DNA of 64,000 nucleotides from an uncultured delta proteobacterium (GTDB taxonomy: Bacteria > Desulfobacterota > Binatia > UBA9968): the NCBI GenBank assembly GCA_963737905.1, contig CAVTUQ010000002.1, positions 288,001 through 352,000 of the forward strand. Reading direction: 5' to 3'. The notes below the pieces were generated by a model that did no database searches, had not been told where the DNA came from, and saw only the letters and a list, made by a program, of their open reading frames with translations. Below are positions 1-64,000 of this stretch, piece after piece. Positions within the stretch are counted from its first letter, which is position 1; the number at the start of each line of letters is the position of its first letter. Made by a program: the position numbers and the translations under genes.

Positions 1-316
1 CCTGATCGCAGATCGGACAATCCAGGGGATGGTTGACGAGAAGAAACTCCATCACCGCTTTGCGGACGGCCAGAACTTTCGGACTTTGGGTCAATATCGA
101 CATCCCCTCCGCCGCCGATGTATTGCAAGCGATCTGGAGCTTAGGCATCTTCTCGATCTCGACGAGGCACATACGGCAGTTACCCGCGATGGAAAGCTTC
201 GGGTGATAGCAATAGTGGGGGATGTCGATACCCGTCTCCGCCGCCACCTCGATAACGTTTTTGCCTTTGGTGGTGGCGACCTCTTTGCCGTCGATGGTGA
301 GCTTAATCGGATCCAT
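1..316 (-). CDS. nuoG: NADH-quinone oxidoreductase subunit G, N-terminal part (runs off window)
   Basis: Manual translation from ATG 316: MDPIKLTIDGKEV...IPHYCYHPKLSIAGNCRMCLVEI...HPLDCPICDQ, the NuoG Fe-S motifs; follows nuoF. Confidence 0.9.
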   Translation of the reverse strand, partial: MDPIKLTIDGKEVATTKGKNVIEVAAETGIDIPHYCYHPKLSIAGNCRMCLVEIEKMPKLQIACNTSAAEGMSILTQSPKVLAVRKAVMEFLLVNHPLDCPICDQ

Positions 317-339
317 AAGAATCAAATGACGAAAAATTA

Positions 340-400
340 GAGTGTTGGAGTCACGGAATGATGGGCCGGCACAACAATCCAATAGTCCATTATTCCACTC
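340..400. repeat. Imperfect inverted repeat built of ~8-mer units (TGGAGTCA CGGAATGA ... TCCAATAG TCCATTAT TCCACTC)
   Basis: Seen between nuoG and nuoF; overlaps the nuoF stop codon. Confidence 0.55.
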
Positions 401-1661
401 TTACCGTGCAACGCTTTTGCGCGATGTGCTCCTCAAACTCCTCACGATACTTTTTTATAAACGCCGCCGCCGGCATCGCCGCCGCATCGCCAAAGGGGCA
501 GATGGTGTTGCCCATGATATTGTTGCTGACGTTGAGAATCAGATCGAGATCGTCCTTGTCGCCCTCTCCCTGCTCAATGCGGTGAAAAATCTTTTCCATC
601 CAGTGACAGCCTTCGCGGCACGGGCTGCATTGCCCACAGGACTCGTGGGCGAAAAACCGTGCAAGGTTCCACGCGGCGCGAACCATGCAGGTGGTATCGT
701 CCATCACAATGACTCCGCCCGAGCCGAGTAGACTTCCTGCAGCCTGGACGGATTCATAGTCGAGATTTACTTTCTCCAACTCGTCCGGGCGCAGCACCGG
801 CATCGAACCGCCGCCGGGAATGACCCCTTTCAGTTTTCTCCCGTTGGGCACCCCGCCGCAGTCTTCCTCAAGGAATTTAATGAACGGATAACCCATCTCC
901 AATTCGTACACGCCGGGTTTGCTGATATCGCCGCTCACGCTAAAAAGCTTGGTGCCTTTGCTCTTATCCGTTCCCATGGCAGCATAAGCCCCCGCACCGT
1001 GCTCGATGATCCACGGCAGCGCCGCCAGCGTTTCGACATTGTTGACCACCGTCGGGCACCCGAACAGGCCGTGGGTCGCCGGAAAAGGGGGTTTGACCTT
1101 CGGCCAACCTCTTCCACCTTCCAGCGAAGACAGCAGCGCTGTTTCTTCGCCGCAAATATAGGCCCCGGCTCCCCTATGAACGATCACGTCTACGTCGTAA
1201 CCTGAGTCGAGGACATTTCTGCCTATGTAACCGGCCTGAGTCGCTTCACCCACCGCGCGTTCGAGAACACCGGCGCCAAACGCGAGCTCGCCGCGAATGT
1301 AAATAAAGGCCGTATGGGACCGAATCGCGTAGGCCGCAATCAGGGTTCCTTCGATGATCGCGTGCGGATCTTTTTCGATGAGCAATCGGTCTTTGAACGT
1401 TCCGGGCTCGCTTTCGTCCGCGTTGCAAACCAGATATTTCGGCTTAGGGCTATCTTTGGGGACGAAGCTCCACTTCATCCCGGTGGGAAATCCCGCGCCG
1501 CCGCGCCCCCTCAGCCCCGAGGCTTTGACCTCGTCGATCAGCTGCTCCGGCCCGACGCTCTTAACGATTTTTTCCCAGGATCGATAACCGCCGCGCGAAC
1601 TATAAACCGCCAGCGTATGGGAATCCGGCACATCGATATTGCGTAGCAGAACTTTTTCCAT
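390..1661 (-). CDS. nuoF: NADH-quinone oxidoreductase subunit F
   Basis: GRGGAGFPTG, NADESEPGTFKDR, GAGAYICGEETAL, ESCGQCSPCREG motifs. Confidence 0.97.
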   Translation of the reverse strand: MEKVLLRNIDVPDSHTLAVYSSRGGYRSWEKIVKSVGPEQLIDEVKASGLRGRGGAGFPTGMKWSFVPKDSPKPKYLVCNADESEPGTFKDRLLIEKDPHAIIEGTLIAAYAIRSHTAFIYIRGELAFGAGVLERAVGEATQAGYIGRNVLDSGYDVDVIVHRGAGAYICGEETALLSSLEGGRGWPKVKPPFPATHGLFGCPTVVNNVETLAALPWIIEHGAGAYAAMGTDKSKGTKLFSVSGDISKPGVYELEMGYPFIKFLEEDCGGVPNGRKLKGVIPGGGSMPVLRPDELEKVNLDYESVQAAGSLLGSGGVIVMDDTTCMVRAAWNLARFFAHESCGQCSPCREGCHWMEKIFHRIEQGEGDKDDLDLILNVSNNIMGNTICPFGDAAAMPAAAFIKKYREEFEEHIAQKRCTVRVE

Positions 1662-1679
1662 GACGAGCGATAAGCGGGC

Positions 1680-2153
1680 TTATTTCAGTGAAGCGAGTAT
1701 CTCGGTTACCTTTTCGTCGGTCAGATTCTCGTAATAATCCTCGTTGATTTGCATCATCGGCGCCGTACCACAGGAAGCCAGGCACTCGACTTCAGACAGT
1801 GTGAACTTTCCGTCCCCTGTGGTTTGTCCGAGCTCGATCCCCAGCAGTGTCTTCAGGAAACTCGTCAGCTTTTCAGCGCCACGCAGCGCACAGGGCAACG
1901 TGCGGCAGACCTGAATATGATGCCGCCCGATGGGCTTCGTATTGAGCATGGTGTAAAAGCTTACCACCCCCTGGACTCGCGCCGGCGACTGGCCCATGAG
2001 TTGCGCAATGTACTCGATCGCTTCTTGCCCCAGATGTCCAAACTCCTGCTGGGCGAGACAAAGCACCGGCAGCAGCGCCGCCTCTTTCCTGGGATAACGA
2101 GCCACCGTCGCTTCGAATTTCGCGTAAGTTTCCGGTGAGAACTCTAACGCCAT
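1680..2153 (-). CDS. nuoE: NADH-quinone oxidoreductase subunit E
   Basis: CRTLPC...CLASCGTAP 2Fe-2S motif; operon position. Confidence 0.96.
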   Translation of the reverse strand: MALEFSPETYAKFEATVARYPRKEAALLPVLCLAQQEFGHLGQEAIEYIAQLMGQSPARVQGVVSFYTMLNTKPIGRHHIQVCRTLPCALRGAEKLTSFLKTLLGIELGQTTGDGKFTLSEVECLASCGTAPMMQINEDYYENLTDEKVTEILASLK

Positions 2154-2166
2154 AGTCTTTCGAACT

Positions 2167-2253
2167 GAAGATCGAGGATGGAGAATTGAGGATCGTGTTG
2201 TCTCGGATCCATTTGAATCTTCAATCCTCGATCTTCCATCCTCAATCTTCGAT
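2167..2253. repeat. Heptamer-unit inverted repeat (GAAGATC GAGGATG GAGAATT GAGGATC ... AATCTTC AATCCTC GATCTTC CATCCTC AATCTTC)
   Basis: 7-bp periodic arms in inverted orientation filling the nuoD-nuoE spacer. Confidence 0.75.
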
Positions 2254-2262
2254 TTTCTTACT

Positions 2263-3450
2263 TCAACGGTCGCACTCGCCGCCGATCATGTTAACCATAC
2301 CGAAGGTCGGGACAATATCCGCAACCATGTAACCTTTGATCATCTCATGAAAGGCACCCATCGCAATGAAACACGGCGGTCGCACTCTGATGCGATAGGG
2401 TCGACCGCCGCCGTCGCTCACGATATAAAAGCCCAGTTCTCCGTTGCCCCCTTCGACAGCGAAATAGGTTTCACCGGGCGGCACATGGATTCCTTCCATA
2501 ATGATTTTGAAATGATGCATCAGCCCTTCGATGCTGTTATAGACCTTTTCCTTTTCCGGCAATACGAAGCGCGGGTCGTCGATCCAAACCGGACCCACCG
2601 GAATTTTCTGCAGCGCCTGATCGATAATTCTCATGCTCTGCTCGATTTCCTGTAAGCGACAGACGAAGCGATCATAATTATCGCCTCTGCTCCCCAGAGG
2701 GATACTGAAATCGAGCTGGTCATAAACCAGGTAGGGATAAGTTTTGCGCACATCGTAGTTGACGCCGGTGGCACGCAGGATCGGGCCCGTGAGACAATAG
2801 GTCATGGCCGTCTCTTGAGAGATGGTTCCGACGTTGGACATTCGGTCAATAAATATTCGGTTGCGCGAAAGCAAACGATCGCAGTCGCCCAATATTTTGC
2901 GCACGGTCTTGAACGTTTGGCCGACCCGTTCGGCAAAGCCTTGAAGCAGATCATGCTTCACACCGCCGATGCGAACATAGGTGACGGTCAAGCGCGCGCC
3001 GGTGAGACTTTCAATGATTCTCATGACCAGCTCGCGTGCCTCGATCATGTAAAAGCCCACGGTAATGGCGCCCAGTTCCGACGCCGCCATGCCGCAGCAG
3101 GTGAGATGGTCAAAGATGCGCGCCAGCTCGCTGACAATGACGCGAATGTACTGGCAGCGGGGAGGAGTCTCGACGCCGATGAGCTTTTCCACTGCCAGGG
3201 CATAGCCGACGTTGTTGATCAGCGAAGAGGCGTAATTGAGTCGATCCGTATACGGGATCACCTGTGTCCAGGTCACCTGCTCGCAACTCTTGTCGAACCC
3301 GCGATGGAGAAAACCTACTTCGACATCGCATTCGAGGACTTTTTCGCCTTCGAGTTTGAGATTGAACTTGATGGTTCCATGGGTCGCCGGGTGGGAAGGC
3401 CCCATCTGCAACTCCATGATTTCCAGAGGTAGCTCTTGTGACTCAACCAT
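2263..3450 (-). CDS. nuoD: NADH-quinone oxidoreductase subunit D
   Basis: MGPSHPATHG, GFLHRG, DRLNY, C-terminal GECDR. Confidence 0.97.
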   Translation of the reverse strand: MVESQELPLEIMELQMGPSHPATHGTIKFNLKLEGEKVLECDVEVGFLHRGFDKSCEQVTWTQVIPYTDRLNYASSLINNVGYALAVEKLIGVETPPRCQYIRVIVSELARIFDHLTCCGMAASELGAITVGFYMIEARELVMRIIESLTGARLTVTYVRIGGVKHDLLQGFAERVGQTFKTVRKILGDCDRLLSRNRIFIDRMSNVGTISQETAMTYCLTGPILRATGVNYDVRKTYPYLVYDQLDFSIPLGSRGDNYDRFVCRLQEIEQSMRIIDQALQKIPVGPVWIDDPRFVLPEKEKVYNSIEGLMHHFKIIMEGIHVPPGETYFAVEGGNGELGFYIVSDGGGRPYRIRVRPPCFIAMGAFHEMIKGYMVADIVPTFGMVNMIGGECDR

Positions 3451-4013
3451 CAGTTCTTCTGGCCCAGCGCTTGTTTGAGCATTAGCAACTTGTTGCGGGA
3501 CCGTTCATCGACGAAGGTTCCCTCCACGGGACGCTCCGGAACCCGCGGCTGCCAGAGATTGACCGGATAATCCTTACGCAGCGGATGACCTTGAAATTCT
3601 TCATAGAGCAAAACGCGCCGCAAATCCGGATGATCGATAAAGCGGATACCGAATAGGTCCCAAACTTCCCGTTCGAGAAAATTCGCGCCTTTCCAAAGCG
3701 GGGTTAGGGAGTCCACCGCCGCGTCCTCTTCGGGCACGGGAACTCGCACGCGAAGCCTCCGCCCTTCCTTCAAGGCGGCAACCTGATAGACGACCTCGAA
3801 GCGTGGCTCTTTCTTCTGCCAATAGTCCACGGCAGTGATATCGCTGAGGAAATCTAAACTGAGTTTCGAATCTTCTTTGAAGAAGCGGAAACTCTCTCTC
3901 AAACCGGTCCTGTCGAGTATTAAAATATCATCACCTCGAAACAGCAACGCTTCCAGAACTCTCGGACCAAGTTTTTCTTGAATATATTGGAGTTGTGCGC
4001 TGGCCTCAGACAT
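3450..4013 (-). CDS. nuoC: NADH-quinone oxidoreductase subunit C
   Basis: ANFLEREVWDLFGIRF.HPDLRR, GHPLRKDYP; 1-bp overlap with nuoD. Confidence 0.96.
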   Translation of the reverse strand: MSEASAQLQYIQEKLGPRVLEALLFRGDDILILDRTGLRESFRFFKEDSKLSLDFLSDITAVDYWQKKEPRFEVVYQVAALKEGRRLRVRVPVPEEDAAVDSLTPLWKGANFLEREVWDLFGIRFIDHPDLRRVLLYEEFQGHPLRKDYPVNLWQPRVPERPVEGTFVDERSRNKLLMLKQALGQKN

Positions 4014-4019
4014 ATACCA

Positions 4020-4376
4020 TCAATCCCACTCCAGGGCGCCCTTTTTCCATACGTAGACGAAGCCGATCAAAAGGATGCCGAGGAATATGCCCATTTCAAT
4101 TAAACCAAAAATTCCCAGGTGGCGAAAGAGAATCGCCCAAGGATACAGGAAAACGACCTCGAGATCGAAAATAAGAAACAGCATCGCCACCAAATAGAAC
4201 CGCACGGAAAAGCGAATGTGCGCGTCTCCCCGTGGAGGGTTACCGGACTCGAAAGGTTCCGCTTTGACCGGATTAGGCGATTTCGGACCGACTTTTTGCG
4301 CGACGAAAAGCAAGCCGAGTACAACGACTCCTGCCAGTATAAACAGGATGAGCAGCGGGAAATAGGGATGATCCAT
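4020..4376 (-). CDS. nuoA: NADH-quinone oxidoreductase subunit A
   Basis: PFESG, FSVRFYLVAMLFLIFDLEVVFLYPWA, KGALEW. Confidence 0.96.
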   Translation of the reverse strand: MDHPYFPLLILFILAGVVVLGLLFVAQKVGPKSPNPVKAEPFESGNPPRGDAHIRFSVRFYLVAMLFLIFDLEVVFLYPWAILFRHLGIFGLIEMGIFLGILLIGFVYVWKKGALEWD

Positions 4377-4391
4377 GAATTGGCGGCTAAT

Positions 4392-4426
4392 AAAAAAAAA
4401 CCGTACCGCCCAATCGAGAGGTACGG
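4392..4426 (-). terminator. Intrinsic terminator-like hairpin 15 nt upstream of nuoA
   Basis: Minus strand CCGTACC-12nt-GGTACGG followed by T9. Confidence 0.7.
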
Positions 4427-4459
4427 ATTCAGAACCGGTGACACCGGGGATCTAAATTT

Positions 4460-4488
4460 TTTCTAGTGGAAAACAGAGTGCTTGTCAA
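4460..4488 (-). promoter_or_regulatory. Putative sigma70 promoter for the nuo leader
   Basis: TTGACA-17nt-TAGAAA on minus strand. Confidence 0.5.
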
Positions 4489-4725
4489 GGTAAAGCATAG
4501 ACTCAGAGGACGTTGATGCAGTTTCTCTTAAAGTTCCGTAGAAAAATCACGATGATGTTGACCAGCCACAACCATCGGTGCTAATCCTCTGGCCGTTCAC
4601 AGGAGGATCGTCCTGTCGATGACGCTGGCGACCCGCGACAACGAATAGTTCCCAATTGTACCGAAAAATGATGGGACTTAAGTGATCCTCTTGTAGTAAT
4701 TTCTGATCGGAAAAAGGAGACCACC

Positions 4726-6087
4726 GTGCTTTACGAAGCGGAAAAAGGCGACTTCACTCTGGCGCTCGCCGGGGACACGATGCTCACGCGCAAGCTTACA
4801 CCTTTCAAAGAGGAAAGGTTCTTGGGGCTGCGTCAGATTATCAACGGCTGCGATGCGGCCTTCGCAAACCTCGAGGGGACGGTGCACACCTGGGACGAAG
4901 GGACACCGGGAATCACGCAGGGTACCTTCATGACGACGGAGCCGAAGCTGCTCGAAGACTTGAAATGGCTCGGCATCAACATGGTTTCCTGCGCCAACAA
5001 TCACGCTTTCGACTATGGCGAGGGCGGCGTGCTGGCGAATATTCGTCATTTGGACGAAGCAGGGATGGTCCACGCCGGCACCGGCAAGAATCTCGCGGAG
5101 GCCAGAGCACCTGGATATCTCGATACGCGCAATGGGCGCGTTGCCCTGATTGCCGCAACCGCTACGTTCCGGCAATGGAACCAGGCCGGCGAACAGCGGC
5201 CGGATCTGCGCGGAAGATCCGGCATCAACCCGTTGGCATTTGAAACTACCTATCGCGTGGACAAAGCAGCGTTTGAACAACTCCAGCGCATGAGCCGCGA
5301 GCTCGGTTTCGAAATGAGCAAGGAAAGAGCGCGCAAGCATTTCTATAGCGACAAGGAAATCCCCGGCGACAAAGCGGCGGAGCTCGTCCTGTTGGGGAAT
5401 CGCTATATGCTGGATCAAGGCTTTTCGATTTCGACCAAGGCCAGCGAACGCGATCTTAGTGACAACCTCCGATGGATTCGGGAAGCCCGCCGTCAAGCGG
5501 ATTGGGTTGTTGTCAGCGCTCACTGCCATGAGTTCGGCGGAGAAACCCTGCTAAGCGCCCGCACGCGAGGCGAACTGGAAGAGACGGCGGACTTTTTCAC
5601 GGATTTCGCGCACAAGGCAATAGACACTGGGGCGGACGTTTTCGTCGGGCACGGCTCGCACTTTCCCATGGGCGTTGAAATCTACCAAGGCAAACCGATC
5701 TTCTATAGTGTGGGAAATTTTGTCTTCCAGAATGAGACCGTCAGCTTTTTTCCCGCCGACGCCTACGAGCGCTTCGATCTGGATCTTAGGGCAACCCCGT
5801 CAGACTTTTTGGATGCTCGCACCAGCGGCGGCAAAAAAGGCCATCCGAGCGACCCGGCCTACTGGGAAAATATGTTCGCCGTCTGCCATTTCGATAAAAA
5901 CAAGCTCAAAGAAATAAAAATCTTTCCCATCGATCAAGGCTTCGGCCGCCCCCGGCCCCAGCGCGGCCGGCCGTTGCTCGCCGAAGGCGAAGTCGCCAAC
6001 CGTGTCATCGAACGGGTCACTCGCCTTTCAAAGCGCTACGGGACTACGATTTCAAAGCGCAACGGCGTGGGTGTTATCGAAATCTGA
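4726..6087 (+). CDS. CapA / PGA_cap family metallophosphoesterase-fold protein
   Basis: LAGD, ANLEG, ANNHAFDYG, SAHCHE, GHGSH, YSVGNFVF motifs; AGGAG RBS. Confidence 0.88.
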   Translation: MLYEAEKGDFTLALAGDTMLTRKLTPFKEERFLGLRQIINGCDAAFANLEGTVHTWDEGTPGITQGTFMTTEPKLLEDLKWLGINMVSCANNHAFDYGEGGVLANIRHLDEAGMVHAGTGKNLAEARAPGYLDTRNGRVALIAATATFRQWNQAGEQRPDLRGRSGINPLAFETTYRVDKAAFEQLQRMSRELGFEMSKERARKHFYSDKEIPGDKAAELVLLGNRYMLDQGFSISTKASERDLSDNLRWIREARRQADWVVVSAHCHEFGGETLLSARTRGELEETADFFTDFAHKAIDTGADVFVGHGSHFPMGVEIYQGKPIFYSVGNFVFQNETVSFFPADAYERFDLDLRATPSDFLDARTSGGKKGHPSDPAYWENMFAVCHFDKNKLKEIKIFPIDQGFGRPRPQRGRPLLAEGEVANRVIERVTRLSKRYGTTISKRNGVGVIEI

Positions 6088-6315
6088 TACATCCCGCGGA
6101 TATTGGCTGGTATTTATCTATCTGCTTCTTTTCAGACGGCATTTTTTTGAAAGTGAAGTACGAAAAAACGCGAGCGCAAGATAATTCATCGGACAATCAG
6201 TGCCAATTGTGAATAGTCAGGTGTGGCTTCTGGGGGCGGATCAACTAGCCATTAGATTAGACCGGCGCTAGAACGCCCCTACGTTACGGATGCGATTTTG
6301 CTCCGACTTCGTGAG

Positions 6316-6699
6316 TCATGGGTTGGGTGAAGGCAGCAAGTTTTGCCCGCGGCCCGGTCTCTCAGCAAGAAAATTGTAATCGCACGTATCACAAATAATT
6401 GCTGATATCGGGAGTTGCTCGGTACAGTTCGGGCATGGCTTCAGCTCCGGACTTCGTTGCCTCCCAAAAAGGCGACCGGAAGCGCGCCTATTGATACCGG
6501 TGCCCCGGGCGCGAACGGATTTGAGAAAGCGCCGTTTTCTTTTCACTATCCTCGCCGCGAAAAAAACGAGTGTCAATACCAATGCAGTAAGAAGTATATT
6601 CAGGCCTTCGGCTCTCATGAGGGTGTTACCATACGTCAATACGAGATTCGTTAGGTTTGAAAGATTTTCCACCATGGCTTCGTCCATCAGGTTCACCAC
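6316..6699 (-). CDS. Hypothetical membrane protein with C-terminal zinc ribbon
   Basis: One hydrophobic segment then CPNC...CDTC. Confidence 0.55.
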   Translation of the reverse strand: MVNLMDEAMVENLSNLTNLVLTYGNTLMRAEGLNILLTALVLTLVFFAARIVKRKRRFLKSVRARGTGINRRASGRLFGRQRSPELKPCPNCTEQLPISAIICDTCDYNFLAERPGRGQNLLPSPNP

Positions 6700-6967
6700 C
6701 TAGCCGATGTAAAGCAACAGGAGGGCCCAAGCCTAACGTGCACTGTTTACTTAGGAATGGCATCAATGTCTGCAAATGCTCCAATCCCGTCGATTAGCGA
6801 ACCGCCTCAATTCTCCTCAAGGATGGAACAACGGGTGTTTAAGCCCGGACGGCCTAGAACCGTTTAATAGAGATGTTTGCGGCGTCTTTGAATCCCCCTT
6901 GCACCTTTGCACAATTTTATCGGGAACCCGAAAAAGACCAATTTGCTGGACGCTTCCGCGCAGGCGC

Positions 6968-9900
6968 TTACACGCGCATTAACAGCGCCGACACGCGCGC
7001 CCCGTTGGCTGCCCGAATCGCCGCTGCATACATCCCGACTTGCCGTCGATAAGCCAGCTCGTTCTCACGGAACTCTTCATCGGTCTTGAAATCTATCACC
7101 GTCCAGCACTCATCATGCTCGAAGGCGAGATCGACTACACCCTCGATGAGCAACCCGTCGGGATCGCGCCACGCAACGGGCGCTTCACGACGACACCGGC
7201 CTTTTTGCGCGGCCTGGCGCGCATCGGCGAAAATCGCATGCGCCAGCGCGGCCCGCACGGCTTCCGCGGCGCCAGCAATCTCTTCTGGAACAGCACCCAG
7301 GATGCGGCCGTGAATGGTCGCAAGACTTTGGATCGCGTCGGGCATCGCCATCCAGCGGCACGCTCGCGAAAACCGCGTGCACCAGCGCGCCGAATCGACG
7401 GCCCGACGGCCGGTTGGCCGCGCGTGGCAATTGAACGATTTCCACGGGCGGGAGCTTCGAGTCCGGAACTCCGTCGCCGGCGGTCTTCGCTATCTGAGTT
7501 ACAGTTCGCACTGCCACTGAGTTCTGACTACCAGCGGCAATCGCCTGCTGGCGCCGCTGGCGCCATGAATGGTATTCGGCAAGACCCGATTCGACGATAT
7601 CCGGCGCGACGTCTTTGACGATCAGCTCCGGCCGGCGGATCCCGAGCGGCGCCTCCGCGCCAAGCTTCAGAGCGCGGGGATCCCACCAGACCACGGAGAA
7701 CTCGATGTCAGAGGAATCCAGTCTACGGACGTGCAGTCCGGGAGAAACCGTGCTCGTTCCGGCGCTGCCGCCGGGACGGACCAGTACCGAATCTTTCGAT
7801 TTGAACTCCGGGCAGCCGGGCGCTTGAACCTGCTGCCGCCGCACTTCTTTGGGCGGATAGACCGATTTGTTCAGCGGCTGGATCCAGCCTTCTCTTTCTT
7901 CGTCGCCCACGCCGGGAACCACCAGCAAGTCCCGAGCGCGGGTTGCGGCCACGTACGCCACCCGCATGCCCTCCGCCTCATCGCGCAGCAATTCCTCGCT
8001 TTCGTGTTCAATTAAATCAGCCGGCGCACATCCGGCAAGTCGGATCGCGCACACCCGGCGCTCGGCATCGATGCTGCGGCTGGCCGCGGAGGCGCGCAGT
8101 CTCGCCGTAATGTCGGCGAGGATCACGATGGGGAATTCCAGACCTTTGGCTTTATGCACCGTCATCAGCCGCACCCCATCGCTGCCCTCCTCGAGGATCG
8201 GTGCTTCCCCGGCTTCGCCGCTCTCGGCCTGTGCGCGCAGCTCGTCGATAAAGCCGCGAAACGAAAGGCCACCTTCGGCTTCGTAGCGGCGCGCCAGATC
8301 ACCCACGTGCGCAACATTGGCGAGCACCTGCTCGCCACCGTGCTCGAGGGCAAAGCCGACGTGAGCTCGGGTGGCATCGAGCAGCGCGGCAATCGTCGCC
8401 GCCACCGGCACCCGATTACGCGAGCGATGGAGCCGCTGCAGCAGTTGCAGGGCTTCGAAAATGGGAGCGAGGTTCGGCGGCAATTCGTTAGGGATGCGAA
8501 ACGGATGAAAATGGCCGGCGCGCTGGCGATACTCCAGCAGTTCTTCGTCGCTAATCGCAAACAGCGAACCGCGCAAGGTCGCAAATACGGACAACTCGTC
8601 TTCGGGCCACTCGATGGCAGCCAGCGCGGCGCGCAAAGTCTCGATCTCCGCGCGATTGTGAAACGATCGGCCGCCCACCAGCAGATGCGGAATCCCGCGC
8701 GCTTCGAGCGCCTCGACGTAGGGCCGCGTCATGTCCTCCTGAAAGCTGACGAACCGGCGAAACAGCAAGCAGATATGGCGCGCCTGGATCGGCACGAGAT
8801 GCTCCGCCTCGCCGGGCCTGAAGCCTCGCGCCGCAGTCGGCGCCAGAGATGATTTCGCCGCTGACGGCCGTTCGGCGACTTTCCAGCCGCTTTCGTTAAC
8901 GAGCCAATCGATAAAGGCGCCGACGGCATCGGGAAGCGACTTCTCGATCGAGACGTTGGAGACCCTTCGGTAGCCGTAAGGCTCGGGCACCGGAAGCACG
9001 ACAACCGACGGCTGTTCTTCGGAATCGCTACGAAACGGCTCGAGCGGCACATACGTTGCCTGCAGACCGTCAGGATCGCCGGTCATGACCGGCTCGAAGG
9101 CGGTATTGATGGCGCGCTGGATGTTCGGCCGCGCGCGAAAACTGGTGCGCAAGGTCACCCTTCGAGCACGCGCGGCCTGCAGCATCTCGTACACACTGCA
9201 ATAAATGCCGACATCGGCGCGCCGGAAACGGTAGATCGACTGCTTCGGGTCACCCACCAAAAAGAGCTTTCCGGGTAGCGGGCGAGTTTTGCGCCAGTCC
9301 GTCGCGGCCGGATCGCCGGCGGCCAGTAGCAACAGGATCTCGGCCTGCAGCGGGTCCGTGTCCTGAAACTCATCTACGAAGATGCGTTTGAAACGCTGTT
9401 GAAAACTTGAGCGCACTTCCGGGTTATCCCGGATAAGATCTCGCGTCTTAAGCAGGAGATCGAGAAAATCGAGGGCGCCGGCCCTGGCCTTTGCAGCTTC
9501 ATACGCCAGGACGCAGCCGCGCAGTTCACCGCGGAGCGCCACGGCAAGGTCGGCATTGGCGTCCGCCTCGAAATCGAGCAGAGCATTTTGCAGGTTTTCG
9601 TAGGCTTGCCAAACGTCCTCGCGCGGCACGCCGCTGCGGTAATTTTTGCCGCTCCCTTTGCGCGCGTCTTTGAAGCTGCGATTGCGGCTGAGCTCGATCA
9701 GGCCCGCCTCGAGTCGATCGTAGTCGCGGCTTGCCACCGATTCGGTGCGACGGATCTCGGCCGCGAGCTTTCTGGCCGCCCAGCTATCCGCGTACAGCGT
9801 GTCATGGGCAGCGCCGGGCGGCTCCAATAAATCGGTGAAGCCATTCAAAAGCTGAACCAGCCCGTCTACCCGCGAAGCACGGTCGAAGGGCGGGCGCTGC

Positions 9901-10505
9901 CAGTCACCGTCGAAATCACGCCACTGGATCAACTCCCGGCCTGCCCGCCGCAACCGATCGATGGGGCCGTCACCGCCCTCCACTTGAGCTCCAAAACCGC
10001 TGAACATCGGGCGGCGAAGCGAGCGCTTCACACCTTCTGGCGGATCAGCGAGCTGGCTTTCCAGCCAATAGTGGAACGCTTCGTCGTACGTGCGCTCCGC
10101 CTGGGCTTCGGTGAGGACGGTAAATAACGGATCGATCCGGGCTTCGACGGGCCGCTCACGAAGCAGATCCGCGCAAAAGCCGTGAATCGTGCTGACCTGT
10201 GCTTCCTCGAGCCTGCCCAGCGCGCCATCGAGCCGGTTGCGTTCCGCGGATCCGCTTGCGGATCCTCCTCTCGCCTCTTCGAGCGCCTCGCGCAAACGGA
10301 GCTTCAGCTCGCCTGCGGCCTTTTCCGTGAAGGTCACGGCAACGATCCCGGTCACTTCGGCTCGCCCGGTTTCGATGACACGCACGATGCGCCGCACCAG
10401 TTCGGTGGTCTTGCCGGTGCCGGCGGCGGCTTCGACTATCAATGTGTCGTCGAGGGCGGTTGAAATCTCGTCGCGATCGGCTTGATCGGCAAGGGCCGGT
10501 TTCAT
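6968..10505 (-). CDS. addA: AddA/AdnB-like UvrD helicase with C-terminal PD-(D/E)XK nuclease (one frameshift ~7341)
   Basis: AAAGTGKT, VDEFQDTD, VGDPKQSIYRFR, TVHKAKGLEF, YVAATRAR; nuclease GVVDL...IDFKT in ORF 6968-7351; removing one C at ~7341 joins the frames (DGDA-DAIQSL). Confidence 0.85.
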
Positions 10506-13500
10506 GGCTGCCCTCTCAAATGAATCAAGTCGCCGATCTGATCGCGTGATTTGCGTCGCGCCCGTCGCTCCTGGTTCGGACCGCACACCGGCAGGAAATT
10601 GCAAAACGAACAAGCTCTTTCTGCCGGGGCCGGCGGCAGCATGCCCAGCTCCACCGACCGGTCGATAATTTCCAATGCTTCGACGCCCATGTCGCGGCTC
10701 CGCTCATTGATGGGAACATTGTGTTCGGTGAACCCGCCTGCGGTGGTGCAATATGAAAAGCGTGCACTCTCTACGGTGCATCCGGTCGCTGCTTCGACCG
10801 CCAGACTGTAGATCACCGGCTGGAGCTGTTGACCATGGCCAATGATCGATCCGCGCTCCGAGCGATTTTTCGATGTCTTGTGGTCGGTGACTCTAAGAAT
10901 CTTCGTGCCGGTCTTCCGCTCGATGAGATCGATAGCGCCCCGCAAGATGAAGCGGCCGTCGATGGTCACCGGTTCGCGCCGGCTGTTCGGGTCGCGGCCG
11001 GGCGCATCGGGCAGACCGAAGCCAAACTCAAACAGCCAGGGCTCCCATCCGGTGCTCTCGGCGAGGTCCCGGGCCCAAATGTGCAGATCGGTGCGGATAC
11101 CGGCAACTTCGTCCTGCCATACCCGGTCTACTGCCGGCGCGAGCAGCTCGGCGTAGTTTGCCGCGACTCTCGATAAGGTGGCGTCAAGAATCTCGAGCAC
11201 CCGACCCATCGGCGTCGTCGCCAGCGCCATTTTTTGCTGCTGCAAGCCACGAAAGAATTCCGCCAGCACCTCATGAAACAAGCTCCCTTTCGTCAGAGGA
11301 TCCATGCGCTCGAGCGGCTCGGGTTCCTCCAGCGGTTCCAGGCGATAGAGAGCCGACAGCAGGAATCGATAGGGACAGTAAGCGTAATTCTGCAGCGCCG
11401 AGACAGAGTACGGTCGCGCGCCGAGCCGCTGGGACTGGAGAAACGGCCGCGTGGCATCCGTGACCCGGACCAGCCCGTCATACTCCGACCATCGTGGCCG
11501 TCGCTCGCGCCCAACGCTCGCTGGCCGAGCGCCGGACATAATCGTTCAGCCGGAGCAGGTAATGCGCGTGGCCTTTCACGTCTTGATCGCTGCGCATCAA
11601 GAGGCGTAGCACCGACAGGTCATGCTCGAAGTCGTCGATGGCGTCTTCGGGGCGCTGAGGCGCCGGCCATGCGAGGCTCGCATTGGCTTCTTCCGAAGCT
11701 TCGAGCTCGAGCTGTCTGATGGTCGGGGACGCGGCCGGTCACAGCGCGCATGACTTCGAGCGCATAGAACGACGGGACCCGCGCGCGGGCCTCCGCGGTC
11801 TCGATGCGCGGGAACGAGACATACAACCGTTCCGTCGCCACGCCGACCGCGAGGCGCAGCAACAGCCGTTCATGCTCAGCCCGATCGTCTTGCAGGGTTA
11901 GCGCGCCGCCAACTTCGCGCCGGAGATCGTCCAACAGGAGCGGATCTTCCCGGAGCTTTTGCGGGAACAGGCGCTCGGCCAGGCCGGGCACGAATCCGAC
12001 GCGGAATGCGCGGCCGCGAACTTGCTCTGGATTGCAGACCAACACCCGGCCGTACCGATGCGCGGGCGGCTCGACTTCCAGCGCGGCCAGGCGATCGGCG
12101 AGCACGTCGCGCACTTCGGTCAGGCTCACCGGTCCCACAGCAGCCATGGGACGGAGATCGGCAAGCACGCGCAGCACGAATTCGGGGCGCCGAAGCACCT
12201 GCGGCGCAAATTTCTCGAGGCGCTCGATCCAATCGCCCCACGCGGCCTCCTTCGGCCAAGCGGACATCGCTTCGATGAGCGGCAGTGCGAAACTTCGGAG
12301 GTTCGTAAGATTCTGCCGCTCGCGCTCCAGGCGAGGAATGCGCGGGGAATCGGGCTCGTCGGAGGTCAACTCGCGGATCTTTAGGTCGTATTCCGCCGCC
12401 AGCCCATTTAACCGTCGCGTCCAGCGATCGCTGCCACCGATGACTGCGGATTCGACGAGCAAACTTTCCCATTTCCACGGCGCTCTGAGGGTACCGGCCA
12501 CCACAGCCTGGTCGCCATCTATATTAGCGGCGGATTCTTGTTTGTCGTCACCGCCGCCGTCATTAGATTCGTCCGTCGTGCGTTCGGAGAGGATACCGAA
12601 GACGTCGTCGCGTGAAGCCACCCACGTCGCATTGCCGGAACCGGCCGGAGCCTTGGCGGGACCATTCAGCGACGGCACCTGGGCAAGCGAAAGATATTCG
12701 GCGAAGCGTTTGGCGGAGAAATTTTCGACAGCGCAACTCAGCATGGCGAGAAAGGCTCGACCTGTGGGATCAGGACGGCGGGTGCCACGATCGAAGTACG
12801 CGGGGATCCCTGCCCGGGCTAAGGCATGCTCCAACAAGCCGACGTACTGCTGGGTCGAGCGGATGACGATCGCCATCTCGTCGAAGCGGACCCCGCGATC
12901 GGCTTCTTTCAGGATCCGTCGCGCGACCTCGACACATTCGCGCCCTTCGCCGGGCGCCGAAAACCATGCCATTTCACCCGTGCGGGTTCTCTCCGGCGGC
13001 GGCTCTTTTGAAAACAGATAGCGCGCAAGCTGGGTCAGATCGTTCTGGTCGGTTTCCTCTATTTGCTGGAGGCGCACGCCGCGCTTCTCCAACTGGCTCA
13101 GCGCAGATGCGTCGCCTGCCGGTACCGTAATCATTACCTGCGGCGACTGCTGGACGAGCGCCCAGAGAAACTTCGCTTCGGTCTCCGATTCGAAAGGAAC
13201 ATCGAGCAGCAGCAGCGGCATCGGGGGCCAGCCGGTCACCGGCGAGCCCAATGCCCTGGTTGCGGTCTCGAACAACGCAGCCCGATCGCTGGCGCCGGCC
13301 TCGCTGAGGAGCGCGTCAGCGCGATCCAGCAAGGCGGCGAGATCACTTCCGCTGCGCGGCAGTCTGACCAAATCACCGCTGGCTGCAGCGGCAAGTCTCA
13401 AGTCCAAGAGCGTACGCGCCAGCGCTTTCGGAAACCCGGGCGTCTGGGACACGGGCGAGAAATACTGGAGTGCGTCATCGCTGCGCGCCTCGAACGCCGC

Positions 13501-13792
13501 GCGCGTCGCGACCGCTTCATGTCCCAGCGCCGTGGTGGGAGCGCGTTCGCGAGCGGCCAATTCAATAACGGCGAGCCGGGCCGCGAGTTGCGTGAAAGAG
13601 AGTCGATGGAGTCCAAACGCCGCGCCTCTTTCCAGCGCAATCGCGCGCGCGAGATCGTCCACCGAGCCGCGTGAAGCGCCGAGGAGCAGCACCTCCGCGT
13701 CGGGCTCGAACTGATCGAGAAACCGCCGAGCTTCGCCGCAGGCGCACCGCCGCCGACCCCGATTGAACAGCGGTAACAAGAGAATCGTTCAC
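10502..13792 (-). CDS. addB: AddB/AdnA-like inactive helicase + PD-(D/E)XK nuclease with Fe-S cysteines (three frameshifts)
   Basis: ORFs 11620-13779 and 10502-11539 join after removing single extra bases at ~13740, ~11715, ~11501; CPYRF, RGAIDLIE, DHKT, CSFCNFLPVC; ATGA overlap with addA. Confidence 0.8.
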
Positions 13793-14023
13793 CGTATGTC
13801 GAACAGACTTTGTGCAGACATTTGCGAAACTTGCGATCATCTATCGCATTCGAAGCTTCCTTGTGAAACAGAATAATCTAACACACTCCGGCCCGGTTGG
13901 TCATCTGACGGGAAATCGCATTGTTCTGCTGAGAAACTTGACTCATTGCCGCGAGCAGCGTTATAGGTGCCGAGTTAATTTTGATTGAGCCGACAATACT
14001 TCAACTTTCGGAGGAACGATTAG

Positions 14024-14444
14024 ATGGAATGGAAAGAAGCACTTCCCCTTTTGCAAGGGAATCACACCGCTGTCGCGATCAGCGTCACGCCGAAGGGCAC
14101 GGGCGCAGTCGACCATTGTCTCTACGGCAGTGCTCGACGGTAAGGTCGCGTTCGCATCGCGACCGCGCACCGTAAAGCTCAAGAACATCGAACGGACAGG
14201 CCGAGCGACGGTCACCGTCATCAAGCTCGATACCCGGCGCTACGTCACCGTCGAGGGCCCTGCGTCCATCGAGCCTTGGCAAGATACGTCGGCACACATC
14301 AAGCGTCTGAAGGATCTCTACGTTGGCATGGGCCGAGCCCCCAAGGGCGACGAGGAATTTGCCAAGCAAATGCGGGAGGAACAGCGAAGCCTGGTTCTCG
14401 TCACGCCCGAGCGCGTCTACGGCAGCCTCCGATCAGGCGCCTAA
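14024..14444 (+). CDS. PPOX-class / pyridoxamine 5'-phosphate oxidase-like (F420-type) protein, frameshift ~14099
   Basis: GGAGG then MEWKEALPLLQGNHTAVAISVTPKG-(+1)-RAQSTIV...KLKNIERTGRATV...YVTVEG...EQRSLVLVTP. Confidence 0.7.
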
Positions 14445-14533
14445 CGAGTTGAGTCGTAGATGGTCTTGAACGTCTGAAACGATTTGAACGCTCGATGTCG
14501 CTCCGTCGCTGAGTCAACGCAATCCTGGCCGAC

Positions 14534-15640
14534 CTACAACACAACTTTCTGCCGCTGCCCGGTCTGTGAAGCGCGCACGATGGTGTCCAACATCCGGTGG
14601 CGTCGCACCGCGTGATCGAAGTCGGGCTCGATGTTCGAGCCGGTGCGTATCGCTTCGGCAAACTTGACCCACATCTGGCCCACTTCGTAGGCGGGACCGT
14701 CGTTGCGCACGGCTTCCGGCACCCGTTTGAATCGCTCCGGCACGGGCAACTCTTGCAGCGTCTTGTCGTCTTTGTGTCCGCCCCTGAGCTTCCGCTGGTG
14801 CTCCCCGCCGCCCTCGCCGCCGCCGATCATCGACAGCGTGCCCTCCTTGCCGTAGATCTCCAAGCGATGGCCGCTGCCGTGGTACGGATGCACGCCAGTA
14901 TAGGCGTTGACGATGGCGCCGTTTTCGAGCCGGCCCTGAACCACGACGTTGTCGGGCGAGGTGACATCCACGTATTTTTTCGTATCGGTCTCGAACCACT
15001 GCGGCACCTGCGTGCCGACGATGGCGGACACTTCGGTCAACTCGCCGACCACCATGCACATGGCGTCGAGCACGTGCCCGAACGTAATCGTCAGCGTGTT
15101 CGCCCCCAGGGTCACATCACGCTGCCAGGTGCGATCCGAGGGCCGGGTCAGCACACCGCTGCCCATTAGAATCATGTTCACCGCCAGCACCTGTCCGACG
15201 TAGCCTTGCTGGATCAGCTCGCGCATGTACAGATAAGCGGGTGACGCGCGACGCTGCAAGCCGACCATGGTGCGCACGTTTTTCTTGCGCGCCAGCGCTG
15301 CCAGTTCTTCGGCCTCTTTGGTATTCGCGCCGAGAGGCCATTCGCAGAAGACGTGCTTGCCCGCTTCAATGGCGTTTTTGCTAAGCCCATAGTGCGCCGG
15401 CACGCGCACTGCGACTACCACGGCCTCGACCTCCGGATCGGCGTTCAACGCTTTGTCGCTGCCGTACGCGCGCGTCACGCCGAACTTATCGGCCGCTGCC
15501 TGCGCGGTATCCGCATGCGCCGTGCACACGGCATAGAGCTCGGTTTCGGACAGGCCTTTCAGCGCAGGCACATGTGCACGGGGCCCCCATCTGCCGCCTG
15601 CTCCGATGAGGCCTACGCGTAATGGATTGGATTGCGTCAT
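14534..15640 (-). CDS. Gfo/Idh/MocA family oxidoreductase
   Basis: VGLIGAGG Rossmann motif, GKHVFCEWPL. Confidence 0.9.
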   Translation of the reverse strand: MTQSNPLRVGLIGAGGRWGPRAHVPALKGLSETELYAVCTAHADTAQAAADKFGVTRAYGSDKALNADPEVEAVVVAVRVPAHYGLSKNAIEAGKHVFCEWPLGANTKEAEELAALARKKNVRTMVGLQRRASPAYLYMRELIQQGYVGQVLAVNMILMGSGVLTRPSDRTWQRDVTLGANTLTITFGHVLDAMCMVVGELTEVSAIVGTQVPQWFETDTKKYVDVTSPDNVVVQGRLENGAIVNAYTGVHPYHGSGHRLEIYGKEGTLSMIGGGEGGGEHQRKLRGGHKDDKTLQELPVPERFKRVPEAVRNDGPAYEVGQMWVKFAEAIRTGSNIEPDFDHAVRRHRMLDTIVRASQTGQRQKVVL

Positions 15641-15813
15641 TGCTTTCCTCTTCCGGGCTGAGTTTCAAGTCTGGCTTAAACAGTGAATACGCTATCGCTA
15701 AGCCAGCGAGTCGTCAATCGCAATTGCCTGGAACAAGGATTGGTTCACTCCACGATCGCTATGGAACCATTGGAACATTTGGAACGGCTGGAACCACTTG
15801 ATAAGACATAGTT

Positions 15814-16903
15814 ATGGATCTTCCTGTGAACCCGCCGGTTTTGCCGATGCTCGCCAAGCGGGTCGGCGAATTACCCGTAGGCGGAACATGGATCTACGAA
15901 CCGAAATGGGATGGGTTTCGTGCCCTGGTTTTTCGCGACGGGGATGAGATCCTGATCCAGAGTCGCGACGAAAAATCGCTGAACCGCTACTTTCCGGAAC
16001 TGCTCGAGCCGCTCCGCTCCCAGTTGCCCGCTCGCTACGTGCTCGATGGTGAAATCGTCGTCGCAAAGAATAGCGCGCTCGACTTCGATGCCCTGCAGCT
16101 CCGTATTCATCCTGCTCAGTCGCGGGTGAAGCTCCTTTCACAAGAAATCCCGGCATCGATCGTGTTCTTCGATCTGCTCAGCGAGGGGGACCGAGATCTG
16201 CGGGGTATGGCGTTCCAAGATCGTCGACGCATGCTGGAGTCGCTGCTTTCATCCGCAGCGCCGCCCATACACCTGACGCCCGCAACCGACGAATTGAACA
16301 TAGCGGCGGACTGGTTTCGTCGCTTCGAGGGCGCCGGTCTCGACGGCGTCATCGCCAAGCCGGTTTTGGGAACCTACGAACCCAATAAGCGCGTGATGCT
16401 CAAGATCAAGCACGAGCGCGAGTGCGATTGTGTCGTTGCCGGCTTTCGCTGGCATAAAAAAAACGATGCGCAGGGCGGTTGGCTCACTCCTGCTCGGCCT
16501 TTTCGACGACTCCGGCGCGCTGCAGCATGTCGGCGTCTGCGCAAGCTTCACGGAAAAAAAACGCCGCGAGCTCGTAGAATTCCTTGCACCGTACCGCCAG
16601 GACGCTCTCGCCGCTCACCCTTGGAAACATTGGGCCGAGCAAGCACCAGCGAGCGGTGAAGCCGAGCATCGCATGCCTGGTGGCCAGAGCCGCTGGAGCC
16701 AGGGCAAGGACTTGTCCTGGGAGCCGCTACGCCCCGAACTGGTAGTCGAAGTCGCTTACGATCACATGCAGGGCAGCCGCTTCCGTCACACCGCGCAATT
16801 TCGCAGGTGGCGCACGGACAAGAAGCCGAGCGACTGCACGTATGACCAGCTCGAAGTCGTTCCACCCGAAGAGCTGGCGGCGATTTTCACCGGCGGTCGC
16901 TGA
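15814..16903 (+). CDS. ligC: ATP-dependent DNA ligase, LigC type (frameshift ~16455-16474)
   Basis: PMLAK, YEPKWDGFR, LDGEIV, GLDGVIAK; OB domain VGSLLLGL...LRPELVVEVAYDHM...RFRH in the next frame. Confidence 0.85.
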
Positions 16904-16917
16904 CCTCCAAAGTGTCG

Positions 16918-17041
16918 GTTCAAAACGTTCAAGCGTTCAACCGCTGCGCTCCGTTCAAACCGTTTTTCGGAGCCCCCGTGCACGCGGTGGAAGATGAAGA
17001 AGGGGGTTGAACGATTTGAACTGTTTGAACGACTTGAACCC
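16918..17041. repeat. Inverted pair of 9-mer (TTGAACNNN) tandem arrays, REPIN-like, between convergent genes
   Basis: GTTCAA units 16918-16960 face TTGAAC units 17008-17039. Confidence 0.75.
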
Positions 17042-18337
17042 TTATCTGCGCCATTCACGCGTTGGATCGTCATCCGGATCGGGCGTTTCTTGCGGCGGGC
17101 GCAATTCTTCCGGCACATTTCGAAGGTTCACTCGGATGCGGGTCCAGGTGGACGACCTGCCACGCATAGAGTCGACCAGCACGTCATCCACGGCGAGAAG
17201 CGCCGCCACTTCTGGATGCTTACTCTTCCACCTTTCGAGACCGGCGAGGGCCGCTTCTTTGTCCGGCGAGTTCGCGACCACCAAAAGCGGCGCCCTGATC
17301 CGTGGCTTCTTCACGGTGGTTTTCTTAACCGCAGAGCGGGCGCGCGAAGGGGCCACGCGCGGTGCTTCGCCCTCCATCTTACGAAAGTGTGGCGGCCAGG
17401 GGGCGTCACCGAGACCCGCCGCCTCGTCTTCCGCCGCCAGCTCGAGCAGCTTTTCGAGCGAACCGGACGCGCCGTCGATGCCTAGGTGCGGATCACCGGA
17501 CGCCGCGAAGCGCTTGGGAACCGTGAGCACCGTGAAGTCGGCCGGGTCGCAGTCGGGAACCTCATGCCAGTGAAGCGGCGTGGACACACGGGCGTCGGGA
17601 AGCGGGCGCACGGAATAGGCAGAGCACGTCGTGCGATCCTTCGCATTCTGGTTGTAGTCGAGGAACACGCCGTGACGCTCCTCCTTCCACCACTTCGAGC
17701 TCGCCAGGGCTGGTGCGCGCCGCTCGACCGCGCGCGATAACGCGAGCGCCGCGCGGCGCACCTCGACGAACGTCCAGCGCGGTTCGATCCGCACATTCAC
17801 GTGCATTCCCCGTGAACCGCTGGTCTTGGGCCAGCCGCGAAGCCCCATCTCCTCCAGAAATGATTTCACCTCGAGAGCAACGCGACGCACGTCCTCCCAG
17901 CCGACGCCAGGACCAGGATCGAGATCGACGCGCAATTCGTCCGGATGCTCAAGATCGCCGGAGCGCACGGGGTGCGGATGGAGCTCGATGCAGCCCAGGT
18001 TCACGATCCACGCGAGCCCCGCGGCGTCATCGACGACGACCTCCTCCGCTTTACGGCCCGAAGGGAATGACAGCGTAACGGTTCGCAACCACAGGGGTCG
18101 CTGGGCGGGCGCCCGTTTCTGATAGAATGGCTGGCCTTCGGCACCGTCGACGAAGCGCTTGAGAACCAGCGGACGATCCCGGATGCCAGCGAGAGCGCCC
18201 GGCGCCACCGACAGATAGTAGCGCACGAGATCGAGTTTCGAGAGCTTCGTCTGCTTGGAAAAATACGGCTTGTCCGGATGGGTCACCCGGACTTCGCGTT
18301 CGTCGATCGACAGAACCTCGACTGTGTCATCCTTCAT
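17042..18337 (-). CDS. LigD-type primase-polymerase (Prim-PolC-like) with C-terminal extension
   Basis: THPDK, KLDLVRYY, FYQKRAP, ELRVDLDP, KTSGSRGMH, FLDYNQN, SAYSVR. Confidence 0.88.
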   Translation of the reverse strand: MKDDTVEVLSIDEREVRVTHPDKPYFSKQTKLSKLDLVRYYLSVAPGALAGIRDRPLVLKRFVDGAEGQPFYQKRAPAQRPLWLRTVTLSFPSGRKAEEVVVDDAAGLAWIVNLGCIELHPHPVRSGDLEHPDELRVDLDPGPGVGWEDVRRVALEVKSFLEEMGLRGWPKTSGSRGMHVNVRIEPRWTFVEVRRAALALSRAVERRAPALASSKWWKEERHGVFLDYNQNAKDRTTCSAYSVRPLPDARVSTPLHWHEVPDCDPADFTVLTVPKRFAASGDPHLGIDGASGSLEKLLELAAEDEAAGLGDAPWPPHFRKMEGEAPRVAPSRARSAVKKTTVKKPRIRAPLLVVANSPDKEAALAGLERWKSKHPEVAALLAVDDVLVDSMRGRSSTWTRIRVNLRNVPEELRPPQETPDPDDDPTREWRR

Positions 18338-18495
18338 AACTGAATCAGGCTGCCCTCAGCATTGAGCCCATGCCCTTACATGTTAACAATTCCGCTTAAT
18401 TGATCCAGTTCTCTTCTCATCTGGGTCGAACCCGATCCCCCTTGGCAACTTTCTGGCTGCTTTTGGATTGGTCTCTTCCCTGGGGAGAAGGGCTG

Positions 18496-18570
18496 GTGAA
18501 ATTCTGGGACACCTCGGCGATTGTCCCACTCCTGATCTCCTTCGATAGCCAACTGGCCAGCATCCCCTAA
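18496..18570 (+). pseudogene. Internally deleted VapC/PIN toxin remnant
   Basis: GTG start MKFWDTSAIVPLL (typical PIN N-terminus) fused directly to SFDSQLA (PIN C-terminal motif). Confidence 0.55.
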
Positions 18571-18717
18571 ACGACTGGAACGTCTTGAGCGTTTGGAACG
18601 ATTTGAACATAAATTTCGGGTTGCTAGGACAATCGTTGGCTCTGCCGATTGATCATGTGGTAGATTGCCCTCCTCGACGATAAAATCTGATATGGATGTG
18701 GGACAAAGAGGTGAATC

Positions 18718-20112
18718 ATGGGCGCCACTGCGAAAATTGCCGGGTTCATCGTAGACACCGGCTACGAGGACATACCGCGCGACGCCGTGGAGAAGGCCAA
18801 GCGCACGGCGCTCGACTGTCTGGGAGCCGCGCTGGCCGGCGTTGTCGAGCCGGTCAGCCAGACCATCACAGGTTACGTAACGAAGCTCGGCGGGCCGTCC
18901 CAGGCATCCGTATTTGGCTCCGGCCTTAAAGTTTCGGTTCAAGACGCTGCCCTGGCCAACGGTGTCGTTGCCCACTCCCTGGACTACGATGACTGTGGTG
19001 TGAAGATCGGCCACCCCAGCGTCCTGGTTCTCCCCGCCTTGCTGAGCCTCGGCGAGCATCTCGGTGCCTCGGGCCGGGATATACTCACTGCCTACATCCT
19101 GGGCCTTGAGGTCGAGGGCAAGCTGGCGCTCCACGCCGACTTCAAGCTCATGCAGGCACGATTGAACCACCAGACCTGGTACGGTTCCATCGGGGCGGCT
19201 GCCGCCTGCGCCAAGCTGCTGCGGCTGGATGTCGCCAAGACCAGAATGGCATTGGGCATCGCCGCTAACTTCGCATGCGGCCTGTCGGCGAATCACGGCA
19301 GCATGGCCGGCGCAATGGCGGCGGGCAACGCCTGCCGCAACGGCGTGACTGCCGCGCTCATGGCTCAGGAGGGAGTCACGGCCAACCCCAATATTATCGA
19401 GGCGAAGAACGGCTTCTACGACACGCTGGTCGGCGCGGGCCACTACGACGCGGAGCGGATGGCGGACGGTCTGGGCAAGCCTTTCTATATCGAGTCTCCG
19501 GGCATCGGGTTAAAGAAGTATCCAAGCTGCTATCACACCCATCGGGCGCTGGACGGAGTGTTCCAGTTGTTGGGAGAGCACCGCCTTAGCGATAAGGACA
19601 TCGCCGAAGTCGACGTAGGCACCTCGGAGCGGGCCATGCGCGTACTCGCCTTCTCCGAGCCCGAAACGCCCTACCAGGCCAAGTACAGCATGCCTTACTG
19701 CATTGCCGCCGCGGTGGTGGATCACGAAGTGACGCTCGACACTTTCACAGATCACAAGATGGAAGATCGCGGCATCGTCGAGGCCAGGAAGAAAGTTCAC
19801 CTTTCATTCCCTGATGTCCCCATCTGGCCCGGCTTGGCGGACGTCGGCCCGGATACCGAGTTCGTAGGTAATCCGGTGACTATTCGGACGACGGATGGGA
19901 GAAGCTACAACGCACGGGTGGACATACCTCGGGGTGACCCCGCTCAGCCGCTGACTGACAACGAACTGCTATCTAAGTACCGCAACTGCGGACGCAGCCA
20001 GCTCCGCCCGGATGACATAGAGCGTAGTGTAGGCCTGGTTCTTGGGCTAGAGAGGGTGGCAGATATCGGGACGCTCATCGCTACTCTCAGATCGTCGTCG
20101 CGCAACGCTTAA
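18718..20112 (+). CDS. MmgE/PrpD family protein
   Basis: AALANGVVAHSLDYDD, HPS, KKYPSCYHTH, AKYSMPY. Confidence 0.92.
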   Translation: MGATAKIAGFIVDTGYEDIPRDAVEKAKRTALDCLGAALAGVVEPVSQTITGYVTKLGGPSQASVFGSGLKVSVQDAALANGVVAHSLDYDDCGVKIGHPSVLVLPALLSLGEHLGASGRDILTAYILGLEVEGKLALHADFKLMQARLNHQTWYGSIGAAAACAKLLRLDVAKTRMALGIAANFACGLSANHGSMAGAMAAGNACRNGVTAALMAQEGVTANPNIIEAKNGFYDTLVGAGHYDAERMADGLGKPFYIESPGIGLKKYPSCYHTHRALDGVFQLLGEHRLSDKDIAEVDVGTSERAMRVLAFSEPETPYQAKYSMPYCIAAAVVDHEVTLDTFTDHKMEDRGIVEARKKVHLSFPDVPIWPGLADVGPDTEFVGNPVTIRTTDGRSYNARVDIPRGDPAQPLTDNELLSKYRNCGRSQLRPDDIERSVGLVLGLERVADIGTLIATLRSSSRNA

Positions 20113-20191
20113 GATCAGAACACCCCGCCGTTGACGTCGTTTACGAGAAGCCAGCCCTCTCCAACTCCGGCATTCGCCTCATAATACTTTG

Positions 20192-20536
20192 CTATTTGCC
20201 GTCGTCGAGGCTGACGACAATGATGGCGTTGGCAATCAGCCAACCGTCGTCGCCCTTTTCGTTCAGCACCTGTAATCCGCCGTGGACCACGTTGATATGG
20301 CCACCGCCGTGGGGCAACGTTTCCAGCACGGCTTGGCGATCCACCGCCTCCGGCTTGGGCACGCCGATGGTTACATCCACTCGCATATCGTCGGCGGTTT
20401 TGCCCACCAGCCGCGGAAATCCCAAGCTGCTGTGATGAATCGCATCGAACACCGCCCGCTTGGCGGCATTCGTGTAATCCAATCCGTGAACATCCACTCC
20501 CATACCCATTTCTGTAACGCACCGTACCAAAGCCAT
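20192..20536 (-). CDS. Lin0512 family protein
   Basis: EMGMGVDVHG.DYT.AAKRAV.DAI, IGVPKPE; GGAGG RBS before ATG 20536. Confidence 0.8.
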   Translation of the reverse strand: MALVRCVTEMGMGVDVHGLDYTNAAKRAVFDAIHHSSLGFPRLVGKTADDMRVDVTIGVPKPEAVDRQAVLETLPHGGGHINVVHGGLQVLNEKGDDGWLIANAIIVVSLDDGK

Positions 20537-20821
20537 AGCTGTCACCTCCCATGCAAACGAAATCAGTTTCAGACGTTCCAAAGGTTCCAATCGTTCCGGA
20601 CAGTCGAGCGCGTACGTTTCAATGCTAAAACAAAGCGCTAAGCTGCTATGTCCCTCTATTTATGCGATGTCGTACCGTCGAATCAATACCGTGAGCTGGT
20701 CCTACACACCAGTCGAGTTAAGCACGTTTTGAACGATTTGAGCGGAGCGTAGCGGTTGAACGTCTTGAACACGCTCAGCCCTGAGCAACGCGGTGGACCG
20801 TCTGGAACGGGCCGCAGTATT

Positions 20822-21928
20822 TTAATCGCGAATGTCCTGCAGAAACCATTCCGTCGGAATCTCACGGCCGAGGCCCGCGTGCTTGGCCAACTCGTAAACT
20901 TTGCCGGCCACCCCATGGAACTGGGCGCCCTGCAGATTGCCGCGTTCCGAATAGGTGATCTGGTCCGGCGAGGTGCGCCCCTTCACCTTACCGGAGGCGA
21001 GATCGGCGAGCGTGACGCGCCGGTCCGGCAGCGAGTTGCCGTGCTTGCGGCGCCCGCGGCGACCGTCGCCGTACTTGGCTTGCTGCGGGCGCGCTTCATA
21101 GCCGATGTGCTCGGCATCGGTGGCGAGCTCGGGATGACCAACCGGCGCGGGCGTGTCGCCGAACCGCAGGTAGACGTCTACCCGCTTCAGGCTCTCGGCG
21201 TCCGGCTTGCCACTGCCGCCGACCACGACGATATGGGTGCCCTTCTCGAGCAGGGCGCCGTCGGTCACCTCGACCGCGGAATCGGTGAGAGCCGCCAAGA
21301 TGTGGGCGCCCTTGTAGACGTCTTCGGGGCGGTTGCACACCTTCACCTCGATGTTGTATTTCGCCGCCATCTCGCGGCCGAAGCGCTCGCGGTTCTCGCG
21401 CGTCGGGCTGAACACCTGCAGCTTCTCGATCTTGCGCACGCGCGTGAAAGCCTCCATATGCGTGCGCGCCATGCCGCCGGAGCCCAGGATGCCGACCACT
21501 TCCGCGTCCTTGTCCGCCAGGTACTTCACGCCGAGGCCGCCATCGGCGCCCACCCGCATGTGCTGCAGGTGGCCGTCATTGATGAAGGCCAGCAACTCGC
21601 CGTTCTCGATCGAGGTCAGCAGAATCAGGCCGCAGTAAAGCCCGGGGCGCATGCAGTATTTCTCCTGCGTCACCACACCTTGGTATTCGGTTTCATAGAC
21701 GATGTCGGACTTCATGCGGATGGCGAAATAGCCGGCGGTCGATCCTCCCTCCATCGTGCCCCACTGGTAGTTCCGGGCCGGATCGCTGGTGGGTATGCGG
21801 ATATCGATGCGCGGCCGGCAGACCGCCTCCCCGGCCGCGAGCTGCAGATACCCTTGTTCCAGCGCCGCAAGGGTGTCTTCCATCGTCAGCAGCTGTTGGA
21901 CCTCTTGGTTATTGATGATGAGTGTCAT
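20822..21928 (-). CDS. Ornithine cyclodeaminase / mu-crystallin family protein
   Basis: MR(V)GA..G, GILGSGGMAR, VFSPTRENR. Confidence 0.85.
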   Translation of the reverse strand: MTLIINNQEVQQLLTMEDTLAALEQGYLQLAAGEAVCRPRIDIRIPTSDPARNYQWGTMEGGSTAGYFAIRMKSDIVYETEYQGVVTQEKYCMRPGLYCGLILLTSIENGELLAFINDGHLQHMRVGADGGLGVKYLADKDAEVVGILGSGGMARTHMEAFTRVRKIEKLQVFSPTRENRERFGREMAAKYNIEVKVCNRPEDVYKGAHILAALTDSAVEVTDGALLEKGTHIVVVGGSGKPDAESLKRVDVYLRFGDTPAPVGHPELATDAEHIGYEARPQQAKYGDGRRGRRKHGNSLPDRRVTLADLASGKVKGRTSPDQITYSERGNLQGAQFHGVAGKVYELAKHAGLGREIPTEWFLQDIRD

Positions 21929-22091
21929 GGCGCACTTGCCTCTTCGGCCGGTGGTTTAATGCATCGGCCAGTTCAAATCGTTCAAGTCGTTCAACCGCTT
22001 TGCTCAGTTCAAATCGTTTAATGAAGCACATCGCGGAACTTCGATTAGCGGCGAATTTAAGCATTAAATTGCGGCGGCAGCCGTGTTCGGC

Positions 22092-22300
22092 CTATCCCCC
22101 CATCGGCGGCATTTTTGGAAATTTGGCCAGCGCCGGATTCATGTGGTCCCAAGGCTGGGCGCTGGCTGTGAAAATGTCCAGGGTCGCCTTATACTGGCTC
22201 GGGTCATCGAGCCTCCCGGCCGTGATCGTCGCGAGGTCCGATATAGCACTGGGTTTTCCGAACAAACTCGCACGCACTCGGGCAAAAACCGCGGCTCAAC
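22092..22300 (-). pseudogene. GFA (Mss4-like) family protein, C-terminal fragment
   Basis: Frameshifted RGFCP.C..SLF followed by AG.LDDPS....LDIFTASAQPWD; N-terminus absent. Confidence 0.6.
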
Positions 22301-22335
22301 GCTCCCCTTCTCTCACCCGACCGCAAGCCGCGCTT

Positions 22336-23241
22336 CTACGCATTCATGCTGACGAGATCGATTGCGCAGGGGGAGGTCTCGAGGAAATTCCAGCTCTTCA
22401 TCCAATCGTAGGTGCGCTGGAGCTCATCGGGGGGGATCGGCGCGGGATCGACCAAATAGAGGCGGCTCTCTCGCAGATCGTCGATGGTGAGCTGACTAAT
22501 CTGCGGATCACGGTCGCGATAGTAGTCGATGAAGTAGTGGAGATAGGCGCGCCTGTTCGCCATGATGCGACGGACGGCCTCGCGGATCGCGCGGTTGAAG
22601 GCGGCGTAAGTTTCAGCGTCGACACGTTCGGAGGCGACGTCGGTGCCGTGGTGGAAAGCCGAGATGACGACGCGGCAGCCCATTTTCTCAGCCAAGGAAA
22701 TATAGGGCTCTGTGAGGGTCGTCGCTTCGATGGTCTTGTCCATGAGCATCTTGAAGCGGAAGTTCGAGCCGTTTGGCACGCGTCCGATCTTGATCATCTC
22801 CCGCGGCACGAAGCCTTCCAGCATCTGCAGGCAGAGATAATGCGTACCGCTATACATGGGGACGCCGATGGGCACGTTGGCGAATTGCTGCGGCGTCTGC
22901 ACCTGCGAATCCGCGCGAACGATGATCCCGGCAAAATTCACCATGGAACGGCGGCCCATCTGCCGGCTGCTGACGTTGGTGGTTTCAACGCGCGAGTAAT
23001 TGCCCCATTCGCAAGCGTTGTAGAGGTCGGCCTGGCCCGATTCCATCATGCGGCCATGGCTCACGAAGCGCGAGGCGTCCTTATGATCCGTGATGTGCAT
23101 CTGCGGGCTCTTGTCGACGCCCTTCTCACGGTCCATCCACTCGATGTGGAGGCCTTCCTTCTCGAACAGGCCCTCGTCGTAGGCCACGAGCTCGGCCAGT
23201 CCTTGGAACGGGGCAGTGGTTTCCAATCGCAGTGTTTTCAT
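22336..23241 (-). CDS. NitT/TauT-like substrate-binding protein (no obvious signal peptide)
   Basis: ELVAYDEGLFEKEGLHIEW; type II periplasmic-binding-like pattern. Confidence 0.7.
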   Translation of the reverse strand: MKTLRLETTAPFQGLAELVAYDEGLFEKEGLHIEWMDREKGVDKSPQMHITDHKDASRFVSHGRMMESGQADLYNACEWGNYSRVETTNVSSRQMGRRSMVNFAGIIVRADSQVQTPQQFANVPIGVPMYSGTHYLCLQMLEGFVPREMIKIGRVPNGSNFRFKMLMDKTIEATTLTEPYISLAEKMGCRVVISAFHHGTDVASERVDAETYAAFNRAIREAVRRIMANRRAYLHYFIDYYRDRDPQISQLTIDDLRESRLYLVDPAPIPPDELQRTYDWMKSWNFLETSPCAIDLVSMNA

Positions 23242-23338
23242 AGACTCCTCCCAGAGGGGCGTTGGCTAAGTTATCCTCTATACAATGGCTGGCATTCCAA
23301 CCTCTGTCAATCGCCCTTGCGGATCGCAAGCGAAGGCG

Positions 23339-24184
23339 TCAACTCGCCTTCGGTTGCGGGATTTCCGCCGGCCAATTCGCGATGTAAACCGGTTCCGGCG
23401 GAAAGCCCAAGACGTTGAGATAGAGATACTCTCGCCACGCGGGAAAGAACCGCACGTTCTCCACCGGTACGTTAAAATACTTGCGTAGAAACTCTCGGCG
23501 AGGAGGGTCGAAAACCGTGCGCGGACGGCTGTTCAGCGCCTCGCGTTCGATCTCGCCGATACGCCGGCGGATCGGCGCTTCGCCGTAGATTTCGATCTGT
23601 TCCCAAACATGGTCGTGGACTTTCTGCAGGATCGCGTCATGGTGGCTGCGCTCTTCGGCGTGCACGACGCGCTCTTCGAAGTCGAGCAAGTTGGGCGTGG
23701 TGATCTGAATACTCTGGATGCTCGCCGCGGTGCAGTGGCCGTAGGGCCAGAGATTGCCGGAAAAGATGTAGCTCAAAAAATCTCGCTTCATGATCTGATG
23801 GTGCTCGGTGCGCGTCGTCAGGCCGTATTGACGCTCGAATTCGGGGTCCGGTTTGGAGTGGTCGCGGCTTGGGTCGATGGCGTTGGCCTGGCGGATATAG
23901 CCCCAGCCGTGCCCGGACTCGGTGCCGATATGCTCACCGAGATGGTAGCGCCACTCGGCATCCATCTCGAAGTGCGACATGGCGTAGCATGCCGTGCCGA
24001 CGGTGACTTCCAACTCGTCGCGGCCGCGATGTGCGAGCCAGCGCGCCAAACGCTCGCGCTCCTCATCGTCCTTGGGCGGACGCTTGATGTTGTCGCGGCT
24101 TTTGCGGAACGCTTCCAGCTCTGCGCTGATCGGGTTGTTTTCGCTGTAGGTGATTTTCTTTCCAACGCCTCGAATATCGGCCAT
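23339..24184 (-). CDS. Hypothetical protein, probable ferritin-like diiron fold
   Basis: ExxH motifs ESGH and ERSH in a helical protein; GGAGGGAG RBS. Confidence 0.55.
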   Translation of the reverse strand: MADIRGVGKKITYSENNPISAELEAFRKSRDNIKRPPKDDEERERLARWLAHRGRDELEVTVGTACYAMSHFEMDAEWRYHLGEHIGTESGHGWGYIRQANAIDPSRDHSKPDPEFERQYGLTTRTEHHQIMKRDFLSYIFSGNLWPYGHCTAASIQSIQITTPNLLDFEERVVHAEERSHHDAILQKVHDHVWEQIEIYGEAPIRRRIGEIEREALNSRPRTVFDPPRREFLRKYFNVPVENVRFFPAWREYLYLNVLGFPPEPVYIANWPAEIPQPKAS

Positions 24185-24202
24185 GACTCCCTCCTGAGAT
24201 TT

Positions 24203-25240
24203 CTATTTTGTCGCATAAAGCGAGCGCACAAACCCCTCTCTATCGATGTGTTCGAGCAAACTCATGTCCAGAACCCCGAACGGGTCACGATGGGGCAGCG
24301 CCGGTGAAAGTTTGACGACCGTCTCGATCGCTTCCCTGGGTACGATCGGTAAACGCTCGTAGAGCGTCACCACCCGTTGATAAACTTCGTCGATCGCTTC
24401 CGGATCGGTGAGCCGCATATTTCGGCTGATGGTCCTCTTTGCCATATCCGGATTGCTCACCGCAAGTTTGACGCCGTGCAGAATCCCTTTGAGAAAGCGC
24501 TCCAGCGCCGCAGGCGATTTTTCCAGCACCGCGCGGGTCGTAACCACGGATGTAAACGGGCAGGAAATTCGCTGCGTCGCCAGATCCATGAGCATGCGAA
24601 AGCCGTGCTGTCTCGCCTTGATGGTCTCGGGCACCGACAGCAACGCGGCGTCGACCACGCCGGTAAACAACGACTGCGAGATGAGCCCGATGCGGCCGAA
24701 GGCAATCAGTTTCACGTCGCGCATCGGATCGAAGCCGATGCGCTGCATCAAGATCGCCGCAGCCAGGTTGAGCGATGTGCCGGGCGGCGTGTTGGCGATC
24801 ATTTTCCCTTTGAGATCATTGATCTGCGTTATCTCCGGCTTCGTCCAAAGCTGATAGGGCACGGTGTTGATAAGCCCGCCGATGATGCGCATCTCCAGCC
24901 CCTTGAGATACGCGCTTAGCGCCTGGCCTCCGCCGACGATGGAGACATCGAGGCTCTTGGCATCGAGCGCTCGAATCATGGTGGTGCCCGCAGCCTGGGT
25001 CAATTCGACGTGCACGCCGTAAAGGTCGAAGAGTTTCTGTTCGACCGCCAGCGAGCCCGCCAGTTGCGTGGCGGTGGCGCCGGAATAGCCCAACCGAAGA
25101 GTTTCGGCGGCGTAGGCGGCGGCTTTGGGCGCGAAAATCAACGCCGCGACGAGAAGAGTCGTAGTTGGCAGGGCGGAAAAAGAGAGGTAATTCTTCAGCT
25201 CTTTGCTCCATCGATATGGGCTTGATTTAAACCCAAGCAT
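24203..25240 (-). CDS. NitT/TauT ABC substrate-binding protein
   Basis: Signal-like N-terminus, LRLGYSG, INDLKGK, VDAALLS.P. Confidence 0.85.
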   Translation of the reverse strand: MLGFKSSPYRWSKELKNYLSFSALPTTTLLVAALIFAPKAAAYAAETLRLGYSGATATQLAGSLAVEQKLFDLYGVHVELTQAAGTTMIRALDAKSLDVSIVGGGQALSAYLKGLEMRIIGGLINTVPYQLWTKPEITQINDLKGKMIANTPPGTSLNLAAAILMQRIGFDPMRDVKLIAFGRIGLISQSLFTGVVDAALLSVPETIKARQHGFRMLMDLATQRISCPFTSVVTTRAVLEKSPAALERFLKGILHGVKLAVSNPDMAKRTISRNMRLTDPEAIDEVYQRVVTLYERLPIVPREAIETVVKLSPALPHRDPFGVLDMSLLEHIDREGFVRSLYATK

Positions 25241-25353
25241 TGGCGTGCTGACCGCACTCCCATTCTAATGCGCTTCTAGCACGGCGAGGGAGCGATTGGA
25301 ACTGTGATTATGAGGACCTCACCGAGGCACCGGTCAATCAATTCACATCTAAA

Positions 25354-26649
25354 CTACGCAGGTTTCGTTGGCGGTCTCAGGCAGAGACTGAGCACCGCGG
25401 AGGTGAATAGCATGGCGATGAAGATACTGAAGGACAATTGGTAGCTATCGGTGTAGTCGAAGAGCAGCCCGAAGAATGGCGGGCCGCCGGCGGAGAAAAT
25501 GCTTGTCACCAACAAGCCCATGCCGCGGATTTTTCCGAGCGAGATGCGTCCGAAAAAATCGGCCCAGATGGTTTCCGCCAGGATCGCGGTGCCGCCCATG
25601 CCGATGCCGTAGATAAAAAAGCCGGCATAGAGCGGCATCATTCCGGGCAGCAGGAGCGCCACCAACAGGCCGGCGCCTTGGAGCGCGCATTTGGCCATAT
25701 TGAGGATGCCGTTATCCATGCGGTCGGCGAGCGTGCCCCAGACGATCGGCGTGCTGAACTGCATGATCGCGATGATGCTCATCACCGACGCGGCCACCAG
25801 GGTTGGATGGCCTTGATCGGTGACATAAGAAAACACATGGAGATTGAGTCCGGTGACGCCGATCTGGGCGACGCCGAAGGTGCTGGCGATGAGCCAGAAG
25901 ACCGGCGTGCGCAGCGCTTCGCGCCGGCTCCATTCGACATCGTCGGCGCCGGTGCGCTTGGCGTGGCGGGGTTTTTTGGGCGTTGGGACTTCCGCTTTCG
26001 ACTCCTCTGGCGCGCCGTCCGGCAGCAATCCCATTTCTTCCGGAGACCGGCGCATAAACAACAACGCCGGCACGACCACCAACAGCAAAGCGAAAACGCC
26101 GAAGACTACCCAAGCGCCGCGCCAGCCGACGTAAAGCATCAGCGTCGCAGCCGCCACCGGCATGCAGACCTTGGCCAAGCCATGGCCCATGCTGGCGATG
26201 GCCAGGGCGCGGCCGCGCATGCGCACGAACCAGCGCGAGATCGAAACGTTGACCACCATGGACCCCATCAACGAATCGCCGGGACTGATGAGCAGCCACC
26301 GCATCAGCATGAACTGGGTGAAATCTCGCGCCTGACCGAGACAGATAAAGCCGGCGCCGGAAATTAGCCCGCCGGCCGCCATCAACCAGCGCCCGCCGTA
26401 GCGATCCATCAAAGTGCCGATCACCGGCGCCGCCGCCGCGCCGATGAGAATCTCGCCCGACCGGATCAGCGAAAAGGTTCCGCGGGAAATACCGAGATCG
26501 GCCGACAACGGTTTGAGAAAAACCGCCAGTGTACTGGAGATCGAAAATGCCGAAGCGATGAGGGCGAGAAAGCCGACGACGACGATGACCCAGCCGTAGT
26601 AGAGAGACTTTTTCTTTGCCGGTTGCTCGAGCAGAGGTAAAAAGGACAT
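25354..26649 (-). CDS. MFS transporter
   Basis: YYGWVIV, GTLMDRYGGR, RWFVRMRGRAL, ~12 hydrophobic segments. Confidence 0.92.
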   Translation of the reverse strand: MSFLPLLEQPAKKKSLYYGWVIVVVGFLALIASAFSISSTLAVFLKPLSADLGISRGTFSLIRSGEILIGAAAAPVIGTLMDRYGGRWLMAAGGLISGAGFICLGQARDFTQFMLMRWLLISPGDSLMGSMVVNVSISRWFVRMRGRALAIASMGHGLAKVCMPVAAATLMLYVGWRGAWVVFGVFALLLVVVPALLFMRRSPEEMGLLPDGAPEESKAEVPTPKKPRHAKRTGADDVEWSRREALRTPVFWLIASTFGVAQIGVTGLNLHVFSYVTDQGHPTLVAASVMSIIAIMQFSTPIVWGTLADRMDNGILNMAKCALQGAGLLVALLLPGMMPLYAGFFIYGIGMGGTAILAETIWADFFGRISLGKIRGMGLLVTSIFSAGGPPFFGLLFDYTDSYQLSFSIFIAMLFTSAVLSLCLRPPTKPA

Positions 26650-26936
26650 CCCTCGCTTGTAGCAAGGATCGCGGCGAAACTACAAGGCGAGCGGAAGTAG
26701 TGCTAACCTAAAATCAAAGGCGGCGCAGCGGGGTTGAACTCGCGGGGTACGCCGGCGAAACGAGGGTCATAAGCAAACAAGCAAAGCCTGACGCTCTGGG
26801 ATTCCGTTTCCAAGCCAAATCCCCCGCACTCGGCCGCCGCCGAGCGATCTAAGCACACGGTAACCCAACTGATAGATTTGGCGTTTGGTCGAAGGTTTGG
26901 ATAGTATCGAGCCAACATGCAGTGAAGGGAAAATCT

Positions 26937-28115
26937 ATGTGGAATGGATATAAAGTCATCGATGCGGATGCCCACATGCACGAACCTCGCGACATGTGGG
27001 AGAAATACGTGGAGCCTAAGTACCGGGCGCAAACTCCCAAAGTCGCCTACATGAACGGCACATTCATGGTTTACGAGCCGGATGGAAAGATCGTTCCGAA
27101 AGATGAAAGGCAGGTCAAAGGTCCGCCGAAGGAATCGTTCAAAATAATGGAGGAAAGATACGGCGATGCCTTTCGAACGTGGTGGGCGCCGCCAACCCGG
27201 ATCAAGGACATGGATCGATACGGCTGGGATATTCAAGTGCTTTTGCCTACCGGCAGCAACGGAAACTTCGGTTGTTCCGTAGCCCTGAAGGATGCCGATC
27301 TAGGCGCCGCGCTGTGCCGGGCCTATAACAATTGGGCGCATGATTACTGCGCTTTGGACTCCAATCGGCTCAAGTTCATCGCCGTAGTTCCGGGGGCCAA
27401 TGTCGACGAGATTGTGAAAGAAGCGAAACGAGCGGTGGAAGAGCTCGGAGCGGTCTCGATCAGGAACCCATTGTTGCCTAAGGGCAAATGGTTGCACGAG
27501 AAGGAGTATGACGCACTGTGGCAAATCGCTTGTGAGTTGGATTTTCCCATCGCAGTCCACGGTGAGTACCGTTATCGGTTCCAGCCTTTCCGCGGGTTTC
27601 GCGTTGTGGAGCAAAGCGGCTCAAGTAGAGAGGCGGCTCACGACTTCCAAGCCTTGCGCGGCGTCGATCATGCGATAGGATTTCCTTGCGACAACATGGT
27701 GACGATGGGCCATTTCATTTTCACGGGAATACTGGAGCGGTTTCCCAAACTGCGTCTCGCGATTCTCGAATCGAACGCTGGCTGGTTACCCTTTTGGCTC
27801 GGACGGATGGATGTCCACTCGCACGGCCGTTACAGCGTTATGGGTAAGCCAAAAAATATCTCCATGCTGCCGAGCGAGTATTTCATCCGCCAGTGCACGG
27901 TGGCTTGCGACAGCGATGAGAGTGCCTTGGGATATGCGGTCGAGCATCTAAAGGGAGACTGTATCGTTTGGAACACCGACTATCCTCATCTCGACGGAAT
28001 CGAGCCGGCGAAAGCGCTGCCCGAGTTCAACGCTCAACCGATTTCCGATGACGCTAAGCGAAAAATTCTTTGGGACAATGCGGTCAAGCTCTATGGACCA
28101 AGACTCGTGATGTAA
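26937..28115 (+). CDS. Amidohydrolase_2 family protein
   Basis: IDADAH, RAYNNW, ERFPKLR..LESNAGW, TDYPH. Confidence 0.9.
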   Translation: MWNGYKVIDADAHMHEPRDMWEKYVEPKYRAQTPKVAYMNGTFMVYEPDGKIVPKDERQVKGPPKESFKIMEERYGDAFRTWWAPPTRIKDMDRYGWDIQVLLPTGSNGNFGCSVALKDADLGAALCRAYNNWAHDYCALDSNRLKFIAVVPGANVDEIVKEAKRAVEELGAVSIRNPLLPKGKWLHEKEYDALWQIACELDFPIAVHGEYRYRFQPFRGFRVVEQSGSSREAAHDFQALRGVDHAIGFPCDNMVTMGHFIFTGILERFPKLRLAILESNAGWLPFWLGRMDVHSHGRYSVMGKPKNISMLPSEYFIRQCTVACDSDESALGYAVEHLKGDCIVWNTDYPHLDGIEPAKALPEFNAQPISDDAKRKILWDNAVKLYGPRLVM

Positions 28116-28361
28116 ATTGTCTACGACTCTCATAAGGAGGTTCGAGTTCCGAGATGCTAATCCCCCGTCGGCGCGATTCCAACGCTCTGAAGACACGATC
28201 ACGGAACACGAACCCCGCCGTAAAACGATTGAAACCGAGCGAATCGATGGAACTCTTCGAGAGACTCGGGGCCGGCTTTTGGAAGCGATGGGAACAATGG
28301 ATTTTGGAATACCTTCAGTAACAGCTATTCCCCCCGCGTACCGAGACCGAGTAGTGCCGCT

Positions 28362-29384
28362 ATGAAAGTTCGCATCGCCCAGTTTGTGCACGCCACCCAC
28401 GATGTGGTGGACGAAGCTTTTCTGCGGGAATTTCCCGAAATCGAAGCGGCAAAAGCCAACAGCCTGCAAACCCTGTCCGATGCGCTCGCCGGCGCGGAAA
28501 TCTTGCACGTCTACAATTCCGCCTTCACGCCGGAGTTCGCGAGGCTGGTGCGGGACAAGGGTCGGGCGCTCAAGTGGATACAGTTCACGACTGTAGGCAT
28601 CGATGTCGCGCTTAGAGCGGGGCTGCCCGAGGGTGTCTGGGTCACTAATAGTGGCGACGTGAGCCAGCGGGTGCTGGCCGGCCACGCCATCGCCCTGATG
28701 CTGGGCGTCATGAGGGGCTTTCGCCGGTTCGAGCCCTTGCGTGGGCAACGTGATTGGGCACGGCAGGCCATGCCTCGCTACATGATCGCGCCCGATGGCG
28801 CGCGCATGGTGATCCTCGGCATGGGCCGCATCGGTCAGGACATCGCGCGCAAGGCCAAGGCATTCGACATGGAGGTGATCTGCGTCACCCGCGCGCCCGC
28901 CCCCGCCGTGCCCGAGATCGACCGCGTGGTGCCTCGGGAAAAGGTGGACGAGGTGCTTCCCGCCGCCGACGTGGTAATGATCGCGATGCCGCTCGACGCC
29001 GGCACCCAGGGATTTCTGAGCGCCGAAAGGATCGCGCTTATGAAAGAGACGGCGGTCCTCGTAAATATCTCCCGCGGCAAGGTCGTGGACGAGGCGGCGC
29101 TGGCCCGCGCCCTAGCGGAGGGCCGCATCATGGGGGCGGGGCTTGACGCTTTCGCCAAAGAACCGTTGCCCGAGGCGAGCCCGTTCTGGGAACTTCCCAA
29201 CGTGCTGATGACGCCTCATGTGGGCGGCAACGGCGGGCGCGAATTGTGGCGGCGGATGAGCGAACTCGTGCGCGATAACACGCGCCGCTATCTTTCGGGT
29301 GCGCCGCTCAAACACGTGGTCAGAACGCCCGACGGAACGCTCCAAGGCTTTGAAAACCTACAGGCGGGCAACTCACAGGGATGA
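28362..29384 (+). CDS. D-2-hydroxyacid dehydrogenase
   Basis: GMGRIG, NISRG.VVDE.AL, LDAF..EPLP, TPHVGG. Confidence 0.92.
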   Translation: MKVRIAQFVHATHDVVDEAFLREFPEIEAAKANSLQTLSDALAGAEILHVYNSAFTPEFARLVRDKGRALKWIQFTTVGIDVALRAGLPEGVWVTNSGDVSQRVLAGHAIALMLGVMRGFRRFEPLRGQRDWARQAMPRYMIAPDGARMVILGMGRIGQDIARKAKAFDMEVICVTRAPAPAVPEIDRVVPREKVDEVLPAADVVMIAMPLDAGTQGFLSAERIALMKETAVLVNISRGKVVDEAALARALAEGRIMGAGLDAFAKEPLPEASPFWELPNVLMTPHVGGNGGRELWRRMSELVRDNTRRYLSGAPLKHVVRTPDGTLQGFENLQAGNSQG

Positions 29385-29446
29385 GGATTCGGTGAGCCAC
29401 GATCCGAAGGTGGTTTCAGGATCTCACTTGAGTCAAGACTTGATCC
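29379..29446 (+). repeat. HUH-end repeat copy R0 (short, internally deleted)
   Basis: GGATGAGGATTCGGTGAGCC...TGGTTTCAGGATCTCACTTGAGTCAAGACTTGATCC; supplies the stop of the upstream gene. Confidence 0.75.
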
Positions 29447-29497
29447 TGAGCCATCACTTTTGAGCTAAAGCCTCCCTGCAATGAACCTCGATGCCTT

Positions 29498-30268
29498 CTA
29501 TACCGCGCTGTAACCACCGTCGATGAAGACGACCTGGCCGCAGATCAAGTCCGCAGCCGGCGATGCCAGGAAAAGAACTAAGTCTGCAATCTCCAGCGGC
29601 GTCCCGAATCGATGAAGTGGAATACGCGCTTTCACGGGCGCGCTCTTCTCCTCGTCACCCCAGGCCATCTTTCCCATATCGGTGAGGACGACGGTGGGCG
29701 CAACAGCGTTCGTCTGGATATTGAATGGCCCCCATTCGGCAGCCATGACGCGCGTCAACATGTTCAGCCCGCCCTTGGAGGAGCTGTAGGCGGCATGTCC
29801 CTCGCATCCGACCTTGGCAGCCAGAGACGAGACATTGATGATCTTGCCACGCCGCTGTGCGATCATTCCAGGCGCGACGAGCTGCGCCAGCAAGAATGGC
29901 GCCCGGAGATTGACGGCCTGAGTCTCCTCCCAGTGTTCGACCGTGGTCTCGAGCAGACTCTCGCGATGAAAGACACCGGCGTTGTTCACGAGGATGTCCA
30001 CCGTTCCTAGGAACTCGATGGCCCGGGTGCCGGCGGTGCGCGGGCCATCGACTGTCCCCAGGTCCGCCTGAATTGCGACGCACCGGCGACCCTTGCCGGC
30101 GATGGCTTGCCTCGTCGCTTCGAGGCCCTCCGCATCTCTGCCCACGATGGCAACATCGGCTCCGGCGTCGGCGAAATCGGTCGCGATCTCCACGCCGATG
30201 CCCCGCGAGGCGCCCGTGACCAGAGCCTTTTTGCCCTGAAGGCTGAATCGACTGGCGCGGTCAAGCAT
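29498..30268 (-). CDS. SDR family oxidoreductase
   Basis: TGASRGIG, NNAG, YSSSK, DGG. Confidence 0.93.
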   Translation of the reverse strand: MLDRASRFSLQGKKALVTGASRGIGVEIATDFADAGADVAIVGRDAEGLEATRQAIAGKGRRCVAIQADLGTVDGPRTAGTRAIEFLGTVDILVNNAGVFHRESLLETTVEHWEETQAVNLRAPFLLAQLVAPGMIAQRRGKIINVSSLAAKVGCEGHAAYSSSKGGLNMLTRVMAAEWGPFNIQTNAVAPTVVLTDMGKMAWGDEEKSAPVKARIPLHRFGTPLEIADLVLFLASPAADLICGQVVFIDGGYSAV

Positions 30269-30441
30269 CGGCTGAAATCTCCGGGAGCTCACGGGACCTT
30301 AGGGAATCATTCATCAAGCCACCGCCTGCCTCAAAAAGTAAAAAGATTTGAAGAAAAATCCATTTTAAGTGGTGTATATCGAAATACTAAAATCCCATTA
30401 CGAACTACATATGCGCAATTGACTCTAAGAGGTATATAGTA

Positions 30442-30600
30442 ATGACTCTTCCCGTACCAGATATTTCCAAAAATCTATTCGACTTAAACGGTTTCTGCAG
30501 TATCGTTACCGGCGTCGGAAAGGGGATCGGCTTGACCTATCCCGAGCGCTCGCTCACGACGGAAGTGACCTCGTCCTTGTAGGCCGGAGGTCCACTCCGT
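30442..30600 (+). pseudogene. SDR N-terminal remnant
   Basis: MTLPVPDISKNLFDLNGFCSIVTGVGKGIGL then frameshift to RALAHDGSDLVLVGR; truncated. Confidence 0.6.
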
Positions 30601-30623
30601 GGCCAAGGCTTTTGTGAGGTCGC

Positions 30624-32591
30624 CTAGTTCATGCTGGGCGCCCCCGTGGCGAGCCGAATTTTCTCCGACACTTCTGCAGCCTCGTGGCTGGCCGAGAACA
30701 CGTTGCGTGGCGACGCCGCGTCGCCAATTTTGTAGACCATCGCCCTCACGCCTGCTCGTTGAAGGTCCTCCGCGAGCCCAAACTGTGAGACGCGGCCGCC
30801 GATCACGACCGCATCGACGGCCAACTCGCTCACGCTGCCCTTGCTCTGTATTTTCACGCGCTTGCCGGTCAGCAACTCGGCCGTGGTCTCCGGGTGAACC
30901 ACGATCCGGTCGTTCTCCGCGAGTTGGTTGGCGAGGAAGAGTGCCGTGATAGGCGCTTTATCATCGGCCAAGGCCGCGGCCGAGGTGATGATATGAACTT
31001 TGACCCCCTGCCGAGCGAGATACTGAGCGGCGTGGCAGCTTGCGTGGTCACCGCCCAGCATGGCGACTTCGCCGATCCATTCGCCTGCAGGGCGGTCCAT
31101 TGCAGAAAAAATATTGAACACCGGCACGCTGCAATCTTCTTTGTCAGCCCGGAGAGTGCCGCCACGCGCTCCCGTGGCGACGACCACCACGTCGGGATCC
31201 ATGGCTTTCACGTCTTCGACGCTGACCGAAGAACCCATGACGACGGGCACGTTCAATTTATTCAACTGAAGGCTCAACCAGTCGGCGAGGGCGCCATGGT
31301 CGGGCTGGACTCGGCGGCTGTAGCGGATCTGACCGCCGAGAGTCTCTGAAGCCTCGTGGATCGTAACATTCTGACCTTGTCTTTTCAGCATGCGGGCCGC
31401 ATGCATGCCCGCAATCCCGCCTCCGACCACCAGGAGGCGAACGGGTGAGGAGACGGTCTTGATAGACCGGGAGGTCTCGAATGTGGTCTGCGGGTTGGCC
31501 GCACATCCGTTCGGCACGCGGGCCACGGTCCTCTCGAGGCACGTGTTGCAGCCGATACAGGGCAGAATTTCCTGAGGTCGCGCCTCGATCAGCTTGCGCA
31601 CGTAATGCGGATCGGCGTGGAAGGCGCGGGTCAGCGTAATGTACTCGAAGCCTTCTTTCTCCATAACTGCACTGGCGAATTCCGGATCATTGAGCCGTTG
31701 CGCGACACTTACCGGCACGCGGTCGCCGACGACCTTTCGGATTGCGGCCGCATGCGGCACGAATCCTCCCTTGGGAGACTCGGGACCCTGAAACATCTTG
31801 GCCGCCGACTCATAGGTGCCACCGGCGACGTCGATCAGGTCGATGCCGGCGTCGGCCAGCATGTTACAGAACGCCGCGCTCTCTTCGATCTCTAATCCGC
31901 CTTCCACGAACTCGACTGCCGAAATGCGGTACCCGATCGGGTAATCCTTGCCGACCACCGCACGAAGAGCGACCAATATCTCGAGCGCGAACCGCGCACG
32001 ATTCTTCAGCGAGCCACCGTACTCGTCCGTCCTTCGATTGGAGTGCGGGGATAGGAACTGGCCGATGAGGTAGCCGTGCGCGCCGTGGATGTGAATCATG
32101 TCCACCCCGGCCTCGAGACAGCGGTGCACCGCCTTAACAAAGGCTTCGATGACAATCTCAATGTCCTCATGAGTCATCTCACGCGGCACGGAGCCCGGAT
32201 CGATGAACGTGCATGGCACGACGGAGGGGGCGATCGGCTGGCGCTGACTGGCCGTGATCGATGCCTGGCGTCCGCCGTGATTGAGTTCCATCGTGAGCTT
32301 GGCCCCGTGCTCGTGGATGGCGTCGGCGATCTTGCGGAGCCCCGGAATGACGGCGTCGTCGTGGCAACCGACTTGGAACGGGTTCCCACGCCCTTCGGGT
32401 CTCACATAGATCGACTCGAGCTGAATCAGCGCTACGCCGCCTTTCGCCCGCTCCCGGCTGTAATGGATGTAACGCTCGTTTAAGGTGCCATCCAGGTTTG
32501 CCATCGCCTTTTCCATGGGCCCGGCGATGAACCGGTTTCGCATCTCCATGCCGTTGATCTTGCCGGGACGAAGAAGGTTTTCGAATGCCAT
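30624..32591 (-). CDS. NADH:flavin oxidoreductase (OYE domain + Fe-S + FAD domain; 2,4-dienoyl-CoA reductase-like)
   Basis: HGAHGYL..QFLSP..N.RTDEYGGS, CIGCNTC...C, GGGIAG. Confidence 0.9.
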   Translation of the reverse strand: MAFENLLRPGKINGMEMRNRFIAGPMEKAMANLDGTLNERYIHYSRERAKGGVALIQLESIYVRPEGRGNPFQVGCHDDAVIPGLRKIADAIHEHGAKLTMELNHGGRQASITASQRQPIAPSVVPCTFIDPGSVPREMTHEDIEIVIEAFVKAVHRCLEAGVDMIHIHGAHGYLIGQFLSPHSNRRTDEYGGSLKNRARFALEILVALRAVVGKDYPIGYRISAVEFVEGGLEIEESAAFCNMLADAGIDLIDVAGGTYESAAKMFQGPESPKGGFVPHAAAIRKVVGDRVPVSVAQRLNDPEFASAVMEKEGFEYITLTRAFHADPHYVRKLIEARPQEILPCIGCNTCLERTVARVPNGCAANPQTTFETSRSIKTVSSPVRLLVVGGGIAGMHAARMLKRQGQNVTIHEASETLGGQIRYSRRVQPDHGALADWLSLQLNKLNVPVVMGSSVSVEDVKAMDPDVVVVATGARGGTLRADKEDCSVPVFNIFSAMDRPAGEWIGEVAMLGGDHASCHAAQYLARQGVKVHIITSAAALADDKAPITALFLANQLAENDRIVVHPETTAELLTGKRVKIQSKGSVSELAVDAVVIGGRVSQFGLAEDLQRAGVRAMVYKIGDAASPRNVFSASHEAAEVSEKIRLATGAPSMN

Positions 32592-33125
32592 AGTCTCCTC
32601 CGATCGCAGCTCGAGTGCCGTTGGGTTTCGATTAACATGGGCACTATTGCTTCGATACCCGTTCAGCCCCATCGAGTCAGTTTTGATGACGCACTCTAAG
32701 TTACGCGCACGAATGCGCGGTGAGAATGATAGGCATTTGGTGTCCTAAAGTATCAAATTGTATCATCGTCGCTCCTCATGGGTTCGATTAGTTAATATTA
32801 ATTTCTATGGAAGAATTACGAATCACATCCTGCACAAAGTTGCCCTGGAACTTTCTCACGACCTCGTTTTCGGTAAAACTCACATGGCTCGACATGTACA
32901 TGTGACACTGAGAAGAAGTCAAATGAATTGGATGCCGTTGACCTTCCTCTATCACGACGATCGGCAGCAACTTCCTCAATGATTAACATTTCGATCACCC
33001 AAGACTCCAACCCGAGATTCAGCGATGTGGCGCTGGGCGCCAACGCCAGCGAGTCGTGGAAAGGTGTTGCGGTTGTTGGATTCCGCGCGATTTGATGCGA
33101 TAAAAAAGAACCGCTTGGAAGGAAT

Positions 33126-33416
33126 ATGAAAGCCAGTATTCGCCGCATAGCCGCCATTGCATTTTTTGTACTTGCCGCGCCGCTTGCCAGCGCGGACTCT
33201 TCCGCCCCTTCTCACTCATGTCGCAAACCAACTAAACCCGCTGAGATCAAGACCCAACAGGAAGCAGACAAATTCAACGAGGCTGTAAGCAATTACAAAT
33301 CCTGTATCGAGGACTTTGTCCGACAGCAGCAGGATGCCGCCATGAACCACCAACGTGCGGCGAGTCAGGCGGTCACTGAATGGAATGAATTCGTGACCAA
33401 CGATATGAAACAGTAG
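33126..33416 (+). CDS. Small secreted hypothetical protein
   Basis: Signal peptide ending ASA, two Cys, helical; GAAGGA RBS. Confidence 0.7.
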   Translation: MKASIRRIAAIAFFVLAAPLASADSSAPSHSCRKPTKPAEIKTQQEADKFNEAVSNYKSCIEDFVRQQQDAAMNHQRAASQAVTEWNEFVTNDMKQ

Positions 33417-33496
33417 CCCGATCATCCGGCGCTCGATCCGCGGCCGGACATGGTCGAAGCTTTTAAAAAACTAGGTCTTTTCCGGGAGAGGACATC

Positions 33497-34534
33497 ATGA
33501 ATATGAAACATTTTGGAATGAGCATGCTCGTGCTTGCGCTGTCGGCTGCCGGCGGCGCTGCATGGCCGCAGAACGTCAAAATCACGCCCCTCGGCACGCA
33601 CCCGGGCGAACTGTGCGACCGCGACCGCGCGACCATCTTCGAAGACCCGACCGGCGTGCGTATCCTTTACGATGCCGGGCAGTCGGTAATGGGCGGCGAA
33701 GACCCGCGCCTGGGCACCATCCACGTCGTGCTGCTGAGCCATGCCCATACCGATCACATCGGGGACCGCAAGATCGCCGCGCTCAACGCGGGTTCGTGCG
33801 AGAAACCGGAAACGGTGTCGGCGCTGCCAAATTCTACCACCGCCGAGATTGCGGCGGCGAAGAATGCTTCGCTAATCATGATCCGCAACATGGCGTTCTT
33901 TCTCGGCAAAAAGATCCAGAACATCCGCGGCAAGCCGACCGGGAATTGCGCCGAGACCGGCGGCAGCATTGCCGCGGTGCAGGAGGCGCCCTGCCTCGCG
34001 CCAGTCGAACTCGGTGGCACCAAGAACGTCAAGGCCGCCGGCGGCGCGAGCGGCGTCGAGATCACCACCGTATACGCGGCACACGACAGCACGCTTTCGC
34101 GCGAACTGCTGACCGATGCGCAGAAGAAAATACTCGAGCCGGACAACATCAGCGTAAGCCTCGGAGCGCCAAGCGGCTACGTAATCAAGTTCACCAACGG
34201 GCTGCGTGCTTATCTGTCGGGGGACACCGGGTTGCACTCAGAGATGCGCACGGTCGTGCGCGAGTATTACCGCGTCAATCTGGCGGTCATCAACATGGGT
34301 CTGAACGCGATCCAGCCCGACGCGGCGGCGTACGCGATCAACGAACTGGTCCGCCCCGCATCGGTGATCGTGTCGCATCCGAACGAGGGAGTAACTTCAG
34401 GCGGCGCGCTGCGGCCGAATACGCGCACCAAGACGTTCATCGATCTGGTCAAGGGCCGGCCGGTTTACCTCGCGATCAGCGGGCGCACGCTGGAGTTCGA
34501 CGGCAGCGGAAGTTGTGTGGCCGGCGGCTGTTGA
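33497..34534 (+). CDS. MBL-fold metallo-hydrolase (secreted)
   Basis: SHAHTDH, YLSGDTG, signal peptide. Confidence 0.88.
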   Translation: MNMKHFGMSMLVLALSAAGGAAWPQNVKITPLGTHPGELCDRDRATIFEDPTGVRILYDAGQSVMGGEDPRLGTIHVVLLSHAHTDHIGDRKIAALNAGSCEKPETVSALPNSTTAEIAAAKNASLIMIRNMAFFLGKKIQNIRGKPTGNCAETGGSIAAVQEAPCLAPVELGGTKNVKAAGGASGVEITTVYAAHDSTLSRELLTDAQKKILEPDNISVSLGAPSGYVIKFTNGLRAYLSGDTGLHSEMRTVVREYYRVNLAVINMGLNAIQPDAAAYAINELVRPASVIVSHPNEGVTSGGALRPNTRTKTFIDLVKGRPVYLAISGRTLEFDGSGSCVAGGC

Positions 34535-34587
34535 TTGATCGCAGTGAGATGGGCTTTCACGTCCGCGAACGCTTCGATCTTCATAAT

Positions 34588-35557
34588 TCAAATGATTGCC
34601 TTTGTCGCAATCGTCGTCATCCGCTCCTCTCTGAAAAATTTAAGCTCAGGGGCGCTTCCACGTATCCACGTTCGGAGGATCTGTCCCGCGATCTTGTCTG
34701 GATCCGCCCCAGGAATCGGTTCGAACTTCTGCAGCCGGCCCGCGAAGCAATCTGCCAGGTACAGATTACCGAGTTGATTCGTTGTGATCCCGTGTGAACA
34801 ATTTAGCCGACCAGCCTGGCCACCCGGGGCGCCCCAGCCGTACAGAAAATTTCCGTTGAGATCGAACTTGAGGATTCGACTCGTGGGCGCATCGCCGACC
34901 CAGATGAAACCTTTGTCATCGATGAAGTGATTCACCATGAGCGTGGTCTGACTGGCGGGCCAGTGCGGTGATCTTAGCGGCCACATATCGAGAAACTTCC
35001 CGTTCTCGTCGAAAACCTGCATCCGGGCATGTCCGCGGTCGATGATGAAGAGCCGGCGGTCGGCGCTGATCGCGATGCTGTGGACCGTATTCCACTCGTT
35101 TGGTCCCGGGTTCTTCGGGTCCTTGGGCGGCCCGCCCCAGTCCATGATGAAGTTATCGTTCGCGTCGTACTTGACGACACGTGTGCCGCCGTAGCCGTCG
35201 GTTATGAAGTAAGTCCCGTCGGGCAGCCAGGCGATGTCCGTCGGCCGGTCGAACGTGTTGGGCCCGCGACCGCGCACGCCGAGCTGCCCTTTGCTGTGAA
35301 CCAGCTTACCGTCATACGTAAACCGGTAAATCATGTGGAGCTGGTCGTCGATGATCCAGACGTGCTTCTCTTTGTCGTAGGGGCTGATCTTGATCTGGTG
35401 CGGCCCGCGGCCGCAGGGAAGCTTGGAGAATAGCTCGTCGAGATGCGGCCACTCGTCCACGAGGTTGCCCTGACGATCGAACACGATGATCGAGTGCTGG
35501 AACCGGCGCTCCCATCCCCGCTTTTTCACAGACTCGCACGTTGCCGATAACCCGTCC
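34588..35557 (-). pseudogene. NHL-repeat / peptidylglycine alpha-amidating lyase-like protein, 5'-truncated
   Basis: FDRPTDIAWLPDG, DGYGGTRV, HSIAI, DRG..R.QVFD; no signal peptide or good start upstream. Confidence 0.65.
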
Positions 35558-35651
35558 CATTTACACGTTGTGCATTGTAGAGTAATTCTGAATCCAATTT
35601 GCGGGAGATTTCGAACAACTTCGAAGCTTCGGTACCGGGAGGACCACCAAG

Positions 35652-36380
35652 ATGATCCAAAAACTTTGCCGAACCGGCCTTGCCATTATCGCAGCGCTGG
35701 CCATCGCGAGCAGCGCCGGTCAGGCGTTGGCGCAAGCTGAGCGCTTCGAGATCGCCAGCATCAAAGCCATACGGCCGACGCTGGTCAACACCATCGCCGC
35801 GTTGCAGGCGGGCGATGTCGCGCGTGCAAAGGCTGCCTTCGAGGCCTACGACTCCGCGTGGAACGGCATCGAAGTCTACGTCAACGTCCGCAGCAAGGCG
35901 ATGTACCAAACTCTGGAGCACGAGTACCAGGCGCGGATCGCCAAAGCGCTGGATGCCCCCAATCCGAACATCCCGTCACTGCTCGCGGACGCGCAGGCGA
36001 TGCTGGCCAAATTCGACGAGACCGTCGCCTTGATCTCCCCGATGCCGCCGCTTAATTCATTTTATGACGACATTGCACGGCTGCGCATCGTGCGCGCGCA
36101 CCTGCGCGAAGTACCCCCTGCGTTAAAGGCCGGCGACTTCGCGAAGGCGCGGAGGTCCTTTCAAGCCTTCGACGACAACTGGGATAGCATCGAAGATCTC
36201 ATCAAGGCGCGCAACCCCGACTCCTATGTGGCGATCGAGAAAGGTATGATCGAGATCGAATACGCGCTGAAGCCCGACAAACCCGACGTTGCCCAGGTCA
36301 CCGCCAAGGTCAATGAGGTGATGCGCCTCTACAATGAAGCCCTCGCAGAGGTTGTGAAGGACGCCAGGGCACACCACTAG
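35652..36380 (+). CDS. Secreted helical hypothetical protein with internal duplication
   Basis: Signal peptide; ALQAGD...F..YD..W..IE repeated as ALKAGD...F..FD..W..IE; GGAGG RBS. Confidence 0.75.
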   Translation: MIQKLCRTGLAIIAALAIASSAGQALAQAERFEIASIKAIRPTLVNTIAALQAGDVARAKAAFEAYDSAWNGIEVYVNVRSKAMYQTLEHEYQARIAKALDAPNPNIPSLLADAQAMLAKFDETVALISPMPPLNSFYDDIARLRIVRAHLREVPPALKAGDFAKARRSFQAFDDNWDSIEDLIKARNPDSYVAIEKGMIEIEYALKPDKPDVAQVTAKVNEVMRLYNEALAEVVKDARAHH

Positions 36381-36545
36381 AGAATCCTTTGGGGATCTGG
36401 AAGTAACCGACCCCGAACAGCGCATCAGAGAGCAGAACACAAGTTCGTTACGCTTGAATTCTTGAACTTTGAACTGTTAAACCGCCGTGTAGCGCGGAGC
36501 GAAGCGATTGAACGATTGGTACGCCAAGATGTGCAACTCACAGGA

Positions 36546-36653
36546 ATGAGGGTTTGGTGAGCAGCGATCGCAGAGCGATCCGGGAACTGAGCCGAAGATT
36601 CAGAAAATGCTTTCAGCACCTCACCAGGCTAAGTACTTAAGTCAAGATTTGCC
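36546..36653 (+). repeat. HUH-end repeat copy R1
   Basis: GGGTTTGGTGAG...CTCACCAGGCTAAGTACTTAAGTCAAGATTTGCC. Confidence 0.9.
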
Positions 36654-36811
36654 TCTACGCCTTGCGATGATTTCTGGCCAGACACGTTTCATTTTTAGCA
36701 ATTTCGCTTAGTCCATTTACTTCTCTGTTAATCTGCAGGTCGAATTGTATTCGGGAGTGCAGCGTTGGCGTCGCCGCTTCATCATGTGATAGATTACCAA
36801 GGGAGGCAGTT

Positions 36812-37045
36812 ATGTCCTGGATTGTGTCAGATGCCGATCATCTAGGCGGCAAACCCCGCGTACGGGATACCCGCATCGCGGTTGCGTTGCTTTTGGAGTG
36901 GCTGGCGGCGGGAATGACGATCGAAGAGATCGTCAAGGAGTATCCCAGCCTCACTGAGGAGGCGGTTCGTGGAACGTTGGAAGAATTAGCCCACTCTGAA
37001 TTGTTGGCGCCTAGTGAAAATTCTTCTCGACGAGAACATGCCTGA
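36812..37045 (+). CDS. DUF433 family antitoxin
   Basis: GGKP.VR.TRI.V..LLE.LAAG.T.EEI..EYP.L. Confidence 0.88.
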   Translation: MSWIVSDADHLGGKPRVRDTRIAVALLLEWLAAGMTIEEIVKEYPSLTEEAVRGTLEELAHSELLAPSENSSRREHA

Positions 37046-37358
37046 GTCGTTGGTCGTTGCCCTGGAAGATCTCGGTCACGAGGTTGATTCGGTCAATCAT
37101 CTCAAACTGAAAGGGCTCGATAACGGGACACTCTATCGGCAAGTTGCGGTCCAATATGACCTCTGTTTTACCAGAGATACTGGCTTTGCTCACAATGTTC
37201 GCCAGATGCGAGATCCTTCACAAGTTAAAGTTCTGCGCGTAATAGTTCCCAACAGCGTACCGAATCATTCGTTCCGGCTTTTGTTGATGCTTTTCAAAAG
37301 TCCAATTGGTCGCGCTACTCGAATGGCGACGATTGGCCCTAGCTCCAAGGATACATAA
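37014..37358 (+). CDS. DUF5615 PIN-like toxin (probable frameshift ~37249)
   Basis: MKILLDENMP, HEVDSV, TRD.GF; adding one C gives a better C-terminus ending 37342. Confidence 0.82.
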   Translation: MKILLDENMPESLVVALEDLGHEVDSVNHLKLKGLDNGTLYRQVAVQYDLCFTRDTGFAHNVRQMRDPSQVKVLRVIVPNSVPNHSFRLLLMLFKSPIGRATRMATIGPSSKDT

Positions 37359-37565
37359 AGGTTGGTCGAGACGCAGTGGGAAAGTCTCCTAGCCCAAATG
37401 GTGCTAGGGCACCAAGATTTTGTCGAGAAGCTAAAAGGAATGAAGATCAAGGGTTTGGTAAGGCGCGATCGGAGAGCGATCCGGGAAAAGATCGAGACTG
37501 AAGCGAAGATCCGAAAATGGTTTCAGGATCTCACCAGGCGAAGTACTTAAGTCAAGATTTGCCCA
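37349..37565 (+). repeat. HUH-end repeat copy R2 (includes a more upstream transposase segment)
   Basis: Encodes ETQWESLLAQMVLGHQDFVEKLK..GLVRRDRRAIREKIETEAKIRKWFQDLTRRST*; ends AAGATTTGCCCACTAG. Confidence 0.9.
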
Positions 37566-37617
37566 CTAGCGGCCGTTTCTTTGCGCAGGGAAAAAGTACG
37601 TGACCTATTTGACAGAT

Positions 37618-37932
37618 TTACGAACCCAATTTAGATTTTTTTCGGACTTGCGAAGGGCGTTTGGCTTGATGACGCCGAGCGACAGTCTTCCAGAATTCGT
37701 TGTGTGACACTCCTTTGCCTGCTTTAATGCTTCTTCGTGATTTAGCAAGCAAAGACTGGAACCGGCGCGAGTGGGCTAGCATGAGCCGTTCCAAATCGTC
37801 ACTATCCTTCGGCGCTAGCAATACCGCGGCGGCCTTGCCGTTGCGCGTAATAATGACCGGGCCCTCATTCGCGCATTCATCTACATAAGCACTGAGATGG
37901 GCTTTCACGTCCGCGAGCGCTGCGATCTTCAT
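37618..37932 (-). CDS. Phd/YefM family antitoxin
   Basis: ADVKAHLSAYVD, PVIITRNGKAAAVL. Confidence 0.9.
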   Translation of the reverse strand: MKIAALADVKAHLSAYVDECANEGPVIITRNGKAAAVLLAPKDSDDLERLMLAHSRRFQSLLAKSRRSIKAGKGVSHNEFWKTVARRHQAKRPSQVRKKSKLGS

Positions 37933-38252
37933 AGTTCGAACTCCTGTCCGCCAATAAACAACCGATCGCCTTTTTTCACGCCGATCGCCAAGACAGAGAC
38001 AGTCTTTTCCTCATGATTCACGTTGTAAAAAACACGAAACGAGTTGTTTGGCCCAAAACGCAATTCCCAGGTCGCGCCGAACCAGGCCGGCTCTTCAAGC
38101 GGTTTACGGTTTCGAGTCTCCGTCGTGGGCGTGTGGGAAAGCTGCTCTTCGGTGGTCGTCGCGACCAAACGGTGATATTTAAGCTCGATCCAATCCAAAT
38201 GTTTGTACGTCTCTGGCGCATAGCTGATCGCAAATGTGGATCGCCGCGCCAT
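37929..38252 (-). CDS. RelE/ParE family toxin
   Basis: WELRFG...FRVFYNV...V.VLAIGVK; ATGA overlap with the antitoxin. Confidence 0.85.
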   Translation of the reverse strand: MARRSTFAISYAPETYKHLDWIELKYHRLVATTTEEQLSHTPTTETRNRKPLEEPAWFGATWELRFGPNNSFRVFYNVNHEEKTVSVLAIGVKKGDRLFIGGQEFEL

Positions 38253-38260
38253 TGACCACA

Positions 38261-38288
38261 ATTATAGTCATCAACCAGTGGAAATCAA
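38261..38288 (-). promoter_or_regulatory. Promoter of relE-phd pair, probably leaderless
   Basis: TTGATT-16nt-TATAAT, ATG 8 nt downstream. Confidence 0.6.
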
Positions 38289-38380
38289 ATACTCGCAGCG
38301 ATCCGCCGCGTCATATCCGCGCAAATTCATGACCCACACGATTGCAGTGAGCGAGGAAAGAGCAGTGCTAAAGATCAGCT

Positions 38381-38737
38381 TATCGAATCATCCAAAGCAT
38401 CGACGCCGAAGCGCTAATCAAGCAAGCAGGAGATTATTTCCGGCTAAGCGGCAGAGTTTACCAGGAAACGGTGTGGTATTGGCAGGAACGAGCGCTAGTG
38501 ATCATTGCACCAATACAGCGAGCTTAAGGTCTCGGTGGTTTACCGTCTCTCCGACGGCTTGAACGGTTTGAACGGATTGAACTGTTTGAACAAGTAACGG
38601 CTCATTGCCGAGCGGTTTAGGAGGGTTTGGTGAGCCGTGACCGCGGAGCCATCCGGGAAAAGATCGAGACTGAAGCGAAGATCCGAAAATGGTTTCAGGA
38701 TCTCACCAGGCCAAGTACTTGAGTCAAGATTCGACCC
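38381..38737 (+). repeat. HUH-end repeat copy R3 (longest; contains 9-mer insert)
   Basis: RIIQSIDAEALIKQAGDYF... through ...AAGATTCGACCCTAG. Confidence 0.9.
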
Positions 38738-38835
38738 TAGCGACTTTGCGCTTGTCGTAGCTAATTTCCGCGCAACAAGATTGGCAAGAGCACTAAGAAC
38801 AAGCTGAAGTTGGCGAGCGCGTAAATTGCGCGTGG

Positions 38836-39918
38836 TTACCGAGACGGCCGCGCCGGCAGTGGCGCCGGCCCGGAAAGTCTCTTGAAGAGATCGATGATCT
38901 CGGCTTCCCGCGGCAACTCGCGAAGCTGTGTTTCGAATTCCTCCCAAGTTAGCGGCATGGCTGGCTCCGAGGTGAGTTTCTCGTAAGCTTTGATGTACTC
39001 CGGGTCGGCTAAGGCTTTGCGCATGGCCTCACGCAATATTTTGACTTGCTCCGCCGGCGTGCCCGGCGGCAGCACAAACGGCTGGCCGGTGTCGCGTGCG
39101 CCGCGAAAAAGCTGAATGAGACGGCGGTCTTGATTTGAGCGAGCGAAACTCTCGATCTCGGAAAGTTTGGCGAGCCTGGTATCGGCGTGTTTGAAGCCCT
39201 TGGGGATGTCGATGGTGGCGTGAACATGTACCAGATCTTTATCCAACCACGCTACATTGCGCGTCAGCAAGCTGTCCAGGATGCTTACCCTGGCATCGAT
39301 TTCGTTCCTCTCCAAAGCGAAGTCGATCTCCCGCGGCGTGTAGCCGGTGACAAAACGCGGCTCTTTCATGTCCAGCATGTAGGCGAATAGCCGGGCCATG
39401 GTGTAAAGACTGTGACCGACGGCCGGGGCGCCGATGCGCACACCGCGGGACGCGGTCAAAGTTTCCCGGCTGTTGAAGCCAGCGGCCTTGCGCGTAAGAA
39501 AAGCATAGGGCGCATAGCGGGCATGAGAGCCGAGATAAATGAATTTGTCCAGATCATAGAGCACGTCGGTCTCGCCGAAAATCGTGCCCTGCACCATTCC
39601 CGTGATCATGGCGCCGACGGTCAAACCATCAGGCCGGACTGACTTGTACATGTGATTGGCTGCCTTGCGCCCGCCGGCGCCGGACATGTATTGCATGACG
39701 ATGGCAGGATGGCCGGGGATATGTTTTTTCAAGACCGGAATCACTGCGCGTGTACGTAGATCGCCCGCACCGCCGGCGTCAGTGCCGCTAAGGAGAAGAA
39801 CATTCTTGCCTTCATAGAAAGGCGTCTGGGCCAATGCCGCTGGGGCCAAGACGATCCACTGCGCCAGCAGAAGAAAGACGGTAAACACGACGATCTGCAG
39901 TTTGTGTTCTTTTTCCAT
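38836..39918 (-). CDS. Tripartite tricarboxylate transporter (TctC/Bug) substrate-binding protein
   Basis: TPFYEGK, GG..D...R, IPG.P, GAGG..AAN, PDGLT, PPGTP. Confidence 0.87.
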   Translation of the reverse strand: MEKEHKLQIVVFTVFLLLAQWIVLAPAALAQTPFYEGKNVLLLSGTDAGGAGDLRTRAVIPVLKKHIPGHPAIVMQYMSGAGGRKAANHMYKSVRPDGLTVGAMITGMVQGTIFGETDVLYDLDKFIYLGSHARYAPYAFLTRKAAGFNSRETLTASRGVRIGAPAVGHSLYTMARLFAYMLDMKEPRFVTGYTPREIDFALERNEIDARVSILDSLLTRNVAWLDKDLVHVHATIDIPKGFKHADTRLAKLSEIESFARSNQDRRLIQLFRGARDTGQPFVLPPGTPAEQVKILREAMRKALADPEYIKAYEKLTSEPAMPLTWEEFETQLRELPREAEIIDLFKRLSGPAPLPARPSR

Positions 39919-40754
39919 TAGCCGGTTAGCTCCCACCAGTTCTTGTCCAGGTCGCTAAAGATAAAACTGGTTTTGCCGTTGATAGTGTCGAGCTGGCCGA
40001 GCTCGGTGATGCCGGCGGCCTCGCCGTTGGTCGAGAATTCGCGGTGCGCTTGCTCAACTGCCGCGGCTGAATCCATTTGCAAAGTGAATCGGTTCACCGG
40101 TGCTAGATACTGACGCGGGCTGCGCTTCAAGACCACGATGTACCAGGGTGCGGCGGCGTGCTTGACGTATTGGGCGTTGTTGAATCCCGCCAGGATTTCG
40201 AGTCCCAAAACATCGATGTAGAAGCGGCGGCTGCGCTCGATGTCGTCGCACTGGAGCGTGCCGTGGGTGAAAGCCTGCGGCACGTAGCCGCGTTCGGAAA
40301 AGCGCTCGTCGGTGAGCGGCTTATCCCAATGGCCGGCGGTGTGAGCGCGGCCGTGCTGCGCGCCACCGGGATTGTAATATTCGATCTCCAGATGGTTGCC
40401 GCCGGGCTCGCGAAAATAGATCGAGTAAGCGAAGTGCGCGCTCTGCGGTTTGGTGATTTTGCTGAGGTGGTATTTCTCTTTGTTGGCCTCGATGTATTTC
40501 CAGGCGGCTTCGACTTCTTCATGGCGGGCGACGCGAAAGCCGTAGTGATTGTCAAAGCCCTTTTCTGGCGCGTCCGGACCGCCTTCGTGGACGATCAGGC
40601 GCCAGTCGGTATTGGGATGCTTGAGGGTGGCCTCGCCCGCTTTTTGCTCGACGATCTCCATCGCCAATAGATCGGTAAAGACCGGAAGGGTTTCCGACAG
40701 CGACCGGCATTCGTAATGGCCCGCAACGAGGCCGGTGGTGCGCAAAATTGACAT
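39918..40754 (-). CDS. Two-domain VOC/glyoxalase family protein
   Basis: H...HYGF, SIYFREPGGN.LEI, second domain THGTL...SDLDKNWWE; TAATG overlap. Confidence 0.85.
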   Translation of the reverse strand: MSILRTTGLVAGHYECRSLSETLPVFTDLLAMEIVEQKAGEATLKHPNTDWRLIVHEGGPDAPEKGFDNHYGFRVARHEEVEAAWKYIEANKEKYHLSKITKPQSAHFAYSIYFREPGGNHLEIEYYNPGGAQHGRAHTAGHWDKPLTDERFSERGYVPQAFTHGTLQCDDIERSRRFYIDVLGLEILAGFNNAQYVKHAAAPWYIVVLKRSPRQYLAPVNRFTLQMDSAAAVEQAHREFSTNGEAAGITELGQLDTINGKTSFIFSDLDKNWWELTG

Positions 40755-40952
40755 TGTTTTCTCCCTGAGACCGTAATCCGCGGCTCCGTGCAAAATATCA
40801 GCACGCCAAAGTGGTAGCAATGCTGTCCGACACGGTCTCAGTTCCCGTACAGCGTTTTGAGAAATCCTTCCTTTTCCACCGACCATTAGCATAACGGTGA
40901 AAGCCGGCAAGTTCAGTCAACATTCGATCTCTTTTCGCCCGTTAATGGGTGG

Positions 40953-40981
40953 TTGCGACATGACCTGTATATGACTATAAT
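40953..40981 (+). promoter_or_regulatory. Promoter of phd-vapC pair, probably leaderless
   Basis: TTGCGA-17nt-TATAAT, ATG 6 nt downstream. Confidence 0.65.
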
Positions 40982-40987
40982 CTGGCC

Positions 40988-41239
40988 ATGAATGTTGTAA
41001 ATGTAGCCATTTTAAAGGAAAAACTCAGTTACTATCTGAGCCTGGTCAAGTTGGGCGAAGAAGTCGTCGTCACCTCGCATCGTCATCAGGTCGCGCGAAT
41101 AGTTCCGGCGGCCGCTCCTTCGGCGGAGATCGTGGAGCCTACTCGCCCGGTCAAAGACTTAAAAAAAGTAAGAGGCATTACGCCCAGACGATCGTCGTCC
41201 GGAGTGAAATCTCTTTTAGACGACCGCCGGCGCCGATGA
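40988..41239 (+). CDS. Phd/YefM (VapB-type) antitoxin
   Basis: VAILKEKLSYYL.LVK.GEEVVVT...VARIVP. Confidence 0.88.
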   Translation: MNVVNVAILKEKLSYYLSLVKLGEEVVVTSHRHQVARIVPAAAPSAEIVEPTRPVKDLKKVRGITPRRSSSGVKSLLDDRRRR

Positions 41240-41655
41240 CCGTTTACGTCGACACGTCGATCGTCCTGCGCATACTGTTACGGGAGCCGAACCCGGTAGG
41301 CATTTGGGGTCAATGGAACAAAGCCTACAGCAGCGCCCTGTGGCGCGTCGAAGCGTTGAGAACGGTCGACCGGCTCCGGTTAACTCAAGAAATCTCCGAT
41401 TCCGAAGTCGCGGAGCTCGTGCATGAAATCAAGATTATCAACCAAACCTTCGCGATTCACCCGCTCACAAACCAAATCTTTCAGCGAGCGAGCGAAACTT
41501 TTCCCACTGTGGTCGGAACCCTGGATGCGATTCATTTAGCCACGGCGCTCTCGATACGTGAAATTGAAAATATTGATTACCTGCTGACCCATGATTCGCA
41601 ACTCGGCACCGCTGCTAGAAGCCTTGGATTCGACGTGATGGGAATGGATCAGTAA
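41236..41655 (+). CDS. vapC: VapC PIN-domain toxin
   Basis: YVDTS, TLDAIHLATAL, THD.QL; ATGA overlap. Confidence 0.9.
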   Translation: MTVYVDTSIVLRILLREPNPVGIWGQWNKAYSSALWRVEALRTVDRLRLTQEISDSEVAELVHEIKIINQTFAIHPLTNQIFQRASETFPTVVGTLDAIHLATALSIREIENIDYLLTHDSQLGTAARSLGFDVMGMDQ

Positions 41656-41699
41656 AAAGATCGGCGCCGAAATGTGGGGGCTGCGAAATACCGGAGGGA

Positions 41700-41971
41700 C
41701 TGCGGGCGGTATCGGCAGGAACGAGCGCTCGTGATGGAGCTATTGCATCGATACAGCGAGCTTAAGGTCTCGGTGGTTTACCGTGTCTCCGACGGCTTGA
41801 ACGGTTTGAACGGATTGAACTGTTTGAACGAGCAACGCTCATTGCCGAGCGGTTTAAAGGTTTGGATGAGGATTTGGTGAACCGCGATCGCAGAGTGATC
41901 CGGAAAAGATCGCGACTGAATCGAAGATTCGAAGTGGTTTCAGGATCTCGCGACGGTAATTGCTTGACCCC
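41700..41971 (+). repeat. HUH-end repeat copy R4 (9-mer insert; variant end TTGACCCC)
   Basis: GRYRQERALVMELLHRYSELK then insert then GGATGAGGATTTGGTGAACCGCGATCG...TTTCAGGATCTC. Confidence 0.85.
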
Positions 41972-42185
41972 ATGCCTCAATGAGTCGCTCGACCTCCGGA
42001 TTTTCGAAGATCCTAACGATAACTTTGTCCAACTAGTCAACATGTCCCTATTCTCCATCCGGTTCAGTCAAGCTTATCTCGTCAAGGCCTAAATTTCCCT
42101 CGACTTAGCAAATCGGCTTTTATAATGTGAGCTGTGACCGGTTTCGGTGCCTGCTCGATTTTTTGTTTCCAGGAGGAACTGAACA

Positions 42186-43166
42186 ATGAAAAAAATCATC
42201 GTGTCGATGATCTCGCCACTGCTGATCGGCGTGTTGCTGCTTACCGCTCCATCGACGTTCGCCCTAGATAAAGTCAACGTTACTCTGCCATCCAGGTCGT
42301 TTCAGTTCATCATCTTTCCGCTCGCCAAGGAGCAGGGTTATATGAGGGAGGAAGGAATCGATCTTAATATCGTCGTCATGGCGTCCACCCCTAGCCTTCA
42401 AGCCGTGCTGGCCGGAGAAATGGATTTCACCGGTTCCGGGAGCGGCGCTCTAGTCGCTGTCGCTAAAGGTAATGCTCCGTTCAAAACCGTGTTGGCGGTC
42501 ACCGACCAGGTGCTGCAGTGGCTCGTCGTGCGGCCGGAGTACAGTGCTTTCAAAGAACTAAAAAATAAGAAGATCGCCGTGACCGGGGTCGCCACGGTGG
42601 CGCCGTTCATGTTGAAGAGGATCGCTCTAAAATACGGTCTCGACGGCAACAGGGATTTTACGTTTATCGCGCTGCCGCCTGGTCAACGCCTCACGGCGCT
42701 CCAATCGGGAGCCGTGGATGCCGGCCTATTGAGCTCGGAGGAACGCTTTGCTGCTCTCGATCTCGGTATGAAAGAGATCTTGTATCTGGGCAAAGAGGTG
42801 AAAAATTCTTGGGGCACAGTGGCGACCACCGATCAATTTATCAAAGCCAAACCAAAGGTGACGCATGGTTTCATGCGTGCCCTCCTTAAATCCCTGCGCC
42901 TCGTCAAGCAGAACCGCGAGATCGCGATGGACACCATGATGAAATTTTCAGGGTTAACCAAGGAATTGGCGGCGCGGACATACGACGGCATGATCGGAAC
43001 CTTTACAACCAACGGCGTGGTCGACGAAGAGACGCAGAGAAACGATCTCGACATCGTTCGCGAGGTCTTCAATATATCAAAGGAGGTGCCCATCGAGCGG
43101 GCCTACGATTTCAGGTTCGCAAAGAAGGCGGACAGCGAGCTGACACAAGAAGGCTGGAAACCTTAG
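42186..43166 (+). CDS. NitT/TauT ABC substrate-binding protein, copy 1
   Basis: Signal peptide, A.E.GY..EEG.D, ELKNKKIAV; AGGAGG RBS; TATAAT at 42121. Confidence 0.88.
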   Translation: MKKIIVSMISPLLIGVLLLTAPSTFALDKVNVTLPSRSFQFIIFPLAKEQGYMREEGIDLNIVVMASTPSLQAVLAGEMDFTGSGSGALVAVAKGNAPFKTVLAVTDQVLQWLVVRPEYSAFKELKNKKIAVTGVATVAPFMLKRIALKYGLDGNRDFTFIALPPGQRLTALQSGAVDAGLLSSEERFAALDLGMKEILYLGKEVKNSWGTVATTDQFIKAKPKVTHGFMRALLKSLRLVKQNREIAMDTMMKFSGLTKELAARTYDGMIGTFTTNGVVDEETQRNDLDIVREVFNISKEVPIERAYDFRFAKKADSELTQEGWKP

Positions 43167-43196
43167 AAACTTTTTCACGGTCGGACTTGGTCGGAC

Positions 43197-43394
43197 TATC
43201 GAATGATCCAAAGCATCGACGCCGAAGCGCTAATCAAGCAAGCAGCGGATGATCGCCGGGTGGTTTGTAGGTTTGGATGAGGATTTGGTGAACCGCGATC
43301 GTAGAGCGATCCGGGAAAGGATCGAGACCCAACCGAAGTTCGGAAAGTGGTTTCAGGATCTCACCAGGTTAAGTACTTGAGTTACGATTTGACC
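43197..43394 (+). repeat. HUH-end repeat copy R5
   Basis: GAATGATCCAAAGCATCGACG...CGATTTGACCGCTAG. Confidence 0.9.
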
Positions 43395-43423
43395 GCTAGC
43401 GATCGCCCTGCACCATTTTTTGC

Positions 43424-43524
43424 TCCACGGTTCATTAGATGATAGACAGCTCCGGGACACTGGATACGAAGCGGCCGTGGCATAAGACGGTGAGTACCAC
43501 AGATTGTCAACAAAAGATTTGACC
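43424..43524 (-). mobile_element. 5' end fragment of a Y1/HUH (RAYT/IS200-like) transposase element
   Basis: ATG 43483 reads MPRPLRIQCPGAVYHLMNRG (typical Y1_Tnp N-terminus), preceded by GGTCAAATCTT, the reverse complement of the repeat terminus. Confidence 0.8.
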
Positions 43525-43907
43525 ACTCTAGGACCTTTTAGAGGAGAGTCCATCTGACCCCCTTTTTCATCCACTTTTTTCATCCAAAAATCGAGCATCT
43601 CCCTTTTCCCTTGCCATCATTGGCCGGGAACCAATGTGGTAACTTTGTGTCAATTCTCTCCGCTATTCTTTCACCCGGCAAAAGATCCAGCGAAATTTTC
43701 TTGTCGGACTGTTCTCGATGGCCTAAAATTCGTCACCATGATCGAAATTCGGATATGGATTTTCCGATCTCGGAGAATCTGACGCAAGAAGCTGATCTGC
43801 TCTCATCAACCTCTTGAGATTGCAAAATTGTCGGCGTGTTCATACGGCTTATATCAAATAAAATATCATGTCTGACCCAGTGTCCAGTGTCTGACCCCGC
43901 TCGCCCA

Positions 43908-44780
43908 ATGCTTCGCTCCAGAAACGTCTTCGCAATTTTTCTGGCACTGCTGACCGGCTGTGCTAACGCGCCGCGGGTGGATCTGGCGGCGCCACTCCCT
44001 CGCATTCGCTACCTGCTAACGTTCGACGACGGTCCAAGCAGTGCGTCGTCGCGTAACTCCACGGCCAGTATCGCAGATACGCTCGTGCAGAACCCGACAC
44101 AAAAGGGAATCAAAGCGATATTTTTCGTGCAAACGCGAGCCCGCACGGCGGGAGGTTCCGATACCGGAAAAAAGTTAATGCAGCGTCTGTTCGCGGAGGG
44201 TCACGTCCTCGGCTTGCATAGCGGTTCGGCCCGCGGCCACGTCAGCCATCGAGCGATGGAATCTTCCGAACTCGTCGTCTCACTCGCGGACGGTATGGCC
44301 GACATTGCCTCTGTCACCGGAGAGCCGCCGTCTTTGGTGCGGCCCCCGTTTTGGGCTTTCAGTTCCGTCACGCTGGACGCGTACCGGCAATCGGGTCTGT
44401 CCATGATACTCACCGATATCTCGAACCGCGACGGCGGGCCGTTCTTGTTTCAGGCGAATCCCACCGACGGCGGCACCATCCGCAATGATTTGGTACGCTT
44501 TCGAGAACGCTTGCGAGCGAGCGAGGTTCCACTCGTGGATGGCATAGCACCGGTGATTGTTACGTTTCACGATACCAATAACTACACAGCCGCGCATTTG
44601 TCTGACTATCTGGCGACGCTTGTCAGCGCTGCAAGTGACGTCCGGCTCGGCATGGCGGATCCACCGTATTATAATGATCGCGCAACCCTGCTCGCGGCCG
44701 CGCAAACAAGAAGCGGTGACACGGCCAGTCGTCGTGATATGGTTCCCTGGCCCTGGAACCTGATTTGGGCCGTACACTAA
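43908..44780 (+). CDS. Polysaccharide deacetylase (NodB/CE4) lipoprotein
   Basis: Lipobox LTGC, LTFDDGP, H(S)...H, RPPF, FHD. Confidence 0.87.
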   Translation: MLRSRNVFAIFLALLTGCANAPRVDLAAPLPRIRYLLTFDDGPSSASSRNSTASIADTLVQNPTQKGIKAIFFVQTRARTAGGSDTGKKLMQRLFAEGHVLGLHSGSARGHVSHRAMESSELVVSLADGMADIASVTGEPPSLVRPPFWAFSSVTLDAYRQSGLSMILTDISNRDGGPFLFQANPTDGGTIRNDLVRFRERLRASEVPLVDGIAPVIVTFHDTNNYTAAHLSDYLATLVSAASDVRLGMADPPYYNDRATLLAAAQTRSGDTASRRDMVPWPWNLIWAVH

Positions 44781-44870
44781 TGCAGGCGGGCGGATGCAGT
44801 CGTATTCACCTGCACGCTGGGCAAAGAAGAAATGAGCTAGTCCGGGATGCCGCCAGAAATCCAAAAGATC

Positions 44871-44937
44871 TTGCCTGCCACCCCTCCAACGTCAGCCGGG
44901 CGCTGCAGAGGAGTTAGTAGACTTAGGCAAGTCTGAC
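44871..44937. repeat. ~67-bp hairpin element, copy 1 (copy 2 at 46017-46083)
   Basis: TTGCCTGCCACCC...TTAGGCAAGTCTGAC; TTGCCT/AGGCAA inverted ends. Confidence 0.85.
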
Positions 44938-44945
44938 GGTATTCA

Positions 44946-45209
44946 ATTTGCCTCATCAAGTTTGGTGTAGTGCGTCCGGGCGCCGTTGCCGGAGAGAATT
45001 TCAGCTCCCTGTTCGATGCCTGTGAAGAATTGGCCTTGTCCCAGAAGCTGTCGTGCCTTATCGCGGGAGTGAATACGGCGCGCCAGGAGGCTTACCGCCA
45101 GATGCTTGCGCGCGGCTTTCGCGCCGAACTTTTAGGAGTGGCGATGGAGAAGCCGAACGAAGCGGGTTATAACCGACCGGGTGTTTATCTCATTGACGAT
45201 TGGCGCTAG
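44946..45209 (+). pseudogene. GNAT acetyltransferase C-terminal fragment
   Basis: IKFGVVRPG...AGVNTAR.EAY..M..RGFR...GYNRP.VY.IDDWR; 5' part absent at the hairpin repeat. Confidence 0.6.
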
Positions 45210-45419
45210 TGAATGGCGCCTAGCAAAACAGTATGGCAAAAAATAAAGCAAAGCCCGTCCCGCGATTAGAAACACTTCGAACATTTGTTGATCAGCAAGC
45301 CGAAGCAAATCACCGTTCAGGGTACGACTCCAACCCTTCTCGTAAACTGTCGTGATTGTGTGTGAGTTTAGAAAATCGCGCAGAGGCACAGGAGTGCCTT
45401 GATCGAAGAGAACCCGCAT
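45132..45419 (-). pseudogene. DUF5615 PIN-like toxin, truncated after ~52 aa
   Basis: MRVLFDQGTPVPLR...GW....NGDLL..A then loss of family-like sequence. Confidence 0.7.
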
Positions 45420-45424
45420 GGTCC

Positions 45425-45649
45425 TCAGTGCGCTTCTGTTTGTAAGCTACGCTGAGCGTGCTCTAGCACTGCTTCAGCCATTTCTCTGGAGACCCCAGGA
45501 AACCAGGAAAGGAAATCGTCGATCCGCGCGCCGCTTTCAAAATTTTCGAACAGCGCTTTAACTGGCACTCGCGTACCACGAAATACCCAGGCACCACTAA
45601 CCCGGTCAGGATCGCGCTCGACAGCAGGGCAAGAAGACCAATCCAGCAT
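45425..45649 (-). CDS. DUF433 family antitoxin
   Basis: DPDRVSGAWVFRGTRVPV.ALFEN...G..IDDFL.WFPGV. Confidence 0.9.
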   Translation of the reverse strand: MLDWSSCPAVERDPDRVSGAWVFRGTRVPVKALFENFESGARIDDFLSWFPGVSREMAEAVLEHAQRSLQTEAH

Positions 45650-45709
45650 GGTTAAAGGTTAGCCGGATTTCACCCCATCGGCAAGTTCCCGCGGTACCCA
45701 GCTGAAAAG

Positions 45710-45991
45710 GTTACCAGGAAACGGGAGCGGTATCGGCAGGAACGAGCGTTAGTGAGCTATTGTATCGGTACGGCGAGCTTAAGGTCTCGGTGGTTTACCG
45801 TGCCTCCAGACGGCTTGAACGGATTGAACTGTTTGAACGAGCAACGGCTCATTGCCGGGCGATTTGGAGGTTGGACAAGGGTTTGGTGAGCCGCGATCGT
45901 AGAGCGATCCACGGAAAGATCGAGACTGAACCGAAGATCCGAGAGTGGTTTCAGGATCTCACCAGGCTAAGTGCTTAAGTCAAGATTTGAC
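45710..45991 (+). repeat. HUH-end repeat copy R6 (9-mer insert)
   Basis: TTACCAGGAAACGG...AAGTCAAGATTTGACTTCTAG. Confidence 0.9.
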
Positions 45992-46016
45992 TTCTAGCGG
46001 CTCCTGGCCGATTTTT

Positions 46017-46083
46017 TTGCCTGCCACCCGTCCAACGTCAGCCGGGCGCTGCAGAAGAGTTAGTAGATTTAGGCAAGTCTGAC
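46017..46083. repeat. ~67-bp hairpin element, copy 2
   Basis: Three mismatches seen versus 44871-44937. Confidence 0.85.
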
Positions 46084-46343
46084 ATAGCTATCCCTAGCTA
46101 TCCCTCTTCCGCCCCCTTGATTTTCCGTTCTCTTAATCTTCTGACGTCTTGAACGATTTGAACAGAGCGTAGCGGTTAAACGCTTTGAACGCGCTCAGTC
46201 CTGAGCACAAGATTTTGTTTCCTCGCCAGCCACTTTTCAGTTTAACAATTCGCTCAGTCAATATAGTTCTCTTGGTGGTGCGTGATTAGTGATCAGAAAC
46301 CCCATGCGACTCTTGCTCGGCATGAAAGACGGTACGGCGTGGA

Positions 46344-46664
46344 TCACGAGACATGCAGAGAGGCGTTGTCTTTTTTGCCTTGATGCGGCTTAACTACGAT
46401 TTCCACATCTTGACCGAGCGCCACCAGGAATCGCAACAAGCGTTCCACCGAGAATTGCCGAAATTCCCCGCGAAGCATCTTTGAAACATCGGGCTGCCGG
46501 ATACCCAACAACGCGGCCACCTCGACTTGTTTGAGACCGCGTTCTTTCATGATCCCATCGATCTTCCAAACGAGTTTCGCCTTAACGAGATGTTCCTCTG
46601 CGTCGGGCAGCCCGAGGTCCTTAAAGACATTTCCGCTGCTTTTTTCGTAGCGCCTGCTGTTCAT
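46344..46664 (-). CDS. HigA-like XRE antitoxin (HTH_37)
   Basis: SSGNVFKDLG, LKQ.E.A.LLGI.QPDVS, FSVERL. Confidence 0.9.
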   Translation of the reverse strand: MNSRRYEKSSGNVFKDLGLPDAEEHLVKAKLVWKIDGIMKERGLKQVEVAALLGIRQPDVSKMLRGEFRQFSVERLLRFLVALGQDVEIVVKPHQGKKDNASLHVS

Positions 46665-47029
46665 GACATCATCTCCTTTGCGATCCGTTCCGCTTCGCGC
46701 AGTCGTTGCCTGATTAACTCGATATCCCGGCGCGGTGTTTCGCGCCCCGTTTTTGATTTCTTTTGAAAGGCATGCAACATAAACAAGACATCTGCATATT
46801 TCAAAGTGTATACGGCGCGGAACGTATCGCCCCGATAGTCTTCAATGATCTCCAGCACCCCCGCTCCACCAAAGCCGCTTAACGCCTTTGCATCACGATG
46901 TTTGCCGCCGGTCTGGGCAATCCACAGGGCATATCCCATGCGATGCTGTACATCCTCGGGAAATTCTCGCAAATCCTTGCGGCTTGATCCAATCCAGATC
47001 AGAGGTTTAGGTGACGGCTCATCAATCAC
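46661..47029 (-). CDS. RelE/HigB (Gp49-like) toxin
   Basis: WIGSSRKDL..FP, TFRAVY, LHAFQKKS. Confidence 0.9.
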   Translation of the reverse strand: MIDEPSPKPLIWIGSSRKDLREFPEDVQHRMGYALWIAQTGGKHRDAKALSGFGGAGVLEIIEDYRGDTFRAVYTLKYADVLFMLHAFQKKSKTGRETPRRDIELIRQRLREAERIAKEMMS

Positions 47030-47037
47030 TTAGTCAC

Positions 47038-47066
47038 AATATAGTGAATTCACCATATTAGGTCAA
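47038..47066 (-). promoter_or_regulatory. TA promoter with palindromic operator, probably leaderless
   Basis: TTGACC-17nt-TATATT; near-palindrome AATATAGTGAATTCACCATATT (47038-47059); GTG start 8 nt downstream. Confidence 0.7.
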
Positions 47067-47189
47067 GATAACCCTAAAAGCATTGCATCGACCGAGCACT
47101 TTGGAACTAGCGGATGATCCCGGATGCCAACGAGAGTGCTGGGCCCGACCGGACCTGCACTACATTGCTAGACCCCATGGTTTTGCTCG

Positions 47190-47322
47190 CAAATCGCTGA
47201 TCGCGATCGACGAAAAAATTATTCCCAGCATCAACCAAATTGCAAAATCGAAAAGAGTTACATCTGCGAAGCTCATCAATCAATGGTTGCGAGAAAAGAT
47301 CGCAACGTCAAAGCGGGCCTGA
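47190..47322 (+). pseudogene. CopG/RHH-type antitoxin C-terminal remnant
   Basis: IAIDEKI...INQIAKSKRVTSAKLINQWLREKI. Confidence 0.45.
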
Positions 47323-47355
47323 TCATTCGGTCAAGCGCGAAGAATGGGATAGGGT

Positions 47356-47489
47356 GCGGTTTAGCGGTTTGGATGGAGCTTTGGTGAGCCGCGACCGCAG
47401 ACCGATCCGGAAAAAATCGAGACTGAACCGAAGATCCGAAAGTGCTTTCAGGATCTCACCAGGCCAAGTACTTGAGTCAATGTTTGGCC
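47356..47489 (+). repeat. HUH-end repeat copy R7
   Basis: GCGGTTTGGATG...CTCACCAGGCCAAGTACTTGAGTCAATGTTTGGCC. Confidence 0.88.
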
Positions 47490-47710
47490 GTTTTGGCTTA
47501 TGTTCGCACTCACAATTAGTAATGTTGGATTGCAACACCTAATGGTAGACCTCAGGTCTGAAATATCCTGCCGAATGCAGATTCTTCCGAATATCAAATC
47601 CCGTCGTCAAGCATTGAATTTCCCTCGACTTAGCAAATCGGCTTTTATAATGTGAGCTGTGACCGGTTTCGGTGCCTGCTCGATTTTTTGTTTCCAGGAG
47701 GAACTGAACA

Positions 47711-48691
47711 ATGAAAAAAATCATCGTGTCGATGATCTCGCCACTGCTGATCGGCGTGTTGCTGCTTACCGCTCCATCGACGTTCGCCCTAGATAAAGTC
47801 AACGTTACTCTGCCATCCAGGTCGTTTCAGTTCATCATCTTTCCGCTCGCCAAGGAGCAGGGTTATATGAGGGAGGAAGGAATCGATCTTAATATCGTCG
47901 TCATGGCGTCCACCCCTAGCCTTCAAGCCGTGCTGGCCGGAGAAATGGATTTCACCGGTTCCGGGAGCGGCGCTCTAGTCGCTGTCGCTAAAGGTAATGC
48001 TCCGTTCAAAACCGTGTTGGCGGTCACCGACCAGGTGCTGCAGTGGCTCGTCGTGCGGCCGGAGTACAGTGCTTTCAAAGAACTAAAAAATAAGAAGATC
48101 GCCGTGACCGGGGTCGCCACGGTGGCGCCGTTCATGTTGAAGAGGATCGCTCTAAAATACGGTCTCGACGGCAACAGGGATTTTACGTTTATCGCGCTGC
48201 CGCCTGGTCAACGCCTCACGGCGCTGCAATCGGGAGCCGTGGATGCCGGCCTATTGAGCTCGGAGGAACGCTTTGCTGCTCTCGATCTCGGTATGAAAGA
48301 GATCTTGTATCTGGGCAAAGAGGTGAAAAATTCTTGGGGCACAGTGGCGACCACCGATCAATTTATCAAAGCCAAACCAAAGGTGACGCATGGTTTCATG
48401 CGTGCCCTCCTTAAATCCCTGCGCCTCGTCAAGCAGAACCGCGAGATCGCGATGGACACCATGATGAAATTTTCAGGGTTAACCAAGGAATTGGCGGCGC
48501 GGACATACGACGGCATGATCGGAACCTTTACAACCAACGGCGTGGTCGACGAAGAGACGCAGAGAAACGATCTCGACATCGTTCGCGAGGTCTTCAATAT
48601 ATCAAAGGAGGTGCCCATCGAGCGGGCCTACGATTTCAGGTTCGCAAAGAAGGCGGACAGCGAGCTGACACAAGAAGGCTGGAAACCTTAG
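47711..48691 (+). CDS. NitT/TauT ABC substrate-binding protein, copy 2 (identical protein to 42186-43166)
   Basis: Same 326-aa translation; 5525-bp offset. Confidence 0.88.
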   Translation: MKKIIVSMISPLLIGVLLLTAPSTFALDKVNVTLPSRSFQFIIFPLAKEQGYMREEGIDLNIVVMASTPSLQAVLAGEMDFTGSGSGALVAVAKGNAPFKTVLAVTDQVLQWLVVRPEYSAFKELKNKKIAVTGVATVAPFMLKRIALKYGLDGNRDFTFIALPPGQRLTALQSGAVDAGLLSSEERFAALDLGMKEILYLGKEVKNSWGTVATTDQFIKAKPKVTHGFMRALLKSLRLVKQNREIAMDTMMKFSGLTKELAARTYDGMIGTFTTNGVVDEETQRNDLDIVREVFNISKEVPIERAYDFRFAKKADSELTQEGWKP

Positions 48692-48721
48692 AAACTTTTT
48701 CACGGTCGGACTTGGTCGGAC

Positions 48722-48921
48722 TATCGAATGATCCAAAGCATCGACGCCGAAGCGCTAATCAAGCAAGCAGCGGATGATCGCCGGGTGGTTTGTAGGTTTG
48801 GATGAGGATTTGGTGAACCGCGATCGCAGAGCGATCCGGGAAAAGATTGAGACTGAACCGAAGATCCGAAAGTAGTTTCAGTATCTCACCAGGCTAAGTA
48901 CTTAAGTCAAGATTTGATCCC
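48722..48921 (+). repeat. HUH-end repeat copy R8
   Basis: ...CTCACCAGGCTAAGTACTTAAGTCAAGATTTGATCCCTAA. Confidence 0.9.
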
Positions 48922-51900
48922 TAACGCTTTTATTGCACAATAACTGCTTGACGGGAAATATAGGATGTCCTCTAGTTTTGTCCTAGCCTGCAAACCACTG
49001 CTCTTTTTCCGCGACTTGCCCAACAGGCACGATTTTCCTCGCAACATTCTCCTTGCACTTGGATTCGGCAGCGGCAACCAAGAAAGCTGGGTACTGATCT
49101 GCATTCTTGACGATTTGAACTGCACGCTCCAAAGGAATCACTCTTTTTTCAGCTCGGGTCATGAATTGCTGATATGCAGAACGCTTTGACACCACGCCCT
49201 TTCTGAAACAACGCGCGATCACTTGCAGCGAATGCTCCCAGTGTTCGTCGCCCGTCCCAAGAAGCAGAACTGCACCGTTCTGGCAAAACTGCAGAATCCG
49301 CTGATCATCAGATGTATAATCGGCCAAATACTTGCGATACAGCGTTAACTGGGTGCTGGGTGGCGTTCGAAGTGCCAGGGCAACACAACTTCGCGGCGAA
49401 ATCGAGTCTGGCAGAGATTTTAGGTTTAGCTCGAGTAGTCGATCGCCCGATTGCGTCAGAGTTAGCGCTATGCCATGTTCAACAGAGTCATAGAATCGCG
49501 TCCAGTCACCGTCCTCAAGCTCAGCCATGACGGACTCAAACTGAGGAAGCGACTGTATAATCGTGTTTTCGCTGGCCCAGGTTAACCACAATTGGCTGAC
49601 CTGAAGTTTCTGTAGGGTACTCTGCGCTGCATGAAACTGTCTCGGCCACCATGCCGCTGTACCCGCGCGAAGACGCGCGTATCTTGATCGCCTGCACAGG
49701 GATTTACTATCCTCGAAGGGATCTGGACAGTCTGTGCACGTCTCAGTCGTTGATTTAATACCACTCCCTACATTGGCCATATGGTAGAAAGCCCATTCAT
49801 TATCCCAGTGTCGTCTTCCTTCTTCTACAACAGTGTCCCAGGGGGACAACTCCGTCGCCCATTCACCTGCTGGTCGGTCCGATTGCTTCTGCACAACGGC
49901 AATAAAAGCAGAGCACGTCCCGGCATTAATGGAGGAGGGTACTGAAGCGGTTGTCGTGCGAAGTTCTGAAAAGGCCTGAGGTTCGGCATGAGTCCAACTC
50001 GTAGAGAGCGGAACATTGTGCGGAAACTTGAACGCAACAGCGTACCGGTTGACATCTAGACAGTGACCAAACAGGTCGAGGATCCCTTGTACGGGCGACG
50101 TCGAAGTCGCCTCGGTCTCCAAACGAAGAATACTCCTTAGCCCGATCGAGAACCGAGCTTCATTCGACTCCAGAAAGTCAAACCGTTTCGCCCGATACAA
50201 AAGATCAACTCTGTCGGAATTCAGTGGCTGCTCTGAAAGAATGTCTTCTAATTGCTCGATGGGGGTATTCGACAGGCAGCCGAGTTGGAGTCCATATCGG
50301 AGCCAATCCGTTCGTGCACTGGATTGAACAGCACGAGCATTGTCTAACCAGACTGGAAACATTTCAGCGGATGAAACGTTCGATTTCAGGAGATCAATTA
50401 CATCAAGTGCGTAGTCTAAAGGTGGGTGCTGACGAAGCAAGGACACGCACCGATCTACGATTTCTTGCTTTCCACAACCCTTGGGGAGCACAACGGGGTT
50501 AGAGCGTCCCCCTCTCCGGCTGTTCGCGGTTAGTACAAACCTAAGCCCCAGTCCATCTAGGATTAAATTCAAGACCTCGCTCACTGACTTTGGATATTGA
50601 GAGAAAACCCAGTCGGAGAGAAGGATCGCCCCCAAAATTCGCGGATGACTAGTAATACCGTAATCAGGATCGTTTGCAAGCTCTTGCAGCCGATCAATTA
50701 ACGACGCCAGTTCACCCTTGCTGTAGCAGCCAGCGTAGAAACGGGTCACGTTAAGCCAATAGAAATCTCGCGCAAGCGCGTCGAATCTGTCTGGCTTGGT
50801 CCCACGCTTTTCGGCACCCGGCGGTGAGTAGGGCGCTGTTTCATATAGAAACCTGGCCGCAAAGTACTCTCGCAATGGCTGGACTTCAAATTCGTACGTA
50901 CCTTGAACGCGCGATACAAGTGCAACTACTCTTTCCACCATTCCCGTGAAGAGGGTCTGCGCTAAATCAGAATTGTGCCCCTCATTTTCCAAGTATTCCT
51001 TCAGAACTTTTGTAAGCCGGTCGGCAGTAATTGCGCCGTTCCTTCTGCTCTGCTCGCGCTCGTTCCCGAGTTCCACTTCGCTATGGAGGAGCCAAGCAAG
51101 ATATCTATGAATATTGATCAGTAGTTCACGGTGATCTCGAACGGTGGGACTCTTCTCTGCTTCTCGGTTAAAAAAAAGCTCGATATAGTTGTCATATAAA
51201 GCCGTCCGTTTATCAGGAAGGGAAGTACCTCGGGTGTGGATTAAACTAAGCAGAATTGCAAGTTGCATGGGATTTCTTGCCAAATCTCGTAGGTGAGGTT
51301 GGGTCAGTTTTTCCTTCAGAATCTTCTTCACCTCATCGCTCTCTCGCTCTTGCAGGCGTCGTGCCTTCAACCATTTTTCCGCGTATTCGTCGATCAACTC
51401 GCGACTCAGGTCGCCAAGTTCAAAGTAGTTGAATTTATCTTCCGGTAGACCCGGAGAATTGGCGAAAGCAGCAGGTCTACTCGTAACAACAACCTGAAGC
51501 GAGGCAGCATTGGCTTCTAGCCGGTCAAGGCCCTTGATGATTTCATCCACAACCTCTCGCCTGCGCTCGATATCGGCTACCTCATCGAGACCGTCAAAGA
51601 CAAGCAATATCGCGCTTAGCTTAGCGACCGCGTGCAAATCCGCTACCTCGAAGTGGATGCCACCAGATTGATATCTTATTAATGCAGATAAGAACGCTTC
51701 AAGAGACTTCGTCCACTCCCCTGCGACGATTTCACCACCCTCTGGCGTAAACGGGTTTCTCCTCGCTAGCCAGCTTGCTAGGTCTCGTAGGTCAACTTTG
51801 ATAGGCAGTCGCAAAGGAACTGTTTTGTATGATTCAGGAAGTTGCTGAATTTCCCCTGAAACCTCCAGAAGTCGCATCCGATGAACCTGGCAAAGAAATT

Positions 51901-52126
51901 GTGTGATAGTCGACTTCCCTTGGCCTGGGGCGCCCTCAAGTACGACGCGAGGAGACACGAATTGTGAACGCGAGCTGAGCAGGTGCGTATTCCGATGAAA
52001 TCGGCACCGATTCCGAAGCAAATCGGCATGCAGTCCGAGCAAATCGGCAATCCGAGGAGTCGGAGCGAAGCGACGCTGGGATTTTGTTCATAACCTAAGG
52101 GTACTGTTGGTTGCAAGTCCGTTAAA

Positions 52127-52855
52127 TCATTTCTTGGTTTTTCTGATCGACTCTCCTTTCAGTTCGATTTTGTAAGCGTGGTGCAGCAAGCGATCCAAGA
52201 TGGCATCGGCGACGGTGGGTTCACCGATGATGGTATGCCAGTCTTTGATCGGGCACTGGCTGGTGATGACAGTGGGATTTTTCTGATAGCGGTCCTCGAT
52301 GATTTCGAGCAGATCGTTACGTTGCGAATCATCGAGTGGAGTCAGAAACAGATCATCGAGGATAAGCAGTTGGACCTTGGCCAAGCGGGTGAGCATTTTG
52401 AGATGGGAGCCGTCGGCTTTGGCTTGAAGGAGCATTTCGAACAGACGCGGAGCGCGCAGATAGAGTACGGTGTAACCGTGGCGCGCAACGAAGTTGCCGA
52501 GCGCGCAGGCGATGTAACTTTTGCCGACGCCCGTGGGGCCGGTCAGGAGCACGGTATGGTGGCGGGTGATCCAGTCCGTAGAGGAGAGTTCCAAGATCGT
52601 CTGTTTGTTTAAGCCTCTGGGATGTTTGTAATCGATGTCTTCGAGACAAGCGGGTTGGGTGAGCTTGGCGTTAAGGAGGAGACGTTTTAAGCGAAGATTA
52701 TCGCGGTAGGTTTTTTCGTCTTGAACGATCAGACCGAAGAACTCCGGGTGGGAGAGATCGGCGGATGCGGGATGAGCGATCTTGTCGCCGAAGCTTCGTG
52801 CCATGCCGAAGAGTTTTAAAGCGTTAAGAGTTTGCAGAGTTTGTTCGTTGAGCAT
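52127..52855 (-). CDS. istB: IS21 helper ATPase
   Basis: GPTGVGKS, LLILDD, ADAILDRL.H, LKGESIR. Confidence 0.96.
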   Translation of the reverse strand: MLNEQTLQTLNALKLFGMARSFGDKIAHPASADLSHPEFFGLIVQDEKTYRDNLRLKRLLLNAKLTQPACLEDIDYKHPRGLNKQTILELSSTDWITRHHTVLLTGPTGVGKSYIACALGNFVARHGYTVLYLRAPRLFEMLLQAKADGSHLKMLTRLAKVQLLILDDLFLTPLDDSQRNDLLEIIEDRYQKNPTVITSQCPIKDWHTIIGEPTVADAILDRLLHHAYKIELKGESIRKTKK

Positions 52856-52983
52856 CGGAGATTTTCCTTTCTCGTTTTGGTTATCGATAAATTGGGGGTG
52901 GTCTACCCCTTCATCCCATTGAGAACGTGCGTCAAGGAGGCTTTAAACGCGTCGTTTTTTTCACGGTCATCTGATTTCTCGGT

Positions 52984-54531
52984 TCAGTGGTAATATTGGC
53001 CACCGCGGATGTTGTCGTGCGCGGGCAGTGTCGCCGTCGAGCCAGAGTCTTTTTCTTCCAATCGATCGAGTCCGTTCTCCAACATTTTGCGCAGCGCTTT
53101 GAGCGAGAGATTGGAGTAGCGCAGCGCCCGAGCGGCGGCGTTTTCCAGACGTTCTTTGGGGTAATGTTTATCGAGGCGCAGGATCCCCAAGCACGAGCGA
53201 TAGCCTTGCTCTGGGTGGGCGCGACTCTCGATGATGGTTTGCACCAGCCGAGCGGTGTGGGGACCGGTCTTCTGCGCCCAGTGGATGAATCGGGCGGGAC
53301 TCCATTCAGAATACTTCTGGTGTGCTGGCGGCATATGTTCCTTGAGGGTGGTGTGTTGATGGGGCACATAGCTTCGGACCTGGCTGGCCACGCGTTCGCC
53401 TTTTCGGAAGGCCTCCACGGTGTGGGCGGTCAACCGAACTTGGAGCTTTTCGCCCTTCAGTTCATGCGGCACGCTGTAGTAGTGATCGTCGACTTCGATG
53501 TGGTAGTCGATGCTGACGGTGGCGATCTTCCACTCGGCGTATTCGTAAGCTTTCTGTGGCAATGGCAAAGCGTTGGGCTGATCGAACAGAACAAAGAGTT
53601 CGCGACGCGATTGTTTGAGTTTGCGCAGCGCTCGGTTATTCAAACGCTCCAGCAATTCACCAATGGCCGTATTGAGATCGGCCAGGGTGTAGAACCTGCG
53701 GTGGCGTAAGACGGATAAGATCCAGCGCTTGGCGATCAGTACGCCGTTTTCGACCTTGGCCTTGTCCCTGGGGCGAGCGGGACGTGCCGGTATAACACAA
53801 ACGCCGTAGTGGCTGGCCATGTCCGCGTAGGTTGGATTTATCTCCGGCTCGTAGCGGCAGGCGCGACTGACGGCGCTCTTGAGGCAATCGGGCACCACAA
53901 CTTTGGAGACACAGCCGAAGTAATCAAACGCTCGGGTGTGCGAGCCAATCCAATCCGGCAGTTGCTGAGTGAGAGAGGCTTCGGCGAAGGTGTAAGTCGA
54001 GGCGCCCCAGACGGCGACGAAGAGCTCGGTTGGGATCAGATCGCCGGTTTGCGGATCGACCAATGGTAGCCCTTCGCCATAGTCGATAAACAGTTTCTCG
54101 CCGCCCTTGTGGTCCTGACGCATCGAGTAATCGAGCTTGGATCGGTAATCGCGATAGAGCTGACAGAACTGCGAGTACTGGTAGCCGTCAGGATGTTGTT
54201 CCCGATACTCGCGCCAGAGCTGATCGAGGGTGAGATTGAACTTCTTGTGGGCTTTGAGCTCGCGGTAGATGTAATCGAAATCCGGCAGCGCTTTGGCTGG
54301 TGCTTCAACAGAGACTGGGGGCGGAAACAGTCTTTGCTCCAACGCCTCTTCGGTTAAGTCTTCGGGCAAAGGCCAGGACAACCCCGCTTTCTGAGCCCGC
54401 TCTTGATAGTTTGTGACGGTGCTGCGGCTTATGTTTAAGCTCAGCGCCACTTGCCGCGTGTTCAGATGAATGTCGTGGGTCAGACGCAGAACATCTTTGA
54501 TCTTACGCATGGATAACCTCGTATTGGCCAT
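52984..54531 (-). CDS. istA: IS21 DDE transposase
   Basis: MRKIKDVLRL, YSQFC, FIDY, VPDCLKSAV, PRDKAKVENGV. Confidence 0.96.
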   Translation of the reverse strand: MANTRLSMRKIKDVLRLTHDIHLNTRQVALSLNISRSTVTNYQERAQKAGLSWPLPEDLTEEALEQRLFPPPVSVEAPAKALPDFDYIYRELKAHKKFNLTLDQLWREYREQHPDGYQYSQFCQLYRDYRSKLDYSMRQDHKGGEKLFIDYGEGLPLVDPQTGDLIPTELFVAVWGASTYTFAEASLTQQLPDWIGSHTRAFDYFGCVSKVVVPDCLKSAVSRACRYEPEINPTYADMASHYGVCVIPARPARPRDKAKVENGVLIAKRWILSVLRHRRFYTLADLNTAIGELLERLNNRALRKLKQSRRELFVLFDQPNALPLPQKAYEYAEWKIATVSIDYHIEVDDHYYSVPHELKGEKLQVRLTAHTVEAFRKGERVASQVRSYVPHQHTTLKEHMPPAHQKYSEWSPARFIHWAQKTGPHTARLVQTIIESRAHPEQGYRSCLGILRLDKHYPKERLENAAARALRYSNLSLKALRKMLENGLDRLEEKDSGSTATLPAHDNIRGGQYYH

Positions 54532-55899
54532 TCAACCTCCTTGGCTTTTTAAGCCAGGGAGGATAACAGCCCGGTTATCCAGCGTCGCTTGCTTGGGTTA
54601 GCTCACCCTAAACAGGGGTGCCGATTTGCATCGGAACAAGTGCCGATTTCGATCGGAACGAGTGTCGTTTTGCCAGCGGAATGGGTGTCGATTTGGGTCG
54701 GAATACGCAAGCAGGAACTCTGCTGCCCCTGCGGAATTGTCACGGGAAAGACGTGAATAATAAACGCGCTCAACGTCCACATACTCGGGCCGTGGGTGTG
54801 CCTCGTATATTTGAACAGGCGATACGTGTGCGAGATGATGGATATAAGCCGACTCGGATAGAACTACTTCCTCGCCAGGTTCGAGAAACACCCGTCGTCC
54901 CTGGTGCATTACAAATTGCCTGCGAAAAACACCCCTCCCTAGAGTGATAGGAACGTCAACAAATAGATCCAAAAGTTTGTTTTGGAGTTCGACCTGCTTA
55001 AACTTCACTTCTTGATCCAGGGAGTACTGATACCTTATGAAGGCTCGCAGAGCGTTGGCGCGTCTTTCCTTGGCTTCAGAGAGGCCATTCTCTATGACAA
55101 ATCGTATCAGGTCAGGGCCAGTCATCAATTCAGGATAAGCCCACTTTAAATCCCACGCGTTGTCCAGCCGCCGACTTAGGTCGTCTCTCCACCAGCAAAC
55201 CGATGGTATTCCGAGCTCTTGTGTTAGCTTCTTGTTGGCTATGTCAATCGATCCGGAGCCAGGATGCGCAGTGCCACGAACGTTGGTGATTAGAACATAC
55301 TGTTTCGCTCCTTCCCGGATTTGCTTCTTAACCTTTGGTGCTTCTTGTTCAATGATGGAAAGTAGCCACTTGTGCGGCTCATCGATCGACTCCAACTCGC
55401 GGACGAACTTAATTTGGAACATCACGAAACCACCCTTTAGCTCAGCAAAACCCCACTGTATCGCATCCCTGCCTCCGTCGGGCTGCGCCACTGGGAAACA
55501 CTGCATGTTTGGAAACTCTTTAGTCAGCAGGGCCTGGCAGAAATGCTGAAACTTTTCAGGGTCGAGGTTTTCAAAAGGATAGCTCATTTCTTGACGCGCA
55601 AAAGTTTTATGGATCTTTACGAACGATAGTGACAATGTCTCTAGCGGTACGAGTCATCGTTCTGCACATGAACGTCCGTGCTGCCCTAGCGAGTCGCGTG
55701 AAGATTTCATCTAATCAAAAGCCCAATAAACCGCCTCTTGCTATCATATGACCTTCCCTCCCTGCAGTCGGTTCGGTTCGTCAATCCAATAGCAATCAAA
55801 AACGGTAGGACATTAGTCCTGGCGGCCAACGTCCTTAGAATAATGCTGGTCTTAGATGTGTGTCAAGAAAAAAAGTCCGACTCGTTTGCTGGGTTTACG

Positions 55900-55948
55900 T
55901 CTGGCCTGAACCTGACTTTATCGCGTTCAATTTTCGAATAGCCGTAAC
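55900..55948. repeat. ~50-bp direct repeat A (second copy 57731-57780)
   Basis: TCTGGCCTG...GACTTTATCGCGTTCAATTTTC.AATAGCCG.AAC. Confidence 0.8.
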
Positions 55949-55966
55949 CGCGGACTAGTTAGACGG

Positions 55967-56340
55967 TAGGGTCAGGTCTTGCAATGCAACAATTAGTCAT
56001 CCTCATGGTCTGGGGTAGGAGCTATTCCTCGGACCCATCCGCATTGACTTATTTTCGCCTGACAAACAGTTGCTGCATCAACTTGTCCCACGCTGCGTAT
56101 TTTTTTTCCGCTTCTTAGTCCCGGCCCGAACTAACCAACTGTATGCGCTACATGGGCCGATCAATCTGCTGCTTGAACTCACGCAACAGCGGCGCGAGTT
56201 CAACTGTCTTCAGCGCACCGACCGCTGCTTCCCAACGCCCCTCCGCACAGAGGCCATGTACACCCGCATCCTCGTAGGCTTGAAGGAGCGCTTCAAGGCA
56301 TGCGTCTCGAATGCGTTTCGCGAGATCTTCCAGTTCCATA
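55967..56340 (-). repeat. ~375-bp module B (small ORF + HUH-type terminus); second copy 58808-59186
   Basis: Alignable throughout; minus strand ends TGTTGCATTGCAAGACCTGACCCTA. Confidence 0.9.
56148..56339 (-). CDS. Small hypothetical protein (YEDAG..GLC.EGRWE motif), copy 1
   Basis: 63-aa ORF conserved in both module B copies. Confidence 0.7.
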   Translation of the reverse strand: MELEDLAKRIRDACLEALLQAYEDAGVHGLCAEGRWEAAVGALKTVELAPLLREFKQQIDRPM

Positions 56341-56511
56341 GCTTGGGTTGATCATGTCAGGCTTTGCTTCTTTGATATTGCTGCGTTTTGTTTCTAGCCC
56401 AAAGGAACGTTTCGTAAGAAGCAAATAAACAAAGCCTGACACGATTTCGTGCCCAACAGATAGTGCGGCAGTTCGCCGACGCATGATCATCGGACGAATG
56501 CGGAATCGAAA

Positions 56512-57540
56512 TCAATTTTCCAACAGCGGCTTCAATTTTTGAATCGTATCCTGCGACGGCACGCCGGCTTCTTTGATCAGCGCGTCGAGCTCATCGCCTG
56601 TCGCTGGCGTGATGTCGAGACCTTTCTTTTTTGCGTCGGCGATCAGCTCGCCGTCGCTCATCATTTTGGTGAAACCATCGCGCAACATTTTCAATCGATC
56701 GCCAGGCATACCCGGAGGGCCGAATAACGGCCGGCCCATGTCGTCGGGGATCAGCAGAATTTTTGCCAAGCGTCGATAAAGCTCACTGCTCTTGTTTTTG
56801 TCGATCAACTCCCACAGCGTCGGAACGTTCGCCATGCGCGGGTCGCGCTTGGCGCCGCCCTGCACGAGCACGCGCACGAAACCGCTCTTGGCCCAAGTCC
56901 GGCCGGGCTCACTGCCAAAGAAAGCCTGCACCGTGCCGCTGAAGCACTGCACTTCGTTTTTCTCGATCGCCAGATTGACATCCGACGCCCCGGGATAGCC
57001 GGGCACGAGCATCAACTTGAGTCCGAACGTGTCCTGCAAAAGGCGGGGGAAATAATACGCCGAGCTGCCGATGCCGGTGGAACCGCATTTGGGCGTTTCC
57101 GCCACCGTGCGCATATCTTCCAAAGTTTTGATTCCCGTATCCGCGCGCGCGTAGAAAATTCGATCCGTTTTCTCGGGCGAGCCGATATAGCTGAACTTGA
57201 ACCAATCGAACTGAACTTCCTTCTTCCCCGTCACCTGATCGATATACATCGCCGGACTAACCACACCGAGCGTCAACCCGTCCGGCTTGGCGACGCTATA
57301 AATATAATTCGCCGCAATCATCGATCCGCCGCCGGTCATATTCTGCACGACAAAGGTCGGGTTGCCAGGCACGAATTTCCCCAAATGATTGGCAATCACC
57401 CGCGCCCAAACATCGAAGGCGCCGCCGGCAGCGAAGCCGACCCGGATCTGCACGGTCTTGCCTTGGTAGAAAGGCGTTTGCGCCGCCGCCGGTGAAATAG
57501 CGAGCAAACTTAAAATTATGAAAAGCAAAGCTGTCTTCAC
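56512..57540 (-). CDS. TctC/Bug substrate-binding protein
   Basis: TPFYQGK, GG.FD..AR, VPGNP, GGGSMIAANY, KPDGLT. Confidence 0.9.
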   Translation of the reverse strand: MKTALLFIILSLLAISPAAAQTPFYQGKTVQIRVGFAAGGAFDVWARVIANHLGKFVPGNPTFVVQNMTGGGSMIAANYIYSVAKPDGLTLGVVSPAMYIDQVTGKKEVQFDWFKFSYIGSPEKTDRIFYARADTGIKTLEDMRTVAETPKCGSTGIGSSAYYFPRLLQDTFGLKLMLVPGYPGASDVNLAIEKNEVQCFSGTVQAFFGSEPGRTWAKSGFVRVLVQGGAKRDPRMANVPTLWELIDKNKSSELYRRLAKILLIPDDMGRPLFGPPGMPGDRLKMLRDGFTKMMSDGELIADAKKKGLDITPATGDELDALIKEAGVPSQDTIQKLKPLLEN

Positions 57541-57730
57541 TCAATACACCTCTCTGTTTATTGCCTGATAGCGAATGATTATCAGCAAAGCACTTGTTAA
57601 CAGACTTTTCGGATTATTTCACGGGCCGCCAAAAACGGGATCGCGTTCGATTCGATTCCCCGCTTTATACATTGATGCAGGCCTAACTTCTTGATTCCGC
57701 TCTCTCCGTTAACGAAGGGCCAGTGCGTCA

Positions 57731-57780
57731 TCTGGCCTGGATCTGGACTTTATCGCGTTCAATTTTCAAATAGCCGCAAC
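57731..57780. repeat. Direct repeat A, copy 2
   Basis: Matches 55900-55948. Confidence 0.8.
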
Positions 57781-57885
57781 TGCATAGTCAACGCCATCCC
57801 CTGCATGTTTGGGCTTTTCAATCTGTTCAAACAGTATTACGGGTCACCTGTCACAGGTCGGACAACGCTAAGTCTCAGCTTCAGT

Positions 57886-57940
57886 ATGCTTCAAATCCCG
57901 TAGAATCGTCTGGGATTGTCGGAAAGAATGTTCCGTTTGA
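57886..57940. repeat. ~55-bp direct repeat C with AATCCC/GGGATT hairpin (second copy 61965-62018)
   Basis: ATGCTTCAAATCCCGTAGAATCG.CTGGGATTGTCGGAAAGAAT. Confidence 0.85.
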
Positions 57941-58117
57941 CCTGCGGATTGAGGCCCTCCATCGCTTTGAACACACCTAGGAGAAGTCTGTTCCAATGGT
58001 TCCAGTCGTTACAATAGTTCCAATTGTTTCGAGGCCGAAGATCTCTTCAGTACGAAAACACTCCGATAACCTGCCAAGCGCGAATACCATCGCATTGAAA
58101 AAAACAAGAAAAAATCT

Positions 58118-58513
58118 TCACGATGTTTCAACTTCAATCATACCGCTCGCGGTTATGATTTTTGCCTTGAGGCGATAAAGAATATCCATTCCCATAAGCC
58201 CATCGATCGGGCCACCGAACGGAAGCGTGTGAGCTATCACGGCAATTCGACGGAATTGTTTGCCCAATGTGCTTAAGCTTCTAACCGTCACCTTTGGAGC
58301 AATAATGTAACCGCTTCCGGTCGCTATTCTCTCGTGCTCTTTACTCTCGGCTGGGCTAATGCCGATGGATTCCAGAACTTCTACTGGGAGGACCGTGTAG
58401 GTGGAACCTGTGTCGACGAGTACTTTGATGACTTTTGTACCGGCAGGACCTGTCACCGCTGCTCTGGCAACGAAAAGGCTCCCCGTGCGCGTCAAGGAAT
58501 AACGTCGAGGCAA
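58118..58513 (-). CDS. Retropepsin-like (clan AA) aspartyl protease
   Basis: LVDTGSTYT and DGLMGMD motifs. Confidence 0.85.
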   Translation of the reverse strand: MPRRYSLTRTGSLFVARAAVTGPAGTKVIKVLVDTGSTYTVLPVEVLESIGISPAESKEHERIATGSGYIIAPKVTVRSLSTLGKQFRRIAVIAHTLPFGGPIDGLMGMDILYRLKAKIITASGMIEVETS

Positions 58514-58725
58514 AACATCACCGCCACGTCTTCTTGGATATCGCCGCAATACTCAACCGCCACGTTTTTGCCCAGAGTACCGAGCAAAGCTTTGTAGATG
58601 TCGTCTTTATTCGGAGCGTGCGCGATAACCTTGCCGGCCTTGACGCGAAGATCCTTGTCGAGTTTAGAAAACTCAACTAGCACCCACTCGTTAGGGTACC
58701 TTTTTCTGATCTCATCAAGCCGCAT
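58492..58725 (-). CDS. DUF5678-like small protein, partner of the aspartyl protease
   Basis: YPNEWV.......G.VIAH; overlaps the protease start; TTGTCA-17-TAAGAT upstream. Confidence 0.7.
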   Translation of the reverse strand: MRLDEIRKRYPNEWVLVEFSKLDKDLRVKAGKVIAHAPNKDDIYKALLGTLGKNVAVEYCGDIQEDVAVMFCLDVIP

Positions 58726-58807
58726 AAGTGAAAACTTCCGCCTTTCTTTATGATGATCTTACGCGACCGGACACGCACTGACAAGGATTGTTGGCGACGT
58801 CAGAGGC

Positions 58808-59186
58808 TAGGGTCTGGTCTTGCAATACAACAATTAGTCATCCTCATGGTCTGGGCGGGAGCTGTTCCTCGGACCCATTCGCAGTGACTTATTTTCGCCT
58901 GACAAACAGTTGCTGCATCAACTTGTGCCACTCGGCGTATTTGTTTTCCGCTTCTTAGTCCGCCCCGAACTAACCAATTGCATGGGCTACATGGGCCGAT
59001 CAATCTGCTGACGGGTGTTTGAACTCACGCAACAGCGGCGCGAGATCAACAGTCTTCAGCGCGCCGACAGCTACTTCCCAACGCCCCTCCGCACAGAGGC
59101 CCTGTACACCCGCATCCTCGTATGCTCGAAGGACCGCTTCAAGGCATGCGTCTCGAATGCGTTTCGCGAGATCTTCCAGCTCCATA
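58808..59186 (-). repeat. Module B, copy 2
   Basis: Minus strand ends TGTTGTATTGCAAGACCAGACCCTAG. Confidence 0.9.
59000..59185 (-). CDS. Small hypothetical protein, copy 2
   Basis: MELEDLAKRIRDACLEA...; GGGAG RBS. Confidence 0.7.
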   Translation of the reverse strand: MELEDLAKRIRDACLEAVLRAYEDAGVQGLCAEGRWEVAVGALKTVDLAPLLREFKHPSAD

Positions 59187-59400
59187 TAGCTCCCTTAGAC
59201 GAACGTCTAGAGTATATCGCTTATTCGCAAAACTGGAACAATCCAAGCCCGACCCTGGTCCGAGACTGGCGAATGGTAATCGACACCGTGTTTTTCTCAG
59301 CTTTGTTCGACAGCGACTTCATGCCGGGAGGTCGATGGTCGTGGATCCCCGCTGCCATTTTCTGGTGGACGTCGCCGGTTTCGTTGGGTATATTTCGGCT

Positions 59401-60024
59401 ATGGCTGCACATGATCACGATCATAATGAGGGCTCTAACCTTTCCGAGGTGGAGCTGCGGGTACGCGCGCTCGAAACGATATTGGTCGACAAGGGATATA
59501 TCGAACCGGCCGCGCTCGATCGCATCGTCGAGCTTTATGAAACTAAAATCGGCCCGCATATCGGCGCGCAAGTTATCGCCAAGGCGTGGAGCGATCCTGC
59601 CTTTCGGCAGTCGCTCCTGGAGGATGCGAGCAAGGCGGTCAACGCGTTTGCGCAAGTGGGCAGCGTGGGCGAGCACTTGATCGCCGTGGAGAACACGCCG
59701 CAGGTGCACAACATGGTGGTGTGCACGTTGTGCTCGTGCTATCCGACCGACGTGCTCGGCCTCCCGCCGGCATGGTACAAGTCCTTCGCCTACCGCTCGC
59801 GGGCAGTGAAGGAACCCCGCGCGGTGCTCGCGGATTTCGGCGTCGCGCTGGCGGCCGAGACCGAGATCCGGGTTTGGGATTCGACGGCCGAGACGCGATA
59901 TGTGGTCGTGCCGATGCGTCCGGCCGGAACCGAGGGCTGGAGCGAGGCCCAGCTTGCCAAATTGATCACGCGCGACAGCATGATCGGCGCCGGTTTGCCG
60001 AAAAAGCCAAGTGAGGTGGCCTGA
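59401..60024 (+). CDS. nthA: Nitrile hydratase alpha subunit, cobalt-type
   Basis: VCTLCSCY metal-binding motif (Thr/Tyr = Co-type), WYKS..YR.R, VWDS.AE.RY. Confidence 0.95.
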   Translation: MAAHDHDHNEGSNLSEVELRVRALETILVDKGYIEPAALDRIVELYETKIGPHIGAQVIAKAWSDPAFRQSLLEDASKAVNAFAQVGSVGEHLIAVENTPQVHNMVVCTLCSCYPTDVLGLPPAWYKSFAYRSRAVKEPRAVLADFGVALAAETEIRVWDSTAETRYVVVPMRPAGTEGWSEAQLAKLITRDSMIGAGLPKKPSEVA

Positions 60025-60684
60025 TGGACGGCGTGCACGATATGGGCGGCATGGACGGTTTCGGCAAGGTCGAGCCCGAGCCAGACGAGCCGGTTTTTCA
60101 TCATCGCTGGGAGGGGCGCGTGCTGGCGATGAGCCGCGCCATCGGCGTCTTCCGCGCCTGGACCATCGATACCAGCCGTCATGCAATCGAATTGATGGCG
60201 CCGTCGATCTATTTGACCCGCCCTTATTACGAAAAATGGTTTCTGCGCAACCAACAGTTGCTCATCGAACGCGGCCTTATCGACTCTGACGAGGTCGCCG
60301 CCGGACGCGCCCTGCGGCCCGCGAAAAACATGAAGCGCGGCCCGTTCACACTGGCCGATGTCGAAAAAGTCACGCGCCGCGGTTCGTATGGACGACCAGC
60401 GCCGGCGCCGGCACAGCTTCAAAGTGGGCGACCGCGTGCGCGCGAAAAACATTCACCCAGCGACGCATACGCGCTTGCCCCGTTATGCGCGTGGACACGA
60501 GGGAGTGGTGGAGCGCCTGCATGGCGCGCATGTCTTTCCCGATGCAGCGGCTGCCGGCAAAGGGGAAGATCCGCAGTGGCTTTATACCGTGCGCTTCGAT
60601 GCCCAGGAGCTTTGGGGCGCGGACGCGGAACCAAAGTTGAAAGTCTCCATCGAAGCATTTGAGCCTTATCTCGAACATGTCTGA
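60024..60684 (+). CDS. nthB: Nitrile hydratase beta subunit (frameshift ~60413)
   Basis: MDGVHDMGG, WEGR, YYEKW; C-terminal F.VGDRV...HTRLPRY...LY.VRF...ELWG...EPYL in another frame. Confidence 0.9.
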
Positions 60685-61075
60685 ATCTTCATTCATTGAA
60701 CCGCAAGCCGCCCGGCGCGCAGCGGAAGCGCTTCCGGGCGTTCCGCGCGACGCGAATGGCCCAGTCTTCCGCGCACCCTGGGAAGCCCATGCGTTTGCGA
60801 TGGCGCTGGCGCTCCACGAAAAAGGTCTCTTTGCCTGGACCGAGTGGTCCGCGATGCTTGGTGAGGAGATCAAGAAGGCGCAGGCGGCTGGCGATCCCGA
60901 CACCGGAGAAACCTACTACCGCCATTGGCTCGCGACGCTCGAACGCATGGTCGCGGCAAAAGGCGCGACCTCGGCGCAAGCGCTTGAGCATCATTACCAA
61001 GCCTGGGAACGCGCGATGCAGAGAACGCCTCATGGCAAACCCATTGAGTTACGAGCGGAAGACTTTCGTAGGTGA
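60677..61075 (+). CDS. Nitrile hydratase accessory/activator protein (P14K-like)
   Basis: PVF.APWEA.AFA.A..L...G.F.W.EW, YY.HWL..LE, TPHG.PI. Confidence 0.9.
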   Translation: MSESSFIEPQAARRAAEALPGVPRDANGPVFRAPWEAHAFAMALALHEKGLFAWTEWSAMLGEEIKKAQAAGDPDTGETYYRHWLATLERMVAAKGATSAQALEHHYQAWERAMQRTPHGKPIELRAEDFRR

Positions 61076-61171
61076 TGGTCTGCGTTGACGGCGTCTTCTC
61101 GTAGATGATGGAAGTCTATCGAAGGGGGTTCCATCGGTCTAAAATTGGGCCTGCCCTTGCCATCGACAGTG

Positions 61172-61573
61172 TCACAGCTTTGCTACGCGAAAAGATATCA
61201 GTCGGCGCATCGCCTCGAAATGACTGTCGGTGGTGACGAACAAGGCCCCTGTGTGTCGAGCCGTCAACGCCAGGAGAAGGTCGTTCTGGAGCCGACTCAG
61301 GCCTATCTCTTCGTGGTCCCGAAATATCTCGGGCAAAAGTCTCCCCGCATCATACCAGCATTCCCGCCACGACGGCGGTTCGATGGGCATCAATTGTCTG
61401 ACAAGCCGTTCAATGACGCTTCGTGACCGCTTCGACACACCCCGTAAGAGTTCGCTCGCCACTACCGGCGAAAGTCGGACCGGAACGCTACCCATTTGTT
61501 GAACGACTTGGTCAAACGAAAGCGCGCCGGTCAACAGATCGATATGGATACAGGTGTCAAAGAAGGCGATCAT
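61172..61573 (-). CDS. vapC: VapC PIN toxin
   Basis: FFDT...ID, SPVV.SELL.G, NDLL.AL.A, VT.D.HF. Confidence 0.88.
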   Translation of the reverse strand: MIAFFDTCIHIDLLTGALSFDQVVQQMGSVPVRLSPVVASELLRGVSKRSRSVIERLVRQLMPIEPPSWRECWYDAGRLLPEIFRDHEEIGLSRLQNDLLLALTARHTGALFVTTDSHFEAMRRLISFRVAKL

Positions 61574-61757
61574 TCACTTGCGTTCGCTTCAACCTTCCTT
61601 CCGTTTCCCGCAGTATGCCATGCGACTTCAGTCGTTCTTCTTCCTCTGCCAGAAGAGTGTTGATTAGTTCAGACTGAGACTTGCAATGTCTGGCGCGCAT
61701 GAGGTTTCGAAGGCGAGGCTGAAGTATCCGAACGGTGACCGCCTTTCGTCCTGCCAT
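61557..61757 (-). CDS. Putative RHH-type antitoxin
   Basis: Small basic ORF overlapping the PIN gene; GGAGG RBS; TTGCAA-17-TATCAT upstream. Confidence 0.7.
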   Translation of the reverse strand: MAGRKAVTVRILQPRLRNLMRARHCKSQSELINTLLAEEEERLKSHGILRETEGRLKRTQVNDRLL

Positions 61758-61964
61758 AAGCCCTCCATGATGACAATGATGATAGATTGTCATACACGTG
61801 TTTGCAACCTACCTTGTTACCCCACCAGCGTCGGGCATCTGGCGTCGCGCGGCGCGGGTCGGTACCGGGCTAAGGCTGAGCAGCTAAGGCAAATTTCTGC
61901 CACAGGATCGTGTCGTCCGGCCTTAGCGCCGCTCCCAAAAGAATAATGTTTTGGGCAGACTATG

Positions 61965-62018
61965 ATGCTTCAAATCCCGTAGAATCGCCTGGGATTGTCG
62001 GAAAGAATTTCCGTTTGA
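61965..62018. repeat. Direct repeat C, copy 2
   Basis: Matches 57886-57940. Confidence 0.85.
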
Positions 62019-62073
62019 GCTAGAAAAGTGTGGAGAGTAGGGGTAGCGTTTTTCAACCTTATAATATCACAGG

Positions 62074-62841
62074 CTACACTCTTTCATCGATTCCGGGCTT
62101 CGTCCCCTTTGCAACAGGCTCGACGATGATTCCGCCTGGAGCGAGGAATTTGAAAAGCCTTCCATTGCCGGTAATAACTTCGCAGCCGTACTTATCCGCC
62201 TCAGTCGCACACTCGGCCACGTCATCCACCTCGATACCAAAGTGATCGCACTTTCCGTTGTACTCCTTTGTCCCGACGTCGGCCTTGTTTATCGCGATGT
62301 GTACGGTTCCGTCAGTCACATAGCGCACGGTCTCTCTTAATGCCGGGACTTTGACCTGAGTGAAGCCAAACACTTGGGTTAAGAAATCGCTGGTTCTATC
62401 TATGCCATCGACTCTCATCGCTAGATGAACGATACGCCCCTTAGTGCTCTTCTCTGGATCACGCTTTTTTTGGTATCTGCCCATCGGCACGATCTCCGCT
62501 AGCGGACCTCCTGGAACGCGGAATTTCACCGGTGGCGTTGTGGAATCACCCAGGATTTCACAGCCGAACTCGCGAACCGCCGCGACGTATTTATCGAGAT
62601 CGTCCACCTCAATGGCGAAGTGGTGAATGCACGGTCCGTCACCGGCAGCCTGGGCCATAGGGGATTTATCATCATCGTATTTGAGAAAGGTGAGATCGAT
62701 TTCACCGTCACTTAGACGATTCCTGGACCGGTCGTCCGCTCTGGATTTACCTACCGGAGACAAGCCAAACACTTTTTCATAAAACTCCGCAGCCTTGTCT
62801 AAGTCTTCCACTTTAACTGCAATATGGGCGATGCGCGGCAT
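62074..62841 (-). CDS. Two-domain VOC/glyoxalase family protein
   Basis: IAHIAVKV.D...A.FY..VFGL, IHHFAIEVDD, duplicated domain; AGGAGG RBS. Confidence 0.88.
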   Translation of the reverse strand: MPRIAHIAVKVEDLDKAAEFYEKVFGLSPVGKSRADDRSRNRLSDGEIDLTFLKYDDDKSPMAQAAGDGPCIHHFAIEVDDLDKYVAAVREFGCEILGDSTTPPVKFRVPGGPLAEIVPMGRYQKKRDPEKSTKGRIVHLAMRVDGIDRTSDFLTQVFGFTQVKVPALRETVRYVTDGTVHIAINKADVGTKEYNGKCDHFGIEVDDVAECATEADKYGCEVITGNGRLFKFLAPGGIIVEPVAKGTKPGIDERV

Positions 62842-63001
62842 GTTTTTCCTCCTTGGTCATTTGTTCTCGCAAGGAATATGAATTGTCGGTTCTGCTCGAC
62901 TCCTGGACGCTGAGCAAACATTTTGTTGCAAACCCAACCCTGGCCGACGTTATTGTAAGGCCAAATCTTTGTCAATCATCTTTTAGTTTGGTGACGGTTT
63001 C

Positions 63002-64000
63002 CTATTCGTTGGCCCGCACCGCGATCCAACCAGCGAGCAGGGCTCCCGCCACTGCGGCGAACTGCACCGCCGCCATCGGCACCCACGTACCGTCCGCGAG
63101 CATCCCGGTGAGCTGCTGCAGCGCGGCGGGCCAGAAGAACTGCGAGAACACCACCGCCCCCGCGGCAGAGCCGGCAAGCTCGGTGTCGACCGCCATCGCG
63201 GCGGCCTGGGCGTAGGGCATGGAGAGACCTTGGGCCAGGCTGACCAAGGTTCCCGGGATGTAGAGCGCAGCCATCGAGACGCCGCCGAAATAGAGCCAGC
63301 CGGCGAGCAGCGCCCCGCTGGCGACCCCAATCACGCTGCCCAGGGTGGTCATGAATTCGATCGAACGGCTGGCGCCGATGCGGCCCGAGATGAAACTCCC
63401 GGACATGAACCCGATCGGGAAGGCGAAAAACCACAGGCCAATCCGGGCGGCATCGGCGCCGAGAAGTTCGGCGGCGAGGAACGATGCCGCCGTCGCCTGG
63501 GTGTAGAAAGCGCCCGACATCAGTCCGGGTTGCAGCATGAAGCCGACGAAGCGCCGGCGCCGCAACAGCGACCTGTAGCCGGCGAATACACCATGCGGTA
63601 CGGCGGCGTTTCGAGCGCGGGTTTCCGGAACCGCGAAGGCCACCGCGAAGATTACCAGCAGCCCGACGGCCGACGCGAGCACGAACAGCGCGCGCCAACC
63701 GAAGAGGGCTGTGAGCTGGCCTCCGATGGGCGGTGCCACCATCGGCCCCAGCACATAGGCGGCGGTGAGATAGGCGATGACCTGGGCAACCCGGTCCTGG
63801 CCATAGACGTCGCGGGCAATGGCGCGTGCCAGCACGACGCCGCAACCCGCCCCCGCTCCCTGCAGAATACGCCCCGCGAGCAGCATCGGCATATTGGCGG
63901 CGGCCATGCAGCTGGCAGCCCCGCAGGTGAACAGCACCAGCCCGCCGAGCAGCACGCGCTTGCGCCCGAACTGGTCGGACAAGCCGCCATAGGCCACCGT
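63002..64000 (-). CDS. Bcr/CflA-family multidrug MFS transporter (5' end beyond window)
   Basis: YG.LSD.FGRK.VL, R.LQG.G, RAI.RD.Y, AP.IGG, WR..F. Confidence 0.9.
   Translation of the reverse strand, partial: TVAYGGLSDQFGRKRVLLGGLVLFTCGAASCMAAANMPMLLAGRILQGAGAGCGVVLARAIARDVYGQDRVAQVIAYLTAAYVLGPMVAPPIGGQLTALFGWRALFVLASAVGLLVIFAVAFAVPETRARNAAVPHGVFAGYRSLLRRRRFVGFMLQPGLMSGAFYTQATAASFLAAELLGADAARIGLWFFAFPIGFMSGSFISGRIGASRSIEFMTTLGSVIGVASGALLAGWLYFGGVSMAALYIPGTLVSLAQGLSMPYAQAAAMAVDTELAGSAAGAVVFSQFFWPAALQQLTGMLADGTWVPMAAVQFAAVAGALLAGWIAVRANE

Follow-up and report, generated by a model that had tools for sequence, protein, structure and literature searches.

Positions 36,546 to 48,921 of the 64,000-nucleotide stretch analysed here (the window, part of contig C2) resemble an integron or CALIN array: small units, many of them toxin-antitoxin (TA) pairs, are each followed by a co-oriented repeat with a small hairpin, and no integrase lies adjacent. 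The question that this locus raises is whether a dedicated machine assembled it, and a preliminary description had proposed that a trans-acting HUH nuclease captures, stacks and shuffles the units at the repeats. Decay and ordinary recombination account for the evidence better than an integron-like machine for capturing genes, and we propose that the array is probably a pile-up of TIRtrons of at least three families, followed by decay and polar erosion, in a variable island that is low in GC, rich in TA genes and rearranged through homologous recombination.

By homology, the repeats are 5′-truncated 3′ stumps of a ~1.08-kb element of the TIRYT or "TIRtron" class, published by Di Nocera, De Gregorio & Rocco in 2013 (PMC3733652) and listed as subclass 2.1 by Quentin et al. 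in 2018 (PMC6006769). In relatives, intact copies of the main (R) type have ~23-bp terminal inverted repeats on either side of a gene for a 328-aa Y1 HUH transposase, the tail of which may be DnaA_C-like. The R stumps show homology with the 3′ end of this gene, bearing out the earlier assignment of the repeat to the C-terminal helix-turn-helix (HTH) part and end of a long Y1_Tnp gene. The R-type parent matched Y1_Tnp in Pfam above the cut-off (1.4e-13), and its best NCBIfam match, REP_Tyr_transpos (1.8e-19; score 70.1, below the curated cut-off of 80), compares with only 1.2e-4 for transpos_IS200. Parent copies carry SNHFHL (HUH motif) and YQGRFKA (catalytic tyrosine), a domain that the array copies lack; the stump fragments alone gave no Pfam match. 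Subclass 2.1 proteins have a C-terminal HTH similar to Bac_DnaA_C, HTH_23 or HTH_28; that of the parent matched Bac_DnaA_C at 22 bits (E 1.7e-4), short of the gathering score of 31.5.

In three intact R-type copies from unrelated loci of three genomes, similarity is confined to the stretch from the left end GGGTCAAATCTTGACTTAAGTAC to a right end that is the reverse complement of it; the R right-end terminus reads ...GACCCTAG. The terminal inverted repeat starts with GGGGTCAA in two copies (G094:C10 and G012:C258), fitting 7 of the 8 positions of GGGGWSAS, the motif of most published TIRYT examples, and other copies start GGGTCAA. The parent resembles the TIRtron class in that its product is a long Y1 HUH protein of RAYT-like type, with a C-terminal HTH that may be DnaA_C-like, in having flanking terminal inverted repeats, some with a start close to the published motif, rather than REP hairpins, and in having terminal repeats that also occur singly and in clusters. 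The present locus differs in that the window holds 3′ stumps only: three families contribute 12 of these, all in one orientation and with TA pairs between them. The sections consulted of the two TIRtron accounts (PMC3733652, PMC6006769) mention neither an excess of 3′ stumps, nor a TA association, nor a role as an intron target.

The IS200/IS605 elements (IS608, ISDra2) share the HUH Y1 superfamily (Pfam Y1_Tnp) with the parent. They move by single-strand "peel and paste" with subterminal hairpins, no terminal inverted repeats and a TnpA of about 150 aa, whereas the parent here encodes a 328-aa protein, is bounded by 23-bp terminal inverted repeats and has a weak 5-bp hairpin. REPtrons (RAYT/TnpA_REP with REP/BIME) agree with the parent in its best NCBIfam match, the REP-associated tyrosine transposase family, and in a gene that lies between inverted copies of a short sequence containing a palindrome, but no high-copy, genome-wide REP/BIME-like family exists here.

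We searched the whole 6.7-Mb assembly with an nhmmer profile built from the final ~120 nt of the R repeat, run with --max, and recovered exactly 10 R-type copies (E 1.2e-36 to 1.9e-5; best non-copy match 0.074), all confined to 40 kb of the contig (C2:317-358 kb). Nine are co-oriented at 29.4-48.9 kb of the window, and the tenth, in the opposite orientation, lies 20 kb downstream and beyond the window (G000:C2:357262-357321, window coordinate 69262). The copies are clustered and, in 9 of 10 cases, co-oriented, in line with the preliminary description, and all nine repeats that it listed exist, on the + strand and within tens of bases of where it placed them. Its list was incomplete: stumps T1, after R4, and S2, after R6, had been overlooked, as had S1, and the array comprises 9 R, 2 S and 1 T stumps, 12/12 on the + strand.

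The R stumps share their 3′ end and have ragged 5′ ends, which form a continuous spread between codon 189 and the final 30 nt; alignment confirmed both features and the terminal-repeat deletion that makes R4 a variant. No motif was found at the truncation points. R0 (29397-29446, +; E 1.6e-5), a 50-nt stump with two small deletions in its right end, lies directly 3′ of the stop codon of a 2-hydroxyacid dehydrogenase gene, a junction that also occurs on a soil contig with 11 extra bases. R1 (36548-36657; profile match 36548-36656) runs from about codon 295 to the right end and has 11-12 nt of 5′ flank in common with R0, and R2 (37358-37569; match 37450-37566) runs from about codon 189 to the right end with an internal deletion. 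The longest stump, R3 (38340-38740; match 38621-38738), begins at about codon 217; R4 (41689-41975; match 41868-41972) begins at about codon 257, and its junction with the PIN gene recurs in G012:C258. R5 (43197-43398; match 43279-43396) starts at codon 231 and has an internal deletion; R8 (48722-48923; match 48804-48922) is its twin. R6 (45700-45996; match 45878-45994) starts at about codon 250-257 and R7 (47348-47491; match 47377-47491) at about codon 285, the latter with 5 mismatches in its terminal repeat. R3 (at about 38529-38594), R4 and R6 carry a 66-nt in-frame insert, built around a 9-mer array (TTGAACGNN) that is distinct from the repeat and has about 38 occurrences genome-wide. Identity among the stumps is 77-88%, and copies in other genera are about equally distant from them; the stumps are therefore old.

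The other stumps, likewise on the + strand, come from TIRtron families with their own terminal repeats. S1 (44871-44939), a 67-nt stump with the right terminal repeat, and S2 (46017-46085), about 21 nt past the end of R6, are S-type; an intact S-type gene (294 aa) lies at G000:C32:35606-36490, and S-type terminal repeats also stand alone on C1, C4 and C16. S1 and S2 have an identical 5′ end and different flanks on both sides. T1 (41976-42056), a 3′ stump with its right terminal repeat, represents a third family with an intact copy in G012:C173. In four co-oriented adjacencies, another family's stump or solo terminal repeat comes after a right end (R4 to T1, R6 to S2, R to T on L085, T to S on C4), and in loci of relatives a group II intron is inserted right after a TIRtron right end. 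Other TIRtrons and a group II intron have repeatedly landed at the TIRtron right end.

Serial integration at a single att site classically leaves direct repeats of a gene's 3′ end. Tandem integration of small islands by a site-specific recombinase, with an att site in the 3′ end of the TIRYT gene duplicated at each event, would also account for the co-orientation of the copies, but we consider it very improbable. The stumps come from three unrelated families and are ragged at their 5′ ends, neither end of the array has an intact target gene, and singletons are common elsewhere. The preliminary description was correct that an integrase is missing: there is no IntI next to the array, and the nearest of the 12 PF00589 (Phage_integrase) matches in the genome lies on C2 at 214565-215080, about 102 kb from R0, leaving no tyrosine-recombinase gene within about 100 kb.

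The units between the stumps span 0.7-3 kb, and Pfam largely upheld their earlier annotation. Unit 1 (36812-37358, +) is a TA-like pair of DUF433 (5.3e-20) and DUF5615/PIN_10 (2.4e-10). Unit 2 (37618-38261, -) consists of a Phd/YefM antitoxin (9.2e-15) and a toxin, previously called RelE, with weak ParE/Gp49-like matches (0.0023 and 0.0046); a copy on metagenome contig L136 is 93-94% identical in amino acids. Unit 3 (38836-41655) holds a TctC-like gene (weak match), a VOC/glyoxalase gene and a Phd and PIN pair, and its VOC'-Phd2-PIN portion is 90-94% identical in amino acids in G012:C258. An NMT1/THI5-like binding-protein module (42090-43175, +; ORF 42186-43166 plus promoter) is duplicated at 47615-48700 (+). 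The polysaccharide deacetylase gene (43836-44780, +; 7.5e-14) and the putative TA pair of DUF433 (5.1e-14) and a 95-aa ORF (45132-45649, -) are both present, but what had been described as one unit is divided by S1; the 95-aa partner had no match in Pfam or NCBIfam. The last pair (46344-47029, -) combines HTH_37 (HigA-like, 3.3e-27) and Gp49 (HigB-like, 4.1e-22). GC content is 51-53% at 36-52 kb compared with 58-63% in the flanks.

TA genes are strongly enriched in the array, as had been claimed, with 3 merged loci against 0.13 expected. Outside it, 9 of 43 TA loci lie within 5 kb of a Y1 remnant, compared with 0.98 expected (0 of 5000 permutations reached 9). Toxin-antitoxin genes co-localise with TIRtron/Y1 remnants across the genome.

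Breakpoints bear on whether the units moved as cassettes. The recent NMT1 duplication spans 42090 to 43305: it starts ~115 nt past the preceding repeat and 32 nt past T1, and its other end falls within R5/R8, some 90 nt short of the terminus. R5 and R8 are identical over their first ~108 nt (to 43305) and about 85% identical over the last ~90 nt, and R3 and R4 share 95% identity along 96 nt, against 77% in their final 120 nt; this mosaic pattern is a sign of gene conversion. The spacer that follows R4/T1 bears no relation to the one that follows R7. Contig L136, which carries the same units, is missing 38691-46233, with breakpoints inside R3 and 150 nt past S2, and G012:C258 shares VOC'-Phd2-PIN and the R4 junction and breaks elsewhere. 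Unit boundaries in relatives are therefore in part at odds with the expectation that they coincide with the repeats: several lie off the repeat termini, and some fall within about 25-35 nt of the right end (37590-37603). Neighbour relations vary in soil and freshwater contigs, where VOC is followed after 119-177 nt by position 37603 in runs X2 and X5, and gene fragments (LigD', PrpD', VOC') abut stumps in relatives.

The ends themselves are decayed. Terminal repeats in the array have a pairwise identity of 80% (68% with R4) versus 84% for the adjacent pseudo-coding DNA, compared with 90% versus 81% in other genomes, and the 13-nt palindromic core is intact in R6 alone (1 of 9 copies). The hairpin is weak (5-bp stem, -2.6 kcal/mol, z 0.55), contig C2 has no Y1 domain, and the assembly (87% complete) contains no R-type parent or R-type Y1 catalytic domain. 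The R-type ends in this genome are best read as inert relics.

These data bear on the possibility that right ends serve as attC-like recombination sites at which a Y1 HUH enzyme in trans excises and inserts circles of a unit plus an end. Such cassette exchange would fit the uniform orientation of tidy units, the varying neighbours, the presence on C32 of an intact enzyme cognate to S1 and S2, which are identical 67-nt units with different flanks, and an intron at the right end, as IIC introns insert at attC. Integrons differ, however, in that the repeats here are transposase coding 3′ ends with a terminal repeat, not attC sites, and the array boundaries are imprecise and do not lie at a recombination point. 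With breakpoints away from termini, unrelated spacers, array ends that decay faster than their surroundings, a weak hairpin and no R-type enzyme in the assembly, this capture mechanism is quite unlikely, and the proposed shuffling nuclease is not borne out.

Across 67 metagenome loci, 62 hits included the right end, of which 49 were 5′-truncated, 8 full length and 5 interrupted by the end of a contig. Among 85 terminal-repeat hits, no left end stood alone with a piece of the 5′ part of the gene. In soil metagenomes, 3′ stumps far outnumber full copies. Most metagenome stumps are singletons beside ordinary genes, which also speaks against attC-like capture, and in multi-stump loci elsewhere co-oriented and opposed neighbour pairs are about equal. 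At one conserved gene-stump junction, the right flank takes at least 5 different forms across samples, which fits cassette exchange. Stumps with a common 5′ end also share their left flank, indicating one old junction in many samples rather than many insertions.

That result weakens another reading, in which the stumps are REP-like miniature units (a right end with a variable tail) copied in trans by TIRYT into intergenic sites. Dispersed and clustered TIR families are described around some TIRYT genes by Di Nocera et al. 2013 (PMC3733652), and the recurrence of stumps of 55-67 nt, the single S1/S2 unit with differing flanks and the solo S-type repeats agree with such copying. Nevertheless, the continuous series of 5′ ends, the small and local set of R copies and the 1 to 12 terminal repeats per relative make it unlikely.

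We return to the pile-up and decay of TIRtrons, which could have proceeded in four steps. Full elements would insert in one orientation, often directly past the right end of an earlier element. The left end and the catalytic domain of each would then be lost, and what survives would be a 3′ stump with the right terminal repeat. In the IS608 enzyme the tyrosine stays covalently bound to the 5′ end of the cut strand. If this 5′-phosphotyrosine polarity of IS608/IS200-IS605, the basis of the erosion model, applies to TIRtrons, the left flank and the right end would keep free 3′-OH ends and failed reactions would erode the element inward from its left end; alternatively, selection against an expressed nuclease fragment may cause the polarity. 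We infer polar erosion purely by analogy with IS608 chemistry. TA pairs and other selected genes would limit deletions, which would explain the tight abutment of stumps to gene ends. Finally, the stumps may now serve only as dispersed homology, between which gene conversion and unequal crossing-over would duplicate, delete and reorder the intervening units, and an integron-like appearance would arise without a dedicated capture enzyme.

Several observations fit the pile-up model poorly. Co-orientation of 12/12 stumps is not seen in other multi-stump loci, and the model requires a hypothetical orientation-specific landing rule. Erosion alone does not predict the shared 5′ end of S1 and S2 amid different flanks, and one junction with at least 5 right flanks fits site-specific exchange at the terminus too. 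Unit boundaries just 25-35 nt from the right end, truncation points without a motif and the 5′ remnants present in relatives (G012:C207, G094:C10, G012:C294) also stand against it. The long survival of the old stumps has no explanation in this model.

One may imagine that TIRYT enzymes in trans, and also a group II intron, insert or exchange DNA at hairpin right ends in one orientation, giving rise over time to integron-like, integrase-free arrays that combine TA pairs with further gene modules, with the window being an old, inactive HUH cassette platform. We regard this idea as speculative and doubtful. If it were true, TIRtron right ends would be single-strand hairpin landing sites comparable to attC.

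The long repeat copies found by repeat search and blastn (R0–R8) all lie on the + strand between 29.4 and 48.9 kb of the window. An unfiltered nhmmer profile of the last ~120 nt, run against the whole 6.7-Mb assembly, returned exactly ten matches (E 1.2e-36 to 1.9e-5; next E 0.074), nine of them inside the array and the tenth a short inverted copy at positions 357262–357321 of the same contig (C2), 20 kb past R8 and thus not in the window. The repeats form a genuine family, well above chance expectation. Blastn, nhmmer and alignment bore out the ragged 5′ ends and shared 3′ end of the preliminary description, together with the clustering it had envisaged, nine of the ten genome copies forming a co-oriented array and one lying inverted nearby. 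The R-type copies terminate in ...GACCCTAG. Pfam likewise confirmed the cargo listed earlier: DUF433/DUF5615; Phd with a weak ParE/Gp49-like match; TctC-like, VOC and Phd/PIN; an NMT1-type binding protein (twice); a polysaccharide deacetylase; DUF433 with an ORF without family; and HTH_37/Gp49. The stump peptides themselves matched no Pfam family (0 of 5 pieces).

An intact Y1_Tnp parent of the repeat, predicted in the preliminary description, exists in relatives and not in the studied assembly (87% complete), where tblastn with in-frame stump pieces gave nothing better than E 0.06 outside the array. In the unpublished relative genome G012 the parent is a 328-aa ORF with an HUH motif (SNHFHL) and a tyrosine motif (YQGRFKA), and the stumps match its last ~140 codons. 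Equivalent genes occur in two other relatives (G050:C463, 83% aa identity; G094:C10, 85%) and on eight metagenome contigs, so that the intact parent does not depend on G012. That genome supplied the first intact copy (L002/L039), the C258 arrangement, the C207, C246 and C294 fragments and the intact T-type gene that names T1, all described below; two further unpublished genomes, G006 and G057, contribute to tallies only. The parent protein matched Y1_Tnp in Pfam at 1.4e-13 and Bac_DnaA_C, sub-threshold, at 1.7e-4, and NCBIfam scored it as a REP-associated tyrosine transposase at 1.8e-19 (below the curated cut-off) versus 1.2e-4 for IS200; the G050 protein had no PDB relatives by sequence at E <= 0.01. 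When three intact copies from unrelated loci were aligned, similarity started and stopped at terminal inverted repeats of ~23 bp, the left end being GGGTCAAATCTTGACTTAAGTAC and the right end its reverse complement, which overlaps the stop codon. The element belongs to the published TIRYT, or ‘TIRtron’, class; within the Y1 classification this is subclass 2.1, described as having a DnaA_C-like tail (Quentin 2018, PMC6006769), and the TIR motif published for it is GGGGWSAS (Di Nocera 2013, PMC3733652). Because the parent is a Y1 gene flanked by terminal repeats and matches the stumps, the array repeats are 5′-truncated 3′ stumps that keep the right terminal repeat. Carriers of the terminal repeat are mostly soil MAGs named Candidatus Binatia, with 3 of 15 matches in other taxa.

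Two further TIRtron families have left stumps in the array. S1 (44871–44939, +) and S2 (46017–46085, +) are 67-nt stumps that match the terminal repeat of an intact paralog (294 aa) located on contig C32 of the same genome, and T1 (41976–42056, +), 80 nt directly after R4, is the 3′ end and terminal repeat of a third family whose intact gene lies on G012:C173. Counting the R-type copies, three families thus account for 12 stumps within these 20 kb, every one of them on the + strand; the nine spacers that follow right ends yielded no more, apart from one marginal 19-nt match after R1 that was not counted.

The excess of 3′ stumps extends beyond this genome. In public metagenome contigs, a scan with the exact 19-nt core gave 67 loci, and of 62 profile hits to the right end 49 were 5′-truncated, 8 were full length and 5 were cut by contig ends, although the same junction recurs across samples and independent truncations are therefore fewer than the contig count. 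None of the 85 terminal-repeat hits in these loci paired a solo left end with a piece of the 5′ part of the gene; three were labelled left ends by our script and three more stood at the starts of full-length genes. A single small 5′ piece (L112) was recovered by tblastn, and relatives do have 5′ remnants, on G012:C207, G094:C10 and G012:C294 and in three further cases at the ends of contigs. Among the metagenome truncations, start points range from codon 197 down to the final 30 nt. A REP-like spread of miniature stumps would offer another origin for such copies, and we think it unlikely.

We consider it fairly probable that TIRtrons piled up at this locus, decayed, and were then reshuffled by homologous recombination. 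TIRtrons would insert one way round, at or near resident right ends, and their left ends would then be removed by failed or partial reactions; the ensuing deletions would be halted by toxin–antitoxin (TA) pairs and other selected genes, which would explain why stumps begin 0–90 nt from gene ends, and the units between stumps would be reordered through homologous recombination among the stumps. IS608-type Y1 enzymes use 5′-phosphotyrosine chemistry, and the polarity of decay may, by analogy, follow from it. The bases lost at seven distinct truncation points had no motif in common of the kind that partial excision at specific internal sites would leave.

The preliminary description had instead proposed that a trans-acting HUH nuclease uses the repeat ends to capture, stack and shuffle gene units. 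Several observations favor exchange at the ends. One between an amidohydrolase stop codon and a stump is kept in the studied genome (at the inverted copy) and in seven metagenome contigs, with at least five different right flanks, and S1 and S2 have the same 5′ ends with different flanks on both sides. Soil and freshwater contigs join the VOC 5′ region, via 119–177 unplaced bases, to position 37603, about 35 nt past R2, their other neighbours differing; these are short Logan contigs with a likeness of 90% or more, from organisms with at most a quarter of the query words. All 12 array stumps are co-oriented; where other contigs carry several stumps, neighbors point the same way about as often as they oppose each other. 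However, the breakpoints that we could compare do not fall at termini. The NMT1 modules (42090–43175 and 47615–48700) are essentially identical only over 42090–43305, with three mismatches. Identity begins about 115–125 nt past the preceding R ends (32 nt past T1), where the spacers are unrelated, at the promoter-proximal point where homology to native NMT1 loci in two relatives (G023, G001) also starts; it drops to about 85% over the last 90 nt of R5 and R8, and nothing is shared beyond the terminus. This duplication fits gene conversion whose tract stopped within a stump, rather than terminus-to-terminus excision. Contig G012:C258 has VOC′ (42 codons)–Phd2–PIN and an identical PIN/R4 junction in common with the window, its stub being broken by a full paralogous TIRtron, then HicBA, then another R-type element. 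Metagenome contig L136 carries the Phd/ParE-like and HigBA units (92–94% aa identity) with a single stump between them and without window 38691..46233, the breakpoints lying inside R3 and 150 nt past S2; its other stumps abut LigD- and PrpD-like gene fragments.

The ends in the array are also decaying. Their terminal repeats are 80% pairwise identical (68% with R4) versus 84% for the adjoining pseudo-coding DNA, whereas in other genomes the terminal repeat stands at 90% versus 81% for its neighbourhood; R6 alone retains an intact 13-nt palindromic core, and the right-end hairpin is weak (-2.6 kcal/mol, z 0.55). No Y1 catalytic domain is encoded on contig C2, the five matches in the genome lying elsewhere. 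These points speak against capture and shuffling by HUH ends, which we now judge quite unlikely. Serial integration at att sites is highly improbable; no Phage_integrase match lies closer than about 102 kb. Short repeats at 56041–56116/58881–58956 and 57886–57946/61869–62021, 88–97% identical to G012:C207 and L136, had no tRNA at any of the four intervals. As for comparison with sequencing runs, no run contained >25% of sampled words and the four runs compared were short Logan contigs, so that missing cover, depth and habitat carry no weight here; many apparent joints in them, such as 41805 to 45815 and 41763 to 48765, proved to be alignments hopping between similar repeats. Fragments of the 5′ region of a LigD primase–polymerase gene (window 18119–18363) adjoin TIRtron stumps in G024:C485 and L136, and on G012:C246 an R-type element is situated 2.4 kb away from genes orthologous to those of window 15.8–18.4 kb; the LigD region may be an old insertion site.

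Recombination among stumps is favored here over capture at their ends, and otherwise diverged stumps do share local tracts of near identity. Over whole halves, the R3–R4 mosaic is modest (86% versus 69%, gaps counted) and R3–R6 identity is even (78% versus 78%). Across the genome and every locus retrieved, R3, R4 and R6 alone contain the left part of a 66-nt insert, and no intact element carries the insert, which may be a mark of the source lineage or a product of spread by gene conversion. Tandem runs of three to five copies of a 9-mer, TTGAACGNN, lie at 38529–38594, 41767–41831 and 45784–45840. Such runs are found at about 38 intergenic loci across the genome (e.g., C2:213813, C7:103545, C29:77432), often as inverted pairs (GTTCAA... 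/ ...TTGAAC) just before or after genes, and most of the family's genomes have them; with a period of 9 bp they are reminiscent of binding arrays of the DnaA-box type.

Right ends recur as landing sites. Four times, one family's terminal repeat has a co-oriented stump, or a solo terminal repeat, of a different family 13–55 nt after it (R4 to T1, R6 to S2, R to T on L085, and T to S on contig C4 of the studied genome). At six of seven loci scanned, Rfam confirmed a group II intron (RF02005, and RF00029 deeper inside) that starts directly 3′ of a TIRtron right end (L080 2400–2657, L091 1676–1933, L121 982–1239, L127 1828–2085, L137 901–1186 and L108 6200–6457). Eight right ends from at least five stump classes, none of them in the window, have this intron flank in common, a behavior that resembles the targeting of hairpins or attC sites by IIC introns. 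Another relative (L031, G090:C8:228000–247900) has a ‘live’ counterpart of such arrays, in which a 37%-identical TIRYT paralog is present at positions 7700–14350 as three full copies and a partial one, co-oriented, 95–99% identical to one another and spaced 2.1–3.0 kb apart. Between them lie small ORF pairs without assignment, an RHS fragment and DUF4279; no TA family was found among the ORF pairs between the full copies.

TA genes co-localize with Y1 remnants across the genome. PIN, PhdYeFM and DUF433 gave 56 genome hits that merge into 46 loci, three of them in the array versus 0.13 expected; outside it, 9 of 43 lie within 5 kb of a Y1 remnant versus 0.98 expected, a number reached in none of 5000 random placements. 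A second remnant cluster (G000:C14:119178–140540; L054, L055), in a defense-island-like setting with low-GC3 genes, holds three co-oriented 3′ stumps of one family (−) and pieces of another (+). The 20 ORFs scanned there include no TA family (TIR_2, Abi_alpha, DUF3800, a response regulator and pentapeptide repeats are found instead), so the link is not universal. A 52-nt repeat (34541–34592 versus 37889–37940, 90% identical) matches the beginning of a Phd/YefM gene, which suggests a further putative antitoxin gene or remnant between R0 and R1. GC content is 51–53% in the array core versus 58–63% in the flanks. The low values (51–54%) span window 36001–60000, with 58–63% at 8–36 kb and 59% at 60–64 kb, as would suit an acquired or variable island that extends beyond the array. 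Directly after the array (48983–54531) come a gene for a 1019-aa NACHT/NPHP3_N NTPase and an IS21 copy (IstB 52127–52855, IstA 52984–54531).

The array is somewhat like an integron in outcome, yet every integron membership test that we ran was negative. In the literature searched we found no report of TIRtron, RAYT or HUH arrays with TA cassettes. The parent element is of a known class, named in the covered parts of PMC6006769 and PMC3733652, where its movement is never demonstrated. Dense co-oriented stumps of three families, the 3′-stump bias, the intron target and the TA association were not found reported in the literature searched or in the parts of the publications covered, and the covered part of Bertels 2017 held nothing relevant.

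The locus offers three testable leads: the polarity of decay, by which right-end stumps survive; the right end as an attractor of other TIRtrons and of a group II intron; and the genome-wide co-localization with TA genes. If the polarity reflects HUH chemistry, the fossils of single-strand transposons could be read by a simple rule, and if the ends are exchange sites, they would constitute a second, integrase-free route to cassette arrays. If neither is the case, an integron-like array can come from transposon decay and homologous recombination, which would still be useful to know.
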